Source: a virus (taxonomy: Duplodnaviria; Heunggongvirae; Uroviricota; Caudoviricetes). Taken from it: a stretch of 19,115 bases of DNA. The translations under genes were made by a program, and so were the position numbers. Below, one piece after another: positions 1 through 19,115 of the stretch (the first letter of the stretch is position 1; the number at the start of each line of letters is the position of its first letter). The stretch lies in the IMG/VR virus record IMGVR_UViG_2617270954_000002; one strand, given 5' to 3'. Under the pieces are notes generated by a model. It saw nothing but the letters and a program-made list of their open reading frames with translations. It was not told where the DNA came from and searched no databases.

Positions 1-195
1 GGTTACGGGGCGGCGACCTCGCGGTTTTTCACTATTTATGAAAATTTTTCAGGGAAAATCGTGTCGGTACTTCTCGAATATAACTTTTTGTTTTTTTTAA
101 TATTACATCCGTAAAGGTCCGACATGAAAGTGTCCGAAAATGCCTTTTTCTGGCGTTTTCATGTCGGGCCTTGTATTTGATAATGGGTTGTTTTC
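1..195 (+). other. cos: cos region: cosN (cohesive-end sequence GGGCGGCGACCT at 8-19) followed by cosB-like terminase binding region
   Basis: Bases 8-60 read GGGCGGCGACCTCGCGG..TATTTATGAAAATTTT, matching my recollection of the lambda left end; Nu1 starts about 190 bp downstream, the same spacing as lambda. Three copies of a TCRTGTCGG core sit at 59-67 (direct), 119-127 (inverted) and 159-167 (direct). Confidence 0.7.
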
Positions 196-744
196 ATGAA
201 GGTTAATAAAAAGAGGCTTGCCGAAATTTTCAACGTGGACCCGCGGACGATTGAACGCTGGCAGTCTCAGGGACTCCCTTGCGCCTCCAAAGGTAGTAAG
301 GGCATTGAATCTGTATTTGATACTGCCATGGCAATTCAGTGGTATGCGCAGAGGGAAACTGATATCGAAAACGAAAAGCTCCGCAAAGAACTGGACGATT
401 TGCGTGCGGCAGCGGAGTCAGATTTACAACCCGGCACCATTGACTATGAACGCTACCGGCTCACAAAAGCGCAGGCAGATGCGCAGGAACTGAAAAATGC
501 CCGTGAAGACGGAGTAGTGCTGGAAACTGAACTGTTTACCTTCATTCTGCAACGTGTGGCACAGGAGATTTCGGGGATACTTGTGCGTGTGCCGTTGACA
601 TTACAGCGTAAATATCCGGACATTTCACCATCACACCTTGATGTGGTGAAAACTGAAATCGCGAAAGCCTCCAATGTTGCAGCTAAGGCCGGTGAAAACG
701 TGGGCGGGTGGATCGATGATTTCAGACGCGCAGAAGGCAGCTAA
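196..744 (+). CDS. Nu1: terminase small subunit (gpNu1-like), N-terminal winged-HTH DNA-binding domain
   Basis: 182 aa ORF; [24 protein letters not shown] and ..[28 protein letters not shown] recalled as closely matching lambda gpNu1; sits directly after cos. Confidence 0.9.
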
Positions 745-2644
745 TGCAGCCGGTGCGATAGCTACAGGGCTTTTATCTCTCATTATTCCTGTTCCACTGA
801 CGACAGTTCAGTGGGCCAATAAACATTATTACCTTCCTAAAGAGTCGTCTTATACCCCCGGGCGGTGGGAAACACTGCCGTTTCAGGTTGGCATCATGAA
901 CTGTATGGGCAACGATCTGATTCGCACGGTTAACCTGATTAAATCTGCCCGTGTTGGTTATACAAAGATGTTGCTGGGAGTGGAGGCTTATTTTATTGAG
1001 CATAAATCACGCAACAGCCTTCTTTTTCAGCCCACGGATTCTGCTGCTGAAGATTTTATGAAATCTCATGTGGAACCCACGATCAGGGATGTGCCGGTTT
1101 TACTCGATCTTGCACCGTGGTTTGGGCGTAAACATCGTGATAATACCCTCACGCTGAAACGTTTTTCATCCGGTGTGGGGTTCTGGTGTCTGGGTGGTGC
1201 GGCAGCAAAAAACTACCGTGAAAAATCCGTGGATGTGGTCTGTTATGACGAGCTTTCCTCGTTCGAACCGGATGTCGAAAAAGAGGGTTCGCCAACCCTG
1301 CTTGGGGATAAACGTATTGAGGGCTCTGTATGGCCCAAATCCATTCGCGGCTCGACGCCTAAAATCAAAGGCACCTGCCAGATCGAAAAAGCGGCCAACG
1401 AGTCGGCGCATTTCATGCGTTTTTATGTGCCCTGCCCACACTGTGGGGAGGAGCAGTATCTGAAATTTGGCGATGAATCCACGCCTTTTGGCCTTAAATG
1501 GGAGAAGGACAGCCCCGAAAGCGTTTTCTACCTCTGTGAACATCATGGCTGCGTGATCCATCAGTCTGAGCTTGACCAGAGCAACGGGCGGTGGATCTGT
1601 GAAAACACGGGGATGTGGACCCGTGACGGTCTGACGTTTTTCAGCGCCGCGGATAATGAAATTCCGCCGCCGCGCTCCATCACGTTCCATATCTGGACGG
1701 CGTACAGTCCGTTCACCACCTGGGTACAGATAGTCTATGACTGGCTGGATGCACTGAAAGATCCCAACGGCCTGAAAACCTTTGTGAACACCACGCTGGG
1801 CGAGACCTGGGAAGAGGCCGTGGGCGAAAAACTCGATCACCAGGTACTGATGGATAAGGTCGTGCATTACACGGCGGCGGTGCCAGCCCGGGTGGTTTAT
1901 CTGACGGCGGGCATTGACTCGCAGCGAAACCGTTTTGAGATGTATGTCTGGGGATGGGCTCCGGGAGAGGAAGCCTTTCTGGTGGATAAAATCATCATTA
2001 TGGGGCGTCCCGATGAGGAAGAGACGCTGTTACGTTTGGATGCGGCGATCAACAAAAAATACTGCCATGCAGACGGAACCGAAATGACCATTTCCCGTGT
2101 CTGCTGGGACACCGGGGGGATCGATGGTGAAATTGTCTATCAGAGGTCAAAAAAACACGGTGTTTTCCGGGTGCTGCCGGTAAAAGGCGCATCTGTCTAT
2201 GGCAAGCCGGTGATCACCATGCCGAAAACCCGCAATCAGCGGGGCGTGTATCTGTGTGAAGTGGGGACGGACACCGCAAAAGAAATTCTCTATGCCCGTA
2301 TGAAAGCCGATCCCACGCCTGCGGATGAAGCCACGTCGTATGCCATCCGTTTTCCTGATGATCCGGAGATTTTTTCGCAGACAGAGGCGCAGCAACTGGT
2401 GGCGGAAGAGCTTGTGGAGAAGTGGGAAAAAGGAAAGATGCGTCTGCTGTGGGATAACAAAAAGCGGCGTAACGAAGCGCTGGACTGCCTGGTGTATGCC
2501 TATGCGGCATTACGTGTGTCCGTGCAACGCTGGCAGCTTGATCTGGCTGTACTGGCAAAATCCCGGGAAGAAGAGACGACCCGGCCAACCCTTAAAGAAC
2601 TGGCAGCGAAGCTGTCCGGAGGAGTGAATGGTTACAGTCGCTGA
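716..2644 (+). CDS. A: terminase large subunit (gpA-like; ATPase/endonuclease)
   Basis: ORF 674..2644 aligns along its length with recalled lambda gpA (YYLPKES.[12 protein letters not shown], [28 protein letters not shown]). Start placed at the in-frame ATG at 716, which overlaps the Nu1 3' end as in lambda; ATG 674 is the alternative. Confidence 0.88.
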
Positions 2645-2834
2645 ACTACAGGCGCTGCGTCAGGCGCGCCTTGATTTATTAACCGGTAAACGGGTGGTGT
2701 CTGTCCAGAAAGATGGTCGCAGAATTGAATATACGGCGGCTTCTCTGGATGAGCTTAACCGGGCGATCAATGATGCGGAGTCGGTACTGGGGACAACCCG
2801 ACGTCGCCGTCGTCCGCTGGGAGTGAGGTTATGA
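2628..2834 (+). CDS. W: head-tail joining protein gpW-like
   Basis: 68 aa, same length as lambda gpW, with motif LLTGKRVVSVQKDGRRIEYTAAS; overlaps the A stop and the B start (ATGA). Confidence 0.85.
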   Translation: MVTVAELQALRQARLDLLTGKRVVSVQKDGRRIEYTAASLDELNRAINDAESVLGTTRRRRRPLGVRL

Positions 2835-4423
2835 AACGAACGCCTGTCCTGATTGATGTGAACGGCGTTCCGCTTCGTGAGAGTCTCAGCTACAACGGGG
2901 GCGGCGCAGGATTTGGCGGGCAAATGGCTGAGTGGTTGCCACCGGCGCAGAGTGCCGATGCAGCCCTGCTGCCCGCGTTGCGTCTGGGGAATGCCCGGGC
3001 AGATGATCTGGTGCGCAATAACGGAATAGCGGCCAATGCGGTGGCCCTGCATAAGGATCACATTGTCGGGCATATGTTTCTGATTAGCTACCGTCCGAAC
3101 TGGCGCTGGCTGGGGATGCGGGAGACCGCGGCAAAAAGTTTTGTCGATGAGGTGGAGGCGGCCTGGTCAGAATACGCAGAAGGGATGTTTGGTGAGATCG
3201 ACGTGGAAGGGAAACGCACGTTTACGGAATTTATCCGTGAAGGTGTGGGCGTTCATGCGTTTAACGGCGAAATCTTTGTGCAGCCGGTCTGGGATACGGA
3301 GAGCACGCAACTGTTTCGTACGCGTTTTAAAGCCGTGAGTCCGAAACGGGTGGACACGCCAGGACACGGTATGGGGAACCGTTTTCTGCGGGCCGGTGTG
3401 GAGGTCGATCGATATGGTCGTGCCGTTGCGTACCATATCTGTGAGGATGATTTTCCTCGCTCCGGGAGTGGACGATGGGAACGGATCCCGCGTGAACTTC
3501 CCACCGGGCGTCCGGCCATGCTGCATATTTTCGAGCCGGTGGAGGACGGGCAGACCCGTGGAGCCAATCAGTTTTACAGCGTAATGGAACGGCTGAAGAT
3601 GCTCGATTCCCTGCAGGCAACACAGCTTCAGTCGGCCATAGTGAAGGCGATGTATGCAGCGACGATTGAAAGTGACCTTGATACCGAAAAGGCCTTTGAA
3701 TATATCGCCGGTGCGCCGCAGGGGCAGAAGGATAATCCGCTTATTAATATTCTGGATAAGTTCTCCACCTGGTATGACACGAATAGCGTGACGCTGGGCG
3801 GTGTCAAAATTCCGCACCTTTTCCCCGGTGATGATCTGAAACTTCAGACCGCGCAGGATTCAGACAATGGATTTTCGGCGCTTGAACAGGCGCTGCTGCG
3901 GTATATCGCCGCCGGTCTTGGCGTTTCCTACGAACAGTTGTCCCGTGATTACTCGAAGGTCAGTTATTCAAGTGCCCGCGCATCCGCCAATGAGTCGTGG
4001 CGCTATTTTATGGGGCGGCGAAAATTTATTGCGTCCCGGCTGGCCACGCAGATGTTTTCCTGCTGGCTGGAAGAGGCACTTCTTCGGGGGATTATTCGTC
4101 CGCCACGGGCACGTTTTGATTTTTATCAGGCGCGTTCAGCCTGGTCACGGGCTGAGTGGATTGGTGCCGGAAGAATGGCCATTGACGGGCTCAAGGAGGT
4201 TCAGGAATCGGTGATGCGTATTGAGGCCGGACTGAGCACGTATGAGAAAGAGCTGGCGCTGATGGGCGAGGATTATCAGGACATTTTCCGCCAGCAGGTC
4301 AGGGAATCTGCAGAGCGGGAAAAAGCCGGACTCTCACGTCCGGTGTGGATAGCGCAGGCGTATCAGCAGCAGATAGCGGAGAGTCGCAGGCCGGAAGAGG
4401 AGACAACACCACGTGAGACGTAA
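2831..4423 (+). CDS. B: portal protein gpB-like
   Basis: 530 aa (lambda gpB about 533 aa); long blocks recalled as matching lambda B, e.g. FEPVEDGQTRGANQFYSVME, LLRYIAAGLGVSYEQLSR, GRMAIDGLKEVQESVM. Confidence 0.9.
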   Translation: MKRTPVLIDVNGVPLRESLSYNGGGAGFGGQMAEWLPPAQSADAALLPALRLGNARADDLVRNNGIAANAVALHKDHIVGHMFLISYRPNWRWLGMRETAAKSFVDEVEAAWSEYAEGMFGEIDVEGKRTFTEFIREGVGVHAFNGEIFVQPVWDTESTQLFRTRFKAVSPKRVDTPGHGMGNRFLRAGVEVDRYGRAVAYHICEDDFPRSGSGRWERIPRELPTGRPAMLHIFEPVEDGQTRGANQFYSVMERLKMLDSLQATQLQSAIVKAMYAATIESDLDTEKAFEYIAGAPQGQKDNPLINILDKFSTWYDTNSVTLGGVKIPHLFPGDDLKLQTAQDSDNGFSALEQALLRYIAAGLGVSYEQLSRDYSKVSYSSARASANESWRYFMGRRKFIASRLATQMFSCWLEEALLRGIIRPPRARFDFYQARSAWSRAEWIGAGRMAIDGLKEVQESVMRIEAGLSTYEKELALMGEDYQDIFRQQVRESAEREKAGLSRPVWIAQAYQQQIAESRRPEEETTPRET

Positions 4424-5918
4424 TCTTTCACACATTATTGCAGCAGCATTCAATGAACCGCTGCTTCTGGAGCCCGCCTATGCGCGGGTTTTCTTTTGCG
4501 CGCTCGGGCGCGAGATGGGGGCAGCAAGTCTTTCGGTACCACAACAGCAGGTACAGTTTGATGCTCCCGGAATGCTGGCTGAAACGGACGAGTACATGGC
4601 CGGAGGTAAACGACCGGCCCGTGTTTACCGGGTGGTGAACGGTATTGCTGTACTGCCGGTGACAGGCACGCTGGTGCACCGGCTGGGCGGTATGCGGCCA
4701 TTTTCCGGAATGACAGGCTATGACGGCATTGTCGCCTGTCTTCAGCAGGCAATGGCAGATAGCCAGGTGCGGGGCGTACTGCTGGACATTGACAGTCCGG
4801 GCGGGCAGGCCGCCGGTGCGTTTGACTGTGCTGACATGATTTACCGCCTCCGTCAGCAGAAGCCGGTCTGGGCACTGTGCAATGACACGGCCTGTTCTGC
4901 AGCCATGCTGCTGGCGTCGGCCTGCTCCCGACGGCTGGTTACCCAGACATCCCGTATCGGCTCCATTGGTGTGATGATGAGCCATGTCAGCTATGCCGGT
5001 AATCTGGCGCAGGCCGGTGTGGATATCACGCTGATTTACTCAGGGGCGCACAAGGTGGATGGCAATCAGTTTGAAGTCTTACCGGAAGAGGTGCGTCAGG
5101 ACATGCAGCAGCGGATTGATGCGGCGCGCCGGATGTTTGCCGAAAAAGTGGCGATGTATACCGGTCTGTCTGTTGATGCAGTCACGGGAACAGAGGCCGC
5201 CGTTTTTGAAGGTCAGTCCGGCATTGAGGCCGGGCTGGCGGATGAATTAATCAATGCGTCGGATGCCATCAGTGTGATGGCCACGGCGCTGAACAGTAAT
5301 GTCAGAGGAGGCACTATGCCGCAATTAACTGCAACGGAAGCTGCCGCGCAGGAGAACCAGCGAGTGATGGGGATCCTGACGTGTCAGGAAGCGAAAGGAC
5401 GTGAACACCTTGCCACGATGCTGGCAGGACAACAGGGCATGAGCGTTGAACAGGCCCGGGCGATTCTGACCGCGGCAGCACCACAGCAGCCGGTGGCATC
5501 CACGCAGAGTGAAGCCGATCGCATTATGGCGTGTGAAGAGGCTAAAGGTCGTGAACAACTGGCGGCAACGCTGGCGGCGATGCCGGAGATGACGGTGGAA
5601 AAAGCCCGCCCGATCTTGGCTGCCTCACCGCAGGCGGATGCCGGGCCCTCACTTCGTGATCAGATCATGGCCCTGGATGAGGCAAAAGGGGCAGAAGCGC
5701 AGGCTGAAAAACTGGCGGCGTTTCCCGGAATGACGGTGGAGGCTGCCCGCGACATTCTGTCCTCATCGCCGGATAAAGCAGAACCGGTCTCTGCATCCAC
5801 AACTGCCCTGTTTGAACATTTCATGGCGAATCATTCACCGGCAGCGGTGCGGGGTGGCGTGTCACAGACGTCAGCAGACGGTGATGCGGACGTGAAAATG
5901 CTCATGGCCATGCCATGA
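4413..5918 (+). CDS. C: prohead protease/scaffold protein gpC-like (S49/ClpP-type fold), C-terminal scaffold domain
   Basis: 501 aa; N-terminal FNEPLLLEPAYARVFFCAL and the VWALCND..SAA..LASA / TSRIGSIGVMM region match recalled lambda gpC; overlaps the B stop. Confidence 0.85.
   Translation: MRRNLSHIIAAAFNEPLLLEPAYARVFFCALGREMGAASLSVPQQQVQFDAPGMLAETDEYMAGGKRPARVYRVVNGIAVLPVTGTLVHRLGGMRPFSGMTGYDGIVACLQQAMADSQVRGVLLDIDSPGGQAAGAFDCADMIYRLRQQKPVWALCNDTACSAAMLLASACSRRLVTQTSRIGSIGVMMSHVSYAGNLAQAGVDITLIYSGAHKVDGNQFEVLPEEVRQDMQQRIDAARRMFAEKVAMYTGLSVDAVTGTEAAVFEGQSGIEAGLADELINASDAISVMATALNSNVRGGTMPQLTATEAAAQENQRVMGILTCQEAKGREHLATMLAGQQGMSVEQARAILTAAAPQQPVASTQSEADRIMACEEAKGREQLAATLAAMPEMTVEKARPILAASPQADAGPSLRDQIMALDEAKGAEAQAEKLAAFPGMTVEAARDILSSSPDKAEPVSASTTALFEHFMANHSPAAVRGGVSQTSADGDADVKMLMAMP
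5316..5918 (+). CDS. Nu3: nested in-frame scaffold protein (Nu3-like), internal start within the C frame
   Basis: In-frame ATG at 5316 preceded by a strong Shine-Dalgarno (AGAGGAGG, 5304-5311); about 600 nt, close to the recalled lambda Nu3 length; shares its stop with C. Confidence 0.5.
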   Translation: MPQLTATEAAAQENQRVMGILTCQEAKGREHLATMLAGQQGMSVEQARAILTAAAPQQPVASTQSEADRIMACEEAKGREQLAATLAAMPEMTVEKARPILAASPQADAGPSLRDQIMALDEAKGAEAQAEKLAAFPGMTVEAARDILSSSPDKAEPVSASTTALFEHFMANHSPAAVRGGVSQTSADGDADVKMLMAMP

Positions 5919-5954
5919 AGTCAGTGCTGACCATCAATATGAGGTTTTAACAAA

Positions 5955-6301
5955 ATGGTGACGAAAACCATCACTGAACAGCGTGCGGAAGTACGTATTT
6001 TTGCCGGTAATGATCCGGCTCATACCGCCACAGGCAGCAGCGGGATTTCTCAGCAACACCGGCACTGACGCCCCTGATGCTGGATGAAGCCACCGGGAAA
6101 CTGGTGGTCTGGGACGGACAGAAAGCCGGTAGTGCGGCTGGCATACTGGTACTGCCGCTTGAAGGCACAGAGACGGTGCTGACCTATTACAAGTCGGGGA
6201 CCTTTGCGACGGAGGCAATCCGCTGGCCTGACAGTGTGGATGAACACAAAAAGGCAAATGCCTTTGCCGGCACAGCCCTGAGTCACGCGGCTCTGCCGTA
6301 A
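5955..6301 (+). pseudogene. D: head decoration protein gpD-like, interrupted by a frame break (candidate pseudogene or sequencing indel)
   Basis: ATG at 5955 gives MVTKTITEQRAEVRIFAGNDPAHTATGSSGISQQHRH then TGA at 6066-6068. The rest of the D homolog (LTPLMLDEATGKLVVWDG...YKSGTF...AFAGTA) continues to 6301 in the -1 frame. Lambda gpD is recalled as one continuous 110 aa protein. Confidence 0.6.
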
Positions 6302-6308
6302 CACGTTA

Positions 6309-6330
6309 TCAGGCCACCATGGTGGCCTGA
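6309..6330. repeat. 22-bp perfect palindrome (TCAGGCCACCATGGTGGCCTGA) in the D-E intergenic region
   Basis: The sequence equals its own reverse complement; it lies between the D stop (6301) and the E start (6359). Confidence 0.6.
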
Positions 6331-6358
6331 CTGATTTCTGAATGAAAGGAACTGATTT

Positions 6359-7387
6359 ATGGGATTGTTTACGACCCGCCAGTTACTCGGTTATACCGAA
6401 CAAAAAGTTAAATTCCGTGCGCTATTTCTGGAGCTGTTTTTCCGCCGTACGGTGAATTTCCACACCGAAGAGGTGATGCTGGACAAAATTACCGGAAAAA
6501 CGCCGGTGGCGGCCTATGTCTCCCCGATCGTTGAAGGAAAAGTGCTGCGCCATCGTGGTGGTGAAACCCGCGTGTTGCGTCCGGGCTACGTCAAGCCGAA
6601 ACACGAATTTAATTACCAGCAGGCGGTGGAGCGCCTTCCCGGTGAAGATCCGGCTCAGCTGAACGACCCGGCCTACCGTCGTCTGCGTATCATCACTGAT
6701 AACCTCAAACAGGAAGAGCACGCTATTGTGCAGGTGGAAGAAATGCAGGCGGTGAATGCCGTGCTGTATGGCAAATATACGATGGAAGGAGACCAGTTCG
6801 AGAAAATTGAGGTTGATTTTGGCAGATCGACGAAGAATAACATCATACAGGGTAGCGGTAAGGAGTGGTCAAAACAGGACCGTGACACGTTCGACCCGAC
6901 ATATGATATCGACCTTTTCTGTGATCAGGCCAGTGGTCTTGTGAATATTGCCATTATGGACGGTACCGTCTGGCGTCTGCTGAATGGCTTTAAGCTGTTC
7001 CGCGAAAAAATGGATACCCGTCGCGGTTCAAATTCACAACTCGAAACGGCAGTGAAAGACCTGGGCGCAGTGGTATCCTTCAAGGGGTATTACGGCGATC
7101 TGGCCATTGTGGTAGCGAAAACATCTTATGTGGCAGAGGACGGTACCGAAAAACGTTATCTGCCGGAGGGCACGCTGGTCCTGGGAAATACGGCTGCTGA
7201 GGGCATTCGTTGCTATGGTGCCATTCAGGATGCGCAGGCGTTGTCCGAAGGTGTGGTGGCCTCTTCCCGTTATCCGAAACACTGGCTGACCGTGGGCGAT
7301 CCGTCCTGTGAATTCACCATGACGCAGTCCGCTCCGCTGATGGTGCTGCCGGATCCGGATGAGTTTGTGGTGGTACAGGTGAAATAA
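6359..7387 (+). CDS. E: major capsid protein gpE-like
   Basis: 342 aa (lambda gpE 341 aa); motifs PGYVKPKHE, AIVQVEEMQAV, KLFREKMDTRRGSNSQLETAVKDLG and FTMTQSAPLMVLPDPDEFV match recalled lambda E. Confidence 0.92.
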   Translation: MGLFTTRQLLGYTEQKVKFRALFLELFFRRTVNFHTEEVMLDKITGKTPVAAYVSPIVEGKVLRHRGGETRVLRPGYVKPKHEFNYQQAVERLPGEDPAQLNDPAYRRLRIITDNLKQEEHAIVQVEEMQAVNAVLYGKYTMEGDQFEKIEVDFGRSTKNNIIQGSGKEWSKQDRDTFDPTYDIDLFCDQASGLVNIAIMDGTVWRLLNGFKLFREKMDTRRGSNSQLETAVKDLGAVVSFKGYYGDLAIVVAKTSYVAEDGTEKRYLPEGTLVLGNTAAEGIRCYGAIQDAQALSEGVVASSRYPKHWLTVGDPSCEFTMTQSAPLMVLPDPDEFVVVQVK

Positions 7388-7395
7388 TCCGTGAG

Positions 7396-7424
7396 CGGGG
7401 GCGAAATGCCCCCGTGTCTTTTTT
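7396..7424 (+). terminator. candidate rho-independent terminator/stem-loop after the capsid gene
   Basis: Stem CGGGGGC (7396-7402), loop GAAAT, stem GCCCCCG (7408-7414), followed by TGTCTTTTTT. Confidence 0.5.
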
Positions 7425-7439
7425 CACAGGGGGCTGGAT

Positions 7440-7809
7440 ATGGCAACAAAAGAAGAAAATCAGAAACGTCTTCGTGAACTGGCTGGCCTGCTGGGGCGCG
7501 AGGCGGATATGTCGGGGAGTGCTGCGGATATCGCACAGCGTGTGGCAGAGTGGGAAGAGGAGGTTTGCGCATCGGAAAATGAAATCGCAGATGTTGATGA
7601 TACCGTTTATGAGCAGGCATACAGGAACACCGGTGAGGATGACGTTCGGTATTCTGGAACGTATCATGCTTCTGAAGTGTTTTTACCTGTGCGGTGTTGA
7701 CGATGAAACAGGTGAGCCTGTTGAGCATGTTGATGCTGGCAGAGTAATTCTGATGCCCCCCTCAGTGGCAAAAGACATGGTCAGGAGCGGAATGGCCGTT
7801 TATGCGTGA
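7440..7809 (+). pseudogene. FI: DNA-packaging protein gpFI-like, split across two reading frames
   Basis: Frame of 7440 gives an N-terminus like recalled lambda FI (..LRELAGLLGRE...AADIAQRVAEWEEEV) and stops at 7698-7700. The FI-like C-terminus (LLKCFYLCGVDDETGEPV...AKDMVRSGMAVYA) is in the +1 frame, ending at 7809 and overlapping the FII start (ATGCGTGA). Break lies roughly within 7600-7650. Confidence 0.55.
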
Positions 7810-8155
7810 TTTTGAGAATTCCTTTGATGCTGCCCTTGCCGGGGTGGACAGAACGATTGTTGAAGTGATGGGGCTCTGTGCGCAGTTCACCTCGGGGGCA
7901 CAGTGTGGCAGCGAAGTTCAGGGGGTTTTTGACGATCCGGAGTCGCTGGGGTTTGCCGGTAGCGGGGTCCGTATTGAAGGAAGCAGCCCGTCATTATTTG
8001 TGCGGACGGATACGGTTCGTGCCGTGCGGCGTGGTGACACGCTGACCATTAATGGTGAGACATTCTGGGTGGATCGTGTTTCTCCGGATGACGGGGGTAG
8101 CTGTTATCTCTGGCTCAACCGTGGGCAACCACCCGCAGTTAACCGGCGACGATAA
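7802..8155 (+). CDS. FII: head-tail connector/tail attachment protein gpFII-like
   Basis: 117 aa, same as lambda FII; GVFDDPE, GVRIEGSSPSLFVRTD and FWVDRVSPDDGGSCYLWL..PPAVNRRR match recalled lambda FII. Confidence 0.88.
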   Translation: MRDFENSFDAALAGVDRTIVEVMGLCAQFTSGAQCGSEVQGVFDDPESLGFAGSGVRIEGSSPSLFVRTDTVRAVRRGDTLTINGETFWVDRVSPDDGGSCYLWLNRGQPPAVNRRR

Positions 8156-8169
8156 ACGCAGGGTGAATT

Positions 8170-8744
8170 ATGGCGATAAAAGGGCTTGATCAGGCGATTG
8201 ACAATCTGAGCCGGGTTCGTAAAAACGCCATTCCGGCTGCTTCTGCAATGACCATTAACCGCGTGGCCACAACGGCGATTAATCAGTCTTCATCACAGGT
8301 TGCCCGGGAGACAAAGGTTCGCCGGAAACTGGTTAAGGAACGGTCCAGACTGAAACGGGCGACGGTCAGAAATCCGAATGCCAGAATTATCGTTAACCGC
8401 GGTGATCTCCCTGTGATTAAGCTGGGGATCAGAATGCTGGGGCGTCGTCCGAACAGCATACTCAAAGCCGGTCAGCATCGTTATCAGCGGGCATTTATCC
8501 AGCGATTAAATAATGGGCGCTGGCATGTTATGCAACGTCTTCCCCAGGCCAGATATGACGGTGGCATGTCATGCAGCGTGTGGCCGGGAAAAATCGTTAC
8601 CCCATTGATGTGGTGAAAATTCCGATGGCGGTGCCGCTGACCACGGCGTTTAAACAGAATATTGAGCGGATACGGCGTGAGCGCCTTCCGAAAGAGCTGG
8701 GCTATGCGCTGCAGCATCAACTGAGGATGGTAATAAAGCGATGA
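8170..8744 (+). pseudogene. Z: minor tail protein gpZ-like, disrupted by a 41-bp imperfect tandem duplication causing a frame change
   Basis: N-terminus MAIKGLDQAIDNLSR..QVARETKVRRKLVKER.RLKRATV..NRGDLPVIKLG runs in the frame of 8170 through GRWHVMQR and stops at 8614-8616. A second WHVMQR, followed by the lambda-like C-terminus [54 protein letters not shown], starts at 8562 in another frame and ends at 8742-8744. Confidence 0.6.
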
Positions 8745-9136
8745 AACATACTGAACTCCGTGCAGCCGTACTGGATGCACTGGAGAAGCATGACACCGGG
8801 GCGACGTTTTTTGATGGTCGCCCCGCTGTTTTTGATGAGGCGGATTTTCCGGCAGTTGCCGTTTATCTCACCGGCGCTGAATACACGGGCGAAGAGCTGG
8901 ACAGCGATACCTGGCAGGCGGAGCTGCATATCGAAGTTTTCCTGCCTGCTCAGGTGCCGGATTCAGAGCTGGATTCGTGGATGGAGTCCCGGATTTATCC
9001 GGTGATGAGCGATATCCCGGCACTGTCAGATTTGATCACCAGTATGGTGGCCAGTGGCTATGACTATCGGCGCGACGATGATGCGGGCCTGTGGAGTTCA
9101 GCCGATCTGACTTATGTCATTACCTATGAAATGTGA
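8741..9136 (+). CDS. U: minor tail protein gpU-like (tail terminator)
   Basis: 131 aa; appears near-identical to my recollection of lambda gpU ([54 protein letters not shown]...); start overlaps the Z stop (ATGA). Confidence 0.9.
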
Positions 9137-9143
9137 GGACGCT

Positions 9144-9896
9144 ATGCCTGTACCAAATCCAGTAATGCCGGTGAAAGGTGCCGGGACCACACTGTGGGTT
9201 TATAAGGGGAACGGTGACCCTTATGCGAACCCGCTTTCAGACGTTGACTGGTCACGTCTGGCAAAAGTTAAAGACCTGACGCCGGGCGAGATGACGGCAG
9301 AATCCTACGATGATAACTACCTGGATGATGAAGACGCAGACTGGACCGCGACCGGGCAGGGGCAGAAATCTGCAGGTGATACCAGTTTTACGCTGGCCTG
9401 GAAACCGGGAGAGGAATGTCAGAAAGGGCTTATAGGCTGGTTTGAAAGCGGCGATGTCCGGGCCTATAAAATCCGTTTTCCGAATGGCACGGTGGATGTG
9501 TTTCGTGGCTGGGTCAGCAGTATCGGTAAGGCCGTGACGGCGAAAGAAGTGATCACCCGCACGGTGAAAGTCACTAACGTGGGTAAACCTTCTGTAGCGG
9601 AAGAACGCAGCAAAATTACGCCGGTCAGTGCGATTAAGGTGACGCCGACATCCGGTACGGTGGCAAAAGGGAAAACAACCACCCTGACGGTTTCTTTTGA
9701 GCCGGAAAGTGCAACCGACAAGACGTTCAGAGCGGTTTCCGCCGATCCGTCGAAAGCCACCATTAGTGTGAAAGATATGACAATTACGGTAAACGGCGTG
9801 GCGACAGGTAAGGTGCAGATCCCTGTGGTGAGCGGAAATGGTCAGTTCGCCGCAGTGGCTGAAGTCACCGTTACTGAAGCGGGCGCTGCAGGGTAA
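9144..9896 (+). CDS. V: major tail tube protein gpV-like with C-terminal Ig-like (BIG2-type) domain
   Basis: ORF 9114..9896; lambda-like start [22 protein letters not shown] at ATG 9144 with a GAGGA Shine-Dalgarno upstream; long stretches match recalled lambda V. Confidence 0.9.
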
Positions 9897-9909
9897 ACGG
9901 AGGTAATAC

Positions 9910-10341
9910 ATGTTTCTGAAAACAGAACAATTTGAATATAACGGTGTGTCTGTCACGCTTTCCGAATTGTCTGCGCTGCAGCGTATCGAGCATCTTGCCC
10001 TCCTGAAACGGCGTGCAGAACAGGCAGAATCCTGCGGCAACCTGCAGGTTAGCGTGGAAGATCTCGTCAGAACCGGCGCGTTTCTGGTGGCGATGTCCCT
10101 GTGGCATAACCATCCACAGAAAACGCAGTCACCGTCAATGAATGAGGCCGTGATGAAGATAGAGCAGGAAGTGCTCACCACCTGGCCTGCCGATGCCATT
10201 GCCCGGGCGGAAGACGTGGTGTTGTGCCTGTCCGGGATGATCGAAGCTGTTCGTCCGGATACTGATATTACTGAAGTGGCGAAAAATAACACGCTGACTG
10301 ATGATGATTTTTCTGCGGGAAAGTCTTCGACGGCGAGCTGA
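9910..10341 (+). CDS. G: tail assembly chaperone gpG-like
   Basis: 143 aa; MFLKTEQFEYNGVSVTLSELSALQRIEHLAL..TGAFLVAMSLWHNHPQKTQ matches recalled lambda G. Confidence 0.88.
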   Translation: MFLKTEQFEYNGVSVTLSELSALQRIEHLALLKRRAEQAESCGNLQVSVEDLVRTGAFLVAMSLWHNHPQKTQSPSMNEAVMKIEQEVLTTWPADAIARAEDVVLCLSGMIEAVRPDTDITEVAKNNTLTDDDFSAGKSSTAS

Positions 10342-10781
10342 ACTTTGCCCTCAGACTGGCGCGTGAGATGGGGAGACCCGACTGGCGCGCCATGCTTGCC
10401 GGGATGACATCCACCGAATATGCCGACTGGCACCGTTTTTACCGCACGCATTATTTTCAGGATACCCAGCTGGATATGCATTTTTCCGGGCTGACGTACG
10501 CTGTACTCAGCCTGTTTTTTTGCGATCCGGATATGCATCCCTCTGATTTCAGTCTGCTTGTCCCCCGGCATGAGGAAGAGCAGGTGGAGAGGCCGGATGA
10601 GGACAAAATGCTGATGCAGAAAGCGGCAGGACTTGCCGGAGGCGTCCGGTTCGGTGGGGACGGAGGGCGCGATATTTTATCGTCTGCGGATGTGGCGGAT
10701 GTCATGGTGGATGATGCCGCATTAATGATGGCTTCAGCGGGGATTCCGGGAGGTGTGAGATATGTCCCAGCCGGTTGGTGA
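9910..10781 (+). CDS. GT: tail assembly chaperone gpG-T fusion made by programmed -1 ribosomal frameshift
   Basis: Slippery heptamer GGGAAAG at 10317-10323 near the 3' end of G; the -1 frame continues VFDGELNFALRLAREMGRPDWRAMLAGMTSTEYADWHRFY... (lambda gpT-like) to the stop at 10779-10781. Confidence 0.75.
10317..10323 (+). promoter_or_regulatory. programmed -1 frameshift slippery site (G GGA AAG) for G-T
   Basis: Exact GGGAAAG heptamer in the G frame, 6 codons before the G stop; the T frame is open downstream. Confidence 0.7.
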
Positions 10782-13323
10782 TCTTGTTATTGACCTGAGT
10801 CTGGATGCTGTCCGTTTCGATGAGCAGATGAGCCGGGTAAGGCGTCATTTTTCAGGTCTGGATACCGACGCCAGAAAAACCGCCAGTGCTGTTGAACAGG
10901 GCCTGAGCCGCCAGGCGCTGGCTGCACAAAAAGCCGGGATTTCCGTCGGGCAGTATAAAGCGGCCATGCGAACCCTGCCCGCACAGTTTACGGATATCGC
11001 CACGCAGCTTGCCGGTGGTCAGAATCCCTGGTTGATCCTGCTGCAACAGGGCGGTCAGGTGAAGGACTCCTTCGGCGGGATGATCCCCATGTTCAGGGGG
11101 CTTGCCGGTGCGATCACCCTGCCGATGGTCGGGGTCACCTCGCTGGCGGTGGCGACAGGTGCGCTGGCGTACGCCTGGTACCAGGGCGACGCCACGCTTT
11201 CAGAATTTAATAAAACGCTGGTCCTTTCCGGCAATCAGGCCGGACTGACTGCCGATCGTATGCTGACGCTCTCAAGAGCCGGGCAGGCAGCAGGGCTGAC
11301 GTTTAACCAGGCGAGAGAGTCACTGGCAGCCCTGGTGAATGCCGGTGTGCGTGGTGGTGAACAGTTTGATGCCATCAACCAGAGTGTCGCGCGTTTTGCG
11401 TCTGCATCCGGTGTGGAGGTGGATAAAGTCGCTGAAGCCTTCGGGAAGCTGACCACTGACCCGACGTCGGGACTGATGGCGATGGCGCGCCAGTTCCGTA
11501 ACGTGACGGCAGAGCAGATTGCGTATGTTGCACAGCTGCAGCGTTCCGGAGACGAGGCCGGGGCATTGCAGGCGGCGAACGATATCGCCACGAAAGGCTT
11601 TGATGAGCAGACCCGTCGCCTGAAAGAAAACATGGGAACACTGGAGACCTGGGCGGATAAAACAGGGAAGGCATTCAAATCGATGTGGGATGCCATTCTG
11701 GATATCGGTCGTCCGGAATCCTCAGCGGATATGCTCGCCAGTGCGCAGAGGGCATTTGATGAGGCGGATAAAAAATGGCAGTGGTACCAGAGCCGGAGCC
11801 AGCGCCGGGGAAAGACCTCCTCTTTTCGTGCGAACCTTCAGGGGGCATGGGATGACCGGGAAAATGCCCGTCTGGGTCTGGCAGCGGCCACGCTGCAGTC
11901 GGATATGGAAAAAGCCGGTGAACTGGCGGCAAGGGACAGGGCTGAGCGTGAGTCGTCACAGCTGAAGTATACCGGAGAGGCGCAGAAGGCGTATGAGCGC
12001 CTGCAGACGCCGCTGGATAAATATACCGCCCGTCAGAAAGAGCTGAATAAGGCCCTGAAAGACGGAAAAATCCTGCAGGCGGATTACAACACGCTGATGG
12101 CGTCGGCAAAAAAGGATTATGAATCGACGCTGAAAAAGCCGTCAGGTGTGAAGGTGTCTGCCGGTGAGCGCCAGGAAGACCGGGCGCATGCAGCCCTGCT
12201 GGCGCTTGAAACCGAGCTCAGGACGCTGGAAAAACACAGCGGTGTGAATGAGAAAATCAGCCAGCAGCGCCGGGATTTATGGGAAGCGGAAAGTCAGTAT
12301 GTGGTCCTGAAAGAGGCCGCCACGAAACGGCAGTTATCTGAGCAGGAAAAATCCCTGCTGGCTCATGAGAAAGAGACGCTGGAGTACAAACGCCAGCTGG
12401 CTGAGCTGGGAGACAAGATTGAACACCAGAAGCGGCTGAATGAGCTGGCACAGCAGGCGGCGCGGTTTGAACAGCAGCAAAGCGCGAAGCAGGCGGCAAT
12501 CAGCGCAAAAGCCCGCGGCCTCACCGACCGTCAGGCGCAGCGGGAGTCGGAAGAGCAGCGCCTTCGTGAGGTGTACGGTGATAATCCGGCTGCGCTGGCG
12601 AAGGCCACATCGGCACTGAAGAACACCTGGTCTGCGGAGGAGCAGCTTCGTGGAAGCTGGATGGCCGGGATGAAGTCCGGCTGGGGAGAGTGGGCGGAAA
12701 GTGCGACGGACAGTTTTTCGCAGGTTAAAAGTGTGGCCACGCAGACCTTTGACGGTATTGCACAGAATATGGCGGCGATGCTGACCGGCAGCGAACAGAA
12801 CTGGCGGGGATTCACCCGTTCCGTGCTGTCCATGATGACAGAAATTCTGCTTAAGCAGGCAATGGTGGGGATTGTCGGGAGTATCGGCAGCGCCATTGGC
12901 GGGGCTGTTGGTGGCGGCGCATCCGCGTCAGGCGGTACAGCCATTCAGGCCGCTGCGGCGAAATTCCATTTTGCAACCGGAGGATTTACGGGAACCGGCG
13001 GCAAATATGAGCCAGCGGGGATTGTTCACCGTGGTGAATTTGTCTTCACAAAGGAGGCAACCAGCCGGATTGGCGTGGGGAATCTCTACCGGCTGATGCG
13101 CGGCTATGCCACCGGTGGTTATGTCGGTACACCGGGCAGTCTGGCTGACAGCCGGTCGCAGGCGTCCGGGACGTTTGAGCAGAATAACCATGTGGTGATT
13201 AACAACGACGGCACGAACGGGCAGATAGGTCCGGCTGCTCTGAAGGCGGTGTATGACATGGCCCGCAAGGGTGCCCGTGATGAAATTCAGACACAGATGC
13301 GTGATGGTGGACTGTTCTCCTGA
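10762..13323 (+). CDS. H: tail tape measure protein gpH-like
   Basis: 853 aa (same as recalled lambda gpH); N-terminus PVGDLVIDLSLDAVRFDEQM and C-terminal region AMVGIVGSIGSAIGGAVGGGASASGG...GTNGQIGPAALKAVYDMARKGARDEIQTQMRDGGLFS match lambda H. Confidence 0.92.
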   Translation: MSQPVGDLVIDLSLDAVRFDEQMSRVRRHFSGLDTDARKTASAVEQGLSRQALAAQKAGISVGQYKAAMRTLPAQFTDIATQLAGGQNPWLILLQQGGQVKDSFGGMIPMFRGLAGAITLPMVGVTSLAVATGALAYAWYQGDATLSEFNKTLVLSGNQAGLTADRMLTLSRAGQAAGLTFNQARESLAALVNAGVRGGEQFDAINQSVARFASASGVEVDKVAEAFGKLTTDPTSGLMAMARQFRNVTAEQIAYVAQLQRSGDEAGALQAANDIATKGFDEQTRRLKENMGTLETWADKTGKAFKSMWDAILDIGRPESSADMLASAQRAFDEADKKWQWYQSRSQRRGKTSSFRANLQGAWDDRENARLGLAAATLQSDMEKAGELAARDRAERESSQLKYTGEAQKAYERLQTPLDKYTARQKELNKALKDGKILQADYNTLMASAKKDYESTLKKPSGVKVSAGERQEDRAHAALLALETELRTLEKHSGVNEKISQQRRDLWEAESQYVVLKEAATKRQLSEQEKSLLAHEKETLEYKRQLAELGDKIEHQKRLNELAQQAARFEQQQSAKQAAISAKARGLTDRQAQRESEEQRLREVYGDNPAALAKATSALKNTWSAEEQLRGSWMAGMKSGWGEWAESATDSFSQVKSVATQTFDGIAQNMAAMLTGSEQNWRGFTRSVLSMMTEILLKQAMVGIVGSIGSAIGGAVGGGASASGGTAIQAAAAKFHFATGGFTGTGGKYEPAGIVHRGEFVFTKEATSRIGVGNLYRLMRGYATGGYVGTPGSLADSRSQASGTFEQNNHVVINNDGTNGQIGPAALKAVYDMARKGARDEIQTQMRDGGLFS

Positions 13324-13331
13324 GGTGGACG

Positions 13332-13661
13332 ATGAAAACCTTCCGCTGGAAAGTGAAACCCGGGATGGATGTGACATCGGCTCCTTCCGTCAGGGAGGTG
13401 CGCTTTGGTGATGGCTATTCCCAGCGTGCGCCTGCCGGGCTGAACGCTGACCTGAAAACGTACAGCGTGACGCTGTCTGTCTCCCGTGAGGAGGCCACGG
13501 CGCTGGAGTCGTTTCTGGCTGAGCACGGGGGCTGGAAGGCCTTTCTGTGGACGCCGCCTTATGGTTACAGGCAGATAAAGGTGACCTGCGCAAAATGGTC
13601 GTCGCAGGTCAGTATGTTGCGTGTTGGGTTCAGCGCAGAGTTTAAACAGGTGGTGAACTGA
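13332..13661 (+). CDS. M: minor tail protein gpM-like
   Basis: 109 aa, same as lambda M; position after H; sequence recalled as lambda M-like. Confidence 0.85.
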   Translation: MKTFRWKVKPGMDVTSAPSVREVRFGDGYSQRAPAGLNADLKTYSVTLSVSREEATALESFLAEHGGWKAFLWTPPYGYRQIKVTCAKWSSQVSMLRVGFSAEFKQVVN

Positions 13662-14359
13662 TGCAGGATATCCGGCAGGAAACACTGAATGAATGCACCC
13701 GTGCGGAGCAGTCGGCCAGCGTGGTGCTCTGGGAAATCGATCTGACAGAGGTCGGTGGAGAACGTTATTTTTTCTGTAATGAGCAGAACGAAAAAGGTGA
13801 GCCGGTCACCTGGCAGGGGAGGCAGTATCAGGCGTATCCCATTCAGGGGAGCGGTTTTGAACTGAATGGCAAAGGCACCAGTACGCGGCCCACGCTGGCA
13901 GTCTCTAACCTGTACGGCATGGTCACCGGTATGGTGGAAGATATGCAGAGTCTGGTCGGCGGAACGGTGGTCCGGCGTAAGGTTTACGCCCGTTTTCTGG
14001 ATGCGGTGAACTTCGTCAACGGAAACAGAGACGCCGATCCGGAGCAGGAGGTGATCAGCCGCTGGCGCATCGAGCAGTGCAGCGAACTGAGCGCGGTGAG
14101 TGCCTCCTTTGTACTGTCCACGCCGACGGAAACGGATGGCGCTGTTTTTCCGGGGCGTATCATGCTGGCCAACACCTGCACCTGGACCTATCGCGGTGAT
14201 GAGTGCGGTTATCACGGTCCGGCAGTCGCGGATGAATATGACCAGCCGACGTCCGATATCACGAAGGATAAATGCAGCAAATGCCTGAGCGGCTGTAAGT
14301 TTCGCAATAACGTCGGCAACTTTGGCGGCTTCCTTTCCATTAACAAACTTTCGCAGTAA
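13661..14359 (+). CDS. L: minor tail protein gpL-like (tail tip complex; lambda L binds an Fe-S cluster via C-terminal cysteines)
   Basis: 232 aa, same as lambda L; start overlaps the M stop (TGATG); Cys-rich C-terminus (CTWTYRGDECGY...DKCSKCLSGCKFRNN). Confidence 0.85.
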   Translation: MQDIRQETLNECTRAEQSASVVLWEIDLTEVGGERYFFCNEQNEKGEPVTWQGRQYQAYPIQGSGFELNGKGTSTRPTLAVSNLYGMVTGMVEDMQSLVGGTVVRRKVYARFLDAVNFVNGNRDADPEQEVISRWRIEQCSELSAVSASFVLSTPTETDGAVFPGRIMLANTCTWTYRGDECGYHGPAVADEYDQPTSDITKDKCSKCLSGCKFRNNVGNFGGFLSINKLSQ

Positions 14360-14363
14360 TCCC

Positions 14364-15107
14364 ATGACAGAGACAGAATCAGCGATTCTGGCGCACGCCC
14401 GGCGATGTGCGCCAGCGGAGTCGTGCGGCTTCGTGGTAAGCACGCCGGAGGGGGAAAGATATTTCCCCTGCGTGAATATCTCCGGTGAGCCGGAGGCGTA
14501 TTTCCGGATGGCTCCGGAGGACTGGCTGCAGGCAGAGATGCAGGGTGAGATTGTGGCGCTGGTCCACAGCCACCCCGGTGGTCTGCCCTGGCTGAGTGAG
14601 GCTGACCGGCGGCTGCAGGTGCAGAGCGATTTGCCGTGGTGGCTGGTCTGCCGGGGGGCGATTCACAAGTTCCGCTGTGTGCCGCATCTCACCGGGCGGC
14701 GCTTTGAGTACGGGGTGACGGACTGTTACACACTGTTCCGGGATGCTTACCATCTGGCGGGGATTGAGATGCCGGATTTTCATCGCGGGGATGACTGGTG
14801 GCGTCACGGTCAGAATCTCTATCTTGACAATATGGAGGCTACTGGTTTTTACCGTGTCGCACTGACAGAGGCGCAGCCGGGCGATGTGCTGCTGTGCTGT
14901 TTTGGTTCATCGGTGCCGAATCACGCCGCCATTTACTGCGGCGACGGTGAGCTGCTGCACCATATTCCTGAACAACTGAGTAAACGAGAGAGGTATACCG
15001 ACAAATGGCAGCGACGCACACACTCCCTCTGGCGTCACCGGGAATGGCACGCATCTGCCTTTACGGGGATTTGCAACGATTTGGCCGCCGCATCGACCTT
15101 CGAGTGA
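14364..15107 (+). CDS. K: tail tip assembly protein gpK-like (JAB/MPN metalloprotease-like plus NlpC/P60-like domains)
   Basis: ORF 14322..15107; lambda-like start MTETESAILAHARRCAPAESCGFV at ATG 14364; HSHPGG (JAMM-like) motif and a downstream Cys/His region; overlaps the I start by about 100 nt as in lambda. Confidence 0.8.
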   Translation: MTETESAILAHARRCAPAESCGFVVSTPEGERYFPCVNISGEPEAYFRMAPEDWLQAEMQGEIVALVHSHPGGLPWLSEADRRLQVQSDLPWWLVCRGAIHKFRCVPHLTGRRFEYGVTDCYTLFRDAYHLAGIEMPDFHRGDDWWRHGQNLYLDNMEATGFYRVALTEAQPGDVLLCCFGSSVPNHAAIYCGDGELLHHIPEQLSKRERYTDKWQRRTHSLWRHREWHASAFTGICNDLAAASTFE

Positions 15108-15646
15108 AAACGGGGGCTGAAGCCATCCGGGCACTGGCCACACAGCTCCCGGCGTTTCGTCAGAAACTGAGCGATGGCTGGTATCAGGTACGGATTGCCG
15201 GGCGGGATGCAGGAGAAACCGAATTATCATCCCGTCTTAATGAGCCGCTGGCAAATGGTGCCGTGATCCACATCGTGCCGCGTCTTGCGGGAGCAAAAAG
15301 TGGCGGTGTGTTTCAGGCGGTGCTGGGTGCGGCGTTGATTGCTACGGCAATCTGGATGCCGGGGATCAGTATCGCTTTCAGTGACATTCTCTTTTCAATG
15401 GGTGCGGCGATGACGCTTGGTGGTGTGGCGCAGATGCTGGCACCGAAAGCCAGAACTCCCCGTACACAGACAACGGATAACGGCAAACAGAACACCTATT
15501 TCTCCTCACTGGATAACATGGTTGCCCAGGGCAATGTCCTGCCTGTTCTGTACGGTGAAATGCGCGTGGGGTCACGTGTGGCATCTCAGGAGATCAGCAC
15601 GGCAGATGAAGGGGATGGTGGTCAGGTTGTGGTAATTGGGCGGTAA
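15005..15646 (+). CDS. I: tail tip assembly protein gpI-like
   Basis: 213 aa; YFSSLDNMVAQGNVLPVLYGEMRVGSRVASQEISTADEGDGGQVVVIGR matches the recalled lambda I C-terminus. Confidence 0.82.
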   Translation: MAATHTLPLASPGMARICLYGDLQRFGRRIDLRVKTGAEAIRALATQLPAFRQKLSDGWYQVRIAGRDAGETELSSRLNEPLANGAVIHIVPRLAGAKSGGVFQAVLGAALIATAIWMPGISIAFSDILFSMGAAMTLGGVAQMLAPKARTPRTQTTDNGKQNTYFSSLDNMVAQGNVLPVLYGEMRVGSRVASQEISTADEGDGGQVVVIGR

Positions 15647-15669
15647 TATTATTTTACTCATGTTCTAAC

Positions 15670-15700
15670 TGATTTAATATTTATATCGAACACTGATAAT
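15670..15700 (+). promoter_or_regulatory. candidate sigma70-type promoter for the lipoprotein gene (weak call)
   Basis: AT-rich stretch with a -10-like GATAAT (15695-15700) about 20 nt upstream of the ATG and weak -35-like hexamers (TGATTT/TTAATA) about 17-19 nt further upstream; no strong consensus. Confidence 0.2.
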
Positions 15701-15719
15701 TATTCTATTGGTTAGCTAT

Positions 15720-16058
15720 ATGAACAAAACGATTTTATTCTGCACGATTATTGCCTTAACAGGATGTAAGTCTTTGGATTACGTAAAATCCGGAAAACCT
15801 GTAATGGAAGGTAATTCATTAAAAAATATTGATGAATTGTCAGGCTGCATATCCAGACAATGGGCTGGTAATGGAACACCTATAACATCCCTTCCTATTG
15901 AGAATGGGGTAAGCCTTTTAGTTCCACAGGCTATGGGGGGATATGATGTTGTGCTTGATATCAAAAAAGCAGGAAATGGCAGTAGTTTTACTCTTTATGA
16001 ACGTGTACCAGCATTAACGCCAAAAATTTTTGCTGATAGTGTTAATGCATGTAAATAA
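15720..16058 (+). CDS. small secreted lipoprotein of unknown function (phage moron); mature protein about 97 aa, predicted outer-membrane lipoprotein
   Basis: ORF 15708..16058, with ATG at 15720 preferred over the TTG at 15708. N-terminus MNKTILFCTIIALTGC is a lipoprotein signal peptide with lipobox LTGC; residue after the Cys is Lys (not Asp), consistent with Lol export to the outer membrane. The gene is AT-rich within a GC-rich operon. Confidence 0.6.
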   Translation: MNKTILFCTIIALTGCKSLDYVKSGKPVMEGNSLKNIDELSGCISRQWAGNGTPITSLPIENGVSLLVPQAMGGYDVVLDIKKAGNGSSFTLYERVPALTPKIFADSVNACK

Positions 16059-16082
16059 TAGTTAATCCTGTCGTAACTCATG

Positions 16083-16110
16083 AGCCGCCTTTTGGGCGGC
16101 TTTGTTGTTT
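16083..16110 (+). terminator. candidate rho-independent terminator downstream of the lipoprotein gene
   Basis: Stem AGCCGCC (16083-16089), loop TTTTG, stem GGCGGCT (16095-16101), followed by TTGTTGTTT. Confidence 0.55.
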
Positions 16111-16124
16111 ATGGAGTGTGAGGA

Positions 16125-19115
16125 ATGGGTAAAGGAAGCAGTAAGGGGCATACCCCGCGCGAAGCGAGGGACAACCTGAAGTCCACGCAGCTGCTGAGTG
16201 TGATCGATGCCATCAGCGAAGGGCCGGTTGAAGGTCCGGTGGACGGATTAAAAAGCGTGCTGCTGAACAGTACGCCGGTGCTGGACAGTGAGGGGAATAC
16301 CAATATATCCGGTGTCACGGTGGTGTTCCGGGCAGGTGAGCAGGAGCAGACACCGCCGGAGGGATTTGAATCCTCCGGCTCCGAGACGGTGCTGGGTACG
16401 GAAGTGAAATATGACACGCCGATCACCCGGACCATCACGTCGGCAAACATCGACCGTCTGCGCTTTACCTTCGGTGTGCAGGCACTGGTGGAAACCACCT
16501 CAAAGGGGGACAGGAATCCGTCGGAAGTCCGCCTGCTGGTTCAGATCCAGCGTAACGGTGGCTGGGTGACGGAAAAAGACATCACCATTAAGGGCAAAAC
16601 CACCTCGCAGTATCTGGCCTCGGTGGTGGTGGATAACCTGCCGCCGCGCCCGTTTAATATCCGGATGCGCAGAATGACGCCGGACAGCACCACAGACCAG
16701 CTGCAGAACAAAACGCTCTGGTCGTCATACACCGAAATCATCGATGTGAAACAGTGCTACCCGAACACGGCACTGGTCGGCGTGCAGGTGGACTCGGAAC
16801 AGTTCGGCAGCCAGCAGGTGAGCCGTAATTATCATCTTCGCGGGCGCATTCTGCAGGTGCCGTCGAACTATAACCCGCAGACGCGGCAATACAGCGGTAT
16901 CTGGGACGGAACGTTTAAGCCAGCATACAGCAACAACATGGCCTGGTGTCTGTGGGATATGCTGACCCATCCGCGCTACGGCATGGGGAAGCGTCTCGGT
17001 GCGGCGGATGTGGACAAATGGGCGCTGTATGTCATCGGCCAGAATTGCGACCAGTCGGTGCCGGATGGCTTTGGTGGCACGGAGCCGCGCATCACCTGTA
17101 ATGCCTACCTGACCACACAGCGCAAGGCGTGGGATGTGCTCAGCGATTTCTGCTCGGCGATGCGCTGTATGCCGGTATGGAACGGGCAGACGCTGACATT
17201 CGTGCAGGACCGGCCGTCGGATAAGGTGTGGATCTATAACCGCAGCAATGTGGTGATGCCGGATGATGGCGCGCCGTTCCGCTACAGCTTCAGCGCCCTG
17301 AAAGACCGCCATAATGCCGTTGAGGTGAACTGGATTGACCCGGATAACGGCTGGGAGACGGCGACAGAGCTTGTGGAGGACACGCAGGCCATTGCCCGTT
17401 ACGGTCGTAACGTCACGAAGATGGATGCCTTTGGCTGTACCAGTCGGGGGCAGGCACACCGCGCCGGGCTGTGGTTGATTAAAACGGAGCTGCTGGAAAC
17501 GCAGACCGTGGACTTCAGCGTGGGCGCAGAAGGGCTTCGTCATGTACCGGGCGATGTCATTGAAATCTGCGATGATGACTATGCGGGTATCAGCACCGGC
17601 GGGCGCGTGCTGGCGGTGAACAGCCAGGCGCGGACACTGACGCTCGACCGTGAAATCACGCTGCCATCCTCCGGTACCACGCTGATAAGCCTGGTTGACG
17701 GAAGTGGCAATCCGGTCAGCGTGGAGGTTCAGTCCGTCACCGACGGCGTGAAGGTAAAAGTGAGCCGTGTTCCTGACGGTGTTGCTGAATACAGCGTATG
17801 GGGGCTGAAGCTGCCGACGCTGCGCCAGCGACTGTTCCGCTGCGTGAGTATCCGTGAGAACGACGACGGCACGTATGCCATCACCGCCGTGCAGCATGTG
17901 CCGGAAAAAGAGGTCATCGTGGATAACGGGGCGCACTTTGACGGCGAACAGAGTGGCACGGTGAACGGTGTCACGCCGCCAGCGGTGCAGCACCTGACCG
18001 CAGAAGTCACTGCAGACAGCGGGGAATACCAGGTGCTGGCCCGCTGGGACACGCCGAAGGTGGTGAAGGGCGTGAGCTTCCTGCTTCGCCTGACCGTGGC
18101 AGCGGATGACGGCAGTGAGCGGCTGGTCAGCACGGCCCGGACGACGGGAACCACTTACCGCTTCACACAACTGGCTCTGGGGAACTACAGGCTGACAGTC
18201 CGGGCAGTAAATGCGTGGGGGCAGCAGGGCGATCCGGCGTCGGTATCGTTCCGGATTGCCGCACCGGCAGCGCCGTCGCGGATTGAGCTGACGCCGGGCT
18301 ATTTTCAGATAACCGCCACGCCGCATCTTGCGGTTTATGATCCGACGGTACAGTTTGAGTTCTGGTTCTCGGAAAAGCGGATTGCGGATATCAGGCAGGT
18401 TGAAACCACAGCACGCTATCTTGGCACGGCGCTGTACTGGATAGCCGCCAGTATCAATATCAAACCGGGCCATGATTATTATTTTTATATCCGCAGTGTG
18501 AATACTGTTGGCAAATCGGCATTCGTGGAGGCTGTCGGTCGGGCGAGCGATGATGCGGAAGGTTACCTGGATTTTTTCAAAGGAGAGATAGGGAAAACAC
18601 ATCTGGCTCAGGAGCTGTGGACGCAGATTGATAACGGTCAGCTTGCGCCTGACCTGGCTGAAATCAGGACGTCCATTACGGATGTCAGCAATGAAATCAC
18701 GCAGACTGTCAATAAGAAACTGAAAGACCAGAGTGCGGCAATCCAGCAGATACAGAAGGTTCAGGTTGATACAAATAATAACCTGAACAGCATGTGGGCT
18801 GTGAAGCTGCAGCAGATGCAGGACGGACGCCTTTATATCGCGGGTATTGGTGCCGGTATTGAAAACACCCCTGACGGCATGCAGAGTCAGGTGCTGCTGG
18901 CGGCAGACAGGATTGCGATGATTAATCCTGCGAATGGCAACACAAAGCCGATGTTTGTTGGTCAGGGCGATCAGATATTCATGAACGACGTGTTCCTGAA
19001 ACGCCTGACGGCTCCCACCATTACCAGCGGCGGTAATCCTCCGGCATTTTCCCTGACACCGGACGGGCGGCTGACGGCGAAAAATGCCGATATCAGCGGT
19101 AACGTGAATGCGAAC
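16125..19115 (+). CDS. J: tail tip/host specificity protein gpJ-like (central tail fibre), 3'-truncated by the window end
   Basis: ATG at 16125 with GGAG upstream; 997 in-frame codons with no stop to the last base. N-terminus [34 protein letters not shown] and most of the region appear near-identical to recalled lambda gpJ. Not in the supplied ORF track because it has no in-window stop. Confidence 0.9.

Follow-up and report, generated by a model that had tools for sequence, protein, structure and literature searches.

The analysed DNA, here called the window, is a stretch of 19,115 bp. It begins with GGTTACG, 7 bp before cosN, and GGGCGGCGACCT follows at the nucleotides 8–19. The interval between cosN and the terS gene is 176 bp, and this is where cosB is located in lambda-like phages. 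The sites and genes at this end are given below, together with the corresponding positions in the records of phage 21 (window = M81255 − 159 = OL657228 + 7).

13–24 bp upstream of window position 1, outside the window: cosQ/R4, GGGTCCTTTCCG, seen in M81255 and in the prophage of Escherichia coli FORC_069
8–19, plus strand: cosN, the 12-base cohesive end GGGCGGCGACCT and site of the staggered TerL nicks, identical to bp 1–12 of lambda and phage 21; the cos nicking subsite in OL657228
37–51, plus strand: I2, putative secondary IHF site between cosN and R3; M81255.1 196–210; the IHF sequence at 31–41 of X02501 corresponds to window 38–48
57–72, plus strand: R3 box, AATCGTGTCGGTACTT, critical putative site of TerS (gp1); M81255 216–231, OL657228 50–65; identical to phage 21
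59–67, plus strand: TCRTGTCGG core of R3, TCGTGTCGG
79–93, minus strand: I1, IHF site between R3 and R2, with the core AAACAAAAAGTTA at 81–93; M81255 238–252, OL657228 74–86
114–129, minus strand: R2 box, TTTCATGTCGGACCTT, inverted relative to R3 and R1; M81255 273–288 in the opposite orientation, OL657228 107–122
119–127, minus strand: TCRTGTCGG core of R2, TCATGTCGG
157–172, plus strand: R1 box, TTTCATGTCGGGCCTT; M81255 316–331, OL657228 150–166
159–167, plus strand: TCRTGTCGG core of R1, TCATGTCGG
179–193, plus strand: I0, putative IHF site overlapping the ribosome-binding site (RBS) of gene 1; M81255 338–352; a one-mismatch IHF consensus lies at 181–193 on the minus strand
185–188: RBS of gene 1; M81255 344–347, OL657228 178–181
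196–744, plus strand: gene 1 for the 182-aa small terminase subunit (TerS or gp1), homologous to Nu1; Pfam Phage_Nu1, E = 1.9e-81
716–2644, plus strand: gene 2, large terminase subunit (TerL); CDS 709–2637 of phage 21 (+7); the enclosing ORF is 674–2644

The three TCRTGTCGG cores, direct, inverted and direct, are exactly where the initial annotation had placed them. It had read them as a cosB with R3, inverted R2 and R1 around an IHF site, and the annotations of M81255 and OL657228 have the same sites. The arrangement found here, namely adjacency to cosN, three R boxes with R2 in the opposite orientation, I1 between R3 and R2, and a Nu1-family gene followed by a TerL gene, is by its sequence that of a lambda-like complex cosB.

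I1 matches the IHF consensus WATCARNNNNTTR at 12 of 13 positions (minus strand, 81–93), and its T-tract reaches about 103. Matches of this quality are not enriched in the whole window, in which 24 were found against 18.25 expected, and the identification of I1 by the consensus match alone was rejected for this reason. Because the consensus match is unremarkable, the assignment of I1 rests on the positional homology with lambda I1, with which it is aligned column for column, and on the deposited annotations. An AT-rich tract at about 85–105 had initially been named as a possible IHF bend site. The tract is real, but the annotated I1 (79/81–93) overlaps only its left part.

The TerS encoded by gene 1 has the same sequence as gp1 of phage 21 (100% identity), and it shares 52% identity with lambda Nu1. 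Its N-terminal part is a winged helix-turn-helix DNA-binding domain, with the recognition helix RTIERWQS at residues 17–24, including E20 and S24. Residues 1–54 are identical to PDB 7LWR, an entry for which the literature search found no paper mentioning it. PDB 7LW0, 1J9I, and 6HN7 represent the domain of lambda, and 7LXS represents residues 1–54 of Gifsy-1 TerS. Between this DNA-binding domain and that of lambda Nu1, 28 of the 54 residues are identical (52%). The recognition helix retains 5 of 8 residues (RTIERWQS versus RTIQNWQE), and the wing, residues 31–39, retains 4 of 9. The domain had been described as diverged, and it is, although no more so than the whole protein. In FORC_069, the counterpart of gene 2 carries the annotation terminase large subunit.

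Relation to phage 21 and the determinants of specificity

Nucleotides 1–200 of the window are 99.5% identical to three independent cos records of phage 21: M81255, X02501/M23775, and OL657228, the last being a complete genome from 2021. The sole difference is A at window 106 (G in phage 21), which lies in the spacer between I1 and R2, outside all annotated sites. The sequences of cosN, R3, I1, R2, R1, and the RBS are thus identical to those of phage 21, as is gp1. Based on these alignments, window 8–195 is almost certainly the cosN–cosB of a phage 21-type cos, with the TCRTGTCGG cores as the centres of the 16-bp boxes R3, R2, and R1 and with the specificity of phage 21.

The packaging specificity of phage 21 has been under genetic study since the 1980s. 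The growth of phage 21 is reportedly strictly dependent on IHF, a finding attributed to Feiss, Frackman and Sippy in 1985. The boxes of the window are real and functional-looking, and the feature is already known: it has GenBank annotations, its genetics have been dissected, and its structure has been characterised. The binding of gp1 to the R boxes of phage 21, labelled "putative" in M81255, is backed by genetics and by the homology to lambda. For lambda itself, it is known that TerS binds the R boxes and that accurate nicking of cosN depends on this (PMC9026076, PMC4669245).

In the alignment of R3 with lambda, the core is CGTGTCGG in the window and CGTTTCCG in lambda. It is changed at phage bp 56 (window 63; G versus T in lambda) and bp 59 (window 66; G versus C in lambda). 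This is what the initially proposed alignment with the cos regions of lambda and phage 21 yields: boxes identical to those of phage 21, and a core differing from lambda at two positions. As cited in PMC4669245, Sippy et al. (2015, Virology 476:115) mapped the discrimination between lambda and 21 to these two base pairs of R3 and to residues 20 and 24 of TerS. In the account given there, Glu24 of lambda clashes with G:C at bp 56 of R3-21. Each of the two phages packages the DNA of the other more than 1000-fold worse than its own (PMC4669245).

The window carries the 21 state at all four determinants (G56, G59, E20, and S24). Since all known determinants are identical in sequence, it is expected that the DNA of the window would be packaged efficiently by the 21 terminase, with more than 1000-fold discrimination against it by the lambda terminase.

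A distinct packaging specificity had initially been suggested for this pair of cosB and TerS, by analogy with lambda versus phage 21. It is indeed non-lambda, and the boxes and the TerS domain have diverged together; it is not new, however, because it is the cosB/gp1 pair of phage 21 itself. A third specificity, unlike that of lambda and that of phage 21, could be argued from boxes unlike those of lambda and from a TerS that is merely 52% identical to Nu1. Against this, the R boxes, I1, and the entire gp1 are those of phage 21, and base 106 in the I1–R2 spacer is the only difference in window 1–200. Such a third specificity is extremely improbable, and at the sequence level it was rejected.

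A packaging mechanism can be drawn from PMC4669245 and PMC9026076 and applied to the window by homology with lambda and with the genetics of 21 and lambda. In the working model of PMC9026076, I1 is bent by about 180 degrees by IHF, a TerS dimer sits on R3 and R2, and TerL is anchored for accurate nicking of cosN. Here, IHF would bind I1 at 81–93 and bend the DNA by about 180 degrees. A dimer of the winged helix-turn-helix N-terminal domains of TerS would occupy R3 and R2, and R1 would provide a third site. The C-terminal domain of TerS would anchor TerL, the product of gene 2, at the correct distance for nicking cosN at 8–19, and the nicks would generate the 12-base cohesive end and the start of packaging. 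Discrimination from lambda would come from the G:C pairs at the equivalents of bp 56 and 59 of the R box (T:A and C:G in lambda), read by E20 and S24 of gp1 (Q20 and E24 in lambda).

Occurrence of the boxes and their pairing with TerS

The sequence TCRTGTCGG has exactly three matches in the whole window, both strands included, and all of them lie between cosN (8–19) and the gene at 196–744. The expected count is 0.37, and at least three matches anywhere were seen in 4 of 200 shuffles. Because this pattern was chosen post hoc, a local test was added, in which window 20–195 was shuffled and any 9-mer with at least 4 G/C was accepted if it had three copies with at most one mismatch on either strand. 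A three-copy family was present in 14 of 1000 shuffles. The repeat by itself is moderately unlikely by chance, and the decisive support is homology and conservation.

The relatives compared are IdasGreatGrand, an O157:H7 prophage, ECL27829, YC21-F17, and PhiR5_1, in addition to 80 loci from IMG/VR. Among the loci with the helix RTIERWQSQ and enough upstream DNA, all 48 bear boxes of the (Y)RTGTCG type. Loci with the Gifsy-1-type helix RT[IV]TAWQSQ carry three CAGATCC boxes, and lambda, with RTIQNWQEQ, has CGTTTCC.

There are 30 distinct upstream sequences, window included, with identity to the window down to 65%. Exactly three YRTGTCG sites are seen in 27 of them. The other three have two sites, with one box being a single-base variant. 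The mean column conservation in the 30 sequences is 0.97 for R3, 0.96 for R2, 0.94 for R1, and 0.94 for I1, while the spacers show 0.83–0.86. In a smaller, diverged set, the R boxes show 0.91–0.94 and the spacers 0.75–0.77. The boxes are therefore kept among phages with similar Nu1 proteins, and the initial idea withstands this comparison. Being conserved and tied to the helix class of TerS, the boxes are supported as recognition sites of TerS.

The three 9-mers could also be a chance repeat without function. A three-copy family in 1.4% of the local shuffles is not vanishingly rare. However, the positions of the boxes are homologous to those of the lambda R sites, the boxes are kept above the spacer level in diverged relatives, the box type tracks the helix class of TerS, and the function is backed by published genetics. 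A chance repeat was therefore rejected; it is hardly credible, even less so than a third specificity.

Several relatives show variation of their own. Three IMG/VR loci (L073–L075), whose TerS is 72% identical to that of the window, have the helix RTIERWQSQ followed by GM. Their R cores are ACGTGTCGG, ACGTGTCGT, and TCGTGTCGT, and their R2–R1 spacer, which lacks the inner hairpin, differs considerably. These loci show the GTGTCG core persisting amid changed surroundings.

PhiR5_1 (L006), with its cos at about 700–895, has the variant helix RTIDRWQT (D20 and T24), and its R cores, GCATGTCAG, CTGATGTCG (reverse complement), and TCATGTCGT, are variant as well. This phage may represent a sub-specificity between the 21 class and the others. 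A description of this variant was not found in PMC4669245 or PMC9026076.

The prophages of E. coli YC21-F17 (L008, 700–720) and E. coli ECL27829 (L009, 700–720) combine a 21-type cosB with the RTIERWQSQ helix. Their cohesive ends are GGGCGGCAGCGG and GGGCGGAAGGCG, respectively, versus GGGCGGCGACCT in the window, and the right half differs. The nucleotides 7–12 of cosN are said, following Feiss, to be variable among lambda-like phages, and the ends of YC21-F17 and ECL27829 fit this.

The R2–R1 dyad

The inverted orientation of R2 relative to R1 is part of a longer symmetry:

114–172, no strand assigned: extended R2–R1 dyad, an inverted repeat with arms at 114–140 and 146–172, reaching beyond the 16-bp R boxes

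Folded as RNA, the dyad gives a hairpin of 26 pairs with −35.5 kcal/mol and z = −7.85. Ten of the pairs lie outside the R boxes, and the hairpin ends 23 nt before the start codon of gene 1. It can be speculated that the R2–R1 palindrome is also a nucleic-acid structure, either a hairpin of the late mRNA upstream of the RBS of gene 1 or a DNA cruciform, whose inner stem (130–140/146–156) is selected. In the mRNA version, an RNase III target, an RNA stabiliser, or a translational element is one possibility. If true, the inner stem-loop (130–156) would have its own role in the expression of the terminase genes or in the assembly of the packaging-initiation complex.

Besides the energy and the pairs beyond the boxes, the recurrence of the structure speaks for such a role. 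Comparable extended hairpins are seen in lambda, the O157-type, YC21, and two Gifsy-1-type classes, with differing inner sequences. In the Gifsy-1-type classes, the apical stem of an A-run and a T-run has the opposite polarity. The inner spacer folded alone gives z from −0.2 to −4.5 and beats the shuffles (p ≤ 0.05) in 6 of 10 class representatives, but the inner stem is no better than shuffles in L073, L087, and the window itself.

The signal of covariation is also small. In the inner helix, 86% of the cells are paired, but each pair changed on both sides occurs in one sequence only, and 57 of 500 shuffles score at least as high. The stem is followed by a weak T-run, template switching can homogenise the arms of a palindrome without selection, and PMC4669245 and PMC9026076 name no structural role of this kind.

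Since a hairpin arises in any case from two sites of one protein in inverted orientation, it is treated here as a by-product, most likely of the symmetry of the protein sites and the dyad symmetry of the spacer. A selected structural role is unlikely. An intrinsic terminator at the hairpin was considered separately and rejected; the scan gave only a weak 8-pair stem at 149–168 with a poor T tail.

The mosaic prophage and other cosB systems

Over 90% of its length, the whole window shows about 92% identity to phage 21. Its top match (97.8%) comes from prophages in E. coli FORC_069 and NCCP15648 and in O104:H4 strains. The identity to phage 21 is 93.6% at 8–8426 (cos through head genes), 81.8% at 8559–11735, 88.7% at 11956–15642, and 95.1% at 16094–19115 (J). 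Phage 21 has no counterpart for two stretches of the window. Downstream of the terminase genes lies a full lambda-like set of head and tail genes up to J. The cos segment is carried by an E. coli prophage or phage of the lambdoid kind, 21-like and mosaic. By these comparisons, the element is a 21-type relative and not phage 21 itself.

The mosaicism is sharp, as the cos and gene 1 show 99.5–100% identity to phage 21, far above the neighbouring blocks. The packaging-specificity module is better kept than its neighbours, and this is the pattern expected of a co-adapted cassette exchanged by recombination. Among 5,426 complete E. coli genomes, 1,180 have a match covering at least 80% of window 1–200, and CFT073 is among the 99.5% matches. 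The TerS-21 of a CFT073 prophage was employed in work on PICIs (PMC9026076). Based on this genome count, the match in CFT073, and the mosaic identity to phage 21, the 21 packaging module is a mosaic cassette with a wide distribution.

Two other parts of the window differ from phage 21. In the gene Z (tail completion protein; 8170–8745), the ORF stops at 8616 after 148 aa, whereas Z has 191–192 aa in phage 21 and the FORC_069 prophage. Two diverged copies of a stretch coding for GRWHVMQR are found at 8512–8580, the second out of frame, and the 21-like C-terminus (RWHVMQRVAGKNRYPIDVVKIPMAV...KR*) runs on in another frame to about 8743. The pattern resembles a recombination joint that carries a frameshift or a sequencing error, and the prophage may be tail-defective.

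The other part is 15647–16093, which is absent from phage 21. It contains an extra ORF of 116 aa at 15708–16058, between the tail genes I and J, as a moron-like insertion. The ORF has no Pfam match, and its counterpart in FORC_069 is the hypothetical protein WP_001332187.1.

Lambdoid packaging specificity has two classical models, and the cosB/gp1 pair of phage 21 is one of them. For annotation, this means that the prophage of the window and roughly a fifth of complete E. coli genomes use the 21 packaging specificity. This specificity predicts which helper terminases, cosmids, or PICI-type satellites could be packaged with it. The table of helix class versus box type (21, lambda, Gifsy-1-type, and PhiR5_1-type) is a quick classifier of cos specificity for surveys of prophages.

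The layout R3-I1-R2-R1 is common to lambda, phi80, 21, and Gifsy-1 (PMC9026076), and phage 21 has a complex cosB (PMC4669245; PMC9026076). With phage 21, the window shares every annotated site and gp1, while the remainder is mosaic and phage 21 lacks the extra ORF between I and J. Lambda has an identical cosN and the same architecture, with the three R boxes and I1 in the same orientation and at the same positions. The cores of lambda and the window start at phage bp 54, about 112–119, and 154–156. At these homologous positions lambda has the R core CGTTTCC and the window has CRTGTCG, so that the boxes are unlike those of lambda, as was initially noticed; the helix is RTIQNWQE (Q20 and E24) versus RTIERWQS.

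In the Gifsy-1-type cosB of Salmonella and enteric prophages, a Nu1-family TerS is likewise preceded by three R boxes, the second of which is inverted, and the R2–R1 interval is also dyad-symmetric. The R core of this type, CAGATCC, and its helix, RT[IV]TAWQS, are unlike those of the window; the structure of its DNA-binding domain has been solved (7LXS). Phage N15 has a "simple" cosB, with a lambda-like cosN and a Nu1-family TerS reading a site equivalent to R3 (PMC4669245). N15 has this single critical R3 without I1, R2, and R1, whereas the window has the full complex arrangement.

Follow-up and report, generated by a model that had tools for sequence, protein, structure and literature searches.

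The window, by which we mean the whole 19,115-nucleotide stretch of viral DNA analysed here, very likely holds the head module of a phage-21-type lambdoid phage or prophage, whose scaffold protein carries three Nu3 modules as putative contact sites. The three repeat units are the Tri boxes of phage 21, a feature that is already known and was annotated three decades ago; for these units we infer a multivalent protein-binding role in procapsid assembly. They lie in the open reading frame at 4413-5918, which aligns to phage 21 genes 5/6 with 95.6% nucleotide identity at 100% coverage, and 481 of the 501 residues of its product are identical to phage 21 gp5 (96% at the amino-acid level). PHROG 53, "head maturation protease", matches this product end to end (E = 2e-226), while the scaffold PHROGs 8399, 17040 and 8940 each align to its C-terminal part in three separate stretches. 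By PDB sequence search the SppA structures 3rst/4kwb match residues 77-290 (E ~3e-16), and Ser162 (codon 4896-4898) aligns with lambda gpC Ser166 within the motif N-D-x-x-C-S-A. Ser166 is reported to be the nucleophile of lambda gpC (Medina et al. 2010). The features of the locus, in positions of the window, are as follows:

4413-5918, plus strand: gene 5 (homologue of lambda C), which starts with GTG and encodes an S49 prohead protease of 501 aa whose C-terminal domain is the scaffold
4848-5291, plus strand: Peptidase S49 domain (aa 146-293; Pfam PF01343, E = 7e-35)
5305-5309, plus strand: GGAGG ribosome-binding site of the nested scaffold gene, read from the sequence and annotated alike in M81255.1 and OL657228.1
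5316-5918, plus strand: nested in-frame gene 6, the Nu3 homologue, a 200-aa scaffold with an ATG start and a C-terminus common with gp5
5346-5492, plus strand: unit 1, with its core at 5373-5477 (aa 321-355) and the ancestral N-terminal helix AQENQRVMG; HMM 49 bits
5478-5522, plus strand: linker 1, rich in Pro, Gln, Ala and Ser and predicted to be disordered
5523-5630, plus strand: unit 2 (aa 371-406), IMACEEAKGREQLAATLAAMPEMTVEKARPILAASP; HMM 53.6 bits
5631-5663, plus strand: linker 2, with the motif SLRDQ before unit 3, common to three-unit proteins of other genera
5664-5771, plus strand: unit 3 (aa 418-453), IMALDEAKGAEAQAEKLAAFPGMTVEAARDILSSSP, the most diverged copy; HMM 45.2 bits
5802-5915, plus strand: C-terminal tail, with the helix TALFEHFMANH, a disordered stretch and the terminal helix DADVKMLMAMP

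The nested layout is the same as in phage 21. The coding sequence annotated in both phage 21 records places a nested gene 6 at offset +2912, and the GGAGG at 5305-5309 and the predicted start at ATG 5316 occupy positions identical to the annotated features. Phage 21 gp5/gp6 (head-tail preconnector and scaffold) thus shares the architecture, the unit positions, the nested start and the ribosome-binding site with the window, and the 20 amino-acid differences between the two gp5 proteins cluster in unit 3 and immediately after it (aa 433-454). The Nu3 part itself shows 99% amino-acid identity to the isolated phage PhiR12_2_star and 100% to three IMG/VR contigs. The surrounding head genes are collinear with the phage 21 annotation, in the order portal (2831-4423), protease/scaffold (4413-5918), decoration (5956-6301) and capsid (6359-7387); the decoration gene beside the scaffold gene is frameshifted by a 1-nt deletion relative to phage 21, and the product of 6359-7387 is an E-type major capsid protein (Phage_cap_E, E = 2e-65). 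Elsewhere in the window, a 625-aa antisense open reading frame at 16725-18602 was set aside as spurious, with a sub-threshold Pfam hit only and a location inside a J-like tail gene.

The original prediction had described three tandem copies of a roughly 45-aa motif in the scaffold domain, and the three peptides that it quoted are present exactly in the translation of 4413-5918. They start at aa 318/nt 5364 (VMGILTCQEAKGREHLATMLAGQQGMSVEQARAILTAAAPQ), aa 371/nt 5523 (IMACEEAKGREQLAATLAAMPEMTVEKARPILAASPQ) and aa 418/nt 5664 (IMALDEAKGAEAQAEKLAAFPGMTVEAARDILSSSP), 2-8 nt away from the positions first estimated, and the unit length was a fair description given start-to-start periods of 50 and 47 aa, made up of a 36-39-aa core and a 9-14-aa linker. 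Their placement in the Nu3/scaffold part of a gpC-like protein likewise holds, with the S49 domain at aa 146-293 and the nested start at 5316 corresponding to that of phage 21 gene 6. Pairwise Smith-Waterman scores between the units were 101, 71 and 108, against shuffle controls with means of 22-26, standard deviations of 4-5 and maxima of 44-53 (2000 shuffles), which corresponds to z = 11-16. A hidden Markov model of the unit gave exactly three hits in the protein, at 45-54 bits with i-Evalues of 1e-15 to 5e-18. Pfam holds no family for the unit. Unit 3 ends 48 residues before the C-terminus, close to the family median of 53 for the Nu3 unit; in the tail that follows, which aligns as a homologue of the lambda tail ALDRLM...DLLNTPV, the helix TALFEHFMANH is similar to the opening helix of a unit.

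The same three units appear in GenBank record M81255.1 ("Bacteriophage 21 head gene operon") as three repeat_region features within gene 6, named "Tri1 box", "Tri box" and "Tri3 box" and carrying the note "function unknown; putative". Mapped at +2912, these boxes fall at 5383-5486 (Tri1), 5523-5633 (Tri) and 5664-5777 (Tri3). We presume that their source paper is Smith & Feiss 1993 (Gene 126:1-7).

Lambda gpC contains one HMM hit to the unit (58.6 bits), as does phi80 gpC (60.8 bits), compared with three in phage 21, the window and Gifsy-1; the statement in the original prediction that lambda C/Nu3 has one such unit is therefore borne out, and an alignment of lambda with the same three units, which would have spoken for a conserved architecture, is not what the HMM returns. 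The comparison with lambda gpC/gpNu3 (NC_001416, lambdap05/06) is otherwise close: the S49 protease domains are homologous at 60% identity, both phages encode a nested in-frame scaffold, and they have in common the conserved unit, the homologous C-terminal tail and the gene order portal, C, D, E. They differ in that lambda places one unit behind a long low-complexity segment, whereas in the window protein that segment is nearly absent and the units number three. "Expansion" is thus apt insofar as three units here stand against one in lambda, but the arrangement is neither new nor peculiar to the window, since it recurs in phage 21, Gifsy-1, Salmonella and Providencia.

In the wider family, an iterated unit HMM was run on the 149 best 50%-identity cluster representatives of gpC-like proteins drawn from 1.8 billion sequences (the census listing holds 150 representatives, with P0037 left out). 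One unit was found in 95/149 and none was detectable in 52/149, many of which are fragments, so that 95 of the 97 unit-bearing clusters have a single unit; three units occurred only in P0215 (59% identical), and two hits in P0214, a truncated relative of the query. The single-unit relatives spread widely in total length, from 415 to 500 aa. A search of a phage collection with Nu3 pointed the same way, with 20 of 124 records matching the whole three-unit scaffold and the other 104 lying below 60% identity, nearly all of those listed aligning by tblastn to query residues 7-71 (unit 1) only.

Across this family the unit follows the consensus ERxRIxxILxxEEAKGRExLAxHLAxxTxMSVExAKxxLAAAP, in which I, A, G, R, A, A and L are invariant or nearly so and G22/R23 of the family alignment are near-invariant. 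Unit 1 is 77% identical to unit 1 of P0215 and 56% identical to the lambda-type unit, and it keeps the N-terminal helix ENxR[IV]MGIL found throughout the family; by these comparisons, it is the ancestral-type copy and the one most similar to lambda's lone unit. In the E. coli phage-21 lineage, unit 3 reads GAE in place of GRE, the near-invariant Arg of EAxGR having become Ala, and GRE is kept in unit 3 of Salmonella, Providencia and P0215. We note that this loss of a near-invariant Arg in unit 3 counts against reading the three units as contact sites.

The copies are old and have been held by selection at the protein level, because unit-versus-unit dS is saturated (1.5-3.0), dN is far lower (0.26-0.53), and the differences pile up at third codon positions, with about half of the identical-residue codons differing synonymously. 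The copies thus arose by an old tandem duplication, after which selection preserved the units as protein while their similarity as DNA was not preserved.

The three-unit array is also widespread. Among prophages, it was found in Gifsy-1 and, as partial proteins, in other Salmonella prophages, and in one of Providencia alcalifaciens; three metagenomic proteins (P0060, P0064 and P0073) and P0215 have it too, with the same architecture in the isolated phages PhiR12, ev017, 4A7, 1W and 3W; one E. coli protein (P0027) has four units. All 84 of 84 IMG/VR and related loci had the array, and a related-locus search with a single protein gave near-identical three-unit loci only. A one-pattern scan of genome contigs returned six loci, including Providencia and two alphaproteobacterial single-unit cases, and the matches of the unit profile to a 5.8-billion-protein set were short fragments only, which carry no architecture information. 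Gifsy-1 STM2605 and the Salmonella and Providencia gpC homologues have three units in the same order with an SL(R/S/K)D-type motif before unit 3; their scaffold part is only ~58% identical to that of the window, their unit 3 keeps GRE, and their C-terminal tail is extended. By these sequence comparisons, the array is conserved in prophages of Escherichia, Salmonella and Providencia.

In all multi-unit proteins found, the last unit is preceded by an SL(R/K/S)D-type motif, which points to one origin of the array. The motif would favour a single origin, followed by recombination between the protease and scaffold parts. Repeated expansion is a possible alternative given the neighbour-joining tree of the adjacent protease segment, an unbootstrapped tree of 106 columns that places P0215 and P0073 apart from the main multi-unit clade.

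In E. coli, the phage-21-type Nu3 tail occurs in 2,914 places in 1,867 of 5,426 complete genomes. Comparing this count with the presence or absence of a 57-nt unit-2 segment (window 5567-5623), which occurs in 2,832 places in the complete genomes, indicates that at least ~97% of the E. coli copies retain unit 2. Several length classes nevertheless exist among the 120 closest full-length proteins, and the following differ in unit content:

451 aa (P0181): unit 3 preceded by a unit 1/2 hybrid, left by the precise loss of 150 nt at a shared CGTGAACA
452 aa (P0207): units 1 and 3
472 aa (P0202): units 1 and 3, with the C-terminal half of unit 2 between them
482 aa (P0131): 57 nt deleted between short direct repeats, which removes the last helix of unit 2
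551 aa (P0095, P0096): four units, through a 150-nt insertion, with N at the junction in the assembly

Longer still, at 577, 657 and 721 aa, are proteins produced by fusion or internal duplication, as is typical of prophages undergoing decay. The 2-, ~2.5- and 4-unit alleles examined reside in intact-looking head modules; identity to phage 21 gp7 is 99-100% for their capsid protein, and their portal and protease domains match those of the window at 98-99%. The alignments of these alleles indicate that unit number is altered by rare in-frame insertions and deletions between or within units, and that an exact valency of three may not be required, given that the variants occur with a near-identical capsid protein.

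AlphaFold2 modelling of the 200-aa scaffold with 27 aligned relatives gave a mean pLDDT of 63 and a pTM of 0.26, with three short helices per unit (for unit 1 at Nu3 residues 6-21, 30-37 and 44-53, pLDDT 73-80). The linkers were of low confidence (pLDDT <50 at Nu3 residues 55-63 in linker 1 and ~56 in linker 2), the units had no fixed relative arrangement, and two further helices were placed in the tail at Nu3 residues 160-173 and 190-196. The model suggests small three-helix modules, one per unit, joined by flexible linkers. In the PDB, sequence searching hit the S49 domain only, and no solved structural relative of the unit was found. The C-terminal helix-turn-helix coat-binding domain of the P22 gp8 scaffold offers an analogy, not a homologue: there too a scaffold that is flexible for the rest of its length bears a small helical module, with a proposed shell contact, and neither a sequence nor a fold match between it and the unit was found. 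P22 has a single terminal module without a fused protease, whereas the window has three units and a protease-fused form. Tandem three-helix-bundle binding repeats of bacterial surface proteins (protein A, the GA module, Ebh/Embp) form another comparable system.

In lambda, the essential scaffold Nu3 interacts with B (portal), C (protease), E (capsid protein) and itself, and C degrades it (PMC3224144; PMC10695390), and removal of the scaffold by the protease precedes DNA packaging (PMC3224144). In the window, the reading frame at 4413-5918 would give two proteins with the same end, the S49 protease gp5 and, from the internal ATG at 5316, the 200-aa scaffold gp6. Each unit may then act as a protein-protein contact site for the major capsid protein, another scaffold chain or the portal, such that a phage-21 scaffold chain would have three contact sites compared with one plus a long disordered spacer in lambda. 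The protease would be carried into the procapsid by the same modules via the shared C-terminus, and would then degrade the scaffold. In nested protease/scaffold genes, the protease is understood to enter the procapsid via the shared C-terminal domain. We offer as a tentative proposal, one that is less likely than not, that the unit is the elementary contact module of Nu3-type scaffolds and that copy number sets scaffold valency; the suggestion in the original prediction that three units could change scaffold valency or capsid assembly is plausible. Coat binding in most scaffolds maps to the extreme C-terminus, not to an internal module, and the conserved tail at 5802-5915 could be the capsid-binding part instead of the units.

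It is unlikely, in our estimation, though a rival to be taken seriously, that the units mainly hold the scaffold at a set length or bulk, as a structured replacement for the disordered ~120-residue N-terminal part of lambda Nu3, so that only total length counts. A spacer of this kind would suit the near-equal length of Nu3 in lambda (201 aa) and here (200 aa) despite one versus three units, the location of the lambda unit (Nu3 residues 126-161) where unit 3 sits in the window (117-152), and the occurrence of 2- to 4-unit variants with a near-identical capsid protein. Bulk as such does not explain why each copy is under purifying selection (dN << dS) with the conserved residues of the family kept, nor the retention of the 57-nt unit-2 segment in ~97% of E. 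coli copies (2832/2914), and total length is itself variable among single-unit relatives (415-500 aa).

A role other than capsid binding, in which the units are docking or cleavage determinants of the S49 protease or portal-binding sites for a portal-protease-scaffold initiator, strikes us as quite improbable. S49 enzymes process their own C-termini, as in SppA (4kwb), which together with the Pro/Gln-rich linkers between units counts for docking or cleavage; the unit is conserved even where the linkers are not, which counts against it. A part in recruiting the portal would be in keeping with lambda, where incorporation of the portal depends on Nu3 and both B and C are among its interaction partners (PMC3224144).

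We give very little credence to the Tri boxes working at the DNA or RNA level, for instance as a series of protein-binding sites or as a signal for translation, with the peptide repeat as a by-product. GenBank does list the boxes as repeat_region features on the DNA, and in one of the phage 21 records two stretches of the region are flagged as CII-consensus pattern matches, but the window as a whole has 2 occurrences of the CII pattern where chance alone would give 3.5. At the DNA level the repeat is not detectable: Tandem Repeats Finder found no repeat in the repeat region, a DNA repeat search of the same region found only 12-18-nt pairs at chance level, and the units share 54-66% nucleotide identity, with the third-position changes and synonymous codon differences described above. 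A recent expansion or assembly artefact peculiar to the window is ruled out for practical purposes by the saturated dS between units and by the same architecture in phage 21, the isolated phages, Gifsy-1 and Providencia, together with the Nu3 tail in 1867/5426 E. coli genomes.

As a discovery the feature itself carries little weight, given that the Nu3 tail is present in about one third of complete E. coli genomes, and what is added here to earlier knowledge, a copy-number census and rare natural alleles with 2 to 4 units, is modest. If copy number does set scaffold valency, this reading would go beyond the "function unknown" annotation of 1993, and the E. coli prophages with 2, ~2.5, 3 and 4 units would form a ready-made allelic series for scaffold valency. 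Such a series would bear on procapsid nucleation, yield and size fidelity in modules whose portal, protease domain and capsid are otherwise near-identical. Collectively, the unit is the most conserved element of lambda-type scaffolds and is present in three selected copies in the phage-21 lineage, and these selected copies, along with their natural variants, may provide a genetic handle on the contacts of a disordered scaffold with the shell, the portal or itself.

When we examined the protease/scaffold gene in E. coli prophages carrying related head modules, we observed three alleles that differ in the number of scaffold units, all of them natural and in-frame:

L008 6001-7356, E. coli prophage: two units, after loss of 150 nt at a shared CGTGAACA
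L010 6001-7449, E. coli prophage: about 2.5 units, originating by a 57-nt deletion within unit 2
L007 6001-7656, E. coli prophage: four units, originating by a 150-nt insertion

In the head modules of all three prophages, the capsid protein shares 99-100% identity with phage 21 gp7. Comparison with lambda revealed scaffolds of nearly equal length (200 aa for window 5316-5918 versus 201 aa for lambda nu3, at 715-1320 of the lambda locus L006) but of different composition, as the window scaffold comprises three units whereas lambda Nu3 comprises one unit and a long low-complexity N-terminal segment.

Several relatives of the 501-aa protein are aberrantly long, namely P0094 (657 aa), P0173 (721 aa) and P0179/P0180 (577 aa). 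One of these carries an internal duplication of 156 aa that begins where the protease domain ends and reaches into unit 3, and the rest are fused directly after unit 3 to unrelated sequence, which is possibly tail-fibre-like. We consider these proteins to derive probably from decayed prophages.

Elsewhere in the window, comparison with phage 21 and inspection of the tail-gene region identified the following features:

5956-6301: decoration-protein gene, homologue of phage 21 shp and lambda D
15708-16058: 116-aa ORF with a TTG start
about 16125 to beyond the window end: J-like gene, with an ATG start
16725-18602, minus strand: open frame of 625 aa, antisense to the J-like gene

Relative to phage 21, the decoration-protein gene carries a 1-nt deletion at about 6049 (window GGGATTT-CTC versus GGGATTTCCTC); its frame ends about 37 codons in and then picks up again as an ORF at 6077-6301. 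Either the prophage is defective or the sequence is in error here. The 116-aa ORF, which lacks a Pfam match, lies in a gap of about 480 nt (15647-16124) between the I-like tail gene and the J-like gene that follows, and could be a small moron gene. The 625-aa frame is most likely spurious given its antisense position and a sole Pfam match that falls below threshold.

Within the scaffold region itself, the CII-site pattern TTGYN6TTGY matched on the minus strand at 5321-5334 and 5555-5568, the latter within unit 2. Across the whole window we found no excess of this pattern over chance (2 observed versus 3.5 expected); both matches carry CII-binding-site annotation in the phage 21 record OL657228.1. 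We also noted that RRMFAEKVAMYTGLSVDAV, a segment of the S49 domain (window 5127-5183, aa 239-257), shows a weak similarity to the scaffold unit in its helices 2-3 (unit HMM i-Evalue 0.009, 4.6 bits), and that phage 21, Gifsy-1 and phi80 give the same weak match. The resemblance could be due to chance, or could hint at the origin of the unit.

What the first reader, a model, noticed from the sequence alone, without database searches (positions are those of the whole stretch)
6040..6080. Frame break in the decoration protein gene D
The D homolog reads lambda-like through ..NDPAHTATGSSGISQQ, hits TGA at 6066-6068, and continues as ..LTPLMLDEATGKLVVWDG... in the -1 frame. Restoring one base near CAGCAACACCGG (about 6051-6062) would give a continuous protein with lambda-like spacing. 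Without D, lambda cannot stably package a full-length genome, so a real break would make the prophage defective.
Basis: partly seen in the sequence, partly recalled or inferred. Interest (0 to 1): 0.5.

Follow-up and report, generated by a model that had tools for sequence, protein, structure and literature searches.

The report
Assembly-artefact frame break in head-decoration gene
The broken head-decoration gene is really in the deposited sequence, but it is almost certainly an assembly error: two nearly identical prophages of one E. coli O104:H4 strain were merged into a single contig, so it does not show a defective prophage.

Summary
The D/SHP-type head-decoration gene starts at 5955, stops at TGA 6066-6068 and continues in the -1 frame to 6301. 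One base is missing at 6050-6053 compared with every intact allele.

The break is very probably not biological. The window is a whole contig (JNPZ01000054.1) of a draft assembly of E. coli 2-177-06_S4_C3 (O104:H4, ST678). It was built from 100-bp Illumina reads with MaSuRCA. Complete genomes of this lineage carry two paralogous lambdoid prophages, A and B, each with an intact 115-aa gene.

Over window 1-8425 there are 353 variable columns. The window matches A at 214 and B at 137, in 51 alternating blocks, with no private substitution. Natural third phages show 205-255 private differences in the same segments.

The only private differences are two indels, one in D and one in FI. Both sit in clusters of adjacent A/B differences. 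Both are reproduced exactly by choosing, column by column, from a gapped A/B alignment. A third frame break, in Z, lies at an A-to-B junction.

The deleted 28-mer is absent from 5,426 complete E. coli genomes and from two large contig collections.

Verdict: an artefact of a chimeric consensus; low interest.

The parts
5955..6068 (+). 5' fragment of the head-decoration (gpD/SHP) gene. Codons 1-33 are authentic; QHRH* after the lesion is out of frame; the stop is TGA 6066-6068. A GAGG ribosome-binding site lies at 5941-5944.
6050..6053 (+). Lesion site: one base is missing compared with allele B (TCTCAGGCA) and allele A (TCTTCTGCA); the window reads TCTCAGCA. It lies in a 3-nt A/B difference cluster.
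6054..6301 (+). 3' part of the same gene in the -1 frame (this frame is open from 6014). Gene callers annotate only 6077-6301 (74 aa, Pfam PF02924 HDPD).
1..8425 (.). Stretch where the contig alternates between the prophage A and prophage B haplotypes of ST678 genomes. There are 353 variable columns (214 A, 137 B), 51 blocks and no private substitution.
7440..7809 (+). FI gene broken by an extra C at 7647. A reads GACGTTGG, B reads GCTTTCGG, the window reads GACGTTCGG. This is the same kind of lesion as in D.
8170..8744 (+). Z gene split into 8170-8616 and 8571-8744 at an A-to-B junction (8558/8559). The GRWHVMQR-coding motif is present once from each allele.
8559..9275 (+). Pure B-type block (185 of 185 variable sites) set in an otherwise A-type stretch.
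4413..5918 (+). Upstream neighbour: C/Nu3-type S49 protease-scaffold gene, intact. It gives the synteny context.
6359..7387 (+). Downstream neighbour: major capsid protein E, intact. It gives the synteny context.

Best explanation
The frame break is an artefact of a chimeric consensus. The sequenced strain (O104:H4, ST678) carries two lambdoid prophages, A and B. Their Nu1-to-Z regions are about 96% identical, and each has an intact 115-aa SHP-type decoration gene. The draft assembler merged sequence from both copies into one contig and chose, position by position, one copy or the other. Where A and B differ at several adjacent bases, their best alignment contains a paired insertion column and deletion column. 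Taking one column from A and the other from B changes the length by one base. This produced the missing base in D, the extra base in FI and the out-of-frame junction in Z. What is shown: the contig's composition from A and B, the absence of private substitutions, the position of the lesions in difference clusters, and the fact that column choice reproduces them. What is inferred: the assembler step itself, and that both resident D genes are intact in this particular isolate.
For: (1) Source. The window is contig JNPZ01000054.1 of GCA_000703565.1, E. coli 2-177-06_S4_C3. Table S1 of PMC6222053 lists the isolate as O104:H4, ST678, 191 contigs. The methods give HiSeq 100-bp reads assembled with MaSuRCA 2.3.2.
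(2) Complete genomes of that lineage (FORC_069, O104:H4 2011C-3493 and others) carry two copies of this region, each annotated with an intact 348-nt head-decoration gene.
(3) Three-way alignment over 1-8425 gives 353 variable columns. The window equals A at 214 and B at 137, in 51 alternating blocks. The only private differences are the two indels.
(4) Control. The T309.Ta3 prophage, phage 21 and L005 show 205-255 private differences from A and B in the same segments; the window shows 2-3.
(5) Clusters of at least 3 A/B differences within 6 nt cover 2.3% of the stretch, yet they hold both private indels. The chance of that is about 5e-4.
(6) Under unit edit distance, the unique optimal A/B alignment at the FI site yields the window sequence by column choice, and so do 4 of the 7 co-optimal alignments at the D site. 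The Z segment can be derived in the same way (a weak test).
(7) From 9284 to 17105, where A and B are mostly more divergent, the window is pure A at all but one of about 1,650 variable sites.
(8) The lesion is unique. No complete E. coli genome has it. The deleted 28-mer has 0 hits in metagenome and genome contigs, while the intact B 29-mer has 41 hits in metagenome contigs. The truncated FI and Z products occur on this one contig only among about 15 billion proteins.
Against: No reads or coverage could be examined, so the artefact is inferred from the sequence pattern alone. The B-type block at 8559-9275 lies where A and B are only about 80% identical, which a simple merge-when-similar model does not predict. 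From 16090 to 17105 A and B are about 96% identical, yet the window stays pure A there. The J region (17138-19016) has 53 sites that match neither A nor B of FORC_069, so the isolate's prophage content is not identical to FORC_069. One private substitution (13321) is a nonsense change that this model does not explain. I did not verify how MaSuRCA/Celera builds its consensus; that part rests on general knowledge of overlap-consensus assemblers.
Confidence: 0.86

Rival explanations
1. The deletion is genuine. A real prophage in this isolate, possibly a true recombinant of A and B formed by gene conversion with patchy heteroduplex repair, has lost one base in D. With the FI and Z breaks, it would be a defective prophage.
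For: The break is present in the deposited sequence. Three late genes (D, FI, Z) are broken and H has a private nonsense codon, which superficially resembles prophage decay. Independent repair of small bulges in an A/B heteroduplex could in principle mimic column-wise choice.
Against: Random decay should leave many more private substitutions than indels. Only one is seen over roughly 17 kb, against three frame breaks. About 50 haplotype switches in 8.4 kb, some only 3-12 nt apart, without a single new mutation, is not what natural recombination gives. Natural relatives carry hundreds of private differences. No other genome or metagenome contig searched carries the lesion. Homologous exchange keeps the reading frame, whereas all three breaks sit where the A/B alignment needs gaps.
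Confidence: 0.08
2. An ordinary sequencing or base-calling indel error, unrelated to repeat collapse, dropped one base.
For: Relative to allele B the loss is one G of a GG pair, a context in which some platforms under-call. The assembly is an unfinished draft of 191 contigs.
Against: The data are Illumina HiSeq reads, which by general knowledge have low indel error rates, and a 2-base run is not error-prone. The extra C in FI is not a homopolymer change. Both indels fall in the 2.3% of sequence made of A/B difference clusters, which random error would not do.
Confidence: 0.05
3. The gene is expressed across the break by programmed -1 ribosomal frameshifting, or it works as two separate polypeptides.
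For: The -1 frame overlaps the zero frame over 6014-6068. Lambdoid late operons do use one programmed -1 frameshift, at G/GT; its G GGA AAG motif is present in phase at 10317-10323.
Against: There is no X XXY YYZ slippery heptamer in the zero frame between 6014 and 6065 (read). All homologues are single 115-aa ORFs. There is no Shine-Dalgarno sequence upstream of ATG 6077. A structural protein needed in several hundred copies per capsid (general knowledge of gpD) could not be supplied by rare slippage.
Confidence: 0.01

Closest known systems
SHP, the head-decoration protein of phage 21 (PDB 1TD0, 1TD3, 1TD4), homologue of lambda gpD
   Same: The repaired window gene is 115 aa and aligns over its full length with SHP at E 4e-68. 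It lies between the C/Nu3 protease-scaffold gene and the major capsid gene E, as in phage 21. It matches Pfam PF02924.
   Different: As deposited, the window copy lacks one base and is split into a 37-aa ORF and a -1 frame remainder. It also differs from SHP at a few residues, for example SQAT or SSAT where SHP has SSPT.
Lambda gpD (PDB 1C5E, 7VII)
   Same: Same family and same genome position. It matches residues 17-110 at E about 1e-28.
   Different: It is much more distant than SHP, and the N-terminal region differs. The head-gene cluster of this window is of the phage 21 type (95.7% DNA identity to phage 21 across the gene).
Collapsed-repeat (chimeric consensus) errors in short-read draft assemblies of genomes with several lambdoid prophages
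   Same: One contig draws every variant from two co-resident paralogues. The indels occur only where the paralogues' alignment needs gaps. The lesions are found in no other assembly.
   Different: It is not confirmed at read level. One 717-nt pure-B block and a third haplotype in J are not fully accounted for.

Membership tests
gpD/SHP head-decoration protein family (Pfam PF02924 HDPD) | Sequence match to the family profile | tested here: met
   PF02924 is recorded for the 74-aa fragment. The repaired protein matches SHP 1TD3 at E 4e-68 and gpD 1C5E at E 4e-28.
gpD/SHP head-decoration protein family (Pfam PF02924 HDPD) | Position between the protease-scaffold gene (C/Nu3) and the major capsid gene (E) | tested here: met
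   Window order is 4413-5918 (S49 peptidase), 5955-6301 (D), 6359-7387 (E). The order is the same in annotated relatives and in phage 21.
gpD/SHP head-decoration protein family (Pfam PF02924 HDPD) | Single uninterrupted ORF of about 110-115 codons | tested here: not met
   The window copy stops at 6066-6068 and continues in the -1 frame. All relatives are intact at 348 nt.
gpD/SHP head-decoration protein family (Pfam PF02924 HDPD) | Forms trimers that bind and stabilise the expanded capsid | not testable with these tools
   This needs protein expression and capsid binding or phage stability assays.
Chimeric consensus of collapsed paralogous repeats (assembly artefact) | Every variant position is drawn from one or other paralogue present in the same genome lineage, with no private substitutions | tested here: met
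   351 of 353 variable columns in 1-8425 equal A or B of FORC_069, and the other two are the indels. Natural third phages show 205-255 private differences.
Chimeric consensus of collapsed paralogous repeats (assembly artefact) | The sequenced strain carries both paralogues | tested here: inconclusive
   The isolate is O104:H4 ST678, and complete genomes of that lineage carry both copies. A-specific and B-specific alleles are both present in the contig. The other contigs of this assembly were not examined.
Chimeric consensus of collapsed paralogous repeats (assembly artefact) | Length errors occur only where the alignment of the paralogues needs gaps, and column-wise choice reproduces them | tested here: met
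   Both indels lie in difference clusters that cover 2.3% of the sequence. Column choice from optimal edit-distance alignments gives the window sequence at D and FI and can give it at Z.
Chimeric consensus of collapsed paralogous repeats (assembly artefact) | Reads support only the two intact haplotypes, and the contig has about twice the coverage of single-copy sequence | not testable with these tools
Prophage pseudogene formed by mutational decay | Frame-breaking indels are accompanied by private substitutions, and/or the lesion is shared by related isolates | tested here: not met
   There is one private substitution in about 17 kb. The lesion is absent from 5,426 complete genomes and from two contig collections.
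Programmed -1 ribosomal frameshift | Slippery heptamer in the overlap, and the two-frame arrangement conserved in homologues | tested here: not met
   No X XXY YYZ motif lies in phase between 6014 and 6065. All homologues are single ORFs.

The most novel reading that the evidence does not exclude
The contig is physically real. Extensive gene conversion between two co-resident prophages, with independent repair of small heteroduplex bulges, produced a patchwork prophage in which D, FI and Z were thrown out of frame exactly at clusters of adjacent differences. That would be a recombination-driven route to prophage inactivation.
Probability: 0.06. Interest if true: 0.4.

Novelty: not a real feature. 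Interest (0 to 1): 0.08.

Why it matters
This matters mainly as a caution. The deposited record annotates a truncated decoration protein, FI and Z (KDX03648-KDX03650). These could be read as evidence of a defective prophage in an O104:H4 isolate. Fine-scale chimeras of paralogous prophages in short-read drafts can create such pseudo-pseudogenes. A comparison against the two paralogues from a finished genome of the same lineage exposes the artefact without needing reads. If the break were real, the prophage would lack its capsid-stabilising protein and, going by lambda D-minus phages (general knowledge), could not stably package a full-length genome. That would be an ordinary case of prophage decay.

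Tried and rejected
I looked for the same deletion elsewhere. A 71-nt query across the lesion found no identical copy in 5,426 complete E. coli genomes. An exact 28-mer had 0 hits in metagenome and genome contigs. An exact-protein look-up of the 74-aa fragment gave three other contigs, but none shares the lesion: L005 has a different A-run insertion upstream, and L007 and L008 are contigs cut inside the gene.

I tested whether the 53 sites in J that match neither A nor B come from a third prophage of finished ST678 genomes. They do not appear to. The best matches (99.4% over 341 nt, 97.2% over 2 kb) are in unrelated strains. This part remains unexplained.

A search of the paper library for the accession JNPZ found nothing. 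The strain name then led to the right paper.

I considered a homopolymer under-call (GG to G) as a sufficient cause. I rejected it because the data are Illumina reads and the FI insertion is not a homopolymer change.

I considered programmed frameshifting and rejected it: there is no slippery site, and all homologues are single ORFs.

Full report
**Observation.** An ORF starts at ATG 5955, preceded by GAGG at 5941-5944. It encodes MVTKTITEQRAEVRIFAGNDPAHTATGSSGISQQHRH and stops at TGA 6066-6068. The -1 frame is open from 6014 and reads ...SATPALTPLMLDEATGKLVVWDG...SHAALP, ending at 6301. Close relatives span 462 bases where the window has 461. In alignment, the single gap falls at 6050-6053. 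Intact alleles encode 115 aa.

**Identity of the gene.** With one base restored, the protein aligns end to end with phage 21 SHP (PDB 1TD3, E 4e-68) and more distantly with lambda gpD (1C5E and 7VII, E about 1e-28). The gene lies between the S49 protease-scaffold gene and the major capsid gene, as in phage 21 and in annotated prophages. The closest known protein is SHP rather than lambda D itself.

**Where the window comes from.** An exact-protein look-up showed that the window is the whole 19,115-bp contig JNPZ01000054.1 of draft assembly GCA_000703565.1. The strain is Escherichia coli 2-177-06_S4_C3. Table S1 of PMC6222053 lists the isolate as O104:H4, ST678, with 191 contigs and 5.57 Mb. 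The methods describe Illumina HiSeq 100-bp reads assembled with MaSuRCA 2.3.2.

**The contig is a mixture of two paralogous prophages.**
- The best whole-window matches are complete genomes of the O104:H4 lineage (FORC_069, NCCP15648, 2009EL-2071, 2011C-3493), at only 97.6-97.8% identity.
- These genomes hold a second, related prophage. Its D and FI regions are the closest match to the window locally.
- I aligned window 1-8430 with both FORC_069 copies (A = L004, B = L009). There were 353 variable columns within 1-8425. The window equals A at 214 and B at 137.
- It alternates between the two in 51 blocks. Some blocks are a single site and some span about 900 nt. Switches are sometimes only 3-12 nt apart.
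- There is not one private substitution. The only private differences are the missing base in D and an extra C at 7647 in FI.

**Control.** I ran the same comparison on natural third phages: the T309.Ta3 prophage, phage 21 and the prophage in L005. They gave 205-255 private differences in the same 3.5-5.2 kb segments, against 2-3 for the window. So the window is not simply another natural mosaic allele. It is built only from the two copies resident in its own lineage. I made this inference from the sequence before the paper confirmed that the isolate is O104:H4 ST678.

**Why the frame breaks arise.** Within D the haplotype runs as follows: A at 5949-5987, B at 6005-6064, A at 6093, B at 6115-6138, and A from 6184. 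The lesion lies in a 3-nt difference cluster: A reads TCTTCTGCA, B reads TCTCAGGCA, and the window reads TCTCAGCA.
- Under unit edit distance, 4 of the 7 co-optimal A/B alignments at this site contain one insertion column and one deletion column. Taking the first column from B and the second from A gives exactly the window sequence.
- At FI, A reads GACGTTGG and B reads GCTTTCGG. The unique optimal alignment is gapped. Column-wise choice gives GACGTTCGG, which is the window.
- Clusters of at least 3 A/B differences within 6 nt make up 2.3% of the 8.4 kb, yet they contain both private indels. The chance of that is about 5e-4.
- The third broken gene, Z (fragments 8170-8616 and 8571-8744), switches from A to B at 8558/8559. 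This is inside a divergent stretch with no shared sequence to support homologous exchange. The GRWHVMQR-coding motif is kept once from each allele. This segment can also be derived by column choice from an optimal A/B alignment, although that test is permissive.

**Other support.**
- From 9284 to 17105, where A and B are mostly more divergent, the window is pure A at all but one of about 1,650 variable sites.
- Both resident D genes are annotated as intact in finished genomes of the lineage.
- The lesion is unique. None of 1,592 matching complete-genome records has it.
- The deleted 28-mer has no hit in the metagenome or genome contig collections. The intact B 29-mer has 41 hits in metagenome contigs.
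- The truncated FI and Z products are on record for this one contig only.
- The other contigs that carry the 74-aa fragment do so for unrelated reasons.

**Rival explanations.**
- *Genuine decay.* This should give many private substitutions per indel. Here there is one in about 17 kb against three frame breaks, and all three sit at places where the A/B alignment is ambiguous.
- *Plain base-calling error.* This does not explain the location of the lesions. It is also unlikely for Illumina data at a 2-base run or at a non-homopolymer insertion.
- *Programmed frameshifting.* This is excluded because there is no in-phase slippery heptamer between 6014 and 6065 and because the homologues are uniformly single ORFs. 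The window's true programmed frameshift site, G GGA AAG at 10317-10323 at the end of G, is a useful contrast.
- *Real gene conversion with patchy heteroduplex repair.* This could in principle give the same pattern, and I cannot exclude it without reads. About 50 switches in 8.4 kb with no new mutation makes it improbable.

**Weak points.**
- No reads or coverage were available.
- The pure-B block at 8559-9275 lies where A and B are only about 80% identical.
- The stretch 16090-17105 stays pure A even though A and B are about 96% identical there.
- The J region (17138-19016) has 53 sites that match neither FORC_069 copy and no finished genome better than 97.2%. The isolate probably carries a further J-bearing prophage, or a different J allele.
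- The private change GGA to TGA at 13321 removes the last four codons of H and is not explained by the model.
- The description of how the assembler builds its consensus is inference from general knowledge. It was not tested.

**Verdict.** The frame break exists in the deposited sequence. With about 0.86 confidence it is a chimeric-consensus artefact from two collapsed paralogous prophages. It is not a real pseudogene and not evidence of a defective prophage. Novelty: not a real feature. Interest: low.

Noticed in passing
window 7440-7809 (extra C at 7647): The FI DNA-packaging gene is frameshifted by one extra base. It is annotated as an 86-aa product plus a 47-aa ORF. The site is an A/B difference cluster and the sequence is a column-wise mix of the two alleles.
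   Followed up: yes
window 8170-8744 (junction 8558/8559) and 8559-9275: The tail gene Z is split at an abrupt switch from the A-type to the B-type allele, and the GRWHVMQR motif is encoded twice, once from each allele. A 717-nt pure B-type block follows, covering the 3' end of Z, U and the start of V.
   Followed up: partly
window 13321-13323: A private G-to-T change turns GGA into TGA and removes the last four codons of the tape-measure gene H, which ends 12 nt before M starts. It is the only private substitution found between 1 and 17105.
   Followed up: partly
window 17138-19016 (gene J): 53 sites match neither prophage A nor B of FORC_069, interleaved with A-like and B-like sites. No complete E. 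coli genome matches this 2-kb stretch better than 97.2%. This suggests a third J haplotype in the mixture.
   Followed up: partly
window 10317-10323: G GGA AAG lies in phase near the 3' end of the G gene (9910-10341), just before T (10368-10781). It matches the lambda-type programmed -1 frameshift motif for the G/GT tail assembly chaperones.
   Followed up: partly
L005 (GCA_901420315.1, CABDVM010000002.1), 6750-19589: A related prophage has many genes called in pieces (portal in four, plus V, H and L). Its D gene is broken by an extra A in an A-run near the start. This looks like homopolymer errors in that assembly.
   Followed up: no
L007 1-53 (ENA ERZ652101 NODE_1031): The metagenome contig begins with what looks like untrimmed Nextera adapter sequence (…AGATGTGTATAAGAGACAG) fused to the middle of the D gene. 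That is why a 74-aa fragment was called there.
   Followed up: no
window 16725-18602 (-) and 9252-10571 (-): There are long open frames of 625 and 439 codons antisense to J and to the V-G-T genes. They are probably non-coding shadows of the sense genes.
   Followed up: no

What the first reader, a model, noticed from the sequence alone, without database searches (positions are those of the whole stretch)
7560..7700. Frame break in the packaging gene FI
The FI-like N-terminus is in the frame of 7440 and stops at 7698. The FI-like C-terminus, whose stop overlaps the FII start, is in the +1 frame. The switch point lies roughly within 7600-7650 and is not at an obvious homopolymer. Taken together with the D and Z lesions, three hits in late structural genes point to a decaying cryptic prophage; if they are artefacts, the assembly has a notable indel rate.
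Basis: partly seen in the sequence, partly recalled or inferred. Interest (0 to 1): 0.45.

Follow-up and report, generated by a model that had tools for sequence, protein, structure and literature searches.

The report
Assembly-made frameshift in prophage FI
The broken FI packaging gene is really there in the deposited sequence, but it sits at a spot where the assembler appears to have blended two nearly identical prophages of the same bacterium, so it is most likely an assembly artefact and not a sign of a decaying virus.

Summary
The frame break is confirmed. FI starts at 7440 and stops at 7698-7700. Its C-terminal part continues in the +1 frame to 7807-7809, overlapping the FII start at 7802. 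Intact relatives have one 369-nt (122-aa) ORF; the window has one surplus base within 7642-7647.

The window is the whole 19,115-bp contig JNPZ01000054.1 of the draft assembly of E. coli 2-177-06_S4_C3. Complete genomes such as FORC_069 carry two lambdoid prophages, F1 and F2, both with intact FI. Over window 1-17000, all 359 differences from F1 match the F2 base. There are 50 F1/F2 switches in the first 7.8 kb.

Only four private changes remain: the D, FI and Z frame breaks and one nonsense change in H. Each frame break lies where F1 and F2 differ in a way that is not colinear:
- F1: GATGACGTT-GG
- F2: GATG-CTTTCGG
- window: GATGACGTTCGG

The 86-aa product occurs on no other contig. A contig from a similarly named strain shows a base-by-base blended, multiply frameshifted FI.

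Verdict: probably a collapsed-paralogue consensus chimera (about 0.85), not prophage decay. Reads were not available, so this is not proven. Interest is low.

The parts
7440..7700 (+). FI N-terminal reading frame (86 aa), ending at the out-of-frame stop TGA 7698-7700
   Evidence: Pfam PF14000 positions 1-46 of 131; called as a gene on the source contig
7642..7647 (+). Site of the surplus nucleotide. ACGTT is the prophage-F1 allele and the following C is the prophage-F2 allele. Removing A7642 or C7647 restores a 122-aa FI.
   Evidence: alignments; repair test
7648..7809 (+). FI C-terminal part in the +1 frame (GILERIM...AVYA). Its stop TGA 7807-7809 overlaps the FII start.
7571..7667 (+). F2-type markers (7571, 7608, 7621, 7626 and 7667) flanking the 5-nt F1-type patch. 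The patch can be at most about 20-40 nt long.
7802..8155 (+). FII head-tail joining gene, intact. Its exact protein is seen on more than 1000 contigs.
6049..6053 (+). Companion lesion in D (head decoration): net -1 inside the F1 TCT / F2 CAG three-base difference
8559..8579 (+). Companion lesion in Z. The F1 long allele is joined out of register to the F2 short allele, repeating the motif GGCATGTYATGCARCGT (net -1).
1..9283 (+). Blended stretch of the contig. It is a fine F1/F2 mosaic up to 7783 (51 tracts), then pure F1 at 7784-8558 and pure F2 at 8580-9275.
7395..7425 (+). Terminator-like hairpin plus T-run between the E stop and the FI start. This is context only and is not part of the lesion.
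   Evidence: conserved in relatives

Best explanation
The frame break is an assembly artefact. Strain 2-177-06_S4_C3 most likely carries two paralogous lambdoid prophages, equivalents of F1 and F2 of E. coli FORC_069 and the O104:H4 strains. Their head genes are about 96% identical.

The short-read assembly collapsed them into one 19-kb contig. Its consensus flips between the two copies every few tens to hundreds of bases. Where the copies differ only by substitutions, the result is a harmless mosaic. Where an aligner represents the difference with gaps, taking some columns from one copy and some from the other changes the length.

In FI, F1 has GAT GAC GTT GGT (..DDVG..) and F2 has GAT GCT TTC GGT (..DAFG..). 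Aligned as GATGACGTT-GG over GATG-CTTTCGG, a mixed consensus gives GATGACGTTCGG, which is exactly the window and one base too long. The same mechanism explains the D lesion and the out-of-register Z junction.

What is shown:
- the decomposition of the window into F1 and F2;
- the position of the lesions at non-colinear differences;
- the uniqueness of the allele.

What is inferred:
- that this strain holds both prophages;
- that the assembler's consensus step did the blending.

In the cell, both FI genes are probably intact (122 aa).
For: 1. The window is a complete stand-alone contig of a draft assembly.
2. FORC_069 and the O104:H4 genomes hold two FI-bearing prophages, both annotated with intact 369-nt FI.
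3. In a three-way alignment over window 1-17000, 359 sites that differ from F1 all equal F2. The only private differences are the three frame breaks and one substitution at 13321.
4. There are 50 switches in 7.8 kb with site shares of 173 to 135. Seven tracts cannot be longer than 50 nt and 35 of 51 cannot be longer than 200 nt, which is the scale of 100-nt reads.
5. The FI, D and Z lesions each lie exactly at a multi-base or indel difference between F1 and F2. Only 1.4% of D positions and 1.6% of FI positions are such sites, giving a joint chance of about 2e-4 for random indels.
6. The 86-aa product is on one contig only in the whole collection. The 32-mer across the site has 0 hits in the GTDB representative genomes and the JGI metagenomes. 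No complete E. coli genome matches the 100 nt around it at 100%.
7. Proteins from blended stretches (A, C, E, V) are unique to this contig. Those from unblended stretches (Nu1, B, FII, U, G, L, K) are on 112 to more than 1000 contigs. H, from the unblended stretch, is also unique, because of its private nonsense change.
8. Positive control: contig L012, from a strain with the same naming scheme (3-475-03_S3_C2), has an FI that alternates every few bases between two roughly 70%-identical alleles. It has several frameshifts and a broken FII, which recombination cannot produce.
Against: - No reads and no other contigs of this assembly could be examined. The presence of both prophages in this strain, and about 2x coverage of the contig, are therefore inferred.
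- The assembler used for this record could not be verified. Only two papers from one sequencing centre were found, which used Celera Assembler and MaSuRCA on Illumina reads (PMC4462620, PMC6060285). The link of this strain to that centre rests on my memory of the naming scheme.
- Stretches at 13001-14500 and 16501-17000, where F1 and F2 are also only 3-6% apart, are pure F1 in the window. The blending model explains this only by assuming that flanking divergent segments let the assembler separate the copies there.
- The nonsense change at 13321 is not explained by blending.
Confidence: 0.85

Rival explanations
1. The lesion is a genuine pseudogene. The strain carries a real, defective prophage in which FI, D and Z were inactivated by indels (decay of a cryptic prophage). 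This may have followed real gene conversion between two co-resident prophages.
For: The sequence as deposited has three frame breaks and one premature stop in late genes. Cryptic prophages with such lesions are common in E. coli (general knowledge). Recombination between co-resident lambdoid prophages is known, and the mosaic pattern alone cannot say which of three sequences is the recombinant.
Against: - There are no private substitutions in 17 kb apart from one, against three private indels. That is the opposite of a normal mutation spectrum.
- All three indels coincide with non-colinear F1/F2 differences.
- In-register heteroduplex repair or crossover between GACGTT and GCTTTC cannot change length.
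- There are 50 switches in 7.8 kb, with tracts that cannot exceed 11-50 nt.
- The allele is seen on one contig only.
- A similarly named strain's contig shows an impossible base-by-base blend.
Confidence: 0.1
2. The lesion is a random sequencing or base-calling indel error in an otherwise correctly assembled single prophage.
Against: The site is not a homopolymer. A random error would not fall on the one F1/F2 complex difference in FI, nor be flanked by a 5-nt patch of the other allele. It would also not explain the 359-site mosaic or the 21-nt out-of-register Z junction.
Confidence: 0.03
3. FI is made by a programmed +1 ribosomal frameshift that produces full-length protein from two frames.
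For: Both frames are open across the junction, and the +1 frame is stop-free from 7414 to 7809. The same operon uses a programmed -1 shift in G/G-T, with GGGAAAG at 10317.
Against: All relatives, including both parental alleles, encode FI as one continuous 122-aa ORF. The two-frame arrangement is seen on one contig only. No slippery or stop-codon shift site is evident at 7640-7700 by eye; this was not searched systematically. The open +1 frame is also present in the intact alleles and so is incidental.
Confidence: 0.01

Closest known systems
Collapsed-repeat (paralogue) consensus chimeras in short-read draft assemblies
   Same: The contig is a stand-alone repeat contig. It is a fine mosaic of two paralogous copies known to co-reside in related genomes. 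Length errors occur exactly where the copies are not colinear. The resulting hybrid proteins are found nowhere else.
   Different: No read-level evidence could be obtained (double coverage, two haplotypes in the pile-up). The assembler used for this record is not documented in anything I could read.
Phage lambda / phage 21 DNA-packaging protein FI (Pfam PF14000 Packaging_FI)
   Same: The gene sits between the major capsid gene E and FII, with its stop overlapping the FII start. The N-terminal part matches PF14000. The parental alleles match the full profile, positions 1-131. The DNA is 72.8% identical to phage 21 and 98.1% to Escherichia phage PhiR5_1.
   Different: In the deposited window the ORF is split at codon 69/70, so the C-terminal part is out of frame. 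The intact length in this lineage is 122 aa. No sequence match to a solved structure was found.
Pseudogenised late genes of cryptic E. coli prophages
   Same: The outward appearance is the same: several late structural genes with frame breaks.
   Different: No background of private substitutions accompanies the lesions. The lesions are hybrids of two intact alleles, and the allele is not shared by any other assembly.
Programmed -1 frameshift of lambda G/G-T in the same operon
   Same: A two-frame gene in the lambda late operon; the slippery heptamer GGGAAAG is present at 10317.
   Different: The FI break is +1, has no conserved shift site, and is absent from all relatives.

Membership tests
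DNA-packaging protein FI (PF14000) | Significant match to the family profile | tested here: met
   The 86-aa ORF scores 48.4 bits (cut-off 27) but covers profile positions 1-46 only. The parental F1 and F2 proteins cover 1-131.
DNA-packaging protein FI (PF14000) | One continuous ORF covering both N- and C-terminal parts | tested here: not met
   The ORF is split at 7642-7647 in the deposited sequence. It is restored by removing one base.
DNA-packaging protein FI (PF14000) | Position between capsid gene E and FII in a lambda-type late operon | tested here: met
   The gene order is Nu1-A-W-B-C-D-E-FI-FII-Z-U-V-G-T-H-M-L-K-I-J.
Collapsed-paralogue assembly chimera | Two parental copies exist together in one genome | tested here: inconclusive
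   Both copies are present in FORC_069 and the O104:H4 complete genomes. The other contigs of this strain's assembly could not be inspected.
Collapsed-paralogue assembly chimera | The contig is fully explained as a mixture of the parents, with no private background variation | tested here: met
   359 of 359 non-F1 substitution sites in 1-17000 equal F2. The only private differences are the 3 lesions plus 1 substitution.
Collapsed-paralogue assembly chimera | Errors are located at non-colinear differences between the parents | tested here: met
   This holds for FI, D and Z. Such sites make up 1.4-1.6% of D and FI.
Collapsed-paralogue assembly chimera | Read pile-up shows two haplotypes and about 2x depth, and no read carries the hybrid | not testable with these tools
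   No reads are available.
Genuine prophage pseudogene | The lesion is reproducible in independent assemblies or isolates | tested here: not met
   The exact product is on 1 contig. The 32-mer is absent from two public collections. There is no 100% match in 5,426 complete genomes.
Genuine prophage pseudogene | Lesions are accompanied by neutral private substitutions | tested here: not met
   There is one private substitution in 17 kb against three private indels.
Programmed ribosomal frameshift | The two-frame architecture and shift site are conserved among homologues | tested here: not met
   All homologues examined have a single ORF.

The most novel reading that the evidence does not exclude
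The mosaic and its frame breaks are real. Under this reading, extensive patchy gene conversion between two co-resident lambdoid prophages in this strain produced a single hybrid, triply frameshifted head-tail module. That would be a snapshot of prophage inactivation by inter-prophage recombination.
Probability: 0.08. Interest if true: 0.4.

Novelty: not a real feature. Interest (0 to 1): 0.08.

Why it matters
Taken at face value, the lesion would mark this prophage as defective (no functional FI, D or Z). It would then feed pseudogene counts, prophage-viability calls and protein databases. The hybrid A, C, E and V proteins, the truncated H and the 86-aa FI fragment are already deposited as unique sequences.

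Showing that the lesion is a blending artefact of two paralogous prophages is a useful caution. Stand-alone prophage contigs in short-read E. coli drafts can be chimeras, and their frameshifts and novel alleles should not be read as biology. There is no new biology here.

Tried and rejected
1. A three-way comparison with FORC_069 prophage 1 and phage PhiR5_1 gave a mosaic pattern. I rejected it as proof on its own, because in a three-sequence comparison the pattern is symmetric and cannot say which sequence is the recombinant. It became decisive only when the second prophage of the same genome (F2) explained every remaining difference.
2. Programmed frameshifting was rejected because the architecture is not conserved and the open +1 frame is also present in intact alleles.
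3. A search for the strain or accession in the paper library found nothing, so the assembly method of this record stays unverified.
4. A sequence search of FI against solved structures gave only chance-level hits.
5. Sibling isolates and the other contigs of the same assembly could not be reached with the look-up tools.
6. The antisense ORFs over FI (7270..7728 and 7314..7667, minus strand) were not pursued. They appear only in the mechanical ORF listing, and no gene was called there on the source contig.

Full report
**What is there**

The window is a lambda/phage-21-type late operon, Nu1-A-W-B-C-D-E-FI-FII-Z-U-V-G-T-H-M-L-K-I-J.

- An ORF at 7440..7700 encodes 86 aa beginning MATKEENQKRL. 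It ends at TGA 7698-7700 and matches Pfam PF14000 (Packaging_FI), but only profile positions 1-46 of 131.
- The rest of FI (GILERIMLLKCFYLCGVDDETGEPVEHVDAGRVILMPPSVAKDMVRSGMAVYA) is read in the +1 frame. It ends at TGA 7807-7809, overlapping the FII ATG at 7802.

**Pinpointing the break**

Close relatives have one continuous FI of 369 nt (122 aa). These are E. coli JE86-ST05, SCU-171, FORC_069, O104:H4 C227-11 and phage PhiR5_1.

In the alignment the window has one surplus base within 7642-7647:

| Sequence | DNA at the site | Protein |
|---|---|---|
| window | GGATGACGTTCGGTATT | frame broken |
| allele 1 | GGATGACGTT-GGTATT | ..EDDVGILERIR.. |
| allele 2 | GGATG-CTTTCGGTATT | ..EDAFGILERIM.. 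|

The site is not a homopolymer. Removing either A7642 or C7647 restores a 122-aa protein.

**Where the window comes from**

The exact 86-aa product is recorded on a single contig, JNPZ01000054.1. That contig is 19,115 bp, so it is the whole window. It belongs to draft assembly GCA_000703565.1, E. coli 2-177-06_S4_C3.

- The 32-mer spanning the site has no exact match in the GTDB representative genomes or in the JGI metagenome contigs.
- None of 5,426 complete E. coli genomes matches the surrounding 100 nt at 100%.

**The decisive comparison**

The search showed that FORC_069 and the O104:H4 outbreak genomes carry FI at two loci, that is, two lambdoid prophages. I fetched both complete head-tail modules of FORC_069: F1 (locus L004) and F2 (locus L015). 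Both have an intact 369-nt FI.

A three-way alignment of the window with F1 and F2 gave these results:

- Over window 1-17000, all 359 sites that differ from F1 carry the F2 base.
- The only private differences are the D lesion (6049-6053), the surplus C in FI (7647), the Z junction (8559-8579), and one substitution at 13321.
- In 1-7783, where F1 and F2 are about 96% identical, the window switches between them 50 times, with 173 F1-type and 135 F2-type sites.
- Seven tracts cannot be longer than 50 nt, and 35 of 51 cannot be longer than 200 nt.
- Further on, the window is pure F1 (7784-8558), then pure F2 (8580-9275), then pure F1 (9284-17000).

**The lesions are hybrids of two intact alleles**

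- **FI:** the markers on both sides (7571-7626 and 7667) are F2-type. Positions 7642-7646 (ACGTT) are F1-type, and the following C is the last base of F2's CTTTC. In register, the two alleles differ by four substitutions in six bases (GACGTT versus GCTTTC). No crossover or mismatch repair between them would change the length. An aligner, however, writes the difference as ACGTT- over -CTTTC. Taking the first gap column from F1 and the second from F2 gives exactly the window.
- **D:** F1 has TCT where F2 has CAG, and the window has CA-.
- **Z:** F1 has a 42-nt insertion relative to F2. The window follows F1 for 20 nt into the insertion, then continues with F2 sequence restarting 21 nt upstream of the deletion point. 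It therefore repeats GGCATGTYATGCARCGT and comes out one base short. This is what a coordinate-based consensus would give when it hands over from one haplotype to the other inside a length difference.
- **Chance of coincidence:** only 1.4% of positions in D and 1.6% in FI lie at such multi-base differences. Two random indels hitting them has a probability of about 2e-4, before counting Z.

**Supporting observations**

- Proteins encoded in the blended stretches (A, C, E, V) occur on this one contig only. H, in the unblended stretch, is also unique, because of the nonsense change at 13321.
- Proteins from unblended stretches (Nu1, B, FII, U, G, L, K) occur on 112 to more than 1000 contigs.
- Contig L012, from a strain with the same naming scheme (3-475-03_S3_C2), carries an FI that alternates every few bases between an F-type allele and a roughly 70%-identical ST865-type allele. 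It has several frameshifts and a broken FII. No recombination process produces that, but a column-wise consensus of two alleles does.
- Many other draft assemblies have partial FI proteins ending at residues 67-75. This suggests that contigs often break at this same variable site because two alleles co-occur.
- Two papers from one sequencing centre report assembling 100-bp Illumina reads of E. coli isolates with Celera Assembler or MaSuRCA (PMC4462620, PMC6060285). I could not link this strain to either paper. The connection rests on my memory of the naming scheme and is only circumstantial.

**Rival explanations**

- **Genuine decaying prophage (about 0.10).** This would be expected to carry private substitutions as well as indels. 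Here the ratio is one substitution to three indels. The indels coincide with parental differences, and the allele is a singleton. Real patchy gene conversion between co-resident prophages could make a mosaic, but not the out-of-register hybrids, nor 50 switches with tracts under 50 nt. I cannot exclude it without reads.
- **Random base-calling error (about 0.03).** This does not explain the location of the lesions or the mosaic.
- **Programmed +1 frameshift (about 0.01).** The two-frame arrangement is not conserved. The stop-free +1 frame (7414..7809) is also present in the intact alleles and so is incidental.

**What is not explained**

- The G-to-T change at 13321 turns GGA into TGA and ends the tape-measure gene H four codons early. 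It is private and is not a blend.
- Stretches at 13001-14500 and 16501-17000, where F1 and F2 are only 3-6% apart, are pure F1. I attribute this to flanking divergent segments separating the copies, which is an assumption.
- The J segment (17000-19115) has 53 sites private relative to F1 and F2. Its best match among 15,744 J copies is 97.1%, which suggests blending with a further J allele.

**Verdict**

The 'decaying prophage' interpretation is not supported. The most likely explanation (0.85) is a collapsed-paralogue consensus chimera, so this is not a real biological feature. Interest is low. The practical value is a warning about frameshifts and unique alleles on stand-alone prophage contigs in short-read drafts.

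Noticed in passing
window 13321: This is the only private substitution in the first 17 kb. G to T turns GGA into TGA, so the tape-measure gene H ends 4 codons early (853 versus 857 aa). Both F1 and F2 have G here, so blending does not explain it. The exact H protein is unique to this contig.
   Followed up: partly
window 17000-19115 (J): There are 53 sites private relative to both FORC_069 prophages. The best match among 15,744 J copies in complete E. coli genomes is only 97.1%. This suggests the J end of the contig blends in at least one more J allele.
   Followed up: partly
window 6049-6053 (D) and 8559-8579 (Z): The two companion frame breaks are also hybrids of the F1 and F2 alleles. D mixes TCT and CAG to give CA-. 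Z joins the long allele to the short allele out of register, with a repeated 17-nt motif.
   Followed up: yes
L012 5753-6330 (JOQE01000058.1, E. coli 3-475-03_S3_C2): This second stand-alone prophage contig comes from a similarly named strain. Its FI alternates every few bases between two roughly 70%-identical alleles. FI is broken into 64- and 55-aa pieces, and FII is frameshifted too.
   Followed up: yes
window 7395-7425: A strong terminator-like hairpin (9-bp stem, 7 G-C pairs) followed by a T-run lies between the E stop and the FI start. It is conserved in relatives, with a C/T difference in the T-run.
   Followed up: no
window 10317: GGGAAAG lies near the end of G, upstream of T. This is the canonical lambda G/G-T programmed -1 slippery heptamer.
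   Followed up: no
window 16725-18602, minus strand: There is a 625-aa ORF antisense to J. Comparable stop-free antisense stretches exist in F1 (843 codons) and F2 (733 codons), but a shorter one in PhiR5_1 (331 codons).
   Followed up: partly
window 7414-7809: The +1 frame of the FI N-terminal half is stop-free in the intact F1 and F2 alleles as well. This is why the window shows a 131-codon GTG ORF spanning the whole gene, and it appears incidental.
   Followed up: yes
protein cluster of the 86-aa FI fragment: Many draft E. coli assemblies contain partial FI proteins ending at residues 67-75. Contigs therefore often break at this same variable site, consistent with two FI alleles co-occurring in many genomes.
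   Followed up: partly

What the first reader, a model, noticed from the sequence alone, without database searches (positions are those of the whole stretch)
8518..8605. 41-bp imperfect tandem duplication in Z: a recombination scar that breaks the frame
TGGCATGTTATGCAACGTCT (8521-8540) and TGGCATGTCATGCAGCGTGT (8562-8581) encode WHVMQR twice, 41 nt apart. The first copy continues in a non-lambda frame (LPQARYDGG...) to a stop at 8614; the second continues as the lambda-like Z C-terminus in another frame. The Z N-terminus is diverged from lambda while everything from the second copy through U is near-identical to lambda, so this looks like an illegitimate recombination junction between two Z alleles. 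As written, Z cannot be made full length.
Basis: seen in the sequence. Interest (0 to 1): 0.6.

Follow-up and report, generated by a model that had tools for sequence, protein, structure and literature searches.

The report
Chimeric assembly joint in prophage Z
The repeated 20 bases that break the phage tail gene Z are where sequence from two different prophages of the same E. coli O104:H4 genome was stitched together out of register, most likely by the short-read assembler, so it is probably not a biological feature.

Summary
TGGCATGTTATGCAACGTCT (8521-8540) recurs with 3 mismatches at 8562-8581, 41 nt downstream, and Z is split into a 148-aa ORF (8170-8616) and a 57-aa ORF (8571-8744).

It is not a duplication that arose in place. 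It is a joint between two Z alleles. Up to 8558 the window is identical to prophage "A" of complete O104:H4/ST678 genomes, whose Z is intact (576 bp). From 8559 to 9283 (725 nt, 0 mismatches) it is identical to a second prophage "B" of those same genomes, whose Z is also intact (579 bp).

The window is a whole draft contig of E. coli 2-177-06_S4_C3 (O104:H4, ST678; 100-bp Illumina reads, MaSuRCA).
- Across 1-7700 it flips about 54 times between A and B alleles.
- It has no private substitutions there.
- Some B tracts are under 12 nt.
- Two 1-nt hybrid indels break D and FI.
- The junction occurs in no other sequence searched, and five more broken or chimeric proteins (FI piece, V, E, C, large terminase) are also found on this contig only.

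Verdict: about 0.85 that this is a chimeric consensus of co-resident prophages, about 0.1 that it is a real ectopic exchange. Interest is low.

The parts
8170..8558 (+). Z 5' part, from the prophage-A allele (O104:H4-type, 576-bp Z). It contains copy 1 and the A-specific continuation CTTCCCCAGGCCAGATATGA.
   Evidence: Identical to FORC_069 prophage A: 859/859 over 7700-8558, and w==A up to 8558. See also alignment A1.
8518..8540 (+). Repeat copy 1 (CGCTGGCATGTTATGCAACGTCT, encodes RWHVMQR). This is the A-allele version.
8559..8581 (+). Repeat copy 2 (CGGTGGCATGTCATGCAGCGTGT, encodes RWHVMQR in another frame). This is the B-allele version. Its first base, 8559, is the first base of the B-derived patch.
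8558..8559 (.). Left joint ATATGA|CGGTGG. There is no shared base at the joint and it is 41 nt out of homologous register. It is within 1 nt of physical colinearity with A: the window Z region is 575 bp and A's is 576 bp.
   Evidence: Three-way alignment. Exact extension test gives left extension 0.
8559..9283 (+). A 725-nt patch identical to prophage B. It covers the Z 3' part, all of U, and the first 140 nt of V.
   Evidence: 0 mismatches to L010 (FORC_069 prophage B). Only 548/733 (74.8%) identical to prophage A over 8559-9290.
9276..9283 (+). Right joint. The switch from B back to A falls inside an 8-nt stretch (CTGACGCC) shared by A and B, in register.
8170..8616 (+). 148-aa ORF (GenBank KDX03650.1): Z residues 1-129, then A-specific and out-of-frame residues, then a stop.
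8571..8744 (+). 57-aa ORF: the lambda-type Z C-terminus starting at the Met of WHVMQR.
8586..8592 (+). G_GGA_AAA heptamer in register with the incoming frame. A -1 slip here would give a 191-aa hybrid Z. Listed only for the low-probability reading.
   Evidence: Sequence and translation. No stable structure downstream (z-score +0.92).
6045..6052 (+). 1-nt hybrid deletion that breaks D. A has TTCTG, B has TCAGG, the window has TCAG.
7642..7647 (+). 1-nt hybrid insertion that breaks FI. A has ACGTT, B has CTTTC, the window has ACGTTC.

Best explanation
The joint is most likely an artefact of assembling 100-bp reads from a genome that carries two or more closely related lambdoid prophages. The contig backbone is prophage A of the O104:H4/ST678 lineage. 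Where A and its co-resident relative B are 90-99% identical (terminase to FII), reads or super-reads of both copies were merged, and the consensus flips between A and B alleles. In the Z-U-V region a 725-nt stretch of pure B sequence was laid onto the A layout, anchored at its right-hand side. It was carried leftwards without the 42-nt gap that a homologous alignment needs. B's RWHVMQR codons therefore land 41 nt after A's, and the frame is lost. In the real genome both prophages probably have an intact Z, as in every complete genome of the lineage examined. Shown here: the parentage of each segment, the chimerism of the contig, its uniqueness, and the source and assembly method. Inferred: that the joining happened in the assembler and not in the cell.
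For: 1) Source. The window is the whole contig JNPZ01000054.1 of E. coli 2-177-06_S4_C3. The isolate is ST678, O104:H4, 191 contigs, sequenced as HiSeq 100-bp reads and assembled with MaSuRCA 2.3.2 (PMC6222053 methods and Table S1).
2) Parents. The window is colinear and equal in length with prophage A of FORC_069 and 20 or more O104:H4 complete genomes. It is 100% identical to A at 7700-8558 and at 9291-13300. The stretch 8559-9283 is 100% identical to prophage B of the same genome. Z is intact in both A and B.
3) Chimerism. In 1-7700 every substitution difference from A is the B allele (about 190 A-type and about 130 B-type informative sites). There are about 54 switches, many inside identical stretches of 2-12 nt, and B tracts as short as under 12 nt, for example the single B site at 5086.
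4) Private changes. The only private changes in 1-7700 are two 1-nt length errors. They lie at 2 of just 18 sites where A and B differ by clustered substitutions. Each equals what a consensus over a gapped two-allele alignment gives (TTCT-G/-TCAGG gives TCAG; ACGTT-/-CTTTC gives ACGTTC). An in-register crossover cannot change length.
5) Geometry. The left joint shares no base and is out of homologous register, yet it keeps physical length to within 1 nt (575 vs 576 bp). That is the expected result of overlaying sequence by position and not by homology.
6) Uniqueness. The junction is absent from 5,426 complete E. coli genomes, GTDB representatives, JGI metagenomes, IMG/VR, phages and plasmids. 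The 148-aa Z piece, the FI piece and the chimeric V, E, C and large terminase proteins each occur on this one contig only, out of about 15 billion proteins, and none has a Logan source.
Against: No reads could be examined, so the artefact is inferred and not demonstrated. A and B are only about 75% identical across the patch, so simple repeat collapse does not explain a clean 725-nt B block. It needs a low-stringency contig or unitig merge. From memory, unverified, MaSuRCA's template recommends cgwErrorRate=0.25 for bacteria. Chimerism is not uniform: 13001-15000 and 16501-17000 are 92-97% identical between A and B, yet the window is purely A there. Real exchange between co-resident or infecting lambdoid phages at short or imperfect homologies is documented (PMC3945230). 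The predicted reciprocal chimeras were not found, so there is no positive evidence of a path swap.
Confidence: 0.85

Rival explanations
1. The exchange is real. In this isolate, prophage A acquired 725 nt (Z 3' part, U, V 5' part) from co-resident prophage B by ectopic, largely homology-independent recombination, for example by a phage Red/RecET-type annealing recombinase or by template switching. The left joint was out of register, which inactivated Z and left the prophage tail-defective.
For: Both parents are expected in the same cell, since the isolate is ST678/O104:H4. The patch is a clean block with sharp ends. Relaxed recombination between lambdoid phages and prophages is documented (PMC3945230, found). 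An assembler needs an unusually permissive step to join sequences that are 75% identical.
Against: The same contig shows about 54 A/B switches, tracts under 12 nt and two out-of-register hybrid indels, with no private substitutions in 1-7700. Cellular recombination is very unlikely to give this pattern. The left joint has no microhomology yet preserves length to within 1 nt, an unexplained coincidence for an illegitimate event. Neither the junction nor any of the chimeric proteins occurs in any other sequence.
Confidence: 0.1
2. An in-place 41-bp tandem duplication arose by replication slippage inside one Z gene and later diverged.
For: Two similar 20-21-mers lie 41 nt apart, far beyond chance.
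Against: Only about 21 of the 41 nt are repeated. The three differences between the copies are exactly the A-versus-B allele differences. Copy 1 continues as the A allele and copy 2 continues as the B allele for 725 nt with 0 mismatches. A duplication followed by random divergence cannot reproduce another prophage's sequence.
Confidence: 0.01
3. The arrangement is real and tolerated. Full-length Z is restored either by a -1 ribosomal slip at G_GGA_AAA (8586-8592), giving a 191-aa hybrid, or by the 148-aa and 57-aa pieces acting together.
For: The heptamer is in register with the incoming frame, and the slip gives ...WPGKNRYPIDVVK..., 191 aa, the same length as the A-type Z. It resembles lambda's G/GT site G_GGA_AAG (own knowledge: Levin, Hendrix and Casjens 1993). 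ATG 8571 is preceded by GGTGG at 8560-8564.
Against: The arrangement is unique to one draft contig, so nothing shows it was selected. There is no stimulatory structure downstream (z-score +0.92). The heptamer exists simply because lambda-type Z encodes A-G-K-N there. In E. coli, X_XXA_AAA is a much weaker shift site than X_XXA_AAG (own knowledge). All of this is moot if the joint is an artefact.
Confidence: 0.01

Closest known systems
Chimeric or collapsed-repeat contigs in short-read assemblies of poly-lysogenic E. coli (O157, O104 and similar)
   Same: A draft contig from 100-bp reads. The parents are co-resident lambdoid prophages. Alleles alternate with no private substitutions in 1-7700. 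Consensus-type indel errors sit where the copies differ by clustered mismatches. The contig ends lie inside repeats.
   Different: The Z-U-V block joins sequences only about 75% identical and does so out of register. That is more than simple collapse and needs a permissive merge step. Read-level proof is lacking.
Phage lambda gpZ, the tail completion protein encoded between FII and U (Pfam PF06763 Minor_tail_Z)
   Same: Both ORF pieces match PF06763 strongly. The gene order FII-Z-U-V-G-T-H is lambda's. The 3' part is 96.8% identical to lambda Z.
   Different: The reading frame is interrupted. Profile positions 134-143 are present twice. No single ORF covers the family profile.
Mosaicism by relaxed recombination between lambdoid phages and resident prophages (De Paepe et al. 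2014, PMC3945230)
   Same: Sequence is exchanged between two lambdoid elements of one cell, and one joint (the right one) lies at a very short shared stretch within diverged homologous sequence.
   Different: Known products are in-register hybrids with a few exchange points. Here there are dozens of switches, tracts under 12 nt, length-changing hybrids and an out-of-register joint with no homology.
Lambda G/GT programmed -1 frameshift site (G_GGA_AAG)
   Same: A G_GGA_AAN heptamer lies in register with the incoming frame, inside a lambda tail gene cluster.
   Different: The last base is A and not G. The arrangement is not conserved, has no stimulator, and arises by accident from the frame change.

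Membership tests
Lambda gpZ / Pfam PF06763 Minor_tail_Z | Significant match to the family profile | tested here: met
   The 148-aa piece scores E 9.6e-35 over profile 1-143/190. The 57-aa piece scores E 5.4e-22 over profile 134-190.
Lambda gpZ / Pfam PF06763 Minor_tail_Z | One uninterrupted ORF of about 190 aa covering the whole profile | tested here: not met
   The gene is split into ORFs 8170-8616 and 8571-8744. The parental alleles are intact at 191 and 192 aa.
Lambda gpZ / Pfam PF06763 Minor_tail_Z | Position between FII (head-tail joining) and U (tail terminator) | tested here: met
   The gene order with Pfam families is given and matches lambda.
In-place tandem duplication (slippage) | The whole unit is repeated head to tail, and the copies differ only by later random changes | tested here: not met
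   Only 21 of 41 nt are repeated. The differences equal the A/B allele differences, and each copy continues as a different allele.
Biological inter-prophage recombination junction | Both parental sequences available in the same cell | tested here: met
   The isolate is ST678/O104:H4. Complete genomes of that lineage carry both A and B. This is inferred for this isolate and not seen directly.
Biological inter-prophage recombination junction | Junction supported by reads, or present in independent genomes | tested here: not met
   The junction is absent from every collection searched, and the 148-aa protein is on one contig only. Reads themselves could not be tested with these tools.
Biological inter-prophage recombination junction | Exchange points at shared sequence and in register | tested here: not met
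   The left joint shares 0 nt and is 41 nt out of register. The right joint shares 8 nt. Head-region switches fall inside identical stretches of 2-12 nt.
Chimeric or collapsed-repeat assembly consensus | Short-read draft contig from a genome with two or more near-identical repeat copies | tested here: met
   A/B identity is 89-99.8% per 500-nt bin over 1-8000.
Chimeric or collapsed-repeat assembly consensus | Alleles alternate between the copies at fine scale with no private substitutions | tested here: met
   About 54 switches in 1-7700 with 0 private substitutions.
Chimeric or collapsed-repeat assembly consensus | Length-changing hybrid errors where the copies differ by clustered mismatches | tested here: met
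   Sites 6049 and 7647, two of 18 such clusters. The Z joint is 575 bp against 576 and 579 bp in the parents.
Chimeric or collapsed-repeat assembly consensus | Reads do not span the joints; doubled depth and mixed bases in merged regions | not testable with these tools
   No read data are accessible here.
Programmed -1 ribosomal frameshift | Slippery heptamer X_XXY_YYZ in register, with the second frame open | tested here: met
   G_GGA_AAA lies at 8586-8592 and the hybrid product is 191 aa.
Programmed -1 ribosomal frameshift | Arrangement conserved among homologs, and/or a stimulatory element | tested here: not met
   The arrangement is unique to this contig. The downstream fold is no better than shuffles.

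The most novel reading that the evidence does not exclude
The joint is real. In a Tanzanian O104:H4 isolate, one resident lambdoid prophage overwrote 725 nt of another by a homology-independent, out-of-register exchange. Z is then made, if at all, only through a -1 slip at G_GGA_AAA, which happens to restore a 191-aa hybrid. This would be a caught-in-the-act example of illegitimate prophage-prophage exchange producing a recoding-dependent tail gene.
Probability: 0.02. Interest if true: 0.35.

Novelty: not a real feature. Interest (0 to 1): 0.07.

Why it matters
As biology it matters little. Z is intact in both parental prophages in every complete genome of this lineage examined, and broken tail genes in prophages would be ordinary even if this one were real. 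The practical point concerns data quality. This GenBank/RefSeq draft contig carries at least three artefactual gene breaks (D, FI, Z) and several chimeric proteins that exist nowhere else, some with their own RefSeq WP_ identifiers. Scans of draft assemblies of poly-lysogenic E. coli will keep flagging such joints as recombination scars or pseudogenes.

Tried and rejected
- Tandem duplication by slippage was rejected, because the copies are the A and B alleles.
- A natural third allele drawn from a recombining phage population was rejected. Such a sequence should have about as many private sites as A or B has. The window has none in 1-7700 apart from two hybrid indels, and only one more in 7701-17100.
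- Homopolymer sequencing error as the cause of the extra frameshifts was rejected. Sites 6049 and 7647 are not in homopolymers, and both sit on clustered A/B mismatches.
- A search for the junction elsewhere found nothing in complete E. coli genomes, phages, plasmids, GTDB representatives, JGI metagenomes or IMG/VR.
- Reciprocal chimeras were looked up by exact sequence: B-left/A-right Z of 134 aa, and A-left/B-right V of 246 aa. Neither is in the collection, so neither a path swap nor a reciprocal crossover is shown.
- A third parent for the private sites in J was sought. The 3' part (18533-18909) matches a J allele of unrelated genomes such as Ecol_448 at 99.5%. However, 28 sites in 17144-18413 match none of A, B or that allele, so this remains unresolved.
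- A frameshift stimulator downstream of G_GGA_AAA was not found.
- Literature confirmation of the assembler's permissive merge setting was attempted by searching 'cgwErrorRate'. It gave nothing usable for bacteria, so that point rests on memory only.

Full report
**Observation.** TGGCATGTTATGCAACGTCT lies at 8521-8540 and TGGCATGTCATGCAGCGTGT at 8562-8581, 41 nt apart with 3 mismatches. None of 200 dinucleotide-preserving shuffles gave two such matches. The repeat finder extends the pair to 21 nt, 8518-8538 and 8559-8579. ORF 8170-8616 (148 aa) carries the Z N-terminus and ends ...RWHVMQRLPQARYDGGMSCSVWPGKIVTPLMW*. ORF 8571-8744 (57 aa) reads MQRVAGKNRYPIDVVKIPMA...RMVIKR in another frame. Both pieces match Pfam PF06763 (Minor_tail_Z), over profile positions 1-143 and 134-190 of 190.

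**What the two copies are.** I aligned the window's Z region with intact Z genes of related prophages (alignment A1; A2). The window follows one allele up to ...CAGATATGA (8558). That allele is the 576-bp Z of an O104:H4 prophage, 191 aa, with ...WHVMQRLPQARYEEGNDDKGRKKRNRLPIQVVK.... From CGGTGGCATGTC (8559) onward the window follows the lambda-type allele (...WHVMQRVAGKNRYPIDVVK...). The three mismatches between the copies are exactly the differences between the two alleles. Only about 21 of the 41 nt are repeated. This is therefore a joint between two alleles, 41 nt out of homologous register, and not a duplication that arose in place. So is the statement that the sequence from copy 2 onward is lambda-like: the Z 3' part is 96.8% identical to lambda, U is 99.0%, and the first 140 nt of V are 94.3%, while the Z 5' part is only 66%.

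**Where the two alleles come from.** The whole 19,115-base window aligns in one piece, at equal length, with a prophage I call A in FORC_069 and in more than 20 O104:H4 complete genomes, at 97.3-97.8% identity. The differences are not spread evenly.
- The window is 859/859 identical to A over 7700-8558.
- It is 4010/4010 identical over 9291-13300.
- It is only 548/733 (74.8%) identical over 8559-9290.

The best match for that divergent stretch is a second lambdoid prophage, B, in the very same genomes. The window equals FORC_069's B at every base from 8559 to 9283 (725 nt, 0 mismatches). The base before 8559 differs in B, and the base after 9283 differs too. Z is annotated intact in both A (576 bp) and B (579 bp) in these genomes.

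**The source of the window.** An exact look-up of the 148-aa product finds a single contig, JNPZ01000054.1 of assembly GCA_000703565.1. That contig is 19,115 bp, so it is the entire window. The protein is KDX03650.1 of Escherichia coli 2-177-06_S4_C3. Table S1 of Richter et al. 2018 (PMC6222053) lists this isolate as JNPZ, ST678, phylogroup B1, serotype O104:H4, 5.57 Mb in 191 contigs. The methods state Illumina HiSeq 2000 100-bp reads assembled with MaSuRCA 2.3.2. The isolate therefore belongs to the lineage whose complete genomes carry both A and B, and the sequence is a short-read draft.

**The contig as a whole is an A/B chimera.** I aligned window, A and B together.
- Over 1-7700 (terminase to FII, where A and B are about 89-99.8% identical), every substitution by which the window differs from A is the B allele. 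There are about 190 A-type and 130 B-type informative sites.
- The window switches between the two about 54 times in that stretch.
- Many switches fall inside identical stretches of only 2-12 nt.
- Several B tracts are single sites bounded by A sites less than 60 nt apart. One, at 5086, lies between A sites at 5081 and 5093.
- A third, independent phage from a recombining population would have about as many private sites as A or B. The window has none in 1-7700 except two 1-nt length changes.

Both length changes are hybrids of the two parents, at places where A and B have the same length but differ by clustered substitutions.
- At 6049, A has TTCTG, B has TCAGG and the window has TCAG. This breaks D.
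- At 7647, A has ACGTT, B has CTTTC and the window has ACGTTC. This breaks FI.

Each is what a column-wise consensus over a gapped alignment of the two alleles produces (TTCT-G/-TCAGG and ACGTT-/-CTTTC). An in-register crossover in a cell cannot change length. Only 18 such mismatch clusters exist in 1-7700, and the only two private changes sit on two of them. Three structural genes (D, FI, Z) are thus "broken" in this contig, each exactly at an A/B switch.

**The geometry of the Z joint fits the same cause.** The left joint ATATGA|CGGTGG shares no base and ignores the obvious homology 41 nt upstream. Even so, the hybrid Z region is 575 bp against A's 576 bp. In other words, B sequence anchored on its right-hand side, where A and B align, was carried leftwards base for base over A's 14-codon-longer segment, and it stops abruptly. 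Overlay by position predicts this. Recombination guided by pairing does not, since it would give an in-register, in-frame hybrid. For an illegitimate break-and-join event the preserved length would be an unexplained coincidence. The right joint lies in an 8-nt shared stretch (9276-9283).

**Uniqueness.**
- The junction is absent from 5,426 complete E. coli genomes. The best hits are the 534-bp or 576-bp intact alleles, and matches to the lambda-type part start exactly at 8559.
- It is also absent from 50,697 phage records, PLSDB plasmids, GTDB representative genomes, JGI metagenomes and IMG/VR.
- Among about 15 billion proteins, the 148-aa Z piece, the 86-aa FI piece and the chimeric V, E, C and large terminase proteins each occur on this one contig only, and none comes from a Logan assembly. 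The parental versions occur on tens to more than a thousand contigs.
- The predicted reciprocal chimeras are not in the collection.

**Conclusion and its limits.** The best explanation, at about 0.85, is that the contig is a chimeric consensus of co-resident prophages and that the Z joint was made by the assembler. What I could not do is look at reads. Three facts argue for caution.
- A and B are only about 75% identical across the patch, so simple collapse does not explain a clean 725-nt block of B. A permissive merge step is needed. I recall, unverified, that MaSuRCA's template advises cgwErrorRate=0.25 for bacteria; a literature search did not settle this.
- Two stretches where A and B are 92-97% identical (13001-15000 and 16501-17000) are purely A in the window.
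- Real exchange between lambdoid phages and prophages at short, imperfect homology is well documented (PMC3945230).

I therefore leave about 0.1 for a real ectopic exchange that inactivated Z.

**Low-probability readings.** If the joint were real, the incoming frame places a G_GGA_AAA heptamer (8586-8592) in register. A -1 slip there would yield a 191-aa hybrid...SVWPGKNRYPIDVVK..., the same length as the A-type Z. The site resembles lambda's G/GT frameshift site G_GGA_AAG (own knowledge). The heptamer exists simply because lambda-type Z encodes A-G-K-N there. Nothing downstream folds better than shuffled sequence (z-score +0.92), and the arrangement is not conserved anywhere. I give this reading, or a two-piece Z, about 0.01-0.02.

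**Verdict.** The joint is most likely not a biological feature. Interest is low. Its practical value is as a warning about chimeric prophage contigs, and the pseudo-unique proteins they create, in short-read assemblies of poly-lysogenic E. coli.

Noticed in passing
window 5955-6301 (D), break at 6049: The head decoration gene D is frameshifted by a 1-nt hybrid deletion (A TTCTG, B TCAGG, window TCAG). Only a 74-aa ORF (6077-6301) was called, against 115 aa in the parents.
   Followed up: yes
window 7440-7809 (FI), break at 7647: FI is frameshifted by a 1-nt hybrid insertion (A ACGTT, B CTTTC, window ACGTTC) into 86-aa and 47-aa ORFs. Another assembly of the same project (3-475-03_S3_C2, KEK80379.1, 64 aa) also has a truncated FI in the same 90% cluster.
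   Followed up: partly
window 17100-18910 (J): J is a fine-scale mix of A alleles, B alleles and alleles of neither. The stretch 18533-18909 matches a J allele of unrelated genomes such as Ecol_448 at 99.5%. However, 28 sites in 17144-18413 match none of the three. This suggests at least one more lambdoid prophage in this 5.57-Mb isolate contributing to the consensus.
   Followed up: partly
window 15720-16058: A 112-aa ORF with no Pfam match lies between tail genes I and J. It is annotated as hypothetical protein WP_001332187.1 in prophage A and has no counterpart in prophage B (A/B identity 30% in 15501-16000). It looks like a moron-type insert.
   Followed up: no
window 8571-8744: The same 57-aa Z C-terminal ORF is annotated as a stand-alone or partial protein on 335 contigs, for example as 'Tail component of prophage CP-933X'. 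Truncated Z remnants or partial calls are therefore common in E. coli assemblies.
   Followed up: no
L010 10421-10999 (Z of prophage B, FORC_069): B's own intact Z is a natural in-register mosaic. Its first 70 or so codons are nearly identical to the A-type allele and the rest is lambda-type.
   Followed up: no
window 7388-7425: A G+C-rich hairpin (GGGGGCGAAATGCCCCC) followed by a T run lies just after the major capsid gene E. It looks like an intrinsic terminator. A and B differ there by 1 nt in the T run, and the window carries the B form.
   Followed up: no

Follow-up and report, generated by a model that had tools for sequence, protein, structure and literature searches.

Small add-on genes within the tail operon of lambda-type phages are known from HK97 and HK022, where gp15 is located between T and H and gp20 between K and I, respectively (Juhala et al., 2000; Cumby et al., 2012; reviewed in PMC3594210). 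For gp15 of HK97, which derives from the bacterial protein YebO, exclusion has been proven (PMC3594210). Further annotated morons, gp22/gp23 of HK97 and gp22/srb of HK022, lie between I and J. Unrelated small lipoproteins encoded in phage structural clusters exclude phages as well, namely Cor, Llp of T5 (PMC9586334) and the Lpp proteins of mEpimmI phages (PMC11893012). T5 Llp is a periplasmic lipoprotein with a Cys11-Cys58 disulfide that blocks adsorption allosterically (PDB 8a60; PMC9586334), and plasmid-based expression of mEpimmI Lpp021 and Lpp010 excludes phages using OmpA or LamB (PMC11893012). Here, we compare these systems with a lipoprotein gene that is inserted between tail genes I and J.

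An AT-rich cassette between tail genes I and J

The window, i.e. the whole stretch of 19,115 nucleotides that was analyzed (IMG/VR record IMGVR_UViG_2617270954_000002), belongs to a lambda-like E. coli prophage and contains the following features:

14364-15107, plus strand: gpK-like tail tip protein (Pfam Prok-JAB and NlpC/P60), backbone upstream of the insert
15071-15646, plus strand: gpI-like tail assembly protein, backbone (Pfam Lambda_tail_I, E 9.5e-20)
15656-15662, plus strand: left copy of the 7-bp direct repeat ACTCATG bracketing the insert (sequence reading and comparison with empty junctions)
15663-16082, plus strand: inserted AT-rich cassette of 420 bp (57-bp leader, lipoprotein ORF and 24-bp trailer), missing from lambda and from empty junctions
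15674-15700, plus strand: best sigma-70-like match, weak (TTAATA, 15-bp spacer, GATAAT; 9 of 12 positions), not evidence of function
15720-16058, plus strand: prolipoprotein gene, 112 aa, PHROG 914 (translation; phrog_914 match, E 7e-33)
16076-16082, plus strand: right copy of the direct repeat ACTCATG (sequence reading and comparison with empty junctions)
16082-16112, plus strand: pre-J hairpin (stem-loop 16082-16102) with T-rich tail, a terminator-like site (fold -18.8 kcal/mol, z = -4.0)
16125-19115, plus strand: gpJ tip attachment protein, N-terminal 997 aa, running off the window (Pfam domains)

The 3' end of the gpI-like gene aligns with lambda I as far as the stop codon (TAA, 15644-15646), and gpJ starts at 16125 with the domains FNIII-A_GpJ, Phage-tail_3, Ig_J, Ig_J_second and Phage_Tail_Tip; in an identical prophage (locus L001) its full length is 1159 aa. 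The gpK-like gene is named 'C40 family peptidase' in the RefSeq entry of the identical O104:H4 prophage. A first-pass annotation of the sequence had described AT-rich extra DNA at the position where lambda has only a short spacer, and the insert is indeed real: it represents extra DNA compared to lambda and to about 96 % of the I-J junctions of E. coli, and the empty E. coli sites match the 60-bp spacer of lambda. Within E. coli, the cassette is a presence/absence polymorphism. The I-J junction was found in 4351 of 5426 genomes and the insert in 334 of these 4351, with empty junctions falling short of the query span they cover by about 415-420 bp. Approximately 6 % of the complete E. coli genomes carry the lipoprotein allele of the window, including the O104:H4 outbreak lineage, and a megablast search against phage records returned none with this insert. 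The two ACTCATG repeats could be a trace of microhomology at insertion or a product of chance.

The base composition of the insert differs strongly from its surroundings, with a GC content of 0.35-0.37 (cassette 15663-16082: 0.349; GC3 0.25) compared to 0.57 in I, 0.58 in J and 0.55 over the whole window. In a windowed GC profile, the insert forms the lowest 400-bp window of the 19-kb sequence (0.345, z = -4.7; no window elsewhere falls below 0.432), which confirms its description as markedly AT-rich. Extra DNA between genes that are adjacent in related phages, here with a 60-bp spacer elsewhere, and a deviant base composition belong to the Hendrix/Juhala criteria for a moron, next to an own promoter, an own terminator and expression from the repressed prophage, and these first two are found at this locus. 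These data support the view that the cassette is a moron in the sense of Hendrix, which occupies the I-J slot of a lambda-type tail operon upstream of the pre-J hairpin. The moron signature claimed in the first-pass annotation is therefore retained as far as it concerns the extra DNA, the foreign composition and a slot with annotated HK97 and HK022 morons, but not as far as a terminator and a promoter of the gene's own are concerned.

The cassette with its relatives and the morons of HK97 and HK022 share the same three intergenic slots (T-H, K-I and I-J), the same strand, a low GC content (HK97 gp15 0.33, HK022 gp20 0.40, HK97 gp22 0.42), a hairpin with a T-run directly before the next tail gene and a small envelope protein as cargo; the relation of gp15 to YebO is similar to that of the lipoprotein family to its chromosomal relative. 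In contrast, gp15 and gp20 span the inner membrane in a single pass, while the cargo here is predicted to be an outer-membrane-type lipoprotein with an alpha+beta domain. Furthermore, both the exclusion function and the expression from the prophage have been demonstrated for gp15, while both are hypothetical for the lipoprotein. A homologue of gp15 or YebO was rejected as identity of the cargo: gp15 and gp20 are proteins with a transmembrane helix and no lipobox, and a comparison by eye revealed no evident resemblance to the lipoprotein, with which they have only the genomic slot in common. HK022 has unrelated cargo (gp20) in the same slot, and HK97 a pseudogene. Whatever its function, the locus clearly illustrates the reuse of the same three slots of the tail operon by unrelated cargo, each slot ending in a near-identical hairpin. 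The slot for add-on genes is already known, and the lipoprotein adds a fast-evolving family to it.

The pre-J hairpin and transcription of the cassette

The hairpin downstream of the lipoprotein gene had been assigned to the gene as its own terminator. While the structure exists, homologous pre-J hairpins are present in lambda, at empty E. coli junctions, in N15 (annotated as stem_loop), in HK97 and in HK022, and the hairpin of lambda, N15 and the empty E. coli junctions is the same one with one compensatory change from A:T to G:C. Because junctions without cargo have the same hairpin, it cannot be assigned to the cassette and, judging by this comparison, is a feature of the backbone and the slot. 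The range of 16083-16110 reported for it in the first-pass annotation covers the stem plus the tail. An Rfam scan of the window was empty.

Expression of the lipoprotein independently of the late operon had also been suggested. A scan of the plus strand for sigma-70 promoters returned none with acceptable spacing, and the best manual match (9 of 12 positions) has a spacer that is too short (15 bp). In most relatives the gene is found about 30 bp from K, and gaps to the neighbouring genes range from 6 to 60 bp in most phages. As a convincing promoter of its own is lacking and the relatives are packed tightly in the operon, the gene is most likely co-transcribed with the late tail genes, and it may also be transcribed at a low level from the prophage. 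Late transcription in lambda reads through terminators due to Q antitermination.

PHROG 914, a fast-evolving lipoprotein family

The ORF from the ATG at 15720 to the TAA at 16058 translates to MNKTILFCTIIALTGC followed by KSLDY...NACK, 112 aa in total and identical to the earlier translation. The signal peptide is encoded by 15720-15764 and the codon of the predicted lipidated Cys16 is located at 15765-15767. The N-terminus MNKTILFCTIIALTG-C16, consisting of a basic n-region, a hydrophobic h-region and the lipobox L-T-G-C with Lys at position +2, matches the pattern of bacterial lipoproteins of the Lgt/Lsp/Lnt pathway ([LVI][ASTVI][GAS]C within the first ~25 residues) and thus agrees, at the level of the pattern, with the lipoprotein signal read in the first pass. 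The Shine-Dalgarno sequence of the gene is weak. According to the +2 rule, Lys instead of Asp at this position leads to Lol-dependent sorting to the outer membrane. Based on these patterns, the prolipoprotein would be cleaved and lipidated at Cys16 and sorted by the Lol pathway to the outer membrane, where its predicted localization is the side facing the periplasm. The mature domain of about 96 aa should adopt a compact alpha+beta fold (AF2 model with a pLDDT of 83.7), probably stapled by a disulfide between Cys43 and Cys111, two residues that are invariant across the family.

In RefSeq, the protein is listed as 'hypothetical protein' (WP_001332187.1). Homology searches had been recommended, and they uncovered a family but neither a Pfam family nor a PDB relative beyond the signal peptide. 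The phrog_914 profile matches residues 1-112 (E 7.3e-33), and it is also matched by HK140 gp19, Fraca and relatives from Klebsiella, Enterobacter, Yersinia and Shimwellia. Scanning the protein against Pfam, NCBIfam and PADLOC yielded nothing useful, with a match of VirB7 to the signal peptide (E 0.08) as the sole result; in the Pfam scan at E <= 10 the protein remained without any family, including Bor/Iss (PF06291), which excludes lambda Bor and Iss as family, and DUF3568. Likewise, no family emerged when 73 distant members were scanned against Pfam, and PDB sequence searches with the single protein or with the family profile resulted in signal-peptide or chance matches only. Literature searches covering the accession of the protein, its locus tags and the names of the phages retrieved no study of the lipoprotein, and a paper on the sRNA svsR proved to be unrelated on checking.

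The family comprises 125 clusters at 50 % identity, nearly all of them lipoproteins that are 105-125 aa long and have three invariant cysteines and, in nearly all clusters, a lipobox; annotations read 'hypothetical' throughout. The family extends to Klebsiella, Enterobacter, Yersinia, Serratia and Hafnia, and tblastn with a 45-aa query led to the cultured K-12 phages HK140 and mEpX2, making the family readily testable. A scan of GTDB genomes returned a single Kluyvera locus, and the most distant members are mostly found on short metagenomic contigs with uninformative context. Whenever a member is phage-borne, it lies within the tail operon in the same orientation as the tail genes and occupies slot T-H, K-I or I-J. 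Most of them occupy K-I or T-H, and a position next to the 5' end of J is restricted to the E. coli lineage; in an HK97-like Enterobacter prophage, a member sits exactly at the position of HK97 gene 15. Every phage copy is markedly AT-rich compared to its flanks. A chromosomal homologue with native GC content is found beside ecotin in Shimwellia, which shows that in some bacteria this fold also has a role outside phages.

Between phages, the lipoprotein diverges far faster than its flanks and moves between backbones. HK140 and Fraca share 94 % identity in K and 70 % in I, but only 26 % in the mature lipoprotein; between the window and Klebsiella, the values are 36 % for K, 36 % for I and 54 % for the lipoprotein. 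Genes with a variable interaction partner typically show such a combination of fast divergence and mobility. Among the E. coli copies, selection on the gene is purifying: 17 alleles were found among 60 IMG/VR loci, with mostly synonymous differences (up to 8 nucleotide differences leading to 0-2 amino-acid changes). The gene is intact in 56 of these 60 loci. Frameshifts or truncations affect a few copies (P0002, P0018 and L079-L081).

Possible functions of the lipoprotein

As best explanation, with a probability of roughly 0.45, we propose that the moron cassette provides an outer-membrane lipoprotein that interferes with phage infection at the envelope. The protein would work at the outer membrane from within the periplasm, either in superinfection exclusion or in lytic conversion; by analogy with the lipoproteins introduced above, superinfection exclusion is the leading, if tentative, guess. 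It belongs to neither the Cor nor the Llp family and apparently is not tuned to the receptor-binding domain of its own J. Candidate targets are another outer-membrane protein or a tail-tip or tape-measure component of the incoming phage. Purifying selection together with fast divergence between phages fits a cassette with a variable interaction partner. Should the protein exclude phages, the few known envelope exclusion proteins of enterobacterial prophages would be joined by a new and very common family, with a bearing on phage-therapy host range and prophage competition; otherwise, the cassette would be just another uncharacterized moron.

The proximity to J had led to the suggestion of a receptor-masking protein, and this argument is weakened by several observations. 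Besides the preference of most members for K-I or T-H, lipoprotein alleles with at least 98 % identity adjoin at least three divergent C-terminal types of J (A, B and D) with a mutual identity of about 50-70 %. In addition, HK140 and locus L091 encode Cor plus a family member. As both already possess Cor, and as the same allele is combined with J types A, B and D, simple masking of the phage's own J receptor appears unlikely from these sequences, and specificity for the adjacent J receptor-binding domain was rejected on the same grounds. It also follows from the presence of both genes in HK140 and L091 that Cor and the family member are not functional duplicates. Phages with the same type-A J exist without the lipoprotein gene, which is therefore dispensable for the virion.

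The analogy to Cor and Llp offered in the first-pass annotation does not extend to kinship, as neither homology nor similarity in fold to either protein, or to the mEpimmI Lpp proteins, was found. Cor (phi80, N15, HK022 and T1; phrog_1119) is also a small lipoprotein from the tail-fibre region of lambdoid siphophages and has a conserved cysteine pair, but with about 78 aa, a location downstream of J and a different PHROG it is clearly distinct; hhalign of the family profile with N15 Cor covered 29 columns of the signal peptide only, and the window protein has no phrog_1119 match. The hallmark of Cor is the exclusion of phi80/T1-type phages in a manner that depends on FhuA. T5 Llp shares a gene position next to the receptor-binding gene and a disulfide tying the termini (Cys11-Cys58, compared to the putative Cys43-Cys111 here). 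It is smaller, however, and the family described here is not consistently found beside a receptor-binding domain; the PDB profile search met only the Llp signal peptide (E 0.56), and there is no similarity in sequence or fold (8a60_B). Temperate coliphages likewise encode the mEpimmI Lpp lipoproteins in their structural gene cluster, but these have about 72 aa and are encoded downstream of J on the opposite strand. They were rejected as family members since mEp021 gp81 is assigned to phrog_4281 and not to 914, and the mEp phages were absent when the window protein was compared with all phage records by tblastn. The best structural match is Flpp3/DUF3568, an outer-membrane lipoprotein of Francisella (PDB 6pny, 2mu4, 9nlt), with a Foldseek E-value of only 5e-3. 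Given 6-9 % sequence identity, no Pfam DUF3568 match and a fold class that is common to many unrelated proteins (DUF302, KA1, BamC-N, Bet v 1/START), membership in this family was rejected too.

A role for the host instead of the phage, with a Bor/Iss-like or Flpp3-like lipoprotein serving lysogenic conversion in serum resistance, stress tolerance, adhesion or envelope homeostasis and not in exclusion, is the most credible of the competing accounts, although the odds are clearly against it. It would fit the description of Flpp3 as a Francisella virulence determinant, the chromosomal homologue in Shimwellia, the enrichment of the cassette in pathogenic lineages such as O104:H4 and the precedent of lambda Lom and Bor, which are envelope morons with host-directed roles (PMC3594210). 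On the other hand, the protein matches neither Bor nor another Pfam family, no promoter for expression from the prophage was found, and in many genera phage-borne members are confined to tail-operon slots and not to the usual loci of lysogenic conversion. The extreme divergence compared to the flanks fits an arms race between phages better, while pressure from the host immune system could also contribute. We regard it as rather improbable that the protein is a late helper of the lytic cycle, made with the tail genes after induction and acting in the dying cell without protection of the lysogen, for example by inactivating receptors on debris or vesicles to spare progeny (the second role of T5 Llp) or by modifying the envelope before lysis. 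The tight spacing on the same strand inside the late operon without a detectable promoter fits this account, as does the shared downstream hairpin, which late antiterminated transcription must read through to express J. However, a helper directed against the phage's own receptor should have alleles that track the receptor-binding domain of J, which was not seen; HK140 and L091 have Cor in that role already, and the minutes before lysis leave little time for export and saturation of the target.

Interference with infection at the envelope could also be brought about in a more specific way: the PHROG-914 lipoproteins would be a widespread, so far unrecognized class of hypervariable exclusion factors linked to the tail module, which hop between T-H, K-I and I-J in lambda/HK97-type tails and, acting on the periplasmic side of the outer membrane, block a step that is independent of the J receptor-binding domain, such as the passage of the incoming tail-tip or tape-measure complex through the periplasm. 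We consider this specific reading unlikely. A block of this kind would explain both the coexistence with Cor and an allele divergence far above that of K and I. It would also make the family a Gram-negative counterpart of the Streptococcus lipoprotein Ltp.

Concerning the history of the cassette, the gene could be an old accessory part of the M-L-K-I-J tail module that was lost by lambda, with the E. coli I-J copy as a secondary relocation. This is compatible with the envelope-interference reading as it does not concern function. Members with 18-32 % identity hold the same K-I position in phages of E. coli, Klebsiella, Kluyvera and Yersinia, and the cargo-less I-J hairpin of lambda resembles the 3' end of such cassettes. 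Nevertheless, the AT-richness of all phage copies compared to their flanks, the identity of the lipoprotein that is uncoupled from that of K and I in both directions, and the presence of unrelated cargo (HK022 gp20) or a pseudogene (HK97) in the same slot indicate turnover of cassettes and not vertical descent, so that we regard this history as improbable. Finally, the few broken copies and the weak Shine-Dalgarno sequence could be expected from a decaying or functionless ORF that hitch-hikes in AT-rich junk DNA. This is highly improbable and largely ruled out by the intact copies and the mostly synonymous differences among the 60 loci, which are accompanied by a confident AF2 model and by the conservation of the family, with its invariant cysteine pattern, across genera.

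A lipoprotein gene between tail genes I and J

The window corresponds to the morphogenesis (left) arm of a prophage of the lambda type, in which the genes run in the order Nu1, A, W, B, C, D, E, head-tail genes, V, G/T, H, M, L, K, I and J. An AT-rich insert between I and J carries an ORF for a 112-aa lipoprotein (translation MNKTILFCTIIALTGC followed by KSLDY...NACK), which is listed in RefSeq as WP_001332187.1 under the name hypothetical protein. The features of this region are:

14364-15107: K (Pfam Prok-JAB and NlpC/P60)
15071-15646: I (Pfam Lambda_tail_I)
15663-16082: inserted block, 420 bp
15720-16058, + strand: lipoprotein ORF
16082-16112: hairpin with T-rich tail
16125 onward: J (Pfam)

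Translation, GC profile and Pfam neighbours confirmed the first-pass annotation of AT-rich DNA with a lipoprotein gene at this position, apart from one-base shifts. In the windowed profile, the insert forms the GC minimum (0.345 in a 400-bp window against a mean of 0.554, z = -4.7), and GC3 of the insert segment is 0.25 compared to 0.57-0.59 for I and J. With Lys at +2, the protein is likely to be sorted to the outer membrane, on its periplasmic side. The 486-base feature segment is 100% identical to the prophage that adjoins an ompW remnant and the trp operon in Escherichia coli O104:H4 strains; of the 5426 complete E. coli genomes, 338 contain it. At 9114-9896, the window has an intact 260-aa ORF for the major tail protein V, whereas RefSeq reports its homologue in O104:H4 2011C-3493 (L001, 11507-12257) as frameshifted; thus, either the copy in the window is not quite that of the reference prophage, or the reference contains an error or mutation.

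In lambda, the I-J spacer comprises 60 bp, consisting of the stop codon, TGCAAAATGTTTTATGTG, a hairpin GAAACCGCC-TGCG-GGCGGTTTTGTCATTT and ATGGAGCGTGAGGA-ATG, and the empty E. coli junctions of STEC309 and 2020N21-110 have the same layout. Homology of the window to lambda is lost at the I stop codon and regained at the hairpin GAGCCGCC-TTTT-GGGCGGCTTTGTTGTTT, the stem of which differs by one compensatory A:T to G:C change. This hairpin had been taken for the gene's own terminator, but as it is shared with lambda and the empty junctions, it appears to be part of the backbone and cannot be credited to the new gene. A junction-spanning query detected the I-J junction in 4351 genomes (8786 places), only 334 of which contain the insert. 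The 7-bp direct repeat ACTCATG (15656-15662 and 16076-16082) brackets the insert exactly where homology to the empty junction ends and returns; it could reflect microhomology used in illegitimate recombination when the block was inserted, or be fortuitous.

Tail-operon slots and their precedents

Morons at the I-J slot are annotated in GenBank for HK97 (gp22 and gp23) and HK022 (gp22 and srb), as are two further tail-operon slots, one between the tail chaperone and tape-measure genes that holds gp15 in HK97, the other separating K from I and holding gp20 in HK022. After each slot, a putative terminator stands directly ahead of the next tail gene. The founding moron, HK97 gp15, descends from bacterial YebO and has been shown to act in superinfection exclusion (PMC3594210). 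HK022 gp20 is a gp15/YebO-like single-pass membrane protein, and the K-I spacer of HK97 (L100, 6014-6334) contains a gp20 copy interrupted by an in-frame stop, indicating that this slot carries alternative and decaying cargo.

Reading the sequences of HK97, HK022, N15 (annotated stem_loop), HK140, Fraca and lambda, we observed a recurrent, near-identical element directly ahead of H, I and/or J, composed of a GC-rich hairpin, a T-run and ATGG(G/A), with or without preceding cargo. Possible roles are those of a 3' end common to morons, a hotspot at which cassettes are exchanged by recombination, or an element that processes or stabilises late-operon mRNA. Its positions are:

window: 16082-16124
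lambda (L019): 765-805
N15 (L098): 4308-4342
HK97 (L100): 899-935, 6300-6334 and 7608-7641
HK022 (L099): about 2490-2522 and about 3605-3637
HK140 (L097): 3852-3885

A widespread phage lipoprotein family

Pfam, NCBIfam and PADLOC scans assigned the lipoprotein to no family, and it matches PHROG 914 (no function assigned) over its full length (E 7e-33). A word-indexed search returned relatives from Klebsiella, Kluyvera, Enterobacter and Jejubacter (50-60% identity), while an exhaustive profile search yielded 125 clusters at 50% identity, nearly all of them 105-125 aa long with a lipobox. Yersinia, Hafnia, Serratia and Shimwellia are also among the taxa. In an alignment of 73 sequences, three cysteines never vary: Cys43, Cys111 and, in the lipobox, Cys16. 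Members also occur in the phages Fraca and LMessi and in the cultured K-12 phages HK140 (gp19) and mEpX2 (hhalign probability 98.9%, E 1e-17). Source names are limited to 'hypothetical protein', 'lipoprotein' or 'putative periplasmic lipoprotein', and HK140 gp19 is annotated as 'similar to putative phage-related lipoprotein'. Elements of this type, the site and the family all have earlier records. What is secure is that the insert is an addition of the moron type in a slot known for morons, and that its product is a lipoprotein of outer-membrane type from a widespread, uncharacterised phage family.

All phage-borne members examined lie in the tail operon and on its strand. The K-I slot is used in HK140, mEpX2, Fraca, LMessi, prophages of Klebsiella, Kluyvera and Yersinia and several metagenomic contigs, the T-H slot (that of HK97 gene 15) in HK97-like prophages of Enterobacter, and the I-J slot by the E. 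coli allele of the window only; in every locus at least 98% identical to this allele and with sufficient downstream sequence, J follows at +70. Phage copies are AT-rich relative to their flanks (0.37-0.46 vs 0.44-0.55). A member in Shimwellia blattae (L013, CP001560, 6001-6339; 38% identity) is chromosomal, outside any prophage and of native GC (0.62), located between a yidB-like gene and ecotin with copC/copD/yebY nearby. The phage family may have arisen from such a bacterial gene, in parallel to gp15 and YebO. That the gene is an old module component instead of a recent moron, a separate and non-exclusive question, appears quite unlikely.

Identity of K, I and the mature lipoprotein
HK140 vs Fraca: K 94%, I 70%, lipoprotein 26%
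HK140 vs Klebsiella prophage: K 85%, I 65%, lipoprotein 20%
Window vs Klebsiella prophage: K 36%, I 36%, lipoprotein 54%

Between phages, the gene thus behaves as an exchangeable, fast-diverging cassette, the reverse of its conservation within E. coli. The comparison covered HK140 (L097), Fraca (L002), Klebsiella (L006) and Yersinia (L106, L094) loci together with window 14364-16058, and the uncoupling of lipoprotein and flank identity points to cassette exchange and/or rapid diversification. Such divergence is expected for proteins engaging a variable partner, either phage or host surface.

Expression, structure and possible function

No sigma-70 promoter was detected on the + strand in 15300-16400; the best match of a relaxed scan was TTAATA-15-GATAAT, and the Shine-Dalgarno sequence of the window copy is weak. 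The gap that separates K from the gene is moreover only about 30 bp in K-I phages, so that transcription as part of the late operon is likely and the default expectation. The proposed expression from the prophage independent of this operon is possible but unsupported.

An AlphaFold2 model based on a 12-sequence alignment was confident (pLDDT 83.7, pTM 0.76). It places a disordered signal peptide ahead of a compact alpha+beta domain with a short N-terminal helix followed by strand, helix, four strands and a C-terminal helix. The first long helix contains Cys43 and the final helix Cys111; the two would probably form a stabilising disulfide. The only significant BFVD match was an uncharacterised Pseudomonas phage protein, and T5 Llp was absent among the structure-search hits; the predicted fold by itself points to no function.

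By analogy to Cor and Llp, a receptor-masking exclusion lipoprotein had been suggested. The family profile aligns to N15 Cor (phrog_1119) over the signal peptide only, the match to Llp is limited to residues 1-19, and mEp021 Lpp belongs to phrog_4281 and not to PHROG 914. Lipoprotein alleles sharing at least 98% identity adjoin four J C-terminal classes in the 35 IMG/VR loci where J is complete: type A, that of the window (24 loci; 1159 or 1131 aa), type B (6 loci; about 51% identity to A in the last 200 aa), type D (3 loci; 82-84% identity to phage 21) and a 1084-aa form (2 loci). The LamB-binding J type of lambda was not found among them (identity at most 55%), and the lipoprotein is missing from phage records with type-A J such as PPompW_EH1992 and 2G7b. 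Furthermore, HK140 (L105, 1-116 and 5366-5599) and the IMG/VR locus L091 (6001-6336 and 11333-11554) independently carry a PHROG 914 gene in the K-I slot plus a Cor homologue downstream of J, so that the two lipoproteins are unlikely to be functional duplicates. Taken together, these results speak against a protein that simply hides the receptor of its own J in the manner of Cor or Llp, but not against exclusion in general.

We tentatively rank envelope-level interference with phage infection first (about 40%), based on the tail-operon-only location of phage-borne members across genera, the slot that the family shares with gp15, the divergence pattern, and Cor, Llp and the mEpimmI Lpp proteins as precedents. 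Streptococcus Ltp offers an analogue for a block at a conserved post-adsorption step, at which the protein might act. A lipoprotein contributing to host fitness is a less probable reading, and a purely late lytic helper is unlikely. A junk ORF is highly improbable, as the 60 IMG/VR copies of the E. coli allele (17 nucleotide alleles) are intact in 56 cases and up to 8 nucleotide differences result in only 0-2 amino-acid changes, indicating purifying selection on a real protein. Such an element would hardly surprise a specialist, yet family members are common and clinically widespread, and existing phages permit direct tests.

Two further observations concern loci of the family. In Yersinia enterocolitica prophages (L093-L095, about 400-4940), a 4-5 kb accessory island separates K from the lipoprotein gene and encodes Arc-family repressors, Bro-N/ANT/KilA-N antirepressor-like proteins and, in one case, a SocA/Panacea-domain protein, resembling a P22 immI-type region but inside the tail operon. 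In the Klebsiella prophages L006, L007 and L009 (from about 7054), the J homologues downstream of the family members exceed 3100-3360 aa and have a CBM_4_9 domain; lambda J is about a third as long.
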